Source: Azolla caroliniana (lineage: Eukaryota > Plantae > Polypodiophyta). Taken from it: a DNA stretch of 64,000 nucleotides. Each line of letters begins with the position of its first letter. Within the stretch, counting starts at the first letter, position 1. Shown piece by piece: positions 1 to 64,000 of this stretch. Under the pieces are notes generated by a model. The model made no database searches and had not been told where the DNA came from. It worked only from the letters and a program-made list of their open reading frames with translations. Both the position numbers and the translations under genes were made by a program. The stretch covers positions 54,670 through 118,669 of the forward strand of contig JBHGNT010000074.1 in the NCBI GenBank assembly GCA_043228905.1, written 5' to 3'.

Positions 1-3000
1 TTAAAATGTTCATACCTGGCCCATGTGATATCGGATTTCTGTGTTCAAAGATGCGAATCGAAGGTAACAACGCTAGCTCTGAAAAGGACTTAAAAAATCA
101 AGATTTTGAAACTCAGATCGATAGACATGAAGAAATTACCAAATTAGAGAAGGGAGTTGAGAAAAGCGCGTCAGTATATTAAAATGTTCATACCTGGCCT
201 ATGTGATATCGGATTTTAGTGTTCAAAGATGCGAATCGAAGCTAACAACGCTATCTATGAATTTGAATTAAAAAATCAAGATTTTGAAAATCAAGATTTT
301 GAAAATCAAGTCGATAGACATGAAGAAATTCGCAAGTTAGAGGAGGGCGTTGAGAAGAGCCCGTGAGTAATTTAAAATGTTCATACCTGGCCCATGTGAT
401 ATCGGATTTTAGTGTTCAAAGATGCGAATCGAAGCTAACAACGCTAGCTCTGATATGGATTTAAAAAATCAAGATTTTGATCCTCAGATCGAGAGACATG
501 AAGAAATGCTCAAGTTAGAGGAGGGAGTTGAGAAGAGCCCGGGAGTAAATTAAAATGTTCATACCTGGCTCGGGTGATCCCGGATTTTTGCGTTCAAAGA
601 TGCGAATCGAAGCTAACGACACTAGCTATGATATGGAATTAAAAAATGTAGATTTTAAATCTCAAGTCGAGAGACATGAAGAAATTACCAAATTTGAGGA
701 GGGAGTTGAGAAGAGCGGGTCAGTATATTAAAATCTTCATACCTGGCCCATGTGATATCGGATTTTAGTGTTCAAAGATGCTAATGGAAGGTAACAACAC
801 TAGCTATGATATGGAATTAAAAAATCAAGATCTTGAAACTCATGTCGAGAGATATGAAGAAATGCTCAAGTTAGAGGAGGGAGTTGAGAAGAGCCCGTGA
901 GTAAATTAAAATGTTCATACCTGGCCCATGTGATATCGGATTTTTGTGTTCAAAGATGCGAATCGAAGCTAACCACACTAGCTATGATATGGAATTAAAA
1001 AATGTAGATTTTAAAACTCAAGTCGAGAGACATGAAGAAATGCAAAAGTTAGAGGAGGGAGTTGAGAAGAGCCCATGAGTAAATTAAAATGTTCGTACCT
1101 GGCCCATGTGATATCGGATTTTAGTGTTCAAACATACGAATCGAACCTAACAATGCTAGCTCTGATATGGAATTAAAAAATGTAGATTTTAAAACTCAAG
1201 TCGAGAGACATGAAGAAATTCAAAAGTTAGAGGAGGGAGTTGAGAAGAGCCCATGAGTAAATTAAAATGTTCATACCTGGCCCATGTGATATCGGATTTC
1301 AGTGTTCAAAGATGCGAATCGAAGGTAACAACGCTAGCTCTGAAAAGGACTTAAAAAATCAAGATTTTGAAACTCAGATCGATAGACATGAAGAAATTAC
1401 CAAATTAGAGAAGGGAGGTGAGTAGAGCGCGTCAGTATATTAAAATGTTCATACCTGGCCTATGTGATATCGGATTTTAGTGTTCAAAGATGTGAATCGA
1501 AGCTAACAACGCTATCTATGAATTTGAATTAAAAAATCAAGATTTTGAAAATCAAGTCGATAGACATGAAGAAATTCGCAAGTTAGAGCAGGGAGTTGAG
1601 AAGAGCCCGTGAGTAAATTAAAATGTTCATACCTGGCCCATGTGATATCGGATTTTAGTGTTCAAAGATGCGAATCGAAGGGAACAACGCTAGCTCTGAT
1701 ATGGAATTAAAAAATCAAGATTTTGAAACTCAGATCGACAAACATGAAGAAATTACCAAATTAGAGGAGGGAGTTGAGAAGAGCGCGTCAGTATATTAAA
1801 ATCTTCATACCTGGCCCATGTGATATCGGATTTTAGTGTTCAAAGATGCAAATTGAAGCAAACAACGCTATCTATGAATTTGAATTAAAAAATCAAGATT
1901 TTGAAACTCAAGTCGATATACCTGAAGAAATTACCAAATTTGAGGAGGGAGTTGAGAAGAGATCGTGAGTAAAGTAAAATGTTCATACCTGGCCCATGTG
2001 ATATCGGATTTTAGTGTTCAAAGATGCGAATCGAAGCTAACAACGTTAGCTCTGATATGGAATTAAAAAATGTAAATTTTAAAACTCAAGTTAGAGGAGG
2101 GAGTTAAGAAGAGCCGGTCAGTAAATTAAAATGTTCATACCTGGCTCGGGTGATACCGGATTTTTGTGTTCAACGATGCGAATCGAAGCTAACAACACTA
2201 GCTATTATATGGAATTAAAAAATCAAGATTTTGAAACTCAAGTTCAGAGACATGACGAAATTCGCAGGTTAGAGGAGGGAGTTGAGACGAGCCCATGAGT
2301 AAATTAAAATTTTCATACCTGGCCCATGTGATATCGGATTTTAGTGTTCAAAGATGCGAATCGAAGGTAACAACCCTAGCTCTGATATGAAATTAAAAAA
2401 TCAAGATTTTGAAACTCAGATCGACAGACATGAAGAAATTACCAAATTAGAGGAGGGAGTTGAGAATAGCGCGTCAGTATATTAAAATGTTCATACCTTG
2501 TCCATGTGATATCGGATTTTAGTGTTCAAACATGCGAATCGAAGCTAATAACGCTACCTATAATATGGAATTAAAAAATGAGGATTTTAAAACTCAGATC
2601 GACAGACATGAAGAAATTACCAAATTTGAGGAGGGAGTTGAGAAGAGCGCGTCAGTATATTAAAATCTTCATACCTGGTCCATGTGATATCGGATTTTAG
2701 TGTTCAAACATGCGAATCGAAGGTAACAACACTAGCTATGATATGGAATTAAAAAATCAAGATCTTGAAACTCATGTCGAGAGACATGAAGAAATGCTCA
2801 AGTTAGAGGAGGGAGTTGAGAAGAGCCCGTGAGTAAATTAAAATGTTCATACCTGGCCCATGTGATATCGGATTTTTGTGTTCAAAGATGCGAATCGAAG
2901 CTAACAACACTAGCTATGATATAAAATTAAAAAATCAAGATTTTGAAACTCAAGTCGAGAGACATGATGAAATTCGCAAGTTAGACGAGGGAGTTGAGAA

Positions 3001-4189
3001 GAGCCCGTGAGTAAATTAAAATGTTCATACCTGGCCCATGTGATATCGGAATTTAGTGTTCAAAGATGCGAATCGAAGGTAACAACGCTAGCTCTGATAT
3101 GGAATTAAAAAATCAAGATTTTGATACTCAGATCGAGAGACATGAAGAAATTAACAAATTTGAGGAGGGAGTTGAGAAGAGCGGGTCATTAAATTAAAAT
3201 GTTCATACCTGGCTCGGGTGATCCCGGATTTTTGCGTTCAAAGATGCGAATCGATGCTAACGACACTAGCTATGATATGGAATTAAAAAATCAAGATTTT
3301 GAAACTCAAGTCGAGAGACATGAAGAAATTCGCAAGTTAGAGGAGGGAGTTGAGAAGAGCCCGTGAGTAAATTAAAATGTTCATATCTGGCCCATGTGAT
3401 ATCGGATATTTGTGTTCAAAGATGTGAATCGAAGGTAACAACACTAGATATGATATGGAATTAAGAAATCAAGATTTGGATACTCAGGTCGACAGACATG
3501 AAGATATTACCAAATTTGAGGAGGGAGTTTAGAAGAGATCGTGAGTAAATTAAAATGTTCATACCTGGCCCATGTGATATCGGATTTTAGTGTTCAAAGA
3601 TGCGAATCGAAGGTAACAACCCTAGCTCTGATATGGAATTAAAAAATCAAGATTTTGAAACTCAAGTCGATAGACATGAAGAAATTCGCAAGTTAGAGGA
3701 GGGAGTTGAGAAGAGCCCATGAGTAATTTAAAATGTTCATACCTGGCCCATGTGATATCGGATTTTAGTGTTCAAACATGCGAATCGAAGCTAACAACTC
3801 TAGCTCTGATATGGAATTGAAAAATCATGATTTTGATACTCAGATCGAGAGACATGAAGAAATTGGCAAGTTAGAGTAGGGAGTTGAGAAGAGCCCGTGA
3901 GTAATTTAAAATATTCATACTTGGCCCATGTGATATCGGATTTTAGTGTTCAAACATGCGAATCGAAGGTAACAATGCTAGCTCTGATATGGAATTGGAA
4001 AATCAAGATTTTGATACTCAAATCGAGAGACATGAAGAAATTACCAAATTTGAGGAGGGAGTTGAGAAGAGCGGGTCAGTAAATTAAAATCTTCATACCT
4101 GGCCCATGTGATATCGGATTTTGAAACTTAGATCGACACACCTGAAGAAATTAACAACGGTACCTATGATTTTAAGTTGAAAAATTATA

Positions 4190-7100
4190 ATTTTGAAACT
4201 CAGGTCGAGAGACATGACGAAATTAGCAAATTTGAGGAGGTAGTGGAGAAGAGCGCGTGAGTAAATTAAAATGTTCATACCTGGCTCGTGTGAAATCGGA
4301 TTTTTGTGTTCAAACATGCGAATCGAAGCTAACAACGCTAGCTATGATATGTAAATAAAAAATCAAGATTTCGAAACTCAGGTCGAGAGATATGAACAAA
4401 ATTAGCAAACTTGAGGAGGGAGTTGAGAAGAGCCGTTGAGCAAATTAAAATGTTCATACCTGGCTCGTGTGATATCGGATTTCTGTGTTCAAACATGCCA
4501 AACGAAGCTAACAATGCTAGCTATGATATGGAATTAAAAAACCAAGATTTTGAAACTCAGGTCGAGAGACTTGACGAAATTAGCAAATTTGAGGAGAGAG
4601 TTGAGAACTGCCCTTGAGCAAATTAAAATGTTCATACCTGGCTCGTGTGATATCGGATTTCTGTGTTCAAACATGCAAAACGAAGGTAACAACGCTAGCC
4701 TTTATATGGAATTAAGAAACCAAGATTTTGAAACTCAGGTCGAGAGACATGACGAAATTAGCAAATTTGAGGAGGGAGTGGAGAAGAGTGCATGAGCAAA
4801 TTAAAATGTTCATACCTGGCTCGTGTGATATCGGAGTTCTGTGTTCAAACAAGCGAATCAAAGCTAACAACGCTAGCTATGATATGGAATTAAAAAACCA
4901 AGATTTTGAAACTCAGGTCGAGAGACATGAACAAAATTAGCAAACTTGAGGAGGGAGTTGAGAAGAGCCCTTGAGCAAATTAAAATGTTCATACCTGGCT
5001 TGTGTGATATCGGATTTTTGTGTTCAAACATGCGAATCGAAGATAACAACGCAAGGTATGATATGAAATTAAAAAACCAAGATTTTGAAACTCAGGTCGG
5101 GAGACATGACGAAATTAGCATATTTGAGGAGGTAGTGGAGAAGAGCGCGTAAGTAAATTAAAATGTTCATACCTGGCTCGTGTGATAACGGATTTTGGTG
5201 TTCAAACATGCGAATCGAAGTTAACAACGCTAGCTATGATATGGAAATAAAAAATGAAGACTCTTAAACTCAGGTCGAGAGACATACACAGAATTAGCAA
5301 ACTTGAGGAGGGAGTTTAGAAGAGCCCTTGAGAAAATTAAAATGTTCATACGTGGCTCGTGTGATATCGGATTTTTGTGTTCAAACATGCGAATCGAAGC
5401 TAACAACGCTAGCTATGATATGGAATTAAAAAACCAATATTTTGAAACTAAAGTCGAGAGACATGACGAAATTAGCATATTTGAGGAGGTAGTGGAGAAG
5501 AGCGCGTGAGTAAATTAAAATGTTCATACTTGGCTCGTGTGATATCGGATTTCTGTGTTCAAACAAGCGAATCGAAGCTAACAACGCTAGCTATGATATG
5601 GAATTAAAAAACCAAGATTTTGAAACTCAGGTTGAGAGACATGAACAAAATTAGCAAACTTGAGGAGGGAGTTGAGAAGAGCCCTTGAGAAAATTAAAAT
5701 GTTCATACCTGGCTGATGTGATATCAGATTTTTGTGTTCAAACTTGCGAATCAAAGCTAACAACGGTAGCTATGATATGGAATTAAAAAATAAAGATTTT
5801 GATACTTAGGTCGAGAGATATGAACAAAATTAGCAAACTTGAGGAGGGAGTTTAGAAGAGCCCTTCAGAAAATTAAAATATTCATACCTGGGTCGTGTGA
5901 TAACGGATTTCTGTATTCAAACATGCGAATCGAAGCTAACAACGCTAGCTATGATATGGAATTAAAAAACCGAGATTTTGAAACTCAGGTCGAGAGATAT
6001 GAAAAAATTAGCAAATTTTAGGAGGGAGTGGAGAAGAGCCCTTGATCAAATTAAAATGTTCATAGCTGGCTGGTGTGATATCTGATTTTTGTGTGCAAAC
6101 ATGCGAATCGAAGCTAACAACGCTAGCTATAATATGTAACGAAAAAATCAAGATTTCGAAGCTCAGGTCAATAGACATGAACAAAATTAGCAAACTTGAG
6201 GAGGGAGTTTAGAAGAGCCCTTGAGCAAATTAAAATGTTCATACCTGGCTCGTGTGATAACGGATTTCTGTGTTGAAACATGCGAATCGAAGCTAACAAC
6301 GCTAGCTATGATATGGAATTAAAAAACCAAGATTTTGAAACTCAGGTCGAGAGACATAAACAAAATTAGCAAACTTGAGGAGGGAGTTGAGAAGAGCCCT
6401 TGAGCAAATTAAAATGTTCATACCTGGCTCGTGTGATATCGGATTTCTGTGTTCAAACATGCGAATCGAAGCTAACAACGCTAGCTATGATATGGAATTA
6501 AAAAACCAAGATTTAGAAACTCAGGTCGAGAGATATGAAAAAATTAGCAAATTTTAGGAGGGAGTGGAGAAGAGCCATTGATCAAATTAAAATGTTCATA
6601 GCTGGCTGGTGTGATATCTGATTTTTGTGTTCAAACATACAAATCGAAGCTAACAACGCTAGCTATAATATGTAACTAAAAAATCAAGATTTCGAAACTC
6701 AGGTCGAGAGACATGAACAAAATTAGCAAACTTGAGGAGGGAGTTGAGATGAGTCCTTTAGCAAATTAAAATGTTCATACCTGGCTCGTGTGATATCGGA
6801 TTTCTGTGTTCAAACATGCGAAACGAAGCTAATAACGCTAATTATGATATGAAATTAAAAAACCGAGATTTTGAAACTCAGGTCGAGAGATATGAAAAAA
6901 TTAGCAAATTTTAGGAGGGAGTGGAGAAGAGCCCTTGATCAAATTAAAATGTTCATAGCTGGTTGGTGTGATATCGGATTTTTGTGTTCAAACATGCGAA
7001 TCGAAGCTAACAACGCTAGCTATGATATGTAACTAAAAAGTAAAGATTTCGAAGCTCAGGTCGAGAGACATGAACAAAATTAGCAAACTTGAGGAGGGAG

Positions 7101-8708
7101 TTGAGAAGAGTCCTTCAACAAATTAAAATGTTCATACCTGGCTCGTGTGATATCGGATTTCTGTGTTCAAACAAGCGAATCGAAGCTAACAACGCTAGCT
7201 ATGATATGGAATTAAAAAACCAAGATTTTGAAACTTAGGTCGAGAGACATGAATAAAACTAGCAAATTTGAGGAGGGAGGTGAGAAGGTCCCGTGAGTAA
7301 ATTAAAATGTTCATACCTGGCTACTGTATTATCGGATTTCAATGTTCAAACATTGGAATCGAAGCTAACAACGCTAGCTATGACATGGAATTAAAAAATC
7401 CAGATGTTGAAACTTAGGTCGAGAGACATGATGAAATTAGCAAATTTGAGGAGGGAGTTGAGAAGATCCTAAGAGTAAATTAAAATGTTCATATCTGGCT
7501 CGTGTGATATCGGACTTTTGTTTTCAAATATGCGTATCGAAGCTAACAACGCTATCTATGATATGGAATTGAAAAATTAAGATTTTGAAACTCAGGTAGA
7601 GAGACATGAAGAAATTAGCAAATTTGAGGAGGGACTTGAAAAGAGCCCGTGAGTAGATTAAAATGTTCATACCTGGCTCGTGTGATATCGGACTTTTGTG
7701 TTAAAACCTGCGAATCGAACCTAACAATGCTAGTTATCGAAGCTAACAACGCTAGCTATGACATGGAATTAAAAAATCGAGATGTTGTAACTCAGGTCGA
7801 GAGACATGAAGAAATTAGCAAATTTGAGGAGGGAGGTGAGAAGGGCCTATGTGTAAATTAAAATGTTCATACCTGGCTGCTGTGATATCGGATTTATATG
7901 TTCAAACATTGGAATCGAAGCTAACAACGCTAGCTATGACATGGAATTAAAAAATCGAGATTTTTAAACTCAGGTCGAGAGACATGAAGAGATTAGCAAA
8001 TTTGAGAAGGGAGTTGAGAACTGCTCGTGTGTAAATTAAAATGTTCATACCTGGCTCGTGTGATATCTGATTTATATGTTCAAACACTGGAATCGAAGCT
8101 AACAACGCTAGCTATGACATGAAATTAAAAAATCGAGATTTTGAAATTCAGGTCGAGAGACATGAAGAAATTAGCAAATTTAAGGAGGGAGGTGAGAAGG
8201 TCCCATGGGTAAATTAAAATGTTCATACCTGGCTGTTGTATTATCGGATTTCAATGTTCAAACATTGGAATCGAAGCTAACAACGCTAGCTATGACATGG
8301 AATTAAAAAATCGAGATGTTGAAACTCAGGTCGAGATACATGATGAAATTAGCAAATTTGAGGAGGGAGTTGAGAAGATCCTATGAGTAAATTAAAATGT
8401 TCATATCTGGCTCGTGTGATATCGGTCTTTTGTGTTCAAAGATGCGAATCGAAGCTAACAACACTAGCTATGGTATGGAATTAAAAAATGTAGATTTTAA
8501 AACTGAAGTCGAGAGACATGAAGAAATTAGCAAATTTGAGGAGGGACTTGAAAAGAGCCCGTGAGTAGATTAAAATGTTCATACCTGGCTCGTGTGATAT
8601 CGGATTTTTATGTTCAAACATGCGGATCGAAGCTAACAACGCTAGCTATGATATGGAATTAAAAAATAAAGATTTTGAAACTTAGATCTAAAGAAATGAA
8701 GAAATTCC
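4190..8708 (+). repeat. Divergent satellite subfamily block B, copy 1 (mixed 178/179-bp monomers)
   Basis: Diagnostic variants aattagcaaa, ctcaggtcgag, ggctcgtgtg, ccttgagcaaatt and a 179-bp monomer with gaacaaaattagcaaacttg; ORF-track spacings of 357 and 535-536 bp. Confidence 0.9.
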
Positions 8709-10809
8709 GAGAAGAGCCCGTCAGTACATTAAAATGTTCATACCTGGCCCATGTGATATCGGATTTTTGTGTTCAAAGATGCGAATCGAAGGCAACAACG
8801 CTAGCTCTGATATGGAATTAAAAAATCAAGATTTTGAAACTCAGATTGACAGACATGAAGAAATTACCAAAATAGAGGGGGGAGTTGAGAAGAGCGCGTC
8901 AGTATATTAAAATGTTCATACCTGGCCCATGTGATATCGGATTTGAGTGTTCAAACATGCGAATCGAAGCTAATAACGCTACCTATGACATGGATTTAAA
9001 AAATCAAGATTTTCAAACTCAGATCGACAGACATGAAGGAATTACCAAATTTGAGGAGGGAGTTGAGAAGAGCGCGTCCGTATATGAAAATGTTCCTACC
9101 TGGCTCGGATGATCTCGGATTTTTGTGTTGAAAGATGCGAATCGAAACTAACTACACTAGCTATGATATGGAGTTAAAAAATTAAGATTTTGAAACTCAA
9201 GTCGAGAGACATGAAGAAATTTGCAAGTTAGAGGAGGGAGTTGAGAAGAGCCCGTGAGTAAATTAAAATGTTCATACCTGGCCCATGTGATATCGGATTT
9301 TAGTGTTCAAAGATGCGAATCGAAGGTAACATCGCTAGCTATGATATCGAATTAAAAAATCAAGATTCTGAAACTCAGATCGACAGACATGAAGAAATTA
9401 CCAAATTAGAGGAGGGAGTTGAGAAGAGCGCGTCAGTATATTAAAATCTTCATACCTGGCCCATGTGATATCGGATTTTAGTGTTCAAAGATGCGAATCG
9501 AAGGTAACAACGCTAGCTATGATATGGACTTAAAAAATCAAGATCTTGAAAGTCATGTCCAGAGACATGAAGAAATGCTCAAGTTAGAGGAGGGAGTTGA
9601 GAAGAGCCCGTGAGTAAATTAAAATGTTCATACCTGGCCCATGTGATATCGGATTTTTGTGTTCAAAGATGCAAATCGAAGCTAACAACACTAGCTATGA
9701 TATGGAATTAAAAAATGTAGATTTTGAAAACTAAAGTCGAGAGACATGAAGAAATTCGCAAGTTAGAGGAGGGAGTTGAGAAGAGCCCATGAGTAAATTA
9801 AAATGTTCGTACCTGGCCCATGTGATATCGGATTTTAGTGTTCAAACATACGAATCGAAGCTAACAATGCTAGCTCTGATATGGAATTAAAACATGAGGA
9901 TTTTGAAACTCAGATCGACAGACATGAAGAAATTACCAAATTTGAGGAGGGAGTTGAGAAGAGCGGGTCAGTAAATTAAAATGTTCATACCTGGCTCGGG
10001 TGATCCCGGATTTTTGTGTTCAAAGATGCGAATCGAAGCTAACAACACTAGCTATGATATGGAATTAAAAAATCAAGATTTTGAAACTCAAGTCGAGAGA
10101 CATGAAGAAATTCGCAAGTTAGAGGAGGGAGTTGAGAAGAGCCCGTGAGTAAATTAAATTGTTCATACCTGGCCCATGTGATATCGGATTTTAGTGTTCA
10201 AAGATGCGAATCGAAGGTAACAACGCTAGCTCTGATATGGAATTAGAAAATCAAGATTTTGAAACTCAGATCGACAGACATGAAGAAATTACCAAATTAG
10301 AGGAGGGATTTGAGAAGAGAGCGTCAGTATATTAAAATCTTCATACCTGGCCCATGTGATATCGGATTTTAGTGTTCAAAGATGCGAATCGAAGGTAACA
10401 ACACTAGCTATGATATGGAATTAAAAAATCAAGATCTTGAAACTCATGTCGAGAGACATGAAGAAATGCTCAAGTTAGAGGAGGGAGTTGAGAAGAGCCC
10501 GTGAGTAAATTAAAATGTTCATACCTGGCCCATGTGATATCGGATTTTTGTGTTCAAAGATGTGAATCGAAGCTAACAACGCTAGCTCTGATATGGAATT
10601 AAAAACTCAAGATTTTGAAACTCAGATCGACAGACATGAAGAAATTACCAAATTAGACGAGGGAGTTGAGAAGAGCGCGTCAGTATATTAAAATCTTCAT
10701 ACCTGGCCCATGTGATATCGGATTTTAGTGTTCAAACATACGAATCGAAGCTAACAATGCTAGCTCTGATATGGAATTAAAAAATCAAGATTTTGAAACT
10801 CAGATCGAC

Positions 10810-13800
10810 AGACATGAAGAAATGCTCAAGTTAGAGGAGGGAGTTGAGAAGAGCCCATGAATAAATTAAAATGTTCGTACCTGGCCCATGTGATATCGGA
10901 TTTTAGTGTTCAAACATACGAATCGAAGCTAACAATGCTAGCTCTGATATGGAATTAAAAAATCAAGATTTTGAAACTCAGATCGACAGACATGAAGAAA
11001 TTACCAAATTTGAGGAGGGAGTTGGGAAGAGCGGGTCAATAAATTAAAATATTCATACCTGGCTCGGGTGATCCCGGATTTTAGTGTTCAAAGATGCGAA
11101 TCGAAGCTAACAACACTAGCTATGATATAAAATTAAAAAATCAAGATTTTGAAACTCAAGTCGAGAGACATGAAGAAATTCGCAAGTTATAGGAGGGAGT
11201 TGAGAAGAGCCCGTGAGTAATTTAAAATGTTCATACCTGGTCCATGTGATATCGGATTTTAGTCTTCAAACATGCGAATCGAAGCTAATAACGGTACCTA
11301 TAATATGGAATTAAAAAATGTGGATTTTAAAACTCAGATCGACAGACATGAAGAAATTACCAAATTTGAGGAGGGAGTTGAGAAGAGCGCGTCAGTATAT
11401 TAAAATATTCATACCTGGCTCGGGTGATCCCGGATTTTAGTGTTCAAAGATGCGAATCGAAGCTAAAAACACTAGCTATGATATGGAATTAAAAAATGTA
11501 GATTTTAAAACTCAAGTCGAGAGACATGAAGAAATTCGCAAGTTAGAGGAGGGAGTTGAGAAGAGCCCATGAGTAAATTAAAATGTTCATACCTGGTCCA
11601 TGTGATATCGGATTTCTATGTTCAAAGATGCGAATCGAAGGTAACAACGATAGCTCTGAAATGGACTTAAGAAATCAAAATTTTGAAACTCAGATCGATA
11701 GACATGAAGAAATTACCAAATTAGAGGAGGGAGTTGAGAAGAGCGCGTGAGTATATTAAAATGTTCATACCTGGCCTATGTGATATCGGATTTTCGTGTT
11801 CAAAGATGCGAATCGAAGCTAACAACGTTATCTATGAATTTGAATTAAAAAATCAATATTTTGAAAATCAAGTCGATAGACATGAAGAAATTCGCAAGTT
11901 AGAGGAGGGAGTTGAGAAGAGCCCGTGAGTAATTTAAAATGTTCATACCTGGCCCATGTGATATCGGATTTCTATGTTCAAAGATGCGAATCGAAGGTAA
12001 CAACGCTAGCTCTGATATGGAATTAAAAAATAAAGATTTTGAAACTCAGATCGATAGACATGAAGAAATTACCAAATTTGAGGAGGGAGTTGAGAAGAGC
12101 CCGTGAGTAATTTAAAATATTCATACCTGGCCCAGGTGATATCGGATTTTAGTGTTCAAAGATGTGAATCGAAGCTAACAACGCTAGCTCTGATATGGAA
12201 TTAAAAACTCAAGATTTTGAAACTCAGATCGACAGACATGAAGAAATTACCAAATTAGAGGAGGGAGTTGAGAAGAGCGCGTCAGTATATTAAAATCTTC
12301 ATACCTGGCCCATGTGATATCGGATTATAGTGTTCAAAGATGCGAATCGAAGGTAACAACACTAGCTATGATATGGAATTCAAAAATCAAGATCTTGAAA
12401 CTCATGTCGAGAGACATGAAGAAATGCTCAAGTTAGAGGAGGGAGTTGAGAAGAGCCCATGAATAAATTAAAATGTTCGTACCTGGCCCATGTGATATCG
12501 GATTTTAGTGTTCAAACATACGAATCGAAGCTAACAATGCTAGCTCTGATATGGAATTAAAAAATCAAGATTTTGAAACTCAGATCGACAGACATGAAGA
12601 AATTACCAAATTTGAGGAGGGAGTTGGGAAGAGCGGGTCAATAAATTAAAATATTCATACCTGGCTCGGGTGATCCCGGATTTTAGTGTTCAAAGATGCG
12701 AATCGAAGCTAACAACACTAGCTATGATATAAAATTAAAAAATCAAGATTTTGAAACTCAAGTCGAGAGACATGAAGAAATTCGCAAGTTAGAGGAGGGA
12801 GTTGAGAAGAGCCCGTGAGTAATTTAAAATGTTCATACCTGGTCCATGTGATATCGGATTTTAGTCTTCAAACATGCGAATCGAAGCTAATAACGGTACC
12901 TATAATATGGAATTAAAAAATGTGGATTTTAAAACTCAGATCGACAGACATGAAGAAATTACCAAATTTGAGGAGGGAGTTGAGAAGAGCGCGTCAGTAT
13001 ATTAAAATATTCATACCTGGCTCGGGTGATCCCGGATTTTAGTGTTCAAAGATGCGAATCGAAGCTAAAAACACTAGCTATGATATGGAATTAAAAAATG
13101 TAGATTTTAAAACTCAAGTCGAGAGACATGAAGAAATTCGCAAGTTAGAGGAGGGAGTTGAGAAGAGCCCATGAGTAAATTAAAATGTTCATACCTGGTC
13201 CATGTGATATCGGATTTCTATGTTCAAAGATGCGAATCGAAGGTAACAACGATAGCTCTGAAATGGACTTAAGAAATCAAAATTTTGAAACTCAGATCGA
13301 TAGACATGAAGAAATTACCAAATTAGAGGAGGGAGTTGAGAAGAGCGCGTGAGTATATTAAAATGTTCATACCTGGCCTATGTGATATCGGATTTTCGTG
13401 TTCAAAGATGCGAATCGAAGCTAACAACGTTATCTATGAATTTGAATTAAAAAATCAATATTTTGAAAATCAAGTCGATAGACATGAAGAAATTCGCAAG
13501 TTAGAGGAGGGAGTTGAGAAGAGCCCGTGAGTAATTTAAAATGTTCATACCTGGCCCATGTGATATCGGATTTCTATGTTCAAAGATGCGAATCGAAGGT
13601 AACAACGCTAGCTCTGATATGGATTTAAAAAATAAAGATTTTGAAACTCAGATCGATAGACATGAAGAAATTACCAAATTTGAGGAGGGAGTTGAGAAGA
13701 GCCCGTGAGTAATTTAAAATGTTCATACCTGGCCCAGGTGATATCGGATTTTAGTGTTCAAAGATGTGAATCGAAGCTAACAACGCTAGCTCTGATATGG

Positions 13801-16800
13801 AATTAAAAACTCAAGATTTTGAAACTCAGATCGACAGACATGAAGAAATTACCAAATTAGACGAGGGAGTTGAGAAGAGCGCGTCAGTATATTAAAATCT
13901 TCATACCTGGCCCATGTGATATCGGATTATAGTGTTCAAAGATGCGAATCGAAGGTAACAACACTAGCTATGATATGGAATTCAAAAATCAAGATCTTGA
14001 AACTCATGTCGAGAGACATGAAGAAATGCTCAAGTTAGAGGAGGGAGTTGAGAAGAGCCCATGAATAAATTAAAATGTTCGTACCTGGCCCATGTGATAT
14101 CGGATTTTAGTGTTCAAACATACGAATCGAAGCTAACAATGCTAGCTCTGATATGGAATTAAAAAATCAAGATTTTGAAACTCAGATCGACAGACATGAA
14201 GAAATTACCAAATTTGAGGAGGGAGTTGGGAAGAGCGGGTCAATAAATTAAAATATTCATACCTGGCTCGGGTGATCCCGGATTTTAGTGTTCAAAGATG
14301 CGAATCGAAGCTAACAACACTAGCTATGATATAAAATTAAAAAATCAAGATTTTGAAACTCAAGTCGAGAGACATGAAGAAATTCGCAAGTTATAGGAGG
14401 GAGTTGAGAAGAGCCCGTGAGTAATTTAAAATGTTCATACCTGGTCCATGTGATATCGGATTTTAGTCTTCAAACATGCGAATCGAAGCTAATAACGGTA
14501 CCTATAATATGGAATTAAAAAATGTGGATTTTAAAACTCAGATCGACAGACATGAAGAAATTACCAAATTTGAGGAGGGAGTTGAGAAGAGCGCGTCAGT
14601 ATATTAAAATATTCATACCTGGCTCGGGTGATCCCGGATTTTAGTGTTCAAAGATGCGAATCGAAGCTAAAAACACTAGCTATGATATGGAATTAAAAAA
14701 TGTAGATTTTAAAACTCAAGTCGAGAGACATGAAGAAATTCGCAAGTTAGAGGAGGGAGTTGAGAAGAGCCCATGAGTAAATTAAAATGTTCATACCTGG
14801 TCCATGTGATATCGGATTTCTATGTTCAAAGATGCGAATCGAAGGTAACAACGATAGCTCTGAAATGGACTTAAGAAATCAAAATTTTGAAACTCAGATC
14901 GATAGACATGAAGAAATTACCAAATTAGAGGAGGGAGTTGAGAAGAGCGCGTGAGTATATTAAAATGTTCATACCTGGCCTATGTGATATCGGATTTTCG
15001 TGTTCAAAGATGCGAATCGAAGCTAACAACGTTATCTATGAATTTGAATTAAAAAATCAATATTTTGAAAATCAAGTCGATAGACATGAAGAAATTCGCA
15101 AGTTAGAGGAGGGAGTTGAGAAGAGCCCGTGAGTAATTTAAAATGTTCATACCTGGCCCATGTGATATCGGATTTCTATGTTCAAAGATGCGAATCGAAG
15201 GTAACAACGCTAGCTCTGATATGGAATTAAAAAATAAAGATTTTGAAACTCAGATCGATAGACATGAAGAAATTACCAAATTTGAGGAGGGAGTTGAGAA
15301 GAGCCCGTGAGTAATTTAAAATGTTCATACCTGGCCCAGGTGATATCGGATTTTAGTGTTCAAAGATGTGAATCGAAGCTAACAACGCTAGCTCTGATAT
15401 GGAATTAAAAACTCAAGATTTTGAAACTCAGATCGACAGACATGAAGAAATTACCAAATTAGAGGAGGGAGTTGAGAAGAGCGCGTCAGTATATTAAAAT
15501 CTTCATACCTGGCCCATGTGATATCGGATTATAGTGTTCAAAGATGCGAATCGAAGGTAACAACACTAGCTATGATATGGAATTCAAAAATCAAGATCTT
15601 GAAACTCATGTCGAGAGACATGAAGAAATGCTCAAGTTAGAGGAGGGAGTTGAGAAGAGCCCATGAATAAATTAAAATGTTCGTACCTGGCCCATGTGAT
15701 ATCGGATTTTAGTGTTCAAACATACGAATCGAAGCTAACAATGCTAGCTCTGATATGGAATTAAAAAATCAAGATTTTGAAACTCAGATCGACAGACATG
15801 AAGAAATTACCAAATTTGAGGAGGGAGTTGGGAAGAGCGGGTCAATAAATTAAAATATTCATACCTGGCTCGGGTGATCCCGGATTTTAGTGTTCAAAGA
15901 TGCGAATCGAAGCTAACAACACTAGCTATGATATAAAATTAAAAAATCAAGATTTTGAAACTCAAGTCGAGAGACATGAAGAAATTCGCAAGTTAGAGGA
16001 GGGAGTTGAGAAGAGCCCGTGAGTAATTTAAAATGTTCATACCTGGTCCATGTGATATCGGATTTTAGTCTTCAAACATGCGAATCGAAGCTAATAACGG
16101 TACCTATAATATGGAATTAAAAAATGTGGATTTTAAAACTCAGATCGACAGACATGAAGAAATTACCAAATTTGAGGAGGGAGTTGAGAAGAGCGCGTCA
16201 GTATATTAAAATATTCATACCTGGCTCGGGTGATCCCGGATTTTAGTGTTCAAAGATGCGAATCGAAGCTAAAAACACTAGCTATGATATGGAATTAAAA
16301 AATGTAGATTTTAAAACTCAAGTCGAGAGACATGAAGAAATTCGCAAGTTAGAGGAGGGAGTTGAGAAGAGCCCATGAGTAAATTAAAATGTTCATACCT
16401 GGTCCATGTGATATCGGATTTCTATGTTCAAAGATGCGAATCGAAGGTAACAACGATAGCTCTGAAATGGACTTAAGAAATCAAAATTTTGAAACTCAGA
16501 TCGATAGACATGAAGAAATTACCAAATTAGAGGAGGGAGTTGAGAAGAGCGCGTGAGTATATTAAAATGTTCATACCTGGCCTATGTGATATCGGATTTT
16601 CGTGTTCAAAGATGCGAATCGAAGCTAACAACGTTATCTATGAATTTGAATTAAAAAATCAATATTTTGAAAATCAAGTCGATAGACATGAAGAAATTCG
16701 CAAGTTAGAGGAGGGAGTTGAGAAGAGCCCGTGAGTAATTTAAAATGTTCATACCTGGCCCATGTGATATCGGATTTCTATGTTCAAAGATGCGAATCGA

Positions 16801-19756
16801 AGGTAACAACGCTAGCTCTGATATGGATTTAAAAAATAAAGATTTTGAAACTCAGATCGATAGACATGAAGAAATTACCAAATTTGAGGAGGGAGTTGAG
16901 AAGAGCCCGTGAGTAATTTAAAATGTTCATACCTGGCCCAGGTGATATCGGATTTTAGTGTTCAAAGATGTGAATCGAAGCTAACAACGCTAGCTCTGAT
17001 ATGGAATTAAAAACTCAAGATTTTGAAACTCAGATCGACAGACATGAAGAAATTACCAAATTAGACGAGGGAGTTGAGAAGAGCGCGTCAGTATATTAAA
17101 ATCTTCATACCTGGCCCATGTGATATCGGATTATAGTGTTCAAAGATGCGAATCGAAGGTAACAACACTAGCTATGATATGGAATTCAAAAATCAAGATC
17201 TTGAAACTCATGTCGAGAGACATGAAGAAATGCTCAAGTTAGAGGAGGGAGTTGAGAAGAGCCCATGAATAAATTAAAATGTTCGTACCTGGCCCATGTG
17301 ATATCGGATTTTAGTGTTCAAACATACGAATCGAAGCTAACAATGCTAGCTCTGATATGGAATTAAAAAATCAAGATTTTGAAACTCAGATCGACAGACA
17401 TGAAGAAATTACCAAATTTGAGGAGGGAGTTGGGAAGAGCGGGTCAATAAATTAAAATATTCATACCTGGCTCGGGTGATCCCGGATTTTAGTGTTCAAA
17501 GATGCGAATCGAAGCTAACAACACTAGCTATGATATAAAATTAAAAAATCAAGATTTTGAAACTCAAGTCGAGAGACATGAAGAAATTCGCAAGTTATAG
17601 GAGGGAGTTGAGAAGAGCCCGTGAGTAATTTAAAATGTTCATACCTGGTCCATGTGATATCGGATTTTAGTCTTCAAACATGCGAATCGAAGCTAATAAC
17701 GGTACCTATAATATGGAATTAAAAAATGTGGATTTTAAAACTCAGATCGACAGACATGAAGAAATTACCAAATTTGAGGAGGGAGTTGAGAAGAGCGCGT
17801 CAGTATATTAAAATATTCATACCTGGCTCGGGTGATCCCGGATTTTAGTGTTCAAAGATGCGAATCGAAGCTAAAAACACTAGCTATGATATGGAATTAA
17901 AAAATGTAGATTTTAAAACTCAAGTCGAGAGACATGAAGAAATTCGCAAGTTAGAGGAGGGAGTTGAGAAGAGCCCATGAGTAAATTAAAATGTTCATAC
18001 CTGGTCCATGTGATATCGGATTTCTATGTTCAAAGATGCGAATCGAAGGTAACAACGATAGCTCTGAAATGGACTTAAGAAATCAAAATTTTGAAACTCA
18101 GATCGATAGACATGAAGAAATTACCAAATTAGAGGAGGGAGTTGAGAAGAGCGCGTGAGTATATTAAAATGTTCATACCTGGCCTATGTGATATTGGATT
18201 TTCGTGTTCAAAGATGCGAATCGAAGCTAACAACGTTATCTATGAATTTGAATTAAAAAATCAATATTTTGAAAATCAAGTCGATAGACATGAAGAAATT
18301 CGCAAGTTAGAGGAGGGAGTTGAGAAGAGCCCGTGAGTAATTTAAAATGTTCATACCTGGCCCATGTGATATCGGATTTCTATGTTCAAAGATGCGAATC
18401 GAAGGTAACAACGCTAGCTCTGATATGGAATTAAAAAATAAAGATTTTGAAACTCAGATCGATAGACATGAAGAAATTACCAAATTTGAGGAGGGAGTTG
18501 AGAAGAGCCCGTGAGTAATTTAAAATGTTCATACCTGGCCCAGGTGATATCGGATTTTAGTGTTCAAAGATGTGAATCGAAGCTAACAACGCTAGCTCTG
18601 ATATGGAATTAAAAACTCAAGATTTTGAAACTCAGATCGACAGACATGAAGAAATTACCAAATTAGAGGAGGGAGTTGAGAAGAGCGCGTCAGTATATTA
18701 AAATCTTCATACCTGGCCCATGTGATATCGGATTATAGTGTTCAAAGATGCGAATCGAAGGTAACAACACTAGCTATGATATGGAATTCAAAAATCAAGA
18801 TCTTGAAACTCATGTCGAGAGACATGAAGAAATGCTCAAGTTAGAGGAGGGAGTTGAGAAGAGCCCATGAATAAATTAAAATGTTCGTACCTGGCCCATG
18901 TGATATCGGATTTTAGTGTTCAAACATACGAATCGAAGCTAACAATGCTAGCTCTGATATGGAATTAAAAAATCAAGATTTTGAAACTCAGATCGACAGA
19001 CATGAAGAAATTACCAAATTTGAGGAGGGAGTTGGGAAGAGCGGGTCAATAAATTAAAATATTCATACCTGGCTCGGGTGATCCCGGATTTTAGTGTTCA
19101 AAGATGCGAATCGAAGCTAACAACACTAGCTATGATATAAAATTAAAAAATCAAGATTTTGAAACTCAAGTCGAGAGACATGAAGAAATTCGCAAGTTAG
19201 AGGAGGGAGTTGAGAAGAGCCCGTGAGTAATTTAAAATGTTCATACCTGGTCCATGTGATATCGGATTTTAGTCTTCAAACATGCGAATCGAAGCTAATA
19301 ACGGTACCTATAATATGGAATTAAAAAATGTGGATTTTAAAACTCAGATCGACAGACATGAAGAAATTACCAAATTTGAGGAGGGAGTTGAGAAGAGCGC
19401 GTCAGTATATTAAAATATTCATACCTGGCTCGGGTGATCCCGGATTTTAGTGTTCAAAGATGCGAATCGAAGCTAAAAACACTAGCTATGATATGGAATT
19501 AAAAAATGTAGATTTTAAAACTCAAGTCGAGAGACATGAAGAAATTCGCAAGTTAGAGGAGGGAGTTGAGAAGAGCCCATGAGTAAATTAAAATGTTCAT
19601 ACCTGGTCCATGTGATATCGGATTTCTATGTTCAAAGATGCGAATCGAAGGTAACAACGATAGCTCTGAAATGGACTTAAGAAATCAAAATTTTGAAACT
19701 CAGATCGATAGACATGAAGAAATTACCAAATTAGAGGAGGGAGTTGAGAAGAGCGC
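10810..19756 (+). repeat. 9-mer higher-order repeat (1,602 bp), about 5.6 near-identical units left of the insertion
   Basis: Identical pseudo-ORFs at 11734, 13336, 14938, 16540 and 18142 (spacing 1,602 = 9 x 178); diagnostic monomer variants recur at the same period. Confidence 0.95.
19753..19756. other. Target-site duplication, left copy (GCGC)
   Basis: The uninterrupted HOR monomer reads gaagagcgcgtgag; the left flank ends gaagagcgc and the right flank starts gcgcgtgag. HOR register confirms 4 bp: 19744+1602+7303+4 = 28653, the observed start of the next pseudo-ORF. Confidence 0.93.
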
Positions 19757-20547
19757 TGTCAAGTTATTACGCAAGTGCGTATGGAAACGAGGCGGGACCG
19801 CGGGGGTCTCGAACCAAAGAGCAAGCGAGGGAGGAGAAAGAGAGACAACCGGCTGCGCAGGACCGGGGACACACCGGGACACGGCCCTTCAGCACGGAGA
19901 ACGCGAACGATCCCCGACACAGACAGATGCGAATGACTAAATGTGTATATTGACAAAAACGGCTAACACGACTACAACCCTCGATGGGGCACAGGTTGGT
20001 TACACCCGAACAGGCCGGCGAACAGATGCCGATGCCTGTTCGCTTCGACGCACAAAGGGCAGCAGGTCGGAGGTGCTGCCGGAAGCACTCGGGCTTTCCT
20101 CGAAACAGCGCGAGCCTCCTCGGAACCCTGCGCAGAAAGCTATGGAGCTCAAGAAGGAAGGAAACAGAGAGAGAAGCGTCCAGAAACGGTCCGACAGCAC
20201 TTCCTCCTCCCTGTGCGAGATGTCTGCAATAGTTCTTTCCTGCTCCTTATATAGGCCGACGAGCAGGCCGTCACGTCAGCTTTATTCCCTGTCCCTTTTG
20301 GACAGGGATTCGCTTCGTCCTTCACGCATCCGCGTAGTTACGCCGCCGACTCGTACGGTTCCTTCGCTCGCTCGCGCGACCGAAAAGACTGTTCGCGCGG
20401 TCTTTGTCTCCACTTGTGATAGGGCCCGTTCCCGCCGATTATCCTCCTCCTTCGCTTCTATGTACAACTCGAAGCGTGCGCGCGTGAAGAACCGGCTCCC
20501 ACGCCTTGGTGCGCCGATTCCGCCTATGGACGGTTTTCTTCACGACA
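19757..20547 (-). repeat. 3' LTR (791 bp)
   Basis: Direct repeat of 26269..27059 (offset 6,512); + strand starts tgtcaag and ends cacgaca; adjacent to the PPT. Confidence 0.97.
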
Positions 20548-20560
20548 TCCGCCCCCACCT
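20548..20560 (-). other. Polypurine tract
   Basis: Minus strand AGGTGGGGGCGGA (11 of 13 purines) directly abuts the 3' LTR start TGTCGTG. Confidence 0.85.
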
Positions 20561-20618
20561 AACCGTGCATCCTCCGGTATGCACCAAGAGAGTTGGGACG
20601 GAGAAAACCGGCCCGTCT

Positions 20619-23600
20619 TCATTTCTCGCCCGTCGGTTCTTCCTCGTTTTCGGATCTTTCGTCACTGCTGACTAGGAGAGCTGGGTCGGGCTCGTCGTCG
20701 TGTCGCTTCTTGTATGCTTTGATCCGCTTCCCTGCAACCGGTATCGCCATCCTCGTGCCGTCTAGTTCCGCCAGGTGATATGTCCCGTTGTCATTGGCGC
20801 TCCGCACCACGTAAGGCCCGAACCACCTTCGCGCGAACTTCCGTGTAGCTCGGTGCTGGTTGTCGAGGCTGCTGTCGTAGACGAGCACCCAGTCACCTTC
20901 GTCGATTTTCTTCGGTCGGAGCCGGTGCGTTCGGTCGAACCGGGCTTTGTTCTTTGTCCTCGCCACCCGGAGCTTCTCCGTAGCCAGTGCCACGTCCTCC
21001 GGTCTCCGCTCGAGCTGTCGTATACGTGCGGCCAACAACTCCTCCCGGCTCATCTCGTCCCTCCAGTCGACCGTTGCCCACGAGGAGATCGTCCGTTCTA
21101 TCGGCATGATCGGCTTCTGGCCGAACATGAGCTCCGTCGGCATGTACCTGGTTACCGAACTGTGCGTGGTCCGGTCTGCCCACAAAGCATAAGGCAGCAG
21201 CCGCGGCCAGTTTCCGACTTGGCCTCCGCATGCCCGAACCAACGCCTTGACGATCGGTCCGTGTCCGCGCTCCACCTTTCCATTCGCCTCCGGATTGTAC
21301 GCAGTGGTGAGCGAGAGCTTGACTCCCAGCCGGTCGAACAGCTCCGCGGCTTCTTCGGCGTCCAACTCCCCTCGGTCAGCCACGATCTTCCCGACGCACC
21401 CGTACCGGCATATCACGTCCTCGATTAGGAACCGGCATACGGCCGCGGTCGTTTTGTTCGGAAGGGCCCGGCCTTCCACCTGGTTCGTCAGATTCTCCCG
21501 CGCTAGGACCAGGTACCGCATTTGTCCTACCCCCGTTGGCATCGTCACCAGATCTACCATCCATTTGAAGTGGATGGTCGGAGGGTACGTAGGGTGAAGC
21601 TCGTCCCGGTGTCGGACCACGGAGTGCATCTGACAGCTCTCGCAAGTTGTCACTAATCGGTGCACGTCCTGGTACAGTCCCGGCCACCAATACTTCCCCT
21701 TCAGTTTCTCAAACGTAGCCCACGTTCCACGGTGTCCAGCCCAAGGGCTGTCGTGGTAGGCCGTCAGCAGCTCCTCCTGTTCTTCCTTCATCGCCACCAC
21801 CCGGAGCGGAGCGCCGTCCCTCTTCCTCGGGTGTTTCCATAGGCAGCCATCCCGGAGAAAGAACCGGTACGCTTTCTTCCGGATCCTGTTGGCCTCGTCC
21901 TTCGTCCATGACGCATCGGGCGTCATTGTCTTCAAAAACCCGCCGATCTGCAGCCACTCCCCGTCGTACTTGCTCGCGTCGAACTCGTTAAGCGCCGGAG
22001 TGCTCCTCCCGTCGGTCGTTATGTACGCCGCCTCGAAGAAATCCACGCCGACTTCTTCGTCTTCCGAAACCATGCCGCCCTCGTCGTCGAACCTCGCCCT
22101 CGAAAGCATGTCGGCCATGGCGTTGTCTTTCCCGGAAATGTGTCGTATTTCCGGGTCCAGGGACTTGATGTACGCTATCCACCTGAGCATCGCCAGGTCC
22201 GGAGTCGCGCATCCGGAAACCATACCGAGAATCGGCAGGCAATCCGTCTCGATGATCACTTCCGTCCCTATCAGGTAGTCTTTGTCGGCCTTAACCGCCG
22301 AAACAATACCCCAGAGTTCGCGTTTAACCTGGGCGTATCCTCGCTGCCGTTCACTGAGGACTTTCGCGCCGAATCGGATCGGAAACCGATTGCCGTCCTC
22401 GTCTTCCTGGTTCACGACCCATCCGATCCCGGTCGGACTGGTATCCACCGTTATGAATACCGGGGTACCCTTCCCGTAAACCGCCTTCCGGATTGCCGGT
22501 GCCGCTGCAAGGGCCTCTTTCAGCTTCCGGACCGATTCCGCGTGCTTGTCTAGCCATTCGAACCTTCGCCCCTTTTTCAGCAACCCGTACAGTGGCTCCG
22601 CGACGTGTGCGTAATGCGGGATCCATATGTGGTAGAACGCGCATGCCCCCAGGAATCTCCGTACTTCCGTGACCGAGCTGCAGTCGGGCTTCATCGCGGA
22701 GATGGCTTCTACCTTTGCCGGAGACGGTTTCCGGCCATATGGTCCGCACAGGTGTCCGACCACCATGATTTCTGACTGCCCGAAGGCCGACTTCTCCCCG
22801 GAGAAGGTGAGTCCCGCATCCTCTAGCCTTCGTAGCACCTTCTCGCAGTCGTCGACGTGCGTCGCCACGAATCGCCGGCATCCGTCCGGCCCGATCGTCT
22901 CGTCCCTTTCTTCCACCGGGCATCCCTTGATCGGGATGTCGTCCAGAAACGGCATGGTGATGTCCGGGATACAGTCCCTCAGAACCTTGTTCATCGCATT
23001 CACCATGTGGGCCACCGAGTTGGTCCCTCCCTGCGGCAGTGTACACATCCGAACTAGGCCGAGGGGAGTTCGCATCGTCGTAATGTCTCTGCTCTCCACG
23101 GCTAGCTGGAACTGGTCGTACCCTGAGTATAGATCCCCGACCGAGTAAATTGACCTTCCGGCGAAGGCCTCCGCGAATTCGTCTATGGTCGGTCCGATCC
23201 CTGCGTTCCGAATGGTCACTCGATTGACCGGCTGCAGGTCCTGGATGAAGCGCAACGAACCGTTTTTCTTCGGTACGGTAAACCAGCGGTTTGAATACGG
23301 GGCGCTCGATGGCTCGAGAATGCCCATATCAACCTTCTGCCTCAGCAGCTCCATCAACTTCGGGATGTGAGCTCTCGGAACCGGGATTGGCTTGAGATTC
23401 CATGGTACATGCGGTACCGTGAATATCACCATCGGCTCCACGATCGTCGGGTCAACGCACCCGATTTCCTCCGGCGAGAATGCGAAGGCTTTCCCGTGCC
23501 TTCCGAGCATTCTCCGAAACCGGTCTTCCTCCGCCGGCAGTAGGAACCCGCCCCCACCGATTTTGAGCTCTCGGAGCGTCTCGTCAGTGAAGGTGTGCCC

Positions 23601-24101
23601 TATGCAGGCCGGATCTCGTAGACTAGGGTCCGATGCAACCCCTTTGATTCTCGACGCGCTGTCCTCCGGTAAGGGTGCCGCTACTGGCCTTACCTTCCGG
23701 TCCACAGTCTTGTACTTGGTGTTTACGTGGGCCGTCCGAACTGACTCGAGCCCTCGACCGAAGTCCGCGATGACTTCGTACATCTCCTCGGAACACACCG
23801 GTATCGTCCGGTCTTCGTTAAGGTCCTCTTCGACTACCTTTCCCATCATTCCCAAGGTGTCGTCGAAGGAGACTGCCTCTACGGCTCCGTTGATTTCTTC
23901 GTCAGGGCCGAGAACTCCGCACGCTCGAAGTCTCCCCTCCGTCTTTGTTTTCTCTCGGCCGGCGATGCCGACCATCGTACATGCTCCGCTGTCGGAGAAG
24001 CAAAATGTCCTACCTATTGTACACGGTTCTCTCGTACAGATGTGGGGTTTTCCCGGAGCGTCCGGACTGTCGCGGCCCCACGCCTTGGCAGTCCTCTCTA
24101 A
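20619..24101 (-). CDS. pol: Pol ORF: reverse transcriptase - RNase H - integrase (first ATG at 23975, but the frame is open back to the frameshift site)
   Basis: RT motifs GDLYSGYDQ, LPQG, FLDD (22938..22949); RNase H VDTSPTGIG, KRELWGI, ETDC, ADMLSR; integrase HHCC (YHDSPWAGHRG...CESC), D-D-E (MVDLV, VADRG, KVERGH) and GPY/F module (WFGPYVV). No stop codon between 24110 and the ATG at 23975 in this frame. Confidence 0.96.
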   Translation of the reverse strand, partial: LERTAKAWGRDSPDAPGKPHICTREPCTIGRTFCFSDSGACTMVGIAGREKTKTEGRLRACGVLGPDEEINGAVEAVSFDDTLGMMGKVVEEDLNEDRTIPVCSEEMYEVIADFGRGLESVRTAHVNTKYKTVDRKVRPVAAPLPEDSASRIKGVASDPSLRDPACIGHTFTDETLRELKIGGGGFLLPAEEDRFRRMLGRHGKAFAFSPEEIGCVDPTIVEPMVIFTVPHVPWNLKPIPVPRAHIPKLMELLRQKVDMGILEPSSAPYSNRWFTVPKKNGSLRFIQDLQPVNRVTIRNAGIGPTIDEFAEAFAGRSIYSVGDLYSGYDQFQLAVESRDITTMRTPLGLVRMCTLPQGGTNSVAHMVNAMNKVLRDCIPDITMPFLDDIPIKGCPVEERDETIGPDGCRRFVATHVDDCEKVLRRLEDAGLTFSGEKSAFGQSEIMVVGHLCGPYGRKPSPAKVEAISAMKPDCSSVTEVRRFLGACAFYHIWIPHYAHVAEPLYGLLKKGRRFEWLDKHAESVRKLKEALAAAPAIRKAVYGKGTPVFITVDTSPTGIGWVVNQEDEDGNRFPIRFGAKVLSERQRGYAQVKRELWGIVSAVKADKDYLIGTEVIIETDCLPILGMVSGCATPDLAMLRWIAYIKSLDPEIRHISGKDNAMADMLSRARFDDEGGMVSEDEEVGVDFFEAAYITTDGRSTPALNEFDASKYDGEWLQIGGFLKTMTPDASWTKDEANRIRKKAYRFFLRDGCLWKHPRKRDGAPLRVVAMKEEQEELLTAYHDSPWAGHRGTWATFEKLKGKYWWPGLYQDVHRLVTTCESCQMHSVVRHRDELHPTYPPTIHFKWMVDLVTMPTGVGQMRYLVLARENLTNQVEGRALPNKTTAAVCRFLIEDVICRYGCVGKIVADRGELDAEEAAELFDRLGVKLSLTTAYNPEANGKVERGHGPIVKALVRACGGQVGNWPRLLPYALWADRTTHSSVTRYMPTELMFGQKPIMPIERTISSWATVDWRDEMSREELLAARIRQLERRPEDVALATEKLRVARTKNKARFDRTHRLRPKKIDEGDWVLVYDSSLDNQHRATRKFARRWFGPYVVRSANDNGTYHLAELDGTRMAIPVAGKRIKAYKKRHDDEPDPALLVSSDERSENEEEPTGEK

Positions 24102-24107
24102 AAATCC
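24042..24107 (-). promoter_or_regulatory. Predicted -1 programmed ribosomal frameshift signal (slippery heptamer plus stem-loop/pseudoknot)
   Basis: G_GAT_TTT (24107..24101) directly precedes the ORF1 stop TAG; 6-nt spacer; stem GGACTG (24094..24089)/CAGTCC (24069..24064); loop GTGGGG (24081..24076) complementary to CCCCAC (24047..24042); pol is in the -1 frame. Confidence 0.82.
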
Positions 24108-26224
24108 TCTCGGTTTTCGGAACCGAGGGAGTCGCGGTTACGTTCGTGGTTCGGCCGTACCGTCAGAAACTGGACCGAATGGCGCCCGTCTTGGCTTTTG
24201 ACCCTCGCGTAGGCCGAACCATTGTCCAACACCTTGGTCTCCATCCGCGCCGCCGTGATGTACGGCTCTCCCAGTATGACCGGATGCGAAGACGTCTCCT
24301 GGACGAAGAAGTGCTGGTCAATCTCGACGTCGCCGATCTTGACTCGCACATTCGGACAGGCCCCGTGCAGTTCCTCGGTGGCGCGCGTTGCTGCCCTTAT
24401 TTTCCACCCGTGCTTGGTGTTGATCGGCCATTTGCCCTTCTTATAGAAGTCCATGGACATCAAATTGATCTCCGATCCGTGGTCCACCAAAGCTATCACC
24501 GGTTCCTGGACATCGCCGATCTTCACCGGGGTTTCCGTGGTCGCTCGGGCCCAGTGTGGTCTCGAATAGTGGCTTTCCGCCCACTCGTCTCCCAGCGCCA
24601 TGTCGTCTAGGTGCGTTGTCCGCACTTCCACCGGTCTTTCCGGTTCGGTCTCCGTTGACAGCCTCTTCCGTTTCACCAAGTCCACGATGGAGTCGTGGAA
24701 CTCTTTCTTGGCGATTCCCAGCACCTCTCGTAACGACAGCTCCACCTTGCTGTCGAGGATTCGTTCCTCCAGGACCTTTCGTAAGTCCGTGGTCCTTTCT
24801 ATCTCCGTCCCCAGACGGTACCCGCCCTTCTGGGGTTTATCTTGCGTACCGGCCCCGCCGGCTTCGTCCCGTCGCGGCCCGGACCGGGTCTCGTATCGTT
24901 GTGAGGGCCCGATCGTCCCGGGTTTCCCCACCCGCTTCTCTTCTACCAGAGCCTCGTAGTTCTGGCAAGCGGCTTCCACGAAGCCCGTCTTTTCCTCGAC
25001 CGGGTCGCTCCACCCGGTCATCTCCCGTACCCGTTTCTCCGCACGGTCCGATTCCTCCCCTCTAAGCCCTGCACCGGCAAGGCCTTCTAGCATCGTCGGC
25101 CAGAATCCGGCTTTGCTTTCCTTTCGGCCCTCGCCGCCCCCGACTCGAATGCCGGCCGACGCCGAGTAGTGGACGGTTTCCGCGTGTCGGGCCGCCGCCT
25201 CTTCCATCAACCTTTTCATACCACCACGCCCGTCGTTTCGGCTCAGGGCCCTTCGGGTGTCGCTGGCATGCACCCGTCCTTCCCACAGGTACACCACCCT
25301 GTTCCTCAGCGCCTCCGCGAAGTCGCCGCAGTCCTTCCGAATGTGGCCGACTTCGTCGCACCACATGCACCTGTTTCCTGCCGCCGGCCGTCGGTCACGA
25401 GCCGGTTCGCCTCCTTCCCTTCGGGCCTGCGCGATTTGGAGGTCCTTTATCGCCTTCGTCAATTCCTCCAGCGCCGCTCCTCCGGTTGAGCCTCTGACTA
25501 CGCCGGTCGAAGCCGAACCCGTTTCCAACCATTCTCGGGTCTCTTCCTTTCGCACCTGTGGCGCTGGTTCGAGTTTCCTTGCTGCGACCGAGCCCGACCC
25601 GGTTGCCCCGTTATCCGCCCATTCTCGCCGTTTGTCGAAACGGCCACAGACCTTCCTGACAGCCGCCCAGTCGGTAGTGAGCCCGTCTTCGGTTTCCAGC
25701 AAGAGGCCCACTTGCTCCCGATCCCGCTCGTCGACCGTCTTGACAAACAGTAAGACCCGGCTCGTGTCCAGGATGGTACGGTCGAGCGCCGAAAGGCGCG
25801 CAAAGTTTTCCTCGAACTCCCGGAGGAGTGCCGACGCGTTTCTTCCCTTCCCCGGGGATTCCACCCATTCCATGAACCTTCGCTTCGAAAGCCGGAGCGC
25901 GTCGTCCAGCCCGTATTTCTCTAGGAGACGACCTTCGAACTCTTCCCAGGTACGGCTCTCCGCCCGCACCTCGAGCACCTCCGCATGGATGCTCGGCATC
26001 GCCACTCGGGGAAATCCGGCAAGACGCCTTTCTTCCGGAATGTCCCGCATCAGCATTTCTGCACCGTAGGACGCCAGATACTTCGTGGCATCCCTCCCAT
26101 CGAACCGGCCGATCGTGCCGACGACCGCCTCAATAGCTCTGTCGAGGGCACCGGTGCCCTCGCGCGCGTTTACAATCCGATCCACGGCCGAAGCCATGGC
26201 CTCTGCAAGATCCGACCCCCTCAT
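24098..26224 (-). CDS. gag: Gag-protease polyprotein (ORF1)
   Basis: CCHC zinc knuckle CMWCDEVGHIRKDC (25328..25369); retropepsin-like ALVDHGSEINLM (DHG at 24476..24484) and VILGEPY. The ORF track starts at a GTG inside the PBS (26251); the first ATG is at 26224. Confidence 0.92.
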   Translation of the reverse strand: MRGSDLAEAMASAVDRIVNAREGTGALDRAIEAVVGTIGRFDGRDATKYLASYGAEMLMRDIPEERRLAGFPRVAMPSIHAEVLEVRAESRTWEEFEGRLLEKYGLDDALRLSKRRFMEWVESPGKGRNASALLREFEENFARLSALDRTILDTSRVLLFVKTVDERDREQVGLLLETEDGLTTDWAAVRKVCGRFDKRREWADNGATGSGSVAARKLEPAPQVRKEETREWLETGSASTGVVRGSTGGAALEELTKAIKDLQIAQARREGGEPARDRRPAAGNRCMWCDEVGHIRKDCGDFAEALRNRVVYLWEGRVHASDTRRALSRNDGRGGMKRLMEEAAARHAETVHYSASAGIRVGGGEGRKESKAGFWPTMLEGLAGAGLRGEESDRAEKRVREMTGWSDPVEEKTGFVEAACQNYEALVEEKRVGKPGTIGPSQRYETRSGPRRDEAGGAGTQDKPQKGGYRLGTEIERTTDLRKVLEERILDSKVELSLREVLGIAKKEFHDSIVDLVKRKRLSTETEPERPVEVRTTHLDDMALGDEWAESHYSRPHWARATTETPVKIGDVQEPVIALVDHGSEINLMSMDFYKKGKWPINTKHGWKIRAATRATEELHGACPNVRVKIGDVEIDQHFFVQETSSHPVILGEPYITAARMETKVLDNGSAYARVKSQDGRHSVQFLTVRPNHERNRDSLGSENREDF

Positions 26225-26246
26225 CTTCTGCTCTTCTGCCGCCTCC

Positions 26247-26264
26247 TTCACGTCGGGTTCACCA
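26247..26264 (-). other. Primer-binding site complementary to tRNA-Trp
   Basis: Minus strand TGGTGAACCCGACGTGAA, 4 nt after the 5' LTR. The + strand TTCACGTCGGGTTCACCA matches the 3' end of plant cytosolic tRNA-Trp(CCA) as I recall it, and is close to the avian sarcoma-leukosis virus Trp PBS TGGTGACCCCGACGTGAT. Confidence 0.88.
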
Positions 26265-26268
26265 AAGA

Positions 26269-27059
26269 TGTCAAGTTATTACGCAAGTGCGTATGGAAAC
26301 GAGGCGGGACCGCGGGGGTCTCGAACCAAAGAGCAAGCGAGGGAGGAGAAAGAGAGACAACCGGCTGCGCAGGACCGGGGACACACCGGGACACGGCCCT
26401 TCAGCACGGAGAACGCGAACGATCCCCGACACAGACAGATGCGAATGACTAAATGTGTATATTGACAAAAACGGCTAACACGACTACAACCCTCGATGGG
26501 GCACAGGTTGGTTACACCCGAACAGGCCGGCGAACAGATGCCGATGCCTGTTCGCTTCGACGCACAAAGGGCAGCAGGTCGGAGGTGCTGCCGGAAGCAC
26601 TCGGGCTTTCCTCGAAACAGCGCGAGCCTCCTAGGAACCCTGCGCAGAAAGCTATGGAGCTCAAGAAGGAAGGAAACAGAGAGAGAAGCGTCCAGAAACG
26701 GTCCGACAGCACTTCGTCCTCCCTGTGCGAGATGTCTGCAATAGTTCTTTCCTGCTCCTTATATAGGCCGACGAGCAGGCCGTCACGTCAGCTTTATTCC
26801 CTGTCCCTTTTGGACAGGGATTCGCTTCGTCCTTCACGCATCCGCGTAGTTACGCCGCCGACTCGTACGGTTCCTTCGCTCGCGCGCGCGACCGAAAAGA
26901 CTGTTCGCGCGGTCTTTGTCTCCACTTGTGTTAGGGCCCGTTCCCGCCGATTATCCTCCTCCTTCGCTTCTATGTACAACTCGAAGCGTGCGCGCGTGAA
27001 GAACCGGCTCCCACGCCTTGGTGCGCCGATTCCGCCTATGGACGGTTTTCTTCACGACA
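26269..27059 (-). repeat. 5' LTR (791 bp)
   Basis: Direct repeat of 19757..20547 with 4 substitutions seen; followed on the minus strand by the PBS and gag. Confidence 0.97.
26759..26790 (-). promoter_or_regulatory. Probable LTR promoter: TATA box and upstream TGACGT (bZIP-type) motif
   Basis: Minus strand cc-TATATAA-gg at 26765..26759, about 295 nt into the LTR; TGACGTGA at 26790..26783. The same motifs occur in the 3' LTR at 20247..20278. Confidence 0.65.
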
Positions 27060-27063
27060 GCGC
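27060..27063. other. Target-site duplication, right copy (GCGC)
   Basis: Immediately follows the LTR end ...cacgaca; matches 19753..19756. Confidence 0.93.
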
Positions 27064-29523
27064 GTGAGTATATTAAAATGTTCATACCTGGCCTATGTGA
27101 TATCGGATTTTCGTGTTCAAAGATGTGAATCGAAGCTAACAACGTTATCTATGAATTTGAATTAAAAAATCAATATTTTGAAAATCAAGTCGATAGACAT
27201 GAAGAAATTCGCAAGTTAGAGGAGGGAGTTGAGAAGAGCCCGTGAGTAATTTAAAATGTTCATACCTGGCCCATGTGATATCGGATTTCTATGTTCAAAG
27301 ATGCGAATCGAAGGTAACAACGCTAGCTCTGATATGGAATTAAAAAATAAAGATTTTGAAACTCAGATCGATAGACATGAAGAAATTACCAAATTTGAGG
27401 AGGGAGTTGAGAAGAGCCCGTGAGTAATTTAAAATGTTCATACCTGGCCCAGGTGATATCGGATTTTAGTGTTCAAAGATGTGAATCGAAGCTAACAACG
27501 CTAGCTCTGATATGGAATTAAAAACTCAAGATTTTGAAACTCAGATCGACAGACATGAAGAAATTACCAAATTAGAGGAGGGAGTTGAGAAGAGCGCGTC
27601 AGTATATTAAAATCTTCATACCTGGCCCATGTGATATCGGATTATAGTGTTCAAAGATGCGAATCGAAGGTAACAACACTAGCTATGATATGGAATTCAA
27701 AAATCAAGATCTTGAAACTCATGTCGAGAGACATGAAGAAATGCTCAAGTTAGAGGAGGGAGTTGAGAAGAGCCCATGAATAAATTAAAATGTTCGTACC
27801 TGGCCCATGTGATATCGGATTTTAGTGTTCAAACATACGAATCGAAGCTAACAATGCTAGCTCTGATATGGAATTAAAAAATCAAGATTTTGAAACTCAG
27901 ATCGACAAACATGAAGAAATTACCAAATTTGAGGAGGGAGTTGGGAAGAGCAGGTCAATAAATTAAAATATTCATACCTGGCTCGGGTGATCCCGGATTT
28001 TAGTGTTCAAAGATGCGAATCGAAGCTAACAACACTAGCTATGATATAAAATTAAAAAATCAAGATTTTGAAACTCAAGTCGAGAGACATGAAGAAATTC
28101 GCAAGTTAGAGGAGGGAGTTGAGAAGAGCCCGTGAGTAATTTAAAATGTTCATACCTGGTCCATGTGATATCGGATTTTAGTCTTCAAACATGCGAATCG
28201 AAGCTAATAACGGTACCTATAATATGGAATTAAAAAATGTGGATTTTAAAACTCAGATCAACAGACATGAAGAAATTACCAAATTTGAGGAGGGAGTTGA
28301 GAAGAGCGCGTGAGTATATTAAAATATTCATACCTGGCTCGGGTGATCCCGGATTTTAGTGTTCAAAGATGCGAATCGAAGCTAAAAACACTAGCTATGA
28401 TATGGAATTAAAAAATGTAGATTTTAAAACTCAAGTCGAGAGACATGAAGAAATTCGCAAGTTAGAGGAGGGAGTTGAGAAGAGCCCATGAGTAAATTAA
28501 AATGTTCATACCTGGTCCATGTGATATCGGATTTCTATGTTCAAAGATGCGAATCGAAGGTAACAACGATAGCTCTGAAATGGACTTAAGAAATCAAAAT
28601 TTTGAAACTCAGATCGATAGACATGAAGAAATTACCAAATTAGAGGAGGGAGTTGAGAAGAGCGCGTAAGTATATTAAAATGTTCATACCTGGCCTATGT
28701 GATATCGGATTTTCGTGTTCAAAGATGCGAATCGAAGCTAACAACGTTATCTATGAATTTGAATTAAAAAATCAATATTTTGAAAATCAAGTCGATAGAC
28801 ATGAAGAAATTCGCAAGTTAGAGGAGGGAGTTGAGAAGAGCCCGTGAGTAATTTAAAATGTTCATACCTGGCCCATGTGATATCGGATTTCTATGTTCAA
28901 AGATGCGAATCGAAGGTAACAACGCTAGCTCTGATATGGAATTAAAAAATAAAGATTTTGAAACTCAGATCGATAGACATGAAGAAATTACCAAATTTGA
29001 GGAGGGAGTTGAGAAGAGCCCGTGAGTAATTTAAAATGTTCATACCTGGCCCAGGTGATATCGGATTTTAGTGTTCAAAGATGTGAATCGAAGCTAACAA
29101 CGCTAGCTCTGATATGGAATTAAAAACTCAAGATTTTGAAACTCAGATCGACAGACATGAAGAAATTACCAAATTAGAGGAGGGAGTTGAGAAGAGCGCG
29201 TCAGTATATTAAAATCTTCATACCTGGCCCATGTGATATCGGATTATAGTGTTCAAAGATGCGAATCGAAGGTAACAACACTAGCTATGATATGGAATTC
29301 AAAAATCAAGATCTTGAAACTCATGTCGAGAGACATGAAGAAATGCTCAAGTTAGAGGAGGGAGTTGAGAAGAGCCCATGAATAAATTAAAATGTTCGTA
29401 CCTGGCCCATGTGATATCGGATTTTAGTGTTCAAACATACGAATCGAAGCTAACAATGCTAGCTCTGATATGGAATTAAAAAATCAAGATTTTGAAACTC
29501 AGATCGACAGACATGAAGAAATT
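27064..29523 (+). repeat. 9-mer higher-order repeat, about 1.5 units right of the insertion
   Basis: Same ordered monomer variants as 10810..19756; pseudo-ORF copy at 28653. Confidence 0.93.
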
Positions 29524-30639
29524 CGCAAGTTAGAGGAGGGAGTTGAGAAGAGCCCGTGAGTAAATTAAAATGTTCATACCTGGCCCATGTGATATCGGAT
29601 TTTAGTGTTCAAAGATGCGAATCGAAGGTAACATCGCTAGCTCTGATATGAAATTAAAAAATCAAGATTTTGAAACTCAGATCGACAGACATGAGGAAAT
29701 TACCAAATTAGAGGAGGGAGTTGAGAAGAGCCCGTGAGTAAATTAAAATGTTCATACCTAGCCCATGTGATATCGGATTTTAGTGTTCAAAGATGGGAAT
29801 CGAAGGTAACAACGCTGGCTCTGATATGGAATTAAAAAATCAAGATTTTGAATCTCAGATCAACTGACATGAACAAATATCCAAATTAGAGGAGGGAGTT
29901 GAGAAGAGCGCGTCAGTATATTAAAATCTTCATACCTGGCCCATGTGATATCGGATTTTAGTGTTCAAAGATACAAATCGAAGCTAACAACGCTATCTAT
30001 GATATGGAATTAAAAAATCAAGATCTTGAAACTCATGTCGAGAGACATAAAGAAATGCTCAAGTTAGAGGAGGGAGTTGAGAAGAGCCCGTGAGTAAATT
30101 AAAATGTTCATACCTGGCCCATGTGATATCGGATTTTAGTGTTCAAATATGCGAATCGAAGGTAACAACGCTAGCTCTGATATGAAATTAAAAAATCAAG
30201 ATTTTGAAACTCAGATCGACAGACATGAGGAAATTACCAAATTAGAGGAGGGAGTTGAGAAGAGCGTATCAGTATATTAAAATCTTCATACCTGGCCCAT
30301 GTGATATCGGATTTTAGTGTTCAAAGATGCGAATCGAACGTAACAACACTAGCTATGATATGGAATTAAAAAATCAAGATCTTGAAACTCATGTCGAGAG
30401 ACATGAAGAAATGCTCAAGTTAGAGGAGGGAGTTGAGAAGAGCCCGTGAGTAAATTAAAATGTTCATACCTGGCCCATGTGATATCGGATTTTTGTGTTC
30501 AAAGATGCGAATCAAAGCTAACAATACTAGCTATGATATGGAATTCTAAAATGTTGATTTTAAAACTCAAGTCGAGAGACATGAAGAAATTCGCAAGTTA
30601 GAGGAGGGAGTTGAGAAGAGCCCGTGAGTAAATTAAAAT

Positions 30640-31900
30640 GTTCATACCTGGCTCGGGTGATACCGGATTTTTGTCTTCAAAGATGCGAATCGAAGCTAAC
30701 AACACTAGCTATTATATGGAATTAAAAAATCAAGATTTTGAAACTCAAGTTGAGAGACATGAAGAAATTCGCAGGTTAGAGGAGGCAGTTGAAAAGAGCC
30801 CATGAGTAAATTAAAATGTTCATACCTGGCCCATGTGATATCGGATTTTTGTGTTCAAAGATGCGAATCAAAGCTAACAACACTAGCTATGATATGGAAT
30901 TCTAAAATGTAGATTTTAAAACTCAAGTCGAGAGACATGAAGAAATTCGCAAGTTAGAGGAGGGAGTTGAGAAGAGCCCGTGATTAATTTAAAATGTTCA
31001 TACCTGGCCCATGTGATATCGGATTTTAGTGTTCAAACATGTGAATCGAAGCTAACAATACTAGCTATGATATGGAATTCTAAAATGTTGATTTTAAAAC
31101 TCAAGTCGAGAGACATGAAGAAATTCGCAAGTTAGAGGAGGGAGTTGAGAAGAGCCCATGAGTAAATTAAAATGTTCATACCTGGCTCGGGTGATACCGG
31201 ATTTTTGTGTTCAAAGATGCGAATCGAAGCTAACAACACTAGCTATTATATGGAATTAAAAAATCAAGATTTTGAAACTCAAGTTGAGAGACATGAAGAA
31301 ATTCGCAGGTTAGAGGAGGCAGTTGAAAAGAGCCCATGAGTAAATTAAAATGTTCATACCTGGCCCATGTGATATCGGATTTTAGTGTTCAAGGATGCAA
31401 ATCGAAGCTAACAACGCTATCTATGAATTTGAATTAAAAAATCAAGATTTTGAAACTCAAGTCGATATACATGAAAAAATTCGCAAGTTAGAGGAGGGAG
31501 TTGAGAAGAGCCCGTGAATAATTCAAAATGTTTATACCTGGCCCATATGATATCGGATTTTAGAGTTCAAAGATGCGAATCGAAGCTAACAACGCTAGCT
31601 CTGATATGGAATTAAAAAATGTAGATTTTAAAACTCAAGTCGAGAGACATGAAGAAATTCGCAAGTTAGAGGAGGGAGTTGAGAAGAGCCCATGAGTAAA
31701 TTAAAATGTTCATACCTGGCTCGGGTGATACCGGATTTTTGTGTTCAAAGATGCGAATCGAAGCTAACAACACTAGCTATTATATGGAATTAAAAAATCA
31801 AGATTTTGAAACTCAAGTTGAGAGACATGAAGAAATTCGCAGGTTAGAGGAGGCAGTTGAAAAGAGCCCATGAGTAAATTAAAATGTTCATACCTGGCCC
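30640..31900 (+). repeat. Local 3-mer (534-bp) periodicity
   Basis: The variant gcaggttagaggaggcagttgaaaagag recurs with gcagtt at 30785, 31319 and 31853. Confidence 0.75.
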
Positions 31901-34189
31901 ATGTGATATCGGAATTTAGTGTTCAAAGATGCGAATCGAAGGTAAGAACGCTAGCTTTGATATGGAATTAAGAAATCAAGATTTTGAAACTCAGATCGAC
32001 AGACATGAAGAAATTACCAAATTAGAGGAGGGCGTTGAGAAGAGCGCGTCAGTATGTTAAAATCTTCATACCTGGCCCATGTGATATCGGATTTTAGTGT
32101 TCAAAGATGAAAATCGAAGCTAACAACGCTATCTATGAATTTGAATTAAAAAATCAAGATTTTGAAGCTCAAGTCGATATACATGAAGAAATTCGCAAGT
32201 TAGAGGAGGCAGTTGAGAAGAGCCCGTGAATAATTCAAAATGTTCATACCTGGCCCATGTGATATCGGATTTTAGAGTTCAAAGATGCGAATCGAAGCTA
32301 ACAACGCTAGCTCTGATATGGAATTAAAAAATGTAGATTTTAAAACTCAAGTCGAGAGACATGAAGAAATTCGCAAGTTAGAGGAGGGAGTTGAGAAGAG
32401 CCCATGAGTAAATTAAAATGTTCATACCTGGCCCATGTGATATCGGATTTCTATGTTCAAAGATGTGAATCGAAGGTAACAACGCTAGCTTTGATATGGA
32501 ATTAAAAAATCAAGATTTTGAAACTCAGATCGACAGACATGAAGAAATTACCAAATTAGAGGAGGGAGTTGAGAAGAGCGCGTCAGTATGTTAAAATGTT
32601 CATACCTGGCCCATGTGATAACGGATTTTAGTGTCCAAAGATGCGAATCGAAGGTAACAACACTAGAGGAGGGAGTTGAAAAGAGCGCGTTATGTCGAGA
32701 GACATAAAGAAATTACCAAATTAGAGGAGGGAGTTGAAAAGAGCGCGTTAGTATACTAAAATGTTCATAACTGGCCCATGTGATATCGGATTTTAGTGTT
32801 CAAAGATGCAAATCGAAGCTAACAACGCTATCTATGAATTTGAATTAAGAAATCAAGATTTTGAAACTCAAGTCGATATACATGAAGAAATTCGCAAGTT
32901 AGAGGAGGGAGTTGAGAAGAGCCCGTGAATAATTCAAAATGTTCATACCTGGCCCATGTGATATCGGATTTTAGAGTTCAAAGATGCGAATCGAAGCTAA
33001 CAACGCTAGCTCTGATATGGAATTAAAAAATGTAGATTTTAAAACTCAAGTCGAGAGACATGAAGAAATTCGCAAGTTAGAGGAGGGAGTTGAGAAGAGC
33101 CCATGAGTAAATTAAAATGTTCATACCTGGCCCATGTGATATCGGATTTTAGTGTTCAAAGATGCGAATCGAAAGTAAACACACTAGCTATGATGTGGAA
33201 TTAAAAAATCAAGATCTTGAAACTCATGTCGAGAGACATGAAGAAATGCTCAAGTTAGAGGAGGGAGTTGAGAAGAGCCCGTGAGTAAATAAAAATGTTC
33301 ATACCTGGCCCATGTGATATCGGATTTTTGTGTTCAAAGATGCGAATCGAAGCTAACAACACTAGCTATGATATGGAATTAAAAAATGTAGATTTTAAAA
33401 CTCAAGTCGAGAGACATGAAGAAATTCAAAAGTTAGAGGAGGGAGTTGAGAAGAGCCCATGAGTAAATTAAAATGTTCGTACCTAGCCCATGTGATATCG
33501 GATTTTAGTGTTCAAACAAACATACGAATCGAAGCTAACAATGATAGCTCTGATATCGAATTAAAAAATCCAGATTTTGAAACTCAGATCGACAGACGTG
33601 AAGAAATTACCAAATTAGAGGAGGGAGTTGAGAAGAGCGCGTCAGTATATTAAAATCTTCATACCTGGGTCGGGTGATCCCAGAATTTTGTGTTCAAAGA
33701 TGCGAATCGAAGCTAACAACACTAGCTATGATATGGAATTAAAAAATCAAGATTTTGAAACTCAGATTGACAGACATGAAGAAATTACCAAATTTGAGGA
33801 GGGAGTTGAGAAGAGCGCGTCAGTATATTAAAATCTTCATACCTGGCTCGGGTGATCCCGGATTTTAGTGTTCAAAGATGCAAATCGAAACTAACAACAC
33901 TAGCTATGATATAAAATTAAAAAATCAAGATTTTGAAACTCAAGTCGAGAGACATGAAGAAATTCGCAAGTTAGAGGAGGGAGTTGAGAAGAGCCCGTGA
34001 GTAAATTAAAATGTTCATACCTGATCCATGTGATATCGGATTTTAGTGTTCAAAGATGCGAATCGAAGGTAACAACGCTAGCTCTGATATGGAATTAAAA
34101 AATCAAGATTTTGAAACTCAGATCGATAGACATGAGGAAATTACCAAATTAGAGGAGGGAGTTGAGAAGAGCGAGTCAGTATATTAAAA

Positions 34190-34790
34190 TCTTCATATCT
34201 GGCCCATGTGATATCGGATTTTAGTGTTCAAAGATGCAAATCGAAGCAAACAACGCTATCTATGAATTTGAATTAAAAAATCAAGATTTTGAAACTCAAG
34301 TCGATATACCTGAAGAAATTACCAAATTTGAGGAGGGAGTTGAGAAGAGATCGTGAGTAAATTAAAATGGTCATACCTGGCCCATGTGATATCGGAATTT
34401 AGTGTTCAAAGAAGCGAAACGAAGGTAACAACGCTAGCTCTGATATGGAATTAAAAAATCAAGATTTTGGAACTCAGATCAATAGACATGAAGAAATTAC
34501 CAAATTAGAGGAGGGAGTTGAGAAGAGCGCCTCAGTATATTAAAATCTTCATACCTGGCCCATGTGATATCGGATTTTAGTGTTCAAAGATGCAAATCGA
34601 AGCAAACAAAGCTATCTATGAATTTGAATTAAAAAATCAAGATTTTGAAACTCAAGTCGATATACCTGAAGAAATTACCAAATTTGAGGAGGGAGTTGAG
34701 AAGAGATCGTGAGTAAATTAAAATGGTCATACCTGGCCCATGTGATATCGGAATTTAGTGTTCAAAGATGCGAATCGAAGGTAACAACGC
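34190..34790 (+). repeat. Local 2-mer (356-bp) duplication
   Basis: gatatacctgaag / gagatcgtgag / aaatggtcat recur 356 bp apart (gg at 34369 and 34725). Confidence 0.75.
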
Positions 34791-37700
34791 TAGCTCTGAT
34801 ATGGAATTAAAAAATCAAGATTTTGAAACTCAGATCGACAGACATGAAGAAATTACCAAATTAGAGGAGGGAGTTGAGAAGAGCGCGTCAGTATGTTAAA
34901 ATATTCATACCTGGCCCATGTGATATCGGATTTTAGTGTCCAAAGATGCGAATCGAAGGTAACAACACTAGCTATGAAATGGAATTAAAAAATCAAGATT
35001 TTGAAGCTCAGATCGACAGACATGAAGAAATTACCAAATTAGAGGAGGGAGTTGTGAAGAGCACGTTAGTATATTAAAATCTTCATACCTGGCCCATGTG
35101 ATATCGGATTTTAGTGTTCAAAGATGCGAATCGAAGATAACAACACTAGCTATGATATGGAATTAAAAAATCAAGATCTTGAAACTCATGTCGAGAGATA
35201 TGAAGAAATGCTCAAGTTAGAGTAGGGAGTTGAGAAGAGCCTGTGAGTAAATTAAAATGTTCATACCTGGCCCATGTGATATCGGATTTTAGTGTTCAAA
35301 GATGCGAATCGAAGGTAACAACGCTAGCTCTGATATGGAATTAAAAAATCAAGATTTTGAAACTCAGATCGAGAGACATGAAGAAATTACCAAATTAGAG
35401 GAGGGAGTTGAGAAGAGCGCGTCAGTATATTGAAATCTTCATACCTGGCCCATGTGATATCGGATTTGAGTGCTCAAAGATGCGAATCGAAGCTAACAAC
35501 ACTAGCTATGATATGGAATTAAAAAATGTAGATTTTAAAACTCAAGTCGAGAGACATGAAGAAATTCGCAAGTTAGAGGAGGGAGTTGAGAAGAGCCCAT
35601 GAGTAAATTAAAATGTTCGTACCTGGCCCATGTGATATCGGATTTTAGTGTTCAAACATACGAATCGAAGCTAACAATGCTAGCTCTGATATGGAATTAA
35701 AAAATCAAGATTTTGAAACTCAGATCGACAGACATGAAGAAATTACCAAATTAGAGGAGGGAGTTGAGAAGAGCGCGTCAGTATATTAAAATCTTCATAC
35801 CTGGCCCATGTGATATCGGATTTTAGTGTTCAAAGATGCGAATCGAAGGTAACAACACTAGCTATGATATGGAATTAAAAAATCAAGATCTTGAAACTCA
35901 TGTCGAGAGACATAAAGAAATTACCAAATTAGAGGAGGGAGTTGAAAAGAGCGCGTCAGTATACTAAAATGTTCATAACTAGCCCATGTGATATCGGATT
36001 TTTGTGTTCAAAGATGCGAATCGAAGCTAACAAGACTAGCTATGATATGGAATTAAAAACTCAAGATTTTGAAACTCAGATTGACAGACATGAAGAAATT
36101 ACCAAATTTTAGGAAGGAGTTGAGAACAGCGTGTCAGTAAATTAAAATGTTCATACCTAGCTCGGGTGATCCCGGATTTTTGTGTTCAAAGATGCGAATC
36201 AAAGCTAACAACACTAGCTATGATATGGAATTCTAAAATGTAGATTTTAAAACTCAAGTCGAGAGACATGAAGAAATTCGCAAGGTAGAGGAGGGAGTTG
36301 AGAAGAGCCCGTGAGTAAATTAAAATATTCATACCTGGCCCATGTGATATCGGATTTTAGTGTTCAAGGATGCAAATCGAGGCTAACAACGCTATCTATG
36401 AATTTGAATTAAAAAATCAAGATTTTGAAACTCAAGTCGATATACATGAAGAAATTCGCAAGTTAGAGGAGGGAGTTGAGAAGAGCCCGTGAATAATTCA
36501 AAATGTTCATACCTGGCCCATGTGATATCGGATTTTAGAGTTCAAAGATGCGAATCGAAGCTAACAACGCTAGCTCTGATATGGAATTAAAAAATGTAGA
36601 TTTTAAAACTCAAGTCGAGAGACATGAAGAAATTCGCAAGTTAGAGGAGGGAGTTGAGAAGAGCGGGTCAGTAAATTAAAATGTTCATACCTGGCTCGGG
36701 TGATACCGGATTTTTGTGTTCAAAGATGCGAATCGAAGCTAACAACACTAGCTATTATATGGAATTAAAAAATCAAGATTTTGAAACTCAAGTTGAGAGA
36801 CATGAATAAATTCGCAGGTTAGAGGAGGCAGTTGAAAAGAGCCCATGAGTAAATTAAAATGTTCATACCTGGCCCATGTGATATCGGAATTTAGTGTTCA
36901 AAGATGCGAAACGAAGATAAGAACGCTAGCTTTGATATGGAATTAAAAAATCAAGATTTTGAAACTCAGATCGACAGACATGAAGAAATTACCAAATTAG
37001 AGGAGGGAGTTGAGAAGAGCGCGTCAGTATGTTAAAATCTTCATACCTGGCCCATGTGATATCGGATTTTAGTGTCCAAAGATGCGAATCGAAGGTAACA
37101 ACACTAGAGGAGGGAGTTGAAAAGAGCGCGTTATGTCGAGAGACATAAAGAAATTACCAAATTAGAGGAGGGAGTTGAAAAGAGCGCGTTAGTATACTAA
37201 AATGTTCATAACTGGCCCATGTGATATCGGATTTTAGTGTTCAAAGATGCAAATCGAAGCTAACAACGCTATCTATGAATTTGAATTAAGAAATCAAGAT
37301 TTTGAAGCTCAAGTCGATATACATGAAGAAATTCGCAAGTTAGAGGAGGGAGTTCAGAAGAGCCCGTGAATAATTCAAAATGTTCATACCTGGCCCATGT
37401 GATATCGGATTTTAGAGTTCAAAGATGCGAATCGAAGCTAACAACGCTAGCTCTGATATGGAATTAAAAAATGTAGATTTTAAAACTCAAGTCGAGAGAC
37501 ATGAAGAAATTCGCAAGTTAGAGGAGGGAGTTGAGAAGAGCCCGTGAGTAAATTAAAATGTTCATACCTGGCCCATGTGATATCGGATTTTTGTGTTCAA
37601 AGATGCGAATCGAAGCTAACAACACTAGCTATGATATGGAATTAAAAAATGTAGATTTTAAAACTCAAGTCGAGAGACATGAAGAAATTCAAAAGTTAGA

Positions 37701-40700
37701 GGAGGGAGTTGAGAAGAGCCCGTGAGTAAATTAAAATGTTCATACCTGGCCCATGTGATATCGGATTTTAGTGTTCAAACAAACATACGAATCGAAGCTA
37801 ACAATGCTAGCTCTGATATCGAATTAAAAAATCTAGATTTTGAAACTCAGATCGACAGACGTGAAGAAATTACCAAATTAGAGGAGGGAGTTGAGAAGAG
37901 CGCGTCAGTATATTAAAATCTTCATACCTGGCCCATGTGATATCGGATTTTAGTGTTCAAAGATGCAAATCGAAGCAAACAACGCTATCTATGAATTTGA
38001 ATTAAAAAATCAAGATTTTGAAACTCAACTCGATATACCTGAAGAAATTACCAAATTTGAGGAGGGAGTTGAGAAGAGATCGTGAGTAAATTAAAATGTT
38101 CATACCTGGCCCATGTGATATCGGAATTTAGTGTTCAAAGATGCGAATCGAAGCTAACAACGCTAGCTCTGATATGGAATTAAAAAATCAAGATTTTGAA
38201 ACTCAGATCGACAGACATGAAGAAATTACCAAATTAGAGGAGGGAGTTGAGAAGAGCGCCTGAGTATGTTAAAATCTTCATACCTGGCCCATGTGATATC
38301 GGATTTTAGTGTCCAAAGATGCGAATCGAAGGTAACAACACTAGCTATGATATGGTATTAAAAAATCAAGATCTTGAAACTCATGTCGAGAGACATAAAG
38401 AAATTACCAAATTAGAGGAGGGAGTTGAAAAGAGCGCGTCAGTATACTAAAATGTTCATAACTGGCCCATGTGATATCGGATTTTTGTGTTCAAAGATGC
38501 GAATCGAAGCTAACAACACTAGCTATGATATGGAATTAAAAAATGCAGATTTTAAAACTCAAGTCGAGAGACATTAAAGAAATTCGCAAGTTAGAGGAGG
38601 GAGTTGAGAAGAGCCCATGAGTAAATTAAAATGTTCGTACCTGGCCCATGTGATATCGGATTTTAGTGTTCAAACATACGAATCGAAGCTAACAATGCCA
38701 GCTCTGATATGGAATTAAAAAATCAAGATTTTGAAACTCAGATCGACAGACATGAAGAAATTACCAAATTAGAGGAGGGAGTTGAGAAGAGCGCGTCAGT
38801 ATATTAAAATCTTCATACCTGGCCCATGTGATATCGGATTTTAGTGTTCAAAGATGCGAATCGAAGGTAACAACACTAGCTATGATATGGAATTAAAAAA
38901 TCAAGATCTTGAAACTCATGTCGAGAGACATAAAGAAATTACCAAATTAGAGGAGGGATTTGAAAAGAGCGCGTCAGTATACTAAAATGTTCATAACTAG
39001 CCCATGTGATATCGGATTTTTGTGTTCAAAGATGCGAATCGAAGCTAAAAAGACTAGCTATGATATGGAATTAAAAAATCAAGATTTTGAAACTCAGATT
39101 GACAGACATGAAGAAATTACCAAATTTGAGGAGGGAGTTGAGGAGAGCGGGTCAGTAAATTAAAATGTTCATATCTGGCTCGGGTGATCCCGGATTTTTG
39201 TGTTCAAAGATGCGAATCAAAGGTAACAACACTAGCTATGATATGGAATTCTAAATTGTAGATTTTAAAACTCAAGTCGAGAGACATGAAGAAATTCGCA
39301 AGTTAGAGGAGGGAGTTGAGAAGAGCCCGTGAGTAAATTAAAATATTCATACCTGGCCCATGTGATATCGGATTTTAGTGTTCAAGGATGCAAATCGAAG
39401 CTAACAACGCTATCTATGAATTTGAATTAAAAAATCAAGATTTTGAAACTCAAGTCGATATACATGAAGAAATTCGCAAGTTTGAGGAGGGAGTTGAGAA
39501 GAGGGCGTCAGTATATTAAAATGTTGATACCTGGCCTATGTGATATCAGATTTTAGTGTTCAAAGATGCGAATCGAAGCTAACAACACTAGCTATGATAT
39601 GGAATTAGAAAAAGTAGATTTTAAAACTCAAGTCGAGAGATATGAAGAAATTCGCTAGTTAGAGGAGGGAGTTGAGAAGAGCCCGTGAATAATTCAAAAT
39701 GTTCATACCTGGCCCATGTGATATCGGATTTTAGAGTTCAAAGATGCGAATCGAAGCTAACAACGCTAGCTCTGATATGGAATTAAAAAATGTAGATTTT
39801 AAAACTCAAGTCGAGAGACATGAAGAAATTCGCAAGTTAGAGGAGGGAGTTGAGAAGAGCGGGTCAGTAAATTAAAATGTTCATACCTGGCTCGGGTGAT
39901 ACCGGATTTTTGTGTTCAAAGATGCGAATCGAAGCTAACAACACTAGCTATTATATGGAATTAAAAAATCAAGATTTTGAAACTCAAGTTGAGAGACATG
40001 AATAAATTCGCAGGTTAGAGGAGGCAGTTGAAAAGAGCCCATGAGTAAATTAAAATGTTCATACCTGGCCCATGTGATATCGGAATTTAGTGTTCAAAGA
40101 TGCGAAACGAAGATAAGAACGATAGCTTTGATATGGAATTAAAAAATCAAGATTTTGAAACTCAGATCGACAGAGATGAAGAAATTACCAAATTAGAGGA
40201 GGGAGTTGAGAAGAGCGGGTCAGTAAATTAAAATGTTCATACCTGGGTCGGGTGATCCCGGATTTTTGTGTTCAAAGATGCGAATCGAAGCTAACAACAC
40301 TAGCTATGATATGGAATTAAAAAATCAAGATTTTGAAACTCAGATTGACAGAATTGAAGAAATTACCAAATTTGAGGAGGGAGTTGAGAAGAGCGTGTCA
40401 GTATATTAAAATCTTCATACCTGGCTCGGGTGATCCCGGATTTTAGTGTTCAAGGATGCAAATCGAAACTAACAACACTAGCTATGATATAAATTTAAAA
40501 AATCAAGATTTTGAAACTCAAGTCGAGAGACATGAAGAAATTCGCAAGTTAGAGGAGGGAGTTGAGAAGAGCCCGTGAGTAAATTAAAATGTTCATACCT
40601 GGCCCATGTGATATTGGATTTTAGTGTTCAAATATGCGAATCGAAGGTAACAACGCTAGCTCTGATATGGAATTAAAAAATCAAGATTTTGAAACTCAGA

Positions 40701-42479
40701 TCGACAGACATGAGGAAATTACCAAATTAGAGGAGGGAGTTGAGAAGAGCGCGTCAGTATACCTGGCCCATGTGATATCGGAGTTTAGTGTTCAAAGATG
40801 CAAATCGAAGCAAACAACGCTATCTATGAATTTGAATTAAAAAATCAAGATTTTGAAACTCAAGTCGATATACCTGAAGAAATTACCAAATTTGAGGAGG
40901 GAGTTGAGAAGAGATCGTGAGTAAATTAAAATGTTCATACCTGGCCCATGTGATATCGGAATTTAGTGTTCAAAGATGCGAATCGAAGCTAACAACGCTA
41001 GCTCTGATATGGAATTAAAAAATGTAGATTTTAAAACTCAAGTCGAGAGACATGAAGAAATTCGCAAGTTAGAGGAGGGAGTTGAGAAGAGCGGGTCAGT
41101 AAATTAAAATGTTCATACCTGGCTCGGGTGATAATGGATTTTTGTGTTCAAAGATGCGAATCGAAGCTAACAGCACTAGCTCTGATATGAAATTAAAAAA
41201 TGAGGATTTTGAAACTCAGATCGACAGACATGAAGAAATTACCAAATTAGAGGAGGGAGTTGAGAAGAGCGCGTCAGTATATTAAAATGTTCATACCTGG
41301 TCCATGTGATATCGGATTTTAGTGTTCAAACATGCGAAGCGAAGCGAATAACGCTACCTATAATATCGAATTAAAAAATGAGGATTTTAAAACTCAGATC
41401 GACAGACATGAAGAAATTACCAAATTTGAGGAGGGAGTTGATAAAAGCGCGTCAGTATATTAAAATGTTCATACCTTGCTCCGGTGATCCTGGATTTTAG
41501 TGTTCAAACATGCGAATCGAAGCTAACAACACTAGCTATGATATGGAATTAAAAAATCTAGATTTTAAAACTCAAGTCGAGAGACATGAAGAAATTCGCA
41601 AGTTAGAGGAGGGAGTTGAGAAGAGCCCGTGAGTAAATTAAAGTGTTCATACCTGGCCCATGTGATATCGGATTTTTGTGTTCAAAGATGCGAATCGAAG
41701 GTAACAACGCTAGATATGATATGGAATTAAAAAATCAGGATTTTGAAGCTAAAAAATGGAAATCGAAGCTAACAACTCTATCTATGAATTTGAATTAGAA
41801 AATCAAGATTTTGAAACTCAAGTGGATAGACATGAAGAAATTCGCAAGTTAGAGGAGGGAGTTGAGAAGAGCCCGTGAGTAATTTAAAATGTTCATACCT
41901 GGCCCATGTGATATCGGATTTTAGTGTTCAAACATACGAATCAAGATTTTGAAACTCAGATTGACAGACATGAAGAAATTACCAAATTTGAGGAGGGAGT
42001 TGAGAAGAGCGGGTCAGTAAATTAAAATGTTCATACCTGGCTCGGGTGATATCGGATTTTAGTGTTCAAAGATGCGAATCGAAGCTAACAACACTAGCTA
42101 TGATATAAAATTAAAAAATCAAGATTTTGAAACTCAAGTCGAGAGACATGATGAAATTCGCAAGTTAGAGGAGGGAGTTGAGAAGAGCCCGTGAGTAATT
42201 TAAAATATTCATACCTGGCCCATGTGATATCGGATTTTAGTGTTCAAACATGCGAATCGAAGGTAACAACGCTAGCTCTGATATGGAATTGAAAAATCAA
42301 GATTTTGATACTCAAATCGAGAGACATGAAGAAATTACCAAATTTGAGGAGGGAGTTGAGAAGAGCGGGTCAGTAAATTAAAATGTTCATACTTGGCCCA
42401 TGTGATATCGGATTTTGAAACTTAGATCGACACACCTGAAGAAATTAACAACGATACCTATGATTTTAATTTGAAAAAT

Positions 42480-45400
42480 TATAATTTTGAAACTCAGGTC
42501 GAGAGACATGACGAAATTAGCAAATTTGAGGACAGAGTTGAGAACTGCCCTTGAGCAAATCAAAATGTTCATACCTGGCTCGTGTGATATCGGATTTCTG
42601 TGTTCAAACATGCGAAACGAAGGTAACAACGCTAGCCTTTATATGGAATTAAGAAACCAAGATTTTGAAACTCAGGTCGAGAGACATGACGAAATTAGCA
42701 AATTTGAGGAGGGAGTGGAAAAAAGTGCATGAGCAAATTAATATGTTCATACCTGGCTCGTGTGATATCGGATTTCTGTGTTCAAACAAGCGAATCAAAG
42801 CTAACAACGCTAACTATGATATGGAATTAAAAAACCAAGATTTTAAAACTTAGGTCGAGAGACATGAACAAAATTAGCAAACTTGAGGAGGGAGTTGAGA
42901 AGAGCCCTTGAGCAAATTAAAATGTTCATACCTGGCTTGTGTGATATCGGATTTTTGTCTTCAAACATGCGAATCGAAGATAACAACGCAAGGTATGATA
43001 TGAAATTAAAAAACCAATATTTTGAAACTCAGGTCGGGAGACATGACGAAATTAGCATATTTGAGGAGGTAGTGGAGAAGAGCCCTTGAGCAAATTAAAA
43101 TGTTCATACCTGGCTCCTGTGATCGAAGCTAACAACGCTAGCTATGATATAGAATTAAAAGACCAAGATTTTGAAACTCAGGTCGAGAGATATGAAAAAA
43201 TTAGCAAATTTTAGGAGGGAGTGGAGAAGAGCCATTGATCAAATTAAAATGTTCATAGCTGGCTGGTGTGATATCTGATTTTTGTGTTCAAACATGCAAA
43301 TCGAAGCTAACAACGCTAGCTATAATATGTAACTAAAAAATCAAGATTTCGAAACTCAGGTCGAGAGACATGAACAAAATTAGCAAACTTGAGGAGGGAG
43401 TTGAGAAGAGTCCTTCAGCAAATTAAAATGTTCATACCTGGCTGATGTGATATCAGATTTTTGTGTTCAAACTTGCGAATCAAAGCTAACAACGGTAGCT
43501 ATGATATGGAATTAAAAAATAAAGATTTTGATACTTAGGTCGAGAGATATGAACAAAATTAGCAAACTTGAGGAGGGAGTTTAGAAGAGCCCTTGAGAAA
43601 ATTAAAATATTCATACCTGGGTCGTGTGATAACGGATTTCTGTATTCAAACATGCGAATCGAAGCTAACAACGCTAGCTATGATATGGAATTAAAAAACC
43701 AAGATTTTGAAACTCAGGTCGAGAGATATTTAAAATTAGCAAATTTTAGGAGGGAGTGGAGAAGAGCCCTTGATCAAATTAAAATGTTCATAGCTGGCTG
43801 GTGTGATATCTGATTTTTGTGTTCAAACATGCGAATCGAAGCTAACAACGCTAGCTATAATATGTAACTAAAAAATCAAGATTTCGAAACTCAGGTCGAT
43901 AGACATGAACAAAATTAGCAAACTTGAGGAGGGAGTTTAGAAGAGCCCTTGAGCAAATTAAAATGTTCATACCTGGCTCGTATGATAACGGATTTCTGTG
44001 TTGAAACATGCGAATCGAAGCTAACAACGCTAGCTATGATATGGAATTAAAAAACCAAGATTTTGAAACTCAGGTCGAGAGACATAAACAAAATTAGCAA
44101 ACTTGAGGAGGGAGTTGAGAAGAGCCATTGAGAAAATTAAAATGTTCATACCTGGCTCGTGTGATATCGGATTTCTGTGTTCAAACATGCGAATCGAAGC
44201 GAACAACGCTAGCTATGATATGGAATTAAAAAACCAAGATTTTGAAACTCAGGTCGAGAGATATGAAAAAATTAGCAAATTTTAGGAGGGAGTGGAGAAG
44301 AGCCATTGATCAAATTAAAATGTTCATAGCTGGCTGGTGTGATATCTGATTTTTGTGTTCAAACATGCAAATCGAAGCTAACAACGCTAGCTATAATATG
44401 TAACTAAAAAATCAAGATTTCGAAACTCAGGTCGAGAGACATGAACAAAATTAGCAAACTTGAGGAGGGAGTTGAGAAGAGTCCTTCAGCAAATTAAAAT
44501 GTTCATACCTGGCTCGTGTGATATCGGATTTCTGTGTTCAAACATGCGAAACGAAGCTAATAACGCTAATTATGATATGAAATTAAAAAACCGAGATTTT
44601 GAAACTCAGGTCGAGAGATATGAAAAAATTAGCAAATTTTAGGAGGGAGTGGAGAAGAGCCCTTGATCAAATTAAAATGTTCATAGCTGGCTGGTGTGAT
44701 ATCGGATTTTTGTGTTCAAACATGCGAATCGAAGCTAACAACGCTAGCTATGATATGTAACTAAAAAGTAAAGATTTCGAAACTCAGGTCGAGAGACATG
44801 AACAAAATTAGCAAACTTGAGGAGGGAGTTGAGAAGAGTCCTTCAACAAATTAAAATGTTCATACCTGGCTCGTGTGATATCGGATTTTTGTGTTCAAAC
44901 AAGCGAATCGAAGCTAACAACGCTAGCTATGATATGGAATTAAAAAACCAAGATTTTGAAACTTAGGTCGAGAGACATGACTAAAATTAGCAAATTTGAG
45001 GAGGGAGGTGAGAAGGTCCCGTGAGTAAATTAAAATGTTCATACCTGGCTGCTATATTATCGGATTTCAATGTTCAAACATTGGAATCGAAGCTAACAAC
45101 GCTAGCTATGACATGGAATTAAAAAATCGAGATGTTGAAACTCAGGTCGAGAGACATGATGAAATTAGCAAATTTGAGGAGGGAGTTGAGAAGATCCTAA
45201 GAGTAAATTAAAATGTTCATATCTGGCTCGTGTCATATCGGACTTTTGTTTTCAAATATGCGTATCGAAGCTAACAACGCTATCTATGATATGGAATTGA
45301 AAAATTAAGATTTTGAAACTCAGATAGAGAGACATGAAGAAATTAGCAAATTTGAGGAGGGACTTTAAAAGAGCCCGTGAGTAGATTAAAATGTTCATAC

Positions 45401-46058
45401 CTGGCTCGTGTGATATCGGACTTTTGTGTTAAAACCTGCGAATCGAACCTAACAATGCTAGCTATGACATGAAATTAAAAAATCGAGATTTTGAAATTCA
45501 GGTCGAGAGACATGAAGAAATTAGCAAATTTGAGGAGGGAGGTGAGAAGGTCCCATGGGTAAATTAAAATGTTCATACCTGGCTGCTGTATTATCGGATT
45601 TCAATGTTCAAACATTGGAATCGAAGCTAACAACGCTAGCTATGACATGGAATTAAAAAATCGAGATGTTGAAACTCAGGTCGAGATACGTGATGAAATT
45701 AGCAAATTTGAGGAGGGAGTTGAGAAGATCCTATGAGTAAATTAAAATGTTCATATCTGGCTCGTGTGATATCGGTCTTTTGTTTTCAGATATGCGTATC
45801 GAAGCTAAGAACGCTATCTATAATATGGAATTGAAAAATTAAGATTTTAAAACTCAGGTGGAGAGACATGAAGAAATTAGCAAATTTGAGGAGGGACTTG
45901 AGAAGAGCCCGTGAGTAGATTAAAATGTTCATACCTGGCTCGTGTGATATCAGATTTTTATGTTCAAACATGCGGATCGAAGCTAACAACGCTAGCTATG
46001 ATATGGAATTAAAAAATAAAGATTTTGAAACTTAGATCTAAAGAAATGAAGAAATTCC
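42480..46058 (+). repeat. Divergent satellite subfamily block B, copy 2
   Basis: Same diagnostic variants and the same unique entry (cttagatcgacacacctgaagaaattaacaacg) and exit (cttagatctaaagaaatgaagaaattcc) junctions as 4127..8708. Confidence 0.9.
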
Positions 46059-46454
46059 CAAATTTGAGGAGGGAGTTGAGAAGAGCGGGTCAGTAAATTA
46101 AAATGTTCATACCTGGCTCGGGTGATCCCGGATTTTTGTATTCAAAGATGCGAATCGAAGCTAACAACACTAGCTATGATATGCAATTAAAAAATCAAGA
46201 TTTTGAAACTCAAGTCGAGAGACATGAAGAAATTCGCAAGTTAGAGGAGGGAGTTGAGAAGAGCCCGTCAGTACATTAAAATGTTCATACCTGGCCCATG
46301 TGATATCGGATTTTTGTGTTCAAAGATGCGAATCGAAGGTAACAACGCTAGCTCTGATATGGAATTAAAAAATCGAGATTTTGAAACTCAGATTGACAGA
46401 CATGAAGAAATTACCAAAATAGAGGGGGGAGTTGAGAAGAGCGCGTCAGTATAT

Positions 46455-49400
46455 TAAAATGTTCATACCTGGCCCATGTGATATCGGATTTTTGTGTTCA
46501 AAGATGCGAATCGAAGGTAACAACGCTAGCTCTGATATGGAATTAAAAAATCAAGATTTTGAAACTCAGATCGACAGACATGAAGAAATTACCAAAATAG
46601 AGGGGGGAGTTGAGAAGAGCGCGTCAGTATATTAAAATGTTCATACCTGGCCCATGTGATATCGGATTTTAGTGTTCAAACATGCAAATCGAAGCTAATA
46701 ACGGTACCTATGACATGGAATTAAAAAATCAAGATTTTCAAACTCAGATCGACAGACATGAAGAAATTACGAAATTTGAGGAGGGAGTTGAGAAGAGTGC
46801 GTCCGTATATAAAAATGTTCATACCTAGCTCGGATGATCTCGGATTTTTGTGTTGAAAGATGCGAATCGAAACTAACTACACTAGCTATGATATGAAATT
46901 AAAAAATCCAGATTTTGAAACTCAAGTTGAGAGACATTAAGAAATTCGCAAGTTAGAGGAGGGAGTTGAGAAGAGCCCGTGAGTAAATTAAAATGTTCAT
47001 ACCTGGCCCATGTGATATCGGATTTTAGTGTTCAAAGATGCGAATCGAAGCTAACAACACTAGCTATGATATGGAATTAAAAAATCAAGATTTTGAAACT
47101 CAAGTCGAGAGACATGAAGAAATTCGCAAGTTAGAGGAGGGAGTTGAGAAGAGCCCGTTAGTACATTAAAATGTTCATACCTGGCCCATGTGATATCGGA
47201 TTTTTGTGTTCAAAGATGCGAATCGAAGGTAACAACGCTAGCTCTGATATGGAATTAAAAAATCAAGATTTTGAAACTCAGATTGACAGACATGAAGAAA
47301 TTACCAAAATAGAGGGGGGAGTTGAGAAGAGCGCGTCAGTATATTACCTGGCTCGGGTGAGCCCGGATTTTTGTGTTGAAAGATGTGAATTGAAGCTAAC
47401 AACACTAGCTATGATATGGAATTAAAAAATGTAGATTTTAAAACTCAAGTCGAGAGACGTGAAGAAATTTACAAGTTAGAGGAGGGAGTTGAGAAGAGTT
47501 CGTGCGTAATTTAAAATGTTCATACCTGACCCATGTGATATCGGATTTTAGTGTTCAAAGATGCGAATCGAAATCAACAACGCTACCTATGATGTGGAAT
47601 TAGAAAATCAAGATTTTGAAACTCAGATCGAGAGACATGAAGAAATTACCAAATTTGAGGAGGGAGTTGAGAAGAACGCGTCAGTAAATTAAAATGTTCA
47701 TACCTGGCTCAGGTGATCCCGGATTTTAGTGTTCAAAGATGCGAATCGAAGCTAACAACACTAGCTATGATATGGAATGAAAAAATCAAACTTTTGAAAC
47801 TCAAGTCGAGAGACATGAAGAAATTCGCAAGTTAGAGGAGGGAGTTGAGAAGAGCCCGTGAGTAAATTAAAATGTTCATACCTGGCCCATGTGATATCGG
47901 ATTTTAGTGTTCAAAGATGCGAATCGAAAGTAACATTGCTAGCTCTGATATGGAATTAAAAAATCAAGATTTTGAAACTCAGATCGACAGACATGAAGAA
48001 ATGCTCAAGTTAGAGGAGGGAGTTGAGAAGAGCCCGTGAGTAAATTAAAATGTTCATACCTGGCCCATGTGATATCGGATTTTTGTGTTGAAAGATGCGA
48101 ATCGAAGCTAACAACACTAGCTATGATATGGAATTAAAAAATGTAGATTTTGAAACTCAAGTCGACAGACATGAGGAATTTACCAAATTAGAGGAGGGAG
48201 TTGAGAAGAGCGCGTAAGTATATTAAAATGTTCATACCTGGCCCATGTGATATCGGATTTTAGTGTTCAAAAATGCGAATCGAAGCTAACAACGCTATCT
48301 ATGAATTTGAATTAAAAAATCAACATTTTGAAACTCAAGTCGATATACATGAAGAAATTCGCAAGTTAGAGGAGGGAGTTGAGAAGAGCCCGTGAGTAAT
48401 TTAAAATGTTCATACCTGGCCCATGTGATATCGGATTTTTGTGTTCAAAGATGCGAATCGAAGGTAACAACGCTAGCTCTGATATGGAATTAAAAAATCA
48501 AGATTTTGAAACTCAGATCGACAGACATGAAGAAATTACCAAAATAGAGGGGGGAGTTGAGAAGAGCGCGTCAGTATATTAAAATGTTCATACCTGGCCC
48601 ATGTGATATCGGATTTTAGTGTTCAAACATGCAAATCGAAGCTAATAACGGTACCTATGACATGGAATTAAAAAATCAAGATTTTCAAACTCAGATCGAC
48701 AGACATGAAGAAATTACGAAATTTGAGGAGGGAGTTGAGAAGAGTGCGTCCGTATATAAAAATGTTCATACCTAGCTCGGATGATCTCGGATTTTTGTGT
48801 TGAAAGATGCGAATCGAAACTAACTACACTAGCTATGATATGAAATTAAAAAATCCAGATTTTGAAACTCAAGTTGAGAGACATTAAGAAATTCGCAAGT
48901 TAGAGGAGGGAGTTGAGAAGAGCCCGTGAGTAAATTAAAATGTTCATACCTGGCCCATGTGATATCGGATTTTAGTGTTCAAAGATGCGAATCGAAGCTA
49001 ACAACACTAGCTATGATATGGAATTAAAAAATCAAGATTTTGAAACTCAAGTCGAGAGACATGAAGAAATTCGCAAGTTAGAGGAGGGAGTTGAGAAGAG
49101 CCCGTTAGTACATTAAAATGTTCATACCTGGCCCATGTGATATCGGATTTTTGTGTTCAAAGATGCGAATCGAAGGTAACAACGCTAGCTCTGATATGGA
49201 ATTAAAAAATCAAGATTTTGAAACTCAGATTGACAGACATGAAGAAATTACCAAAATAGAGGGGGGAGTTGAGAAGAGCGCGTCAGTATATTACCTGGCT
49301 CGGGTGAGCCCGGATTTTTGTGTTGAAAGATGTGAATTGAAGCTAACAACACTAGCTATGATATGGAATTAAAAAATGTAGATTTTAAAACTCAAGTCGA

Positions 49401-50098
49401 GAGACGTGAAGAAATTTACAAGTTAGAGGAGGGAGTTGAGAAGAGTTCGTGCGTAATTTAAAATGTTCATACCTGACCCATGTGATATCGGATTTTAGTG
49501 TTCAAAGATGCGAATCGAAATCAACAACGCTACATATGATGTGGAATTAGAAAATCAAGATTTTGAAACTCAGATCGAGAGACATGAAGAAATTACCAAA
49601 TTTGAGGAGGGAGTTGAGAAGAACGCGTCAGTAAATTAAAATGTTCATACCTGGCTCAGGTGATCCCGGATTTTAGTGTTCAAAGATGCGAATCGAAGCT
49701 AACAACACTAGCTATGATATGGAATGAAAAAATCAAACTTTTGAAACTCAAGTCGAGAGACATGAAGAAATTCGCAAGTTAGAGGAGGGAGTTGAGAAGA
49801 GCCCGTGAGTAAATTAAAATGTTCATACCTGGCCCATGTGATATCGGATTTTAGTGTTCAAAGATGCGAATCGAAAGTAACATTGCTAGCTCTGATATGG
49901 AATTAAAAAATCAAGATTTTGAAACTCAGATCGACAGACATGAAGAAATGCTCAAGTTAGAGGAGGGAGTTGAGAAGAGCCCGTGAGTAAATTAAAATGT
50001 TCATACCTGGCCCATGTGATATCGGATTTTTGTGTTGAAAGATGCGAATCGAAGCTAACAACACTAGCTATGATATGGAATTAAAAAATGTAGATTTT
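46455..50098 (+). repeat. 11-mer higher-order repeat (1,947 bp), about 1.9 copies
   Basis: Identical pseudo-ORFs at 47171 and 49118; 1,947 = 11 x 178 - 11, explained by the 11-bp deletion gtatatta^cctgg present in both copies. Confidence 0.92.
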
Positions 50099-53000
50099 AA
50101 AACTCAAGTCGAGAGACATGAAGAAATGCTCAAGTTAGAGGAGGGAGTTGAGAAGAGCCCGTGAGTAAATTAAAATGTTCATACTTGGCCCATGTGATAT
50201 CGGATTTTTGTGTTCAAAGATGCGAATCGAAGCTAACAACACTAGCTATGATATGGAATTAAAAAATGTAGATTTTAAAACTCAAGTCGAGAGACATGAA
50301 GAAATTCGCAAGTTAGAGGAGGGAGTTGAGAAGAGCCCATGAGTAAATTAAAATGTTCGTACCTGGCCCATGTGATATCGGATGTTAGTGTTCAAACATA
50401 CGAATCGCAGCTAACAATGCTAGCTCTGATATGGAATTAAAAAATCAAGATTCTGAAACTCAGATCGACAGACATGAAGAAATTACAAAATTTGAGGAGG
50501 GAGTTGAGAAGAGCGGGTCAGTAAATTAAAATGTTCATACCTCGCTCGGGTGATCCTGAATTTTTGTGTTCAAAGATGCGAATCGAAGCTACCAACACTA
50601 GCTATGATATGGAATTAAAAAATCAAAATTTTGAAACTCAAGTCGAGAGACATGAAGAAATTCGCAAGTTAGAGGAGGGAGTTGAGAAGAGCCCGTGAGT
50701 AATTTAAAATATTCATACCTTGCCCATGTGATATCGGATTTTAGTGTTCAAAGATGCGAATCGAAGGTAACAACGCTAGCTCTGAAATGGAATTAAAAAA
50801 TCAAGATTTTGAAACACAGATCGACAGACATGAAGAAATTACCAAATTAGAGGAGGGAGTTGAGAAGAGCGCGTTAGTATATTAAAATGTTCATACCTGG
50901 CCTATGTGATATCGGGTTTTAGTGTTCAAAGATGCGAATCGAAGCTAACAACGCTATCTATGAATTTGAATTAAAAAATCAAGATTTTGAAACTCAAGTC
51001 GATAGACATGAAGAAATTCGCAACTTAGAGGAGGGAGTTGAGAAGAGCCCGTGATTAATTTAAAATATTCATACCTGGCCCATGTGATTTCGGATTTTAG
51101 TGTTCAAAGATGCGAATCGAAGGTAACAACGCTAGCTCTGAAATGGACTTAAAAAATCAAGATTTTGAAACTCAGATTAACAGACATCAAGAAATTACCA
51201 AATTAGACGAGGGAGTTGAGAAGAGCGCGTCAGTATATTAAAATGTTGATACCTGGCCTATGTGATATCAGATTTTAGTGTTCAAAGATACGAATCGAAG
51301 GTAACAACACTACCTATAATATGGAATTAAAAAATGAGGATTTTAAAACTCAGATCGACAGACATGAAGAAATTACCAAATTAGAGGAGGGAGTTGAGAA
51401 GAGAGCGTCAGTATATTAAAATGTTCATACCTGGCTCGTGTGATCCCGGATTTTTGTGTTCTAAGATGCGAATCGAAGGTAACAACGCTAGCTCTAATAT
51501 GGAATTAAAAAATCAAGATTTTGAAACTTAGATCGACAGACATGAAGAAATTACCAAATTTGAGGAGGGAGTTGAGAAGAGCGCGTCAGTATATCAAAAT
51601 GTTCATACCTGGCCCATGTGATATCGGATTTTAGTGTTCAAAGATGCAAATCGAAGCTAACAACGCTAGCTCTGATATGGAATTAAAAAATCAATATTTT
51701 GAAACAAAGATCGACGGACATGAAGAAATTACCAAATTTGAGGAGGGAGTTGAGAAGAGCGCGTCAGTATATTAAAATGTTCATACCTGGCTCGGGTGAT
51801 ATCGGATTTTAGTGTTCAAAGATGCGAATCGAAGGTAACAACGCTACCTATGACACACCTGAAGAAATTACCAAAGTTGAGGAGGGAATTGAGAAGAGCG
51901 CGTCAGTATATTAAAATCTTCATACCTGGCCCATGTGATATCGGATTTTAGTGTTCAAACATGCGAATCGAAGCTAACAACACTAGCTCGGATATGGAAT
52001 TGAAAAATCAAGATTTTGATTCTCAGATCGAGAGACATGAAAAAATTACCAAATTTGAGGAGGCAGTTGAGAAGAGCGGGTCAGTAAATTAAAATGTTCA
52101 TACCTGGCCCGTGTGATATCAGATTTTAGTGTTCAAAGATGCAAATCGAAGCTAATAACACTAGCTATGATATGGAATTAAAAAGTCAAGATTTTGAAAC
52201 TCAAGTCGAGAGCCATGAAGAAATTCGCAAGATAGAGGAGGGAGTTGAGAAGAGCCCGTGAGTAAATTAAAATGTTCATACCTGGCTCGGGTGATCCTGG
52301 ATTTTTGTGTTCAAAGATGCGAATCGAAGCTAACAACACTAGCTATGATATAAAATTAAAAATTAAAATTTCGAAACTCAAGTCGATAGACATGAAGAAA
52401 TTCGCAAGTTAGAGGACGGAGTTGAGAAGAGCCCGTGAGTAATTTAAAATATTCATACCTGGCCCATGTGATATCGGATTTTAGTGTTCAAAGATGCGAA
52501 TCGAAGCTAACAACGCTAGCTCTGATATGGAATTGAAAAATCAAGATTTTGATACTCAGATCGAGAGACATGAAGAAATTACCAAATTTGAGGAGGGAGT
52601 TGAGAAGAGCGGGTCAGTAAATTAAAATGTTCATACCTGGCTCGGGTGATCCCGGATTTTTGTGTTCAAAGATGCGAATCGAAGCTAATAACACTAGCTA
52701 TGATATGGAATTAAAAAATCAAGATTTTGAAACTCAAGTCGAGAGACATGATGAAATTCGCAAGTTAGAGGAGGGAGTTGAGAAGAGCCCGTTAGTAAAT
52801 TAAAATGTTCATACCTGGCCCATGTGATATCGGATTTTAGTGTTCAAAGATGCGAATCGAAGGTACCAACGCTAGCTCTGATATGGAATTAAAAAATCAA
52901 GATTTTGAAACTCAGATCGACAGACTTGAAGAAATTACCAAATTTAAGGAGGGAGTTCGGAAGAGTGGGTCAGTAAATTAAAATGTTCATACCTGGCTCG

Positions 53001-53779
53001 GGTGATCCCGGATTTTTGTGTTCAAAGATGCGAATCGAAGCTAACAACACTAGCTATGATATGGAATTAAAAAATCAAAATTTTGAAACTCAGATCGACA
53101 GACATGAAGAAATTACCAAATTTGAGGAGGGAGTTGAGAAGAGGGAGTCGGTAAATTAAAATGTTCATAGCTGGCTCGGGTGATTCTGGATTTTTGTGTT
53201 CAAAGATGCGAATCGAAGCTATCAACACTAGCTTTGAAATGGAATTAAAAAATCAAGATTTTGAAACTCAAGTCAAGAGACATGAAGAAAGTCGCAAGTT
53301 AGAGGAGGGAGTTGAGAAGAGCGCGTCAGTATATTAAAATGTTCATACCTAGCCCATGTGATATCGGATTTTAGTGTTCAAAGATACGAATCGAAGCTAA
53401 TCACGCTACCTATAATATGGAATTAAAAAATGAGGATTTTAAAACTCAGATCGACAGATATGAAGAAATTACCAAATTTGAGGAGGGAGTTGAGAAGAGC
53501 CCGTGAGTAAATTAAAATGTTCATACCTAGCCCATGTTATATCGGATTTTAGTGTTCAAAGATGCGAATCGAAGGTAACAACGCTAGCTATGATATGGAA
53601 TTAAAAAATGAAGATGTTGAAACTCATGTCGAGAGACATAAAGAAATTCGCAAGTTAGAGGAGGGAGTTGAGAAGAGCCCATGAGTAAATTAAAATACGA
53701 ATCGAAGCTAATCACGCTACCTATAATATGGAATTAAAAAATGAAGATTTTAAAACTCAGATCGACAGATATGAAGAAA

Positions 53780-56330
53780 TTACCAAATTTGAGGAGGGAG
53801 TTGAGAAGAGCCCGTGAGTAAATTAAAATGTTCATACCTAGCCCATGTTATATCGGATTTTAGTGTTCAAAGATGCGAATCGAAGGTAACAACGCTAGCT
53901 ATGATATGGAATTAAAAAATCAAGATTTTGAAACTCAGATCGACAGACATGAAGAAATTACCAAATTTGAGGAGGGAGTTGAGAAGAGCCCGTGAGTAAT
54001 TTAAAATGTTCATACCTGGCCCATGTGATATCGGATTTTTGTGTTCAAACATGCGAATCGAAGCTACTAACGCTACCTCTTATATGGAATTAGAAAATAA
54101 ATATTTTGAAACTCAGATCGACAGACATGAAGAAATTACCAAATTTGAGGAGGGAGTTGAGAAGAGCGCGTCAGTATATTAAAATCTTCATACCTGGCCC
54201 ATGTGATATCGGATTTTAGTGTTCAAACATGCGAATCGAAGCTAATAACGCTACCTATAATATGGAATTAAAAAACCGAGATTTTGAAACTCAGATCGAC
54301 AGACATGAAGAAATTACCAAATTTGAGGAGGGAGTTGAGAAGAGCGCGTCAGTAAATTCAAATGTTCATACCTGGCCCATGTGATATCGGATTTTAGTGT
54401 TAAAAGATGCGAATCAAAGCTAACAACGCTAGCTCTGATATGGAATTAAAAAATCAAGATTTTGAAACTCAAGTCGACATACATGAAGAAATTCGCAAGT
54501 TAGAGGAAGGAGTTGAGAAGAGCCTCTGAGTAATTTAAAATATTCATACCTGGCCCATGTGATATCGGATTTTAGTGTTCAAAGATGCGAATCGAAGGTA
54601 ACAACGCTTGCTCTGAAATGGACTTAAAAAATAAGGATTTTGAAACTCAGATCGACACACCTGAAGAAATTACCAAAGTTGAGGAGGGAGTTGAGAAGAG
54701 CGCGTCAGTATATTAAAATCTTCATACCTGGCCCATGTGATATCGGATTTTAGTGTTCAAACATGCGAATCGAAGCTAACAACACTATCTATGAATTTGA
54801 ATTAAGAAATCAAGATTTTGAAACTCATGTCGACATACATGAAGAAATTCGCAAGTTAGAGGAGGGAGTTGAGAAGAGCCCGTGAGTAATTTAAAATATT
54901 CATACCTGCCCATGTGATATCGGATTTTAGTGTTCAAAGATGCGAATCGAAGGTAACAACGCTAGCTCTGATATGGATTTAAAAAATCAAGATTTTGAAA
55001 CTCAAGTCGAGAGACATGAAGAAATTCGCAAGATAGAGGAGGGAGTTGAGAAGAGCCTGTGAGTAATTTAAAATGTTCATACCTGGCCCATGTGATATCG
55101 TATTTTAGTGTTCAAAGATGCGAATCGAAGGTGACAACGCTAGCTCTAAAATGGAATTAAAAAATAAGGATTTTGAAACTTAGATCGACACACCTGAAGA
55201 AATTACCAAATTTGAGGAGGGAGTTGAGAAGAGCCCGTGAGTAAATTAAAATGTTCATACCTAGCCCATGTGATATCGGATTTTAGTGTTCAAAGATGCG
55301 AATCGAAGGTAACAACGCTAGCTATAATATGGAATTAAAAAAACAAGATTTTGAAACTCAGATCGACAGACATGAAGGAATTACCAAATTTGAGGAGGGA
55401 GTTGAGAAGAGCCCGTGAGTAATTTAAAATGTTCATACCTGGCCCATGTGATATTGGATTTTTGTGTCCAAACATGCGAATCGAAGCTAATAACGCTACC
55501 TCTAATATGGAATTAAAAAATAAATATTTTGAAACTCAGATCGACAGACATGAAGAAATTACCAAATTTGAGGAGGGAGTTGAGAAGAGCGCGTCAGTAT
55601 ATTAAAATCTTCATACCTGGCCCATGTGATATCGGATTTTAGTGTTCAAACATGCGAATCGAAGCTAACAACGCTACCTATAATATGGGATTAAAAAACC
55701 GAGATTTTGAAACTCAGATCGACAGACATGAAGAAATTACCAAATTTGAGGAGGGAGTTGAGAAGAGCCCGTGAGTAAATTCAAATGTTCATACCTGGCC
55801 CATGTGATATCGGATTTTAGTGTTCGAAGATGCGAATCGAAGCTAACAACGCTAGCTCTGATATGGAATTAAAAAATCAAGATTTTGAAACTCAAGTCGA
55901 TATACATGAAGAAATTCGCAAATTAGAGGAAGGAGTTGAGAAGAGCCTGTGAGTAATTTAAAATATTCATACCTGGCCCATGTGATATCGGATTTTAGTG
56001 TTCAAAGATGCGAATCGAAGGTAACAACGCTAGCTCTGAAATGGACTTAAAAAATCAGGATTTTGAAACTCAGATCGACACACCTGAAGAAATTACCAAA
56101 GTTGAGGAGGGAGTTGAGAAGAGCGCGTCAGTATATTAAAATCTTCATACCTGGCCCATGTGATATCGGATTTTAGTGTTCAAAGATGCGAATCGAAGCT
56201 AACAACGCTATCTATGAATTTGAATTAAGAAATCAAGATTTCGAAACTCAAGTCGACATACATGAAGAAATTCGCAAGTTAGAGGAGGGAGTTGAGAAGA
56301 GCCCGTGAGTAATTTAAAATAATCATACCT
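53780..56330 (+). repeat. Older, diverged 8-mer (~1,423-bp) duplication
   Basis: Variant aaaaaaccgagatttt at 54276 and 55699, plus ttcaaatgtt, gaggaaggag and cacctgaag...aaagttgagg in the same order; several mismatches between copies. Confidence 0.7.
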
Positions 56331-59300
56331 GGCCTATGTGATATCGGATTTTAGTGTTCAAAGATGCGAATCGAAGGTAAGAACGCTAGCTCTGAAATGG
56401 ACTTAAAAAATAAGGATTTTGAAACTCAGATCGACATACATGAAGAAATTCGCAAGTTAGAGGAGGGAGTTGAGAAGAGCCCGTGAGTAATTTAAAATGT
56501 TCATACCTGGCCCATGTGATATCGGATTTTAGTGTTCAAACATGCGAATCGAAGCTAACAACGCTAGGTCTGATATGGAATTGAAAAATCAAGATTTTGA
56601 TTCTCAGATCGAGAGACATGAAGAAATTACCAAATTTGAGGAGGGAGTTGAGAAGAGCGGGTCAGTAAATTAAAATGTTTATACCTGGCCCGTGTGATAT
56701 CAGATTTTAGTGTTCAAAGATGCGAATCGAAGCTAATAACACTAGCTATGATATGGAATTAAAAAGTCAAGATTTTGAAACTCAAGTCGAGAGCCATGAA
56801 GAAATTCGCAAGATAGAGGAGGGAGTTGAGAAGAGCGCGTGAGTAAATTAAAATGTTCATACCTGGCCCCTATGATATCGGATTTTAGTGTTCAAAGATG
56901 CGAATCGAAGGTAACAACGCTAGCTCTAATATGGTATTAAAAAATAACGATTTTGAAACTTGGATCGACACACCTGAGGAAATTACCAAATTTGAGGAGG
57001 GAGTTGAGAAGAGCTCGTCAGTATATTAAAATCTTCATACCTGGCCCATGTGATATCGGATTTTAGTGTTCAAAGATGCGAATCGAAGCTAACAACGCTA
57101 TCTATGAATTTGAATTAAGAAATCAAGATTTCGAAACTCAAGTCGACATACATGAAGAAATTCGCAAGTTAGAGGAGGGAGTTGAGAAGAGCCCGTGAGT
57201 AATTTAAAATAATCATACCTGGCCTATGTGATATCGGATTTTAGTGTTCAAAGATGCGAATCGAAGGTAAGAACGCTAGCTCTGAAATGGACTTAAAAAA
57301 TAAGGATTTTGAAACTCAGATCGACATACATGAAGAAATTCGCAAGTTAGAGGAGGGAGTTGAGAAGAGCCCGTGAGTAATTTAAAATGTTCATACCTGG
57401 CCCATGTGATATCGGATTTTAGTGTTCAAACATGCGAATCGAAGCTAACAACGCTAGGTCTGATATGGAATTGAAAAATCAAGATTTTGATTCTCAGATC
57501 GAGAGACATGAAGAAATTACCAAATTTGAGGAGGGAGTTGAGAAGAGCGGGTCAGTAAATTAAAATGTTTATACCTGGCCCGTGTGATATCAGATTTTAG
57601 TGTTCAAAGATGCGAATCGAAGCTAATAACACTAGCTATGATATGGAATTAAAAAGTCAAGATTTTGAAACTCAAGTCGAGAGCCATGAAGAAATTCGCA
57701 AGATAGAGGAGGGAGTTGAGAAGAGCGCGTGAGTAAATTAAAATGTTCATACCTGGCCCCTATGATATCGGATTTTAGTGTTCAAAGATGCGAATCGAAG
57801 GTAACAACGCTAGCTCTAATATGGTATTAAAAAATAACGATTTTGAAACTTAGATCGACACACCTGAGGAAATTACCAAATTTGAGGAGGGAGTTGAGAA
57901 GAGCTCGTCAGTATATTAAAATCTTCATACCTGGCCCATGTGATATCGGATTTTAGTGTTCAAAGATGCGAATCGAAGCTAACAACGCTATCTATGAATT
58001 TGAATTAAGAAATCAAGATTTCGAAACTCAAGTCGACATACATGAAGAAATTCGCAAGTTAGAGGAGGGAGTTGAGAAGAGCCCGTGAGTAATTTAAAAT
58101 ATTCATACCTGGCCTATGTGATATCGGATTTTAGTGTTCAAAGATGCGAATCGAAGGTAACAACGCTAGCTCTGAAATGGAATTAAAAAATAAGGATTTG
58201 GAATTTTAGATCGACACACTTGAAGAAATTACCAAATTTGAGGAGCGAGTTGAGAAGAGCACGTCAGTATATTAAAATCTTCATACCTGGCACCTGTGAT
58301 ATCGGATTTTAGTGTTCAAACATGCGAATCGAAGCTAACAACGCTATCTATGAATTTGAATTAAAAAATCAAGATTTTGAAACTCAAGTCGACATACATG
58401 AAACTCAAGTTAGAGGAGGGAGTTGAGAAGAGCGCGTCAGTATATTAAAATGTTCATACCTGGCCTACGTGATATCGGATTTTAGTGTTCAAACATTCGA
58501 ATCGAAGCTAACAACGCTAGCTCTGATATGGAATTGAAAAATCAAGATTTTGATTCTCAGATCGAGAGACATGAAGAAATTACCAAATTTGAGGAGGGAG
58601 TTGAGAAGAGCGGGTCAGTAAATTAAAATGTCTATACCTGGCCCGTGTGATATCAGATTTTAGTGTTCAAAGATGCGAATCGAAGCTAATAACACTAGCT
58701 ATGATATGGAATTAAAAAGTCAAGATTTTGAAACTCAAGTCGAGAGCCATGAAGAAATTCGCAAGATAGAGGAGGGAGTTGAGAAGAGCCCGTGAGTAAA
58801 TTAAAATGTTCATACCTGGCCCCTATGATATCGGATTTTAGTGTTCAAAGATGCGATTCGAAGGTAACAACGCTAGCTCTAATATGGTATTAAAAAATAA
58901 CAATTTTGAAACTTAGATCGACACACCTGAGGAAATTACCAAATTTGAGGAGGGAGTTGAGAAGAGCTCGTCAGTATATTAAAATCTTCATACCTGGCCC
59001 ATGTGATATCGGATTTTAGTGTTCAAAGATGCGAATCGAAGCTAACAACGCTATCTATGAATTTGAATTAAGAAATCAAGATTTCGAAACTCAAGTCGAC
59101 ATACATGAAGAAATTCGCAAGTTAGAGGAGGGAGTTGAGAAGAGCCCGTGAGTAATTTAAAATAATCATACCTGGCCTATGTGATATCGGATTTTAGTGT
59201 TCAAAGATGCGAATCGAAGGTAACAACGCTAGCTCTGAAATGGAATTAAAAAATAAGGATTTGGAATTTTAGATCGACACACTTGAAGAAATTACCAAAT

Positions 59301-59540
59301 TTGAGGAGCGAGTTGAGAAGAGCACGTCAGTATATTAAAATCTTCATACCTGGCACCTGTGATATCGGATTTTAGTGTTCAAACATGCGAATCGAAGCTA
59401 ACAACGCTATCTATGAATTTGAATTAAAAAATCAAGATTTTGAAACTCAAGTCGACATACATGAAACTCAAGTTAGAGGAGGGAGTTGAGAAGAGCGCGT
59501 CAGTATATTAAAATGTTCATACCTGGCCTACGTGATATCG
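56125..59540 (+). repeat. 5-mer (890-bp) HOR followed by a derived 6-mer (1,063-bp) HOR
   Basis: aatcatacctggcctatg at 56321 and 57211 (890 bp apart); cccctatg at about 56867, 57757 and 58820; taaggatttggaattttagatcgacacactt at 58191 and 59254 (1,063 bp apart). Confidence 0.85.
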
Positions 59541-61129
59541 GATTTTAGTGATCAAAGATGCGAATCGAAGCTAACAACGCTATCTATGAATTTGAATTAA
59601 AAAATCAAGATTTCGAAACTCAAGTCGATAGACATGAAGAAATTCGCAAGTTAGAGGAGGGAGTTGAGAAGAGCCCGTGAGTAATTTAAAATGTTCATAC
59701 CTGGCCCATGTGATATCGGATTTTAGTGTTCAAACATGCGAATCGAAGCTAACAACGCTAGCTCTGATATGGAATTGAAAAATCAAGATTTTGATTCTCA
59801 GATCGAGAGACATGAAGAAATTACCAAATTTGAGGAGGCAGTTGAGAAGAGCGGGTCAGTAAATTAAAATGTTCATACCTGGCCCGTGTGATATCAGATT
59901 TTAGTGTTCAAAGATGCGAATCGAAGCTAATAACACTAGCTATGATATGGAATTAAAAAGTCAAGATTTTGAAACTCAAGTCGAGAGCCATGAAGAAATT
60001 CGCATGATAGAGGAGGGAGTTGAGAAGAGCCCGTGAGTAAATTAAAATGTTCATACCTGGCCCCTATGATATCGGATTTTAGTGTTCAAAGATGCGAATC
60101 AAAGGTAACAACGCTAGCTCTGATATGGTATTAAAAAATAACGATTTTGAAACTTAGATCGACACACCTGAGGAAATTACCAAATTTGAGGAGGGAGTTG
60201 AGAAGAGCTCGTCAGTATATTAAAATCTTCATACCTGGCCCATGTGATATCGGCTTTTAGTGTTCAAAGATACGAATCGAAGCTAACAACGCTATCTATG
60301 AATTTGAATTAAAAAATCAAGATTTTGAAACTCAAGTCGACATACATGAAAAAATTCGCAAGTTAGAGGAGGGAGTTGAGAAGAGCGCGTCAGTATATTA
60401 AAATCTTCATACCTGGCCCATGTGATATCGGATTTTAGTGTTCAAGGATGCGAATCGAAGCTCACAACGCTATCTATGAATGTGAATTAAAAAATCAAAA
60501 TTTTGAAACTCAAGTCGACATACATGAAGAAATTCGCAAGTTAGAGGAGGGAGTTGAGAAGAGCCCGTGAGTAATTTAAAATATTCATACCTGGCCCATG
60601 TGATATCGGATTTTAGTGTTCAAAGATGCGAATCGAAGGTAATAACGCTAGCTCTGAAATGGAATTAAAAAATAAGGATTTTGAAACTCAGATCGACACA
60701 CCTGAAGAAATTACCAAATTTGAGGAGGGAGTTGAGAAGACCGCGTCAGTATATTAAAATCTTCATACCTGGCACCTGTGATATCGGATTTTAGTGTTCA
60801 AAGATGCGAATCGAAGCTAACAACGCTATCTATGAATTTGAATTAGAAAATCAAAATTTTGAAACTCAGATCGACAGACATGAGGAATTTACCAAATTAG
60901 AGGAGGGAGTTGAGAAGAGCGCGTAAGTATATTAAAATGTTCATACCTGGCCCATGTGATATCGGATTTTAGTGTTCAAAAATGCGAATCGAAGCTAACA
61001 ACGCTATCTATGAATTTGAATTAAAAAATCAACATTTTGAAACTCAAGTCGATATACATGAAGAAATTCGCAAGTTAGAGGAGGGAGTTGAGAAGAGCCC
61101 GTGAGTAATTTAAAATGTTCATACCTGGC

Positions 61130-64000
61130 CCATGTGATATCGGATTTTAGTGTTCAAAGATGTGAATCGAAGCTAACAACGCTAGCTCTGATATGGTATT
61201 AACAAATAGAGATTTTTAAACTCAGATCGACATACATGAAGAAATTACCAAATTTGAGGAGGGAGTTGAGAAGACCGCGTCAGTATATTAAACTGTTCAT
61301 ACCTGGCCTATGTGATATCGGATTTTAGTGTTCAAGGATGCGAATCGAAGGTAACAACGCTACCTCTGATATGGAATTAAAAAATCAAGATTTCGAAACT
61401 CAGATCGACAGACATGAAAAATTACCAAATTTGAGGAGGGAGTTCAGAAGAGCGCGTAAGTATATTAAAATGTTCATACCTGCCTCGGGTGATCCCGGAT
61501 TTTTGTGTTCAAAGATGCGAATCGAACCTAACAACACTAGCTATGATCTGGAATTAAAAAATCGAGATTTTGAAACTCAAGTCGAGAGACATGAATAAAT
61601 TCGCAAGTTAGAGGAGGGAGTTGAGAAGAGCCCGTGAGTAAATTAAAATGTTCATACCTGGCCCATGTGATATCGGATTTTTGTGTTCAAAGATGCGAAT
61701 CGAAGCTAACAACACTAGCTATGATATGGAATTAAAAAATCAAGATTTTGTAACTCAAGTCGAGAGACATGAAGAAATTCACAAGTTAGAGGAGGGAGTT
61801 GAGAAGAGCCCGTGAGTAAATTAAAATGTTCATACCTGGCCCCTGTGATATCGGATTTTTGTGTTCAAAGATGCGAATCGAAGGTAACAACGCTAGCTCT
61901 GATATGGAATAAAAAAATCAAGATTTTGAAACAAAGATCGACGGACATGAAGAAATTACCAAATTTGAGGAGGGAGTTGAGAAGAGCGCGTCAGTATATT
62001 AAAATGTTCATACCTGGCTCGGGTGATCCCGGATTTCTGCGTTCAAAGATGCGAATCGAAGCTAACAACACTAGCTATGATATGGAATTAGAAAAAGTAG
62101 ATTTTAAAACTCAAGTCGAGAGACATGAAGAAATTCGCAAGTTACAGGAGGGAGTTCAGAAGAGCCCATGACTAAATTAAAATGTTCATACCTGGCCCAT
62201 GTGATATCGGATTTTTGTGTTCAAAGATGCGAATCGAAGGTAACAACGCTAGCTCTGAAATGGACTTAAAAAATCGAGATTTTGAAACTCAGATCAACAG
62301 ACATCAAGAAATTACCAAATTAGACGAGGGAGTTGAGAAGAGCGCGTCAGTATCTTAAAATGTTGATACCTGGCCTATGTGATATCGGATTTTAGTGTTC
62401 AAAGATACGAATTGAAGCTAATTACGCTACCTATAATATGGAATTAAAAAATGAGAATTTTAAAACTCAGATCAACAGACATGAAGAAATTACCAAATTT
62501 GAGGAGGGAGTTGAGAAGAGCGAGTCAGTATATTAAAATGTTCATACCTGGCCTATGTGATATTAGATTTTAGTGTTCAAAGATGCGAATCGAAGCCAAT
62601 CACGCTACCTATGATATGGAATTAAAAAATCAAGATTTTGAAACTCAGATCGAGATACATGAAGAAATTACCAAATTTGAGGAGGGAGTTGAGAAGAGCG
62701 CGTCAGTATATCAAAATGTTCATACCTGGCCCATGTGATATCGGATTTTAGTGTTCAAAGATGTGAATCGAAGCTAACAACGCTAGCTCTGATATGGTAT
62801 TAACAAATAGAGATTTTTAAACTCAGATCGACATACATGAAGAAATTACCAAATTTGAGGAGGGAGTTGAGAAGACCGCGTCAGTATATTAAACTGTTCA
62901 TACCTGGCCTATGTGATATCGGATTTTAGTGTTCAAGGATGCGAATCGAAGGTAACAACGCTAGCTCTGATATGGAATTAAAAAATCAAGATTTCGAAAC
63001 TCAGATCGACAGACATGAAAAATTACCAAATTTGAGGAGGGAGTTCAGAAGAGCGCGTAAGTATATTAAAATGTTCCTACCTCGCCCATGTGATATTGGA
63101 TTTTAGTGTTCAAACATGCGGATCGAAGCTAATAACGCTACCTATAATATGGAATTAAAAAACCAAGATTTTGAAACTCAGATCGACAGACATGAAGAAA
63201 TTACCAAATTTGAGCAGGGAGTTGAGAAGAGCGGGTCAGTATATTAAAATGTTCATACCTGGCCCGTGTGATATCAGATTTTAGTGTTCAAAGATGCGAA
63301 TCAAAGCTAATCACGCTACCTATCATATGGAATTAAAAAATCAAGATTTTGAAACTCAGCTCGATAGACATGAAGAAATTACCAAATTTGAGGAGGGAGT
63401 TGAGAAGAGCGTGTCAGTATATTAAAATGTACATACCTGGCCCGTGTGATATCAGATTTTAGTGTTCAAAGATGCGAATCGAAGCTAATCACGCTACCTA
63501 TAATATGGAATTAAAAAACCAAGATTTTGAAACTCAAGTCGAGAGACATGAAGAAATTCGCAAGTTAGAGGAGGGAGTTGAGAAGAGCCCGTGAGTAAAT
63601 TAAAATGTTCATACTTGGCCCATGTGATATCGGATTTTAGTGTTCAAACATGCGAATCGAAACTAACAACGCTACCTATGATATAGAATTAAAAAATGAG
63701 GATTTTAAAACTCAGATCGACAGACATGAAGAAATTATCAAATTTGAGGAGTGAGTTGAGAAGAGCGCGTTAGTATATTAAAATGTTCATACCTGGCCTA
63801 TGTGATATCAGATTTTAGTGTTCAAAGATGCGAATCGAAGCTAACAACACTAGCTATGATATGGAATTAGAAAAAGTAGATTTTAAAACTCAAGTCGAGA
63901 GACATGAAGAAATTCGCAAGTTACAGGAGGGAGTTCAGAAGAGCCCATGACTAAATTAAAATGTTCATACCTGGCCCATGTGATATCGGATTTTTGTGTT
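61130..64000 (+). repeat. Partial 9-/10-mer duplications at the window end
   Basis: atatggtattaacaaatagag at 61191 and 62792 (1,601 bp apart); ttacaggagggagttcagaagagcccatgactaa with gagcccatga at 62162 and 63941 (1,779 bp apart). Confidence 0.7.

What the first reader, a model, noticed from the sequence alone, without database searches (positions are those of the whole stretch)
19753..27063. Candidate new centrophilic retrotransposon: an intact, chromodomain-less gypsy element inside the most homogeneous satellite HOR
Seen: a complete element with uninterrupted ORFs and ~99.5% identical LTRs lies within the near-perfect 9-mer HOR, and its integrase ends after the GPY/F module in a short acidic tail (HDDEPDPALLVSSDERSENEEEPTGEK). 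Known: described plant centromere-associated LTR elements are CRM chromoviruses (CR motif), ATHILA, and some copia elements (ALE/Tal1, moss RLC5), and highly homogenised HORs often mark CENH3 chromatin. Inference: the Trp PBS, 4-bp TSD, FLDD RT and DHG protease fit none of these and resemble bryophyte/fungal-type non-chromovirus gypsy elements (Phygy-like, from memory). This could be an undescribed satellite-plus-retroelement centromere system, possibly in a non-seed plant. A single insertion cannot prove targeting.
Basis: partly seen in the sequence, partly recalled or inferred. Interest (0 to 1): 0.8.

Follow-up and report, generated by a model that had tools for sequence, protein, structure and literature searches.

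The report
Phygy-like retrotransposon in a satellite array
An intact, young jumping gene with the hallmarks of the known moss 'Phygy' group sits in a 178-base tandem repeat of what is likely a seedless plant; it likely landed there because it inserts at CG sites, which the repeat is rich in, and nothing found shows that it homes in on centromeres.

Summary
A 7,303-bp Ty3/gypsy element (minus strand, 791-bp LTRs with 4 mismatches, TSD GCGC, open gag-PR and pol frames, no chromodomain) is the only interruption of a 178-bp satellite. It lies in unit 6 of a 7-unit 9-mer HOR.

It is not a new kind of element. A 4-bp NCGN TSD, tRNA-Trp PBS and no extra domain are the published Phygy profile; the tree test against REXdb could not be run. 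The acidic integrase tail is lineage-wide (91 of 100 homologues, 27 of 29 from Riccia).

Targeting is unsupported. The 9-mer HOR covers 20% of the window's satellite, so landing there is unremarkable. In one organism that carries the family, LTR ends adjoin non-satellite DNA and the satellite is barely laid. CENH3 targeting by this subfamily is not excluded (about 15%), and Phygy enrichment in predicted liverwort centromeres is already reported. Whether the satellite is centromeric is untested. No earlier scan note on this element or satellite came up.

The parts
19753..19756 (.). Target-site duplication GCGC, left copy (NCGN)
19757..20547 (-). 3' LTR, 791 bp
20548..20560 (-). Purine-rich tract next to the 3' LTR (11 of 13 purines), likely the PPT
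   Evidence: function inferred
20619..24137 (-). pol frame, 1,172 aa: RT (FLDD), RNase H, integrase (H2C2, rve, GPY/F), 27-aa acidic tail; no chromodomain, no second RNase H
24098..24137 (-). gag-PR/pol overlap with G-GAT-TTT just before the gag stop and a downstream hairpin; predicted -1 frameshift site
   Evidence: 7 of 8 full-length Gag homologues end in Asp-Phe at the same place; frameshifting inferred
24098..26224 (-). gag-protease ORF, 708 aa from the first ATG: CCHC knuckle, DUF4100, DHG protease motif
26247..26264 (-). Primer-binding site, 4 nt inside the 5' LTR end; assigned to tRNA-Trp from recall
   Evidence: tRNA identity recalled, not tested by a call
26269..27059 (-). 5' LTR, 791 bp, TATA-like box about 295 nt in
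27060..27063 (.). Target-site duplication GCGC, right copy
10793..29528 (+). 9-mer HOR (1,602-bp period, 7.1 units, 0.29% mean divergence) that the element interrupts in unit 6
1..64000 (+). 178-bp satellite, one orientation, 37% GC, 88% mean pairwise monomer identity, 6.2 CG per monomer; the element is its only interruption of 25 bp or more

Best explanation
This is an intact, recently inserted Ty3/gypsy retrotransposon with the structural profile of the Phygy lineage, and it likely entered the satellite through that lineage's ordinary preference for CG-centred (NCGN) sites, not through centromere targeting. Shown: anatomy, open frames, the GCGC TSD, insertion into a pre-existing HOR monomer, CG richness of the satellite, and the lineage-wide acidic tail. 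Inferred: transcription from the 5' LTR; Gag-PR made by default and Gag-PR-RT-RH-IN by a -1 frameshift at G-GAT-TTT; tRNA-Trp and PPT priming; a 4-bp staggered cut centred on CG. The copy looks young because the family is likely active and satellite arrays likely turn over fast.
For: REXdb table: Phygy has a 4-bp TSD (100%, NCGN), tRNA-Trp PBS (81%) and no extra domain; Phygy is the only lineage with a TSD sequence preference. The TSD here is GCGC; a random 4-mer of this satellite is NCGN with probability 0.035. The satellite has 6.2 CG per monomer, CpG o/e 1.07. Acidic 10-60 aa tail in 91 of 100 homologues that have the GPY/F and GKR motifs (20 of 120 lacked them and were dropped), including 27 of 29 from Riccia. 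The element nests among Riccia-containing clades in an RT-RH tree of 112 sequences. In run X14 (organism C), contigs carry the LTR start next to letters that do not fit the satellite (records 9 and 11); a 15-contig loose-end row ends in ACGT, again NCGN, before the LTR; summed contig depth is up to 6.2e5 on the LTR but at most 335 on the satellite, against about 2e6 in X1 and X4 (contig depth is not copy number). One insertion in 56.7 kb; the 9-mer HOR is 20% of it.
Against: One copy only, and no genome to map others. Organism C may have another centromeric repeat, so its flanks do not exclude CENH3 targeting. This LTR differs at many sites from nearly all contigs laid (table 3), so the runs may sample sister subfamilies. 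In Arabidopsis one R/K change in the integrase C-terminus switches targeting (PMC11735389 passages), so a shared tail does not exclude it. Phygy domains are reported enriched in predicted Apopellia centromeres. Length 7,303 bp is just under the Phygy range of 7,656-9,968. Placement in Phygy by tree was not tested.
Confidence: 0.65

Rival explanations
1. This subfamily is centrophilic: the 178-bp array is the CENH3 centromere and the integrase C-terminal region steers insertion to it, as in Tal1.
For: A young intact element in a nucleosome-length satellite with near-perfect HORs. LTR divergence (0.51%, 95% CI 0.14-1.29%) and HOR divergence (0.29%) are of the same order. Single-residue switches are known. 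Phygy enrichment in predicted liverwort centromeres is reported. Diverse lineages invade satellite arrays (atlas passages).
Against: n = 1, with no nested copies, solo LTRs or fragments in 56.7 kb. The element is at the HOR's edge. Its tail is like that of its relatives. Rough contig depths give about 10-40 satellite monomers per family copy in X1, X4 and X5, against about 320 in the window (not copy numbers), so most family copies would have to lie elsewhere or in far more invaded arrays.
Confidence: 0.15
2. The family has a mild bias towards CG-rich, gene-poor heterochromatin (satellites and other retrotransposons), by insertion or by retention, without recognising CENH3.
For: In Physcomitrella, Phygy inserted in Tcn1 was the commonest repeated nested pair (PMC6911290 passages). 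In Apopellia several gypsy lineages are enriched together at predicted centromeres. NCGN preference and a CG-rich satellite.
Against: No chromodomain or other reader module. No distribution data for this genome. It is hard to separate from the best explanation.
Confidence: 0.18
3. The element-in-HOR arrangement is an assembly artefact.
For: The region is very repetitive, and no public contig laid spans the junction.
Against: Exact 4-bp TSD in HOR register; the empty site matches the neighbouring unit at 798 of 800 bases; the LTRs differ at 4 sites; both frames are open.
Confidence: 0.02

Closest known systems
Phygy, non-chromovirus Ty3/gypsy (Neumann et al. 2019, PMC6317226; passages and supplement 3 read, 5 supplements searched)
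   Same: 4-bp NCGN TSD, tRNA-Trp PBS, no chromodomain, no aRH, no extra ORF, coding sequence filling the internal part
   Different: 7.3 kb against 7.7-10.0 kb; Phygy was defined from Physcomitrella only; gene order is 'ND' there and gag-PR overlapping RT-RH-INT here; the reference FASTA was too large to read, so the tree test is missing
Riccia sorocarpa and R. fluitans gypsy polyproteins
   Same: Up to 64% identity over pol; DUF4100 Gag, CCHC knuckle, DHG or DTG protease, FLDD/FVDD RT, acidic tail
   Different: Closer unnamed relatives exist (pol 77-82%, Gag 96%); chromosomal positions in Riccia were not available
TatI
   Same: 4-bp TSD, tRNA-Trp PBS
   Different: TatI has an added aRH in 100% of members; none detected here
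Tal1/ALE4 of Arabidopsis (PMC11735389, passages)
   Same: Intact LTR element without chromodomain in a 178-bp satellite
   Different: Copia superfamily; targeting shown by de novo insertions and domain swaps; nothing like that here
Apopellia endiviifolia predicted centromeres (PMC12885004, passages and section 21)
   Same: Phygy domains enriched in predicted centromeres of a liverwort
   Different: In silico only, several lineages enriched together, no targeting test
RLC5/Bryco copia clusters of moss centromeres and the Marchantia 162-bp satellite (PMC7466625 passages; as cited in PMC12885004; atlas 10.64898/2026.09.17.752431 passages)
   Same: Seedless-plant centromere context
   Different: Mosses mostly have transposon-cluster centromeres (9 of 11 bryophytes in the atlas); here a long HOR-bearing satellite holds one gypsy element

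Membership tests
Ty3/gypsy | Order GAG-PR-RT-RH-INT between LTRs | tested here: met
   best PDB match Ty3 Gag-Pol, E 3e-51
Phygy | RT/RH/INT group with REXdb Phygy references | not testable with these tools
   Reference FASTA too large to read; no Physcomitrella-named homologue
Phygy | 4-bp TSD of NCGN type | tested here: met
   GCGC; profile
Phygy | tRNA-Trp PBS | tested here: inconclusive
   PBS located; its match to plant tRNA-Trp is recalled, not from a call
Phygy | No chromodomain, aRH or extra ORF | tested here: met
   Pfam at E<=0.1; about 58 nt between pol stop and PPT
Phygy | Size 7,656-9,968 bp (descriptive; the paper calls size of little value for classification) | tested here: not met
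   7,303 bp
CRM and other chromoviruses | Chromodomain or CR motif after integrase; mostly 5-bp TSD and tRNA-Met | tested here: not met
   27-aa acidic tail only; 4-bp TSD
Athila | 5-bp TSD, tRNA-Asp PBS, often a 3' extra ORF | tested here: not met
TatI | Additional archaeal-type RNase H | tested here: not met
   One RNase H only
Centrophilic retrotransposons | Copies enriched in CENH3 arrays genome-wide | tested here: inconclusive
   No genome; public contigs give only weak, indirect evidence
Centrophilic retrotransposons | De novo insertions follow CENH3 through the integrase C-terminus | not testable with these tools
   Needs experiment (standard set)
Centromeric satellite | CENH3 occupancy; one array per chromosome | not testable with these tools
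   Only length, HORs and abundance are suggestive

The most novel reading that the evidence does not exclude
The 178-bp HOR array is the functional centromere of a seedless plant, possibly a fern, and a young Phygy subfamily has evolved CENH3 targeting without a chromodomain. That would be an independent centrophilic gypsy lineage and a satellite-plus-retroelement centromere outside seed plants.
Probability: 0.13. Interest if true: 0.62.

Novelty: new member of a known kind. Interest (0 to 1): 0.3.

Why it matters
As it stands, this is a clean, intact Phygy-like element outside Physcomitrella, useful for studying CG-site integration and a conserved -1 overlap after the protease. The satellite may matter more: HOR-bearing arrays look uncommon in seedless plants (9 of 11 bryophytes in the atlas have transposon-cluster centromeres, and the atlas sampled no ferns), so it is a ready CENH3 candidate. 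If the subfamily proved centrophilic, it would add another convergent origin of centromere targeting, a pattern already known from several lineages.

Tried and rejected
No genome is held, so copies could not be mapped.

A scan of metagenome contigs for the 19-nt LTR end gave 1 match, with no similarity to the window beyond about 21 bases; rejected as chance.

Joint search on 19600-19850 in X1, X4 and X14 (2,857, 2,064 and 461 contigs laid): all 8 joint rows were satellite-to-satellite, none satellite-to-LTR. This is weak: junction contigs are short, single-copy junctions may not assemble, insertions in the same register show no joint, and only 18 of 223 loose-end rows were shown. In one search, 15 of 727 joint rows were shown, none satellite-to-LTR.

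The ESM Atlas gave no result. The search of longer proteins gave only 7 distant arthropod hits. No tRNA genes in the window. No clear 10-bp AA/TT/TA period in the satellite. The frameshift hairpin (-21.6 kcal/mol) had no shuffle control.

Rejected ideas: the acidic tail as a special adaptation (lineage-wide); the gag/pol overlap as damage (conserved Gag end); a tRNA copy at the PPT as noted for other families of this genome (this element has a purine tract).

Paper searches found no report of this satellite or of tested Phygy centromere targeting; the library lacks most subscription papers, and the atlas preprint's supplements could not be seen and may list bryophyte satellites. Scan look-ups by sequence, by place nearby and by words found no note on this element or satellite.
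Full report
Observation. The whole window is a 178-bp satellite in one orientation (316 anchors, none on the minus strand). It has a single interruption of 25 bp or more, at about 19,755-27,058. That interruption is a 7,303-bp LTR retrotransposon on the minus strand. Its LTRs are 19757-20547 and 26269-27059, 791 bp each, TGT...ACA, with 4 mismatches. GCGC flanks both ends, and the empty site matches the HOR unit 1,602 bp upstream at 798 of 800 bases. The element therefore inserted into an existing HOR monomer.

Coding parts. Gag-PR (725 aa stop to stop, 708 from the first ATG) and pol (1,172 aa) are open. Pfam finds DUF4100 in the first and RT, RNase H, integrase H2C2 and rve in the second, with no chromodomain and no second RNase H at E<=0.1. 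The best solved relative is Ty3 Gag-Pol. The frames overlap in -1 register at G-GAT-TTT just before the gag stop, followed by a predicted hairpin (no shuffle control). Of 13 Gag homologues, 8 are full length; 7 end in Asp-Phe and 1 in Gly-Phe. The overlap is thus conserved and likely a programmed frameshift (inferred; GGAUUUU as a slippery site is recalled). A PBS starts 4 nt inside the 5' LTR end; its match to plant tRNA-Trp is recalled. A purine-rich tract abuts the 3' LTR.

The HOR. The 9-mer HOR spans about 10,793-29,528, with 7.1 units and 0.29% mean pairwise divergence; the element is in unit 6. LTR divergence is 0.51% (95% CI 0.14-1.29%), the same order, so the two cannot be ranked by age. 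The HOR is 20% of the window's satellite, and 40% of satellite bases have a near-identical copy within 6 kb. For one insertion this position is unremarkable. Elements in satellite arrays are younger on average across many genomes (atlas passages), so youth does not show targeting either.

What it is. In the REXdb summary table (PMC6317226, supplement 3) Phygy has a 4-bp TSD in 100% of 186 elements, of NCGN type, a tRNA-Trp PBS in 81%, no extra domain, and 7,656-9,968 bp. The text names Phygy as the only lineage with a TSD sequence preference. This element fits all but size. TatI shares the TSD length and PBS but always has an aRH, which is absent here. CRM and Athila fail on TSD, PBS and C-terminus. 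The defining tree test could not be run because the reference FASTA was unreadable, so I call it Phygy-like. Of 255 pol homologues at E<=1e-30, 120 were listed; all 36 that name an organism are Riccia. Among 20 more distant representatives looked up, the 6 that name an organism are also Riccia. In an RT-RH tree of 112 sequences (111 hits aligned over 400 aa or more, plus the query) it nests among Riccia-containing clades, nearest to unnamed ENA proteins. The host is likely a seedless plant; earlier scan notes suggest a fern, which I did not test.

The tail. Of 120 homologues, 100 keep the GPY/F and GKR motifs. Of these, 91 end in a 10-60 aa tail with at least 30% Asp/Glu, including 27 of 29 from Riccia. 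The tail, the FLDD/FVDD motif and the DHG protease are lineage traits. This does not exclude targeting, since one R/K change redirects Tal1 (PMC11735389 passages).

Targeting. No genome is held, so I laid public contigs. The family is very abundant in all 4 runs laid (36,753-47,357 contigs each). In X14 (organism C), contigs carry the LTR start beside letters that do not fit the satellite, and a 15-contig loose-end row ends in ACGT before the LTR, again NCGN. Summed depth there is up to 6.2e5 on the LTR and at most 335 on the satellite, against about 2e6 in X1 and X4. In X1, X4 and X5 depths suggest roughly 10-40 monomers per family copy, against about 320 in the window. The tool warns that contig depth is not copy number, and the two organism-A runs differ several-fold, so only the contrast with X14 is large enough to lean on. 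Two limits remain: organism C may use another centromeric repeat, and the window's LTR differs from nearly all laid contigs at many sites, so these may be sister subfamilies.

How it most likely works. An active Phygy-like family is likely transcribed from its 5' LTR, makes Pol by frameshifting, primes with tRNA-Trp and the PPT, and integrates with a 4-bp stagger around a CG. The satellite offers 6.2 CG per monomer (CpG o/e 1.07), and GCGC occurs at this register in 69 of 269 full-length monomers. One copy landing here needs no centromere-specific mechanism. I put this at 0.65, a general heterochromatin bias at 0.18, CENH3 targeting at 0.15 and artefact at 0.02.

What is known. Phygy domains are reported enriched in predicted centromeres of Apopellia, together with Tat and Selgy (section 21 read). 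Phygy nests in Tcn1 in Physcomitrella (passages). Moss centromeres are marked by RLC5/Bryco copia (passages), and Marchantia has a 162-bp satellite (as cited). The centromere atlas lists many centrophilic lineages, does not mention Phygy or ferns in its main text, and finds transposon-type centromeres in 9 of 11 bryophytes (passages; supplements not seen). A putative retrotransposon centromere is suggested for Ceratopteris (PMC12415947 passages). PMC13469084 (passages) added nothing specific. Ten paper searches found no description of this satellite or a test of Phygy targeting.

Verdict. The feature is real and well preserved, and it is a new member of a known kind. The centrophilic claim rests on one insertion and is unsupported but not excluded. 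The HOR-bearing satellite is the better lead. Interest 0.3.

Noticed in passing
window 1-64000: The 178-bp satellite is very abundant in organisms A and B but barely laid in organism C, which shares the retrotransposon family; this suggests fast satellite turnover between related species. A candidate centromeric repeat in a likely seedless plant.
   Followed up: partly
window 10793-18802: HOR units 2 and 4 are identical and units 3 and 5 differ at 1 site, showing an 18-monomer duplication on top of the 9-mer.
   Followed up: partly
window about 46300-48200, 56100-58400, 31300-37200: Further local HORs: a 10-mer pair, 5- and 6-mer near-perfect repeats, and a roughly 25-mer marked by a 165-bp monomer.
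   Followed up: no
LTR positions 365, 448, 616, 663 (from 19757 and 26269): All 4 LTR mismatches are transversions; neither element (CpG o/e 1.20) nor satellite (1.07) is CpG-depleted, which is unexpected for long-methylated plant repeats.
   Followed up: no
window 24441-24490 region of gag-PR: The protease motif is DHG in 9 of 13 Gag homologues and in 4 of 7 Riccia proteins checked (2 have DTG), an unusual but conserved aspartic-protease variant.
   Followed up: partly
window about 4100-8700 and 42400-45900: Two stretches share a similar run of 179-bp and 182-bp monomer variants and lower identity to neighbours, possibly an older layer or a duplication bracketing the younger core.
   Followed up: no

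Follow-up and report, generated by a model that had tools for sequence, protein, structure and literature searches.

A conserved slippery heptamer and predicted pseudoknot likely direct -1 frameshifting between protease and reverse transcriptase in Phygy-like retrotransposons

Introduction

Phygy elements, plant Ty3/gypsy retrotransposons outside the chromoviruses, are listed with a 4-bp NCGN target duplication, a tRNA-Trp primer in 81% of cases and, in Physcomitrium patens, a length of 7.66-9.97 kb; the same list gives their ORF organisation as not determined (PMC6317226). The usual spacer in -1 frameshift signals is 5-9 nt, and beta- and deltaretroviruses are described as having a pro-pol frameshift (PMC5009743). 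As cases of -2 frameshifting the same source names phage Mu, the arteriviruses and Trichomonas vaginalis virus 1 (PMC5009743), and on reporters -2 slippage was reported to work best when the spacer is shorter by 1-2 nt than for -1 slippage (PMC3458567).

Here we analyse a 64,000-nt stretch of DNA (the window) in which an initial annotation had proposed a -1 frameshift cassette between the protease and reverse transcriptase (RT) of a retrotransposon. The cassette proved to be real, with the heptamer, the UAG stop codon, the open -1 frame and both helices where they had been placed. The mechanism is a known one, like the -1 signals of retroviruses and plant viruses, and it is found in a Phygy-like Ty3/gypsy element. 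A literature search, conducted largely outside subscription journals, found neither a description of this signal nor a retrotransposon with a -2 shift.

Results

The 64-kb window consists of a 178-bp satellite array (~37% GC) that is interrupted by a single 60%-GC LTR retrotransposon of 7303 bp (7.3 kb) at 19757-27059 on the minus strand, the strand of all element features given below. The array (1-19756 and 27060-64000) is unbroken, its 178-bp unit showing 86-88% matches and a strong purine skew, and is centromere-like; earlier work on a 178-bp satellite in mosses did not turn up in the literature search. The 5' LTR (26269-27059; 791 bp, TG...CA) and the 3' LTR (19757-20547), which was delimited by LTR comparison, have four differences in 790 compared bases, and a GCGC target-site duplication (27060-27063, with the second copy at 19753-19756) fits the NCGN preference of Phygy. 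A primer-binding site (26247-26264) lies 4 nt past the 5' LTR and presumably matches the 3' end of tRNA-Trp, and a purine-rich tract (20548-20560) is seen in the sequence ahead of the 3' LTR. The element has the LTRs, the target duplication and the Gag-protease-RT-RNase H-integrase order of the Ty3/gypsy group, and is a single recent insertion into the satellite.

ORF1 (24098-26224) encodes Gag and an aspartic-protease-like domain in 708 amino acids from the first ATG, and ends EDF-stop. Its Gag part carries a CX2CX4HX4C motif (25369-25328) and DUF4100. The protease-like domain (24269-24529) matches Pfam Asp_protease_2 with an E value of 0.0064, below the curated cut-off, and its aspartate and glycine are invariant in 43 aligned proteins. 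A PDB sequence search gave only a weak match to Ty3 (E 0.52). The DHGS motif at 24484-24473 reads D-H-G-S-E in place of D-[ST]-G, a peculiarity that is kept family-wide. The pol ORF occupies the -1 frame (20619-24104), where a leader of ~128 residues is followed by RT, RNase H and integrase, as recognised by Pfam. The leader (24101-23720) has no Pfam match; in relatives it shows a recurring G-x-L...E-x-I-x-G...F-x-D-T-x-G-E-L pattern, and could be a small domain. The coding region fills the interior of the element, and neither a chromodomain nor an extra RNase H was found among its ORFs and Pfam domains.

At the junction, ORF1 reads GAG GAT TTT TAG, in agreement with the initial annotation. 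The slippery heptamer G_GAU_UUU (24101-24107), called from the sequence and from relatives, is in ORF1 phase and is followed directly by the UAG stop (24100-24098), while the -1 frame reads FLERTAKAWGRDSP... across the junction and is free of stops from 24137 to 20619 (1172 codons), so that it leads into pol as had been stated. The site is thus of the X_XXY_YYZ type, in phase with an overlapping -1 ORF, in its G_GA form; GGATTTT occurs only once over both strands of the element. Umbra- and dianthoviruses are listed as using G_GA in place of XXX (PMC5009743), and the site had aptly been called plant-virus-like.

A 6-nt spacer (24095-24100), placed from the sequence and the alignment, opens with the ORF1 stop and leads to stem 1, whose 5' strand (24087-24094) forms seven of eight pairs in this copy with a 3' strand (24064-24071) defined by the alignment of relatives. 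This helix includes the pairing already noticed between GGACTG (24094-24089) and CAGTCC (24069-24064), 6 nt past the heptamer. The odd position is a C-A mismatch at 24088, which is U in 49-76% of summed depth in four DNA runs of near-identical copies, where stem 1 is complete. Within the loop of stem 1 lies GUGGGG (24076-24081), the 5' strand of stem 2, and the match recorded earlier to CCCCAC (24042-24047) downstream is its 3' strand, both being defined by covariation. A CCGGA-cgc-UCCGG hairpin (24065-24053) had been drawn simply between the two stems; this required correction, as two of its C's are common to the 3' strand of stem 1. As a part of the signal the hairpin was rejected, being 37.5% paired with 207 of 500 shuffles as high. 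Folding of the junction as a single sequence gave a z of -1.13 against shuffles, which is not significant, and no Rfam family matched it. Since the single sequence folds no better than shuffles, the support for the structure comes from relatives.

Sequencing runs and metagenome contigs served as the source of copies, most loci coming from one series of assemblies. The metagenome scan covered the best 80 of 167 loci (51-98% protease identity, two of which ran off the contig), and the window together with the 65 of these loci that have RT on the contig forms a set of 66 elements. Named homologues come from Physcomitrium patens, Riccia sorocarpa and Adiantum nelumboides, the P. patens proteins being nearest, and taken by themselves would point to a bryophyte as the likely host; no relatives were found in viral contigs.

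Among the 79 junctions that could be scored from the best 80 of 167 loci, the caller found a heptamer in 71: 62 GGATTTT, four GGATTTC, two GGGTTTT, one GGTTTTC and two GGTTTTT. Of the eight uncalled junctions, three lack the cassette, and in the other five it adjoins an ORF1 that is broken. Since the caller demanded U-UUY, those bases are conserved by construction and the informative part of the heptamer is the leading GG, which is present in all 38 non-redundant representatives (<90% identity). In these representatives 12 different residues precede the site, and G stands at 30% of third positions elsewhere. In five lineages (L049, L064, L073, L077 and L079) the stop of ORF1 comes five codons after the heptamer and falls within stem 1, and a stop beside the heptamer is therefore not required.

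Covariation was scored in the 38 representatives on a MAFFT alignment that had not been fitted to the structure. Stem 1 joins positions +7..+14 after the heptamer to +30..+37 in 8 bp, with 96% of cells paired and compensatory changes on both sides in six of the eight pairs, and its register, 6 nt past the heptamer, does not vary among the 36 representatives that are of the -1 type. In stem 2, loop positions +20..+25 pair with a segment in +49..+59, covarying for example as GUGGGG/CCCCAC, GCGAGA/UCUCGC and ACAGGG/CCCUGU. Here two-sided changes were counted in 26 cells, against 8.8 when shuffled, and none of 500 shuffles was as high; as the representatives are related, such counts cannot be read as probabilities, but the real pairing also outdoes slid controls and partner swaps. 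The best-helix score of stem 2 was 15.9, and fell to 13.9 when partners were swapped and to 11.7 on shuffling. Since stems 1 and 2 cross, they would form a pseudoknot with a first loop of 5 nt, a linker of ~4 nt and a last loop of 14-16 nt, a prediction that the comparison of relatives supports well. The layout, the heptamer, the 6-nt spacer and the crossing helices are kept down to ~50% protease identity. Non-conservation of heptamer and stems had been named in advance as counting against the cassette; both stems and the heptamer are instead conserved, with covariation.

We conclude from these sequence comparisons that the conserved heptamer and the predicted pseudoknot very probably drive -1 frameshifting from the Gag-protease ORF into the RT-RNase H-integrase ORF. 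By analogy with established -1 frameshifting (PMC5009743), translation would mostly end at the UAG that follows the heptamer, yielding Gag-protease. The pseudoknot would hold up ribosomes while tRNA-Asp (P site) and tRNA-Phe (A site) occupy GAU UUU, and a minority of these ribosomes would re-pair on GGA UUU and go on to make a Gag-protease-RT-RNase H-integrase polyprotein. To judge from the layout, each Gag would come with a protease, and the shift would lower the level of RT, RNase H and integrase alone.

Homopolymer runs are error-prone, and the U run of this copy could in principle carry a 1-nt indel or an assembly error that broke a single gag-pol ORF. A single fused ORF in other copies had been named at the outset as a finding that would speak for such an error. 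Among the 66 elements with both ORFs readable (from the best 80 of 167 loci), pol is in the -1 frame in 62, in the +1/-2 frame in four and in frame with ORF1 in none; two of the four (L061 and L070) open in -1 and change frame through an indel further on. This family-wide -1 phase by itself refutes the indel reading. The protein homologues are of the same kind, ORF1 ending in DF in 63 of the 120 listed (of 228 found) and having DF or GF five residues before its end in 23 more of these 120, with DF endings present also in distant representatives at 50% identity. No indel at the U run is among the differences listed in four DNA runs of near-identical copies, where contigs only were compared. Long fused proteins do exist, but all 21 of them (P0151-P0171) are predicted gene models of Riccia sorocarpa that omit the junction segment and make their joins at varying places, and Riccia ORF1 proteins ending in DF exist too. 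These models are likely annotation artefacts that reflect predicted introns, a real intron in Riccia being a possible alternative, and we regard an error in the U run as having practically no chance of explaining the junction. Production of pol by Ogre-like splicing, from a subgenomic RNA or from an internal AUG, with the structure serving another role such as packaging, deserves more weight, since Ogre is split at the same place by an intron and many elements have a methionine ~20 codons ahead of RT. Against this, the two ORFs overlap without a spacer, and in 36 of the 38 representatives the variable leader of 120-150 codons stays free of stops as far as RT, or as far as the contig reaches. 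No early AUG in pol is common to all 38; the ATG at 23975, which the initial annotation had doubted as the pol start, occurs at most in this copy and those closest to it. In RNA data from a related organism, 444 and 246 reads (mostly <95% alike) cover the whole element thinly and mostly in sense, and at their depth of ~5-9 contain no splice joint at the junction, which is weak evidence; one RNA-type contig runs through the junction. The structure is, moreover, fixed at 6 nt from a slippery heptamer, and we consider these other routes to pol improbable in comparison with -1 frameshifting.

Two related loci, L046 and L057, depart from this pattern (candidate -2 sites at L046:2836-2900 and L057:2498-2560). 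They are sisters in the protease tree (support 100/98) and 81-82% identical; L075, a -1 element with G_GUU_UUC, is sister to the pair in that tree with weak support (87/80), and the pol tree is a quick tree that does not include it. With the heptamer at 2836-2842 in L046 and at 2498-2504 in L057, both loci read CAG GUU UUU (site AG_GUU_UUU), where the nearby -1 elements L058 and L062 read CAG GAU UUY, and in both the pseudoknot is one base closer, leaving a 5-nt spacer. The -1 frame closes at once in L046, with UGA directly after the site, and after five codons in L057, while pol is open in the -2 frame from the site for 1153 and 1100 codons, respectively. In L057, -2-frame stops seven codons upstream confine the shift to the site. 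Taken together, these features of the two sequences make a natural switch to -2 frameshifting probable, in which an A-to-U change in the heptamer and the loss of one spacer base would have turned a -1 cassette into a -2 signal. It is possible, though we think it the poorer account, that these two loci instead use a +1 shift or represent a dead lineage with an inherited 1-nt deletion. A +1 and a -2 shift lead into the same frame and UUU_U in L057 allows the former, only two lineages are concerned, and ORF1 of the L046 contig is open for only 287 codons. L046, however, has no good re-pairing codon for +1, and shorter spacers are reported to favour -2 (PMC4937337, PMC3458567). Nor does a dead lineage sit well with a dN of ~0.1 at a dS of 1.2-1.3 in both ORFs, or with whole pol ORFs of 1181 (L046) and 1106 (L057) codons; the retention of the pseudoknot one base closer in both loci argues against a +1 shift and a dead lineage alike. 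The same is true of the ORF1 proteins, since QVFD is the ending of all six listed members of the L046-type cluster whose sequence extends to the C terminus, and five 724-residue ORF1 proteins among the 15 listed members share that ending. A search for further members of the candidate -2 lineage turned up the same two clusters only, among 120 listed of 158.

Discussion

On balance we favour, with some reserve, the broader reading that the Phygy-like elements of non-seed plants are an old family in which a pseudoknot-driven shift after the protease meters the supply of RT and integrase, and that one lineage switched from -1 to an RNA-structure-driven -2 shift by one heptamer substitution and a spacer shorter by one base. 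The -1 signal comes with dozens of natural variants of its predicted pseudoknot, and the predicted frameshift would explain why gene predictors mis-model these elements. If the switch is real, L046 and L057 are a natural case of the reporter result that slippage changes from -1 to -2 when the spacer is shortened by 1-2 nt (PMC3458567), and would provide a natural -2 retrotransposon together with an evolutionary test of the mRNA-tension model.

The element resembles Phygy in its GCGC duplication, which fits the 4-bp NCGN type, in the lack of an extra domain and in its close homologues in Physcomitrium patens, and differs in being 7303 bp long, below the listed 7.66-9.97 kb, and in having relatives that reach a liverwort and a fern (PMC6317226). 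Since the listed range comes from one species, we call the element Phygy-like. It shares with Ogre and Retand the split between Gag-protease and RT; Ogre is described as having a spliced intron-like spacer and Retand a single in-frame stop, whereas here there are a -1 ORF overlap, a slippery site and a predicted pseudoknot (PMC6317226). The predicted shift would therefore be a third way to part Gag-protease from RT, after the intron of Ogre and the stop of Retand.

The initial annotation had regarded a gag-pro/pol split as the alpharetroviral arrangement, and the layout does correspond, but it is not peculiar to alpharetroviruses, being found also in Ogre, Retand and the beta- and deltaretroviruses. 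The protease of Rous sarcoma virus is part of Gag. In PMC5009743 that protease is described as part of pol. With the pro-pol sites of MMTV and HTLV and the gag-pro/pol site of Rous sarcoma virus, the present signal, as predicted, shares a -1 shift between protease and RT and a pseudoknot; it differs from these retroviruses in its Ty3/gypsy polymerase, the lack of env and the use of one shift, compared with two in MMTV and HTLV (PMC5009743). Dictyostelium Skipper was also considered as a parallel and was set aside, as a pro-pol shift in this element was not borne out by the passage located in the literature. The G_GAU_UUU heptamer and nearby stop are as in the sites of dianthoviruses and of an umbravirus, pea enation mosaic virus RNA2, whose stimulator is described as a stem-loop with long-range pairing, unlike the compact local pseudoknot predicted here (PMC5009743). 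The likeness to these viral sites is likely convergent.

For the candidate -2 lineage, the closest described case is the arterivirus nsp2TF -2/-1 site GG_GUU_UUU, at which the -1 frame stops immediately (PMC4937337): L046 and L057 have G_GUU_UUU, with UGA next in the -1 frame of L046. The arterivirus site is described as protein-stimulated with a 10-nt spacer, whereas L046 and L057 have a predicted RNA pseudoknot at 5 nt (PMC4937337), and, unlike nsp2TF, the shifted product of L046 and L057 would be the essential polymerase.
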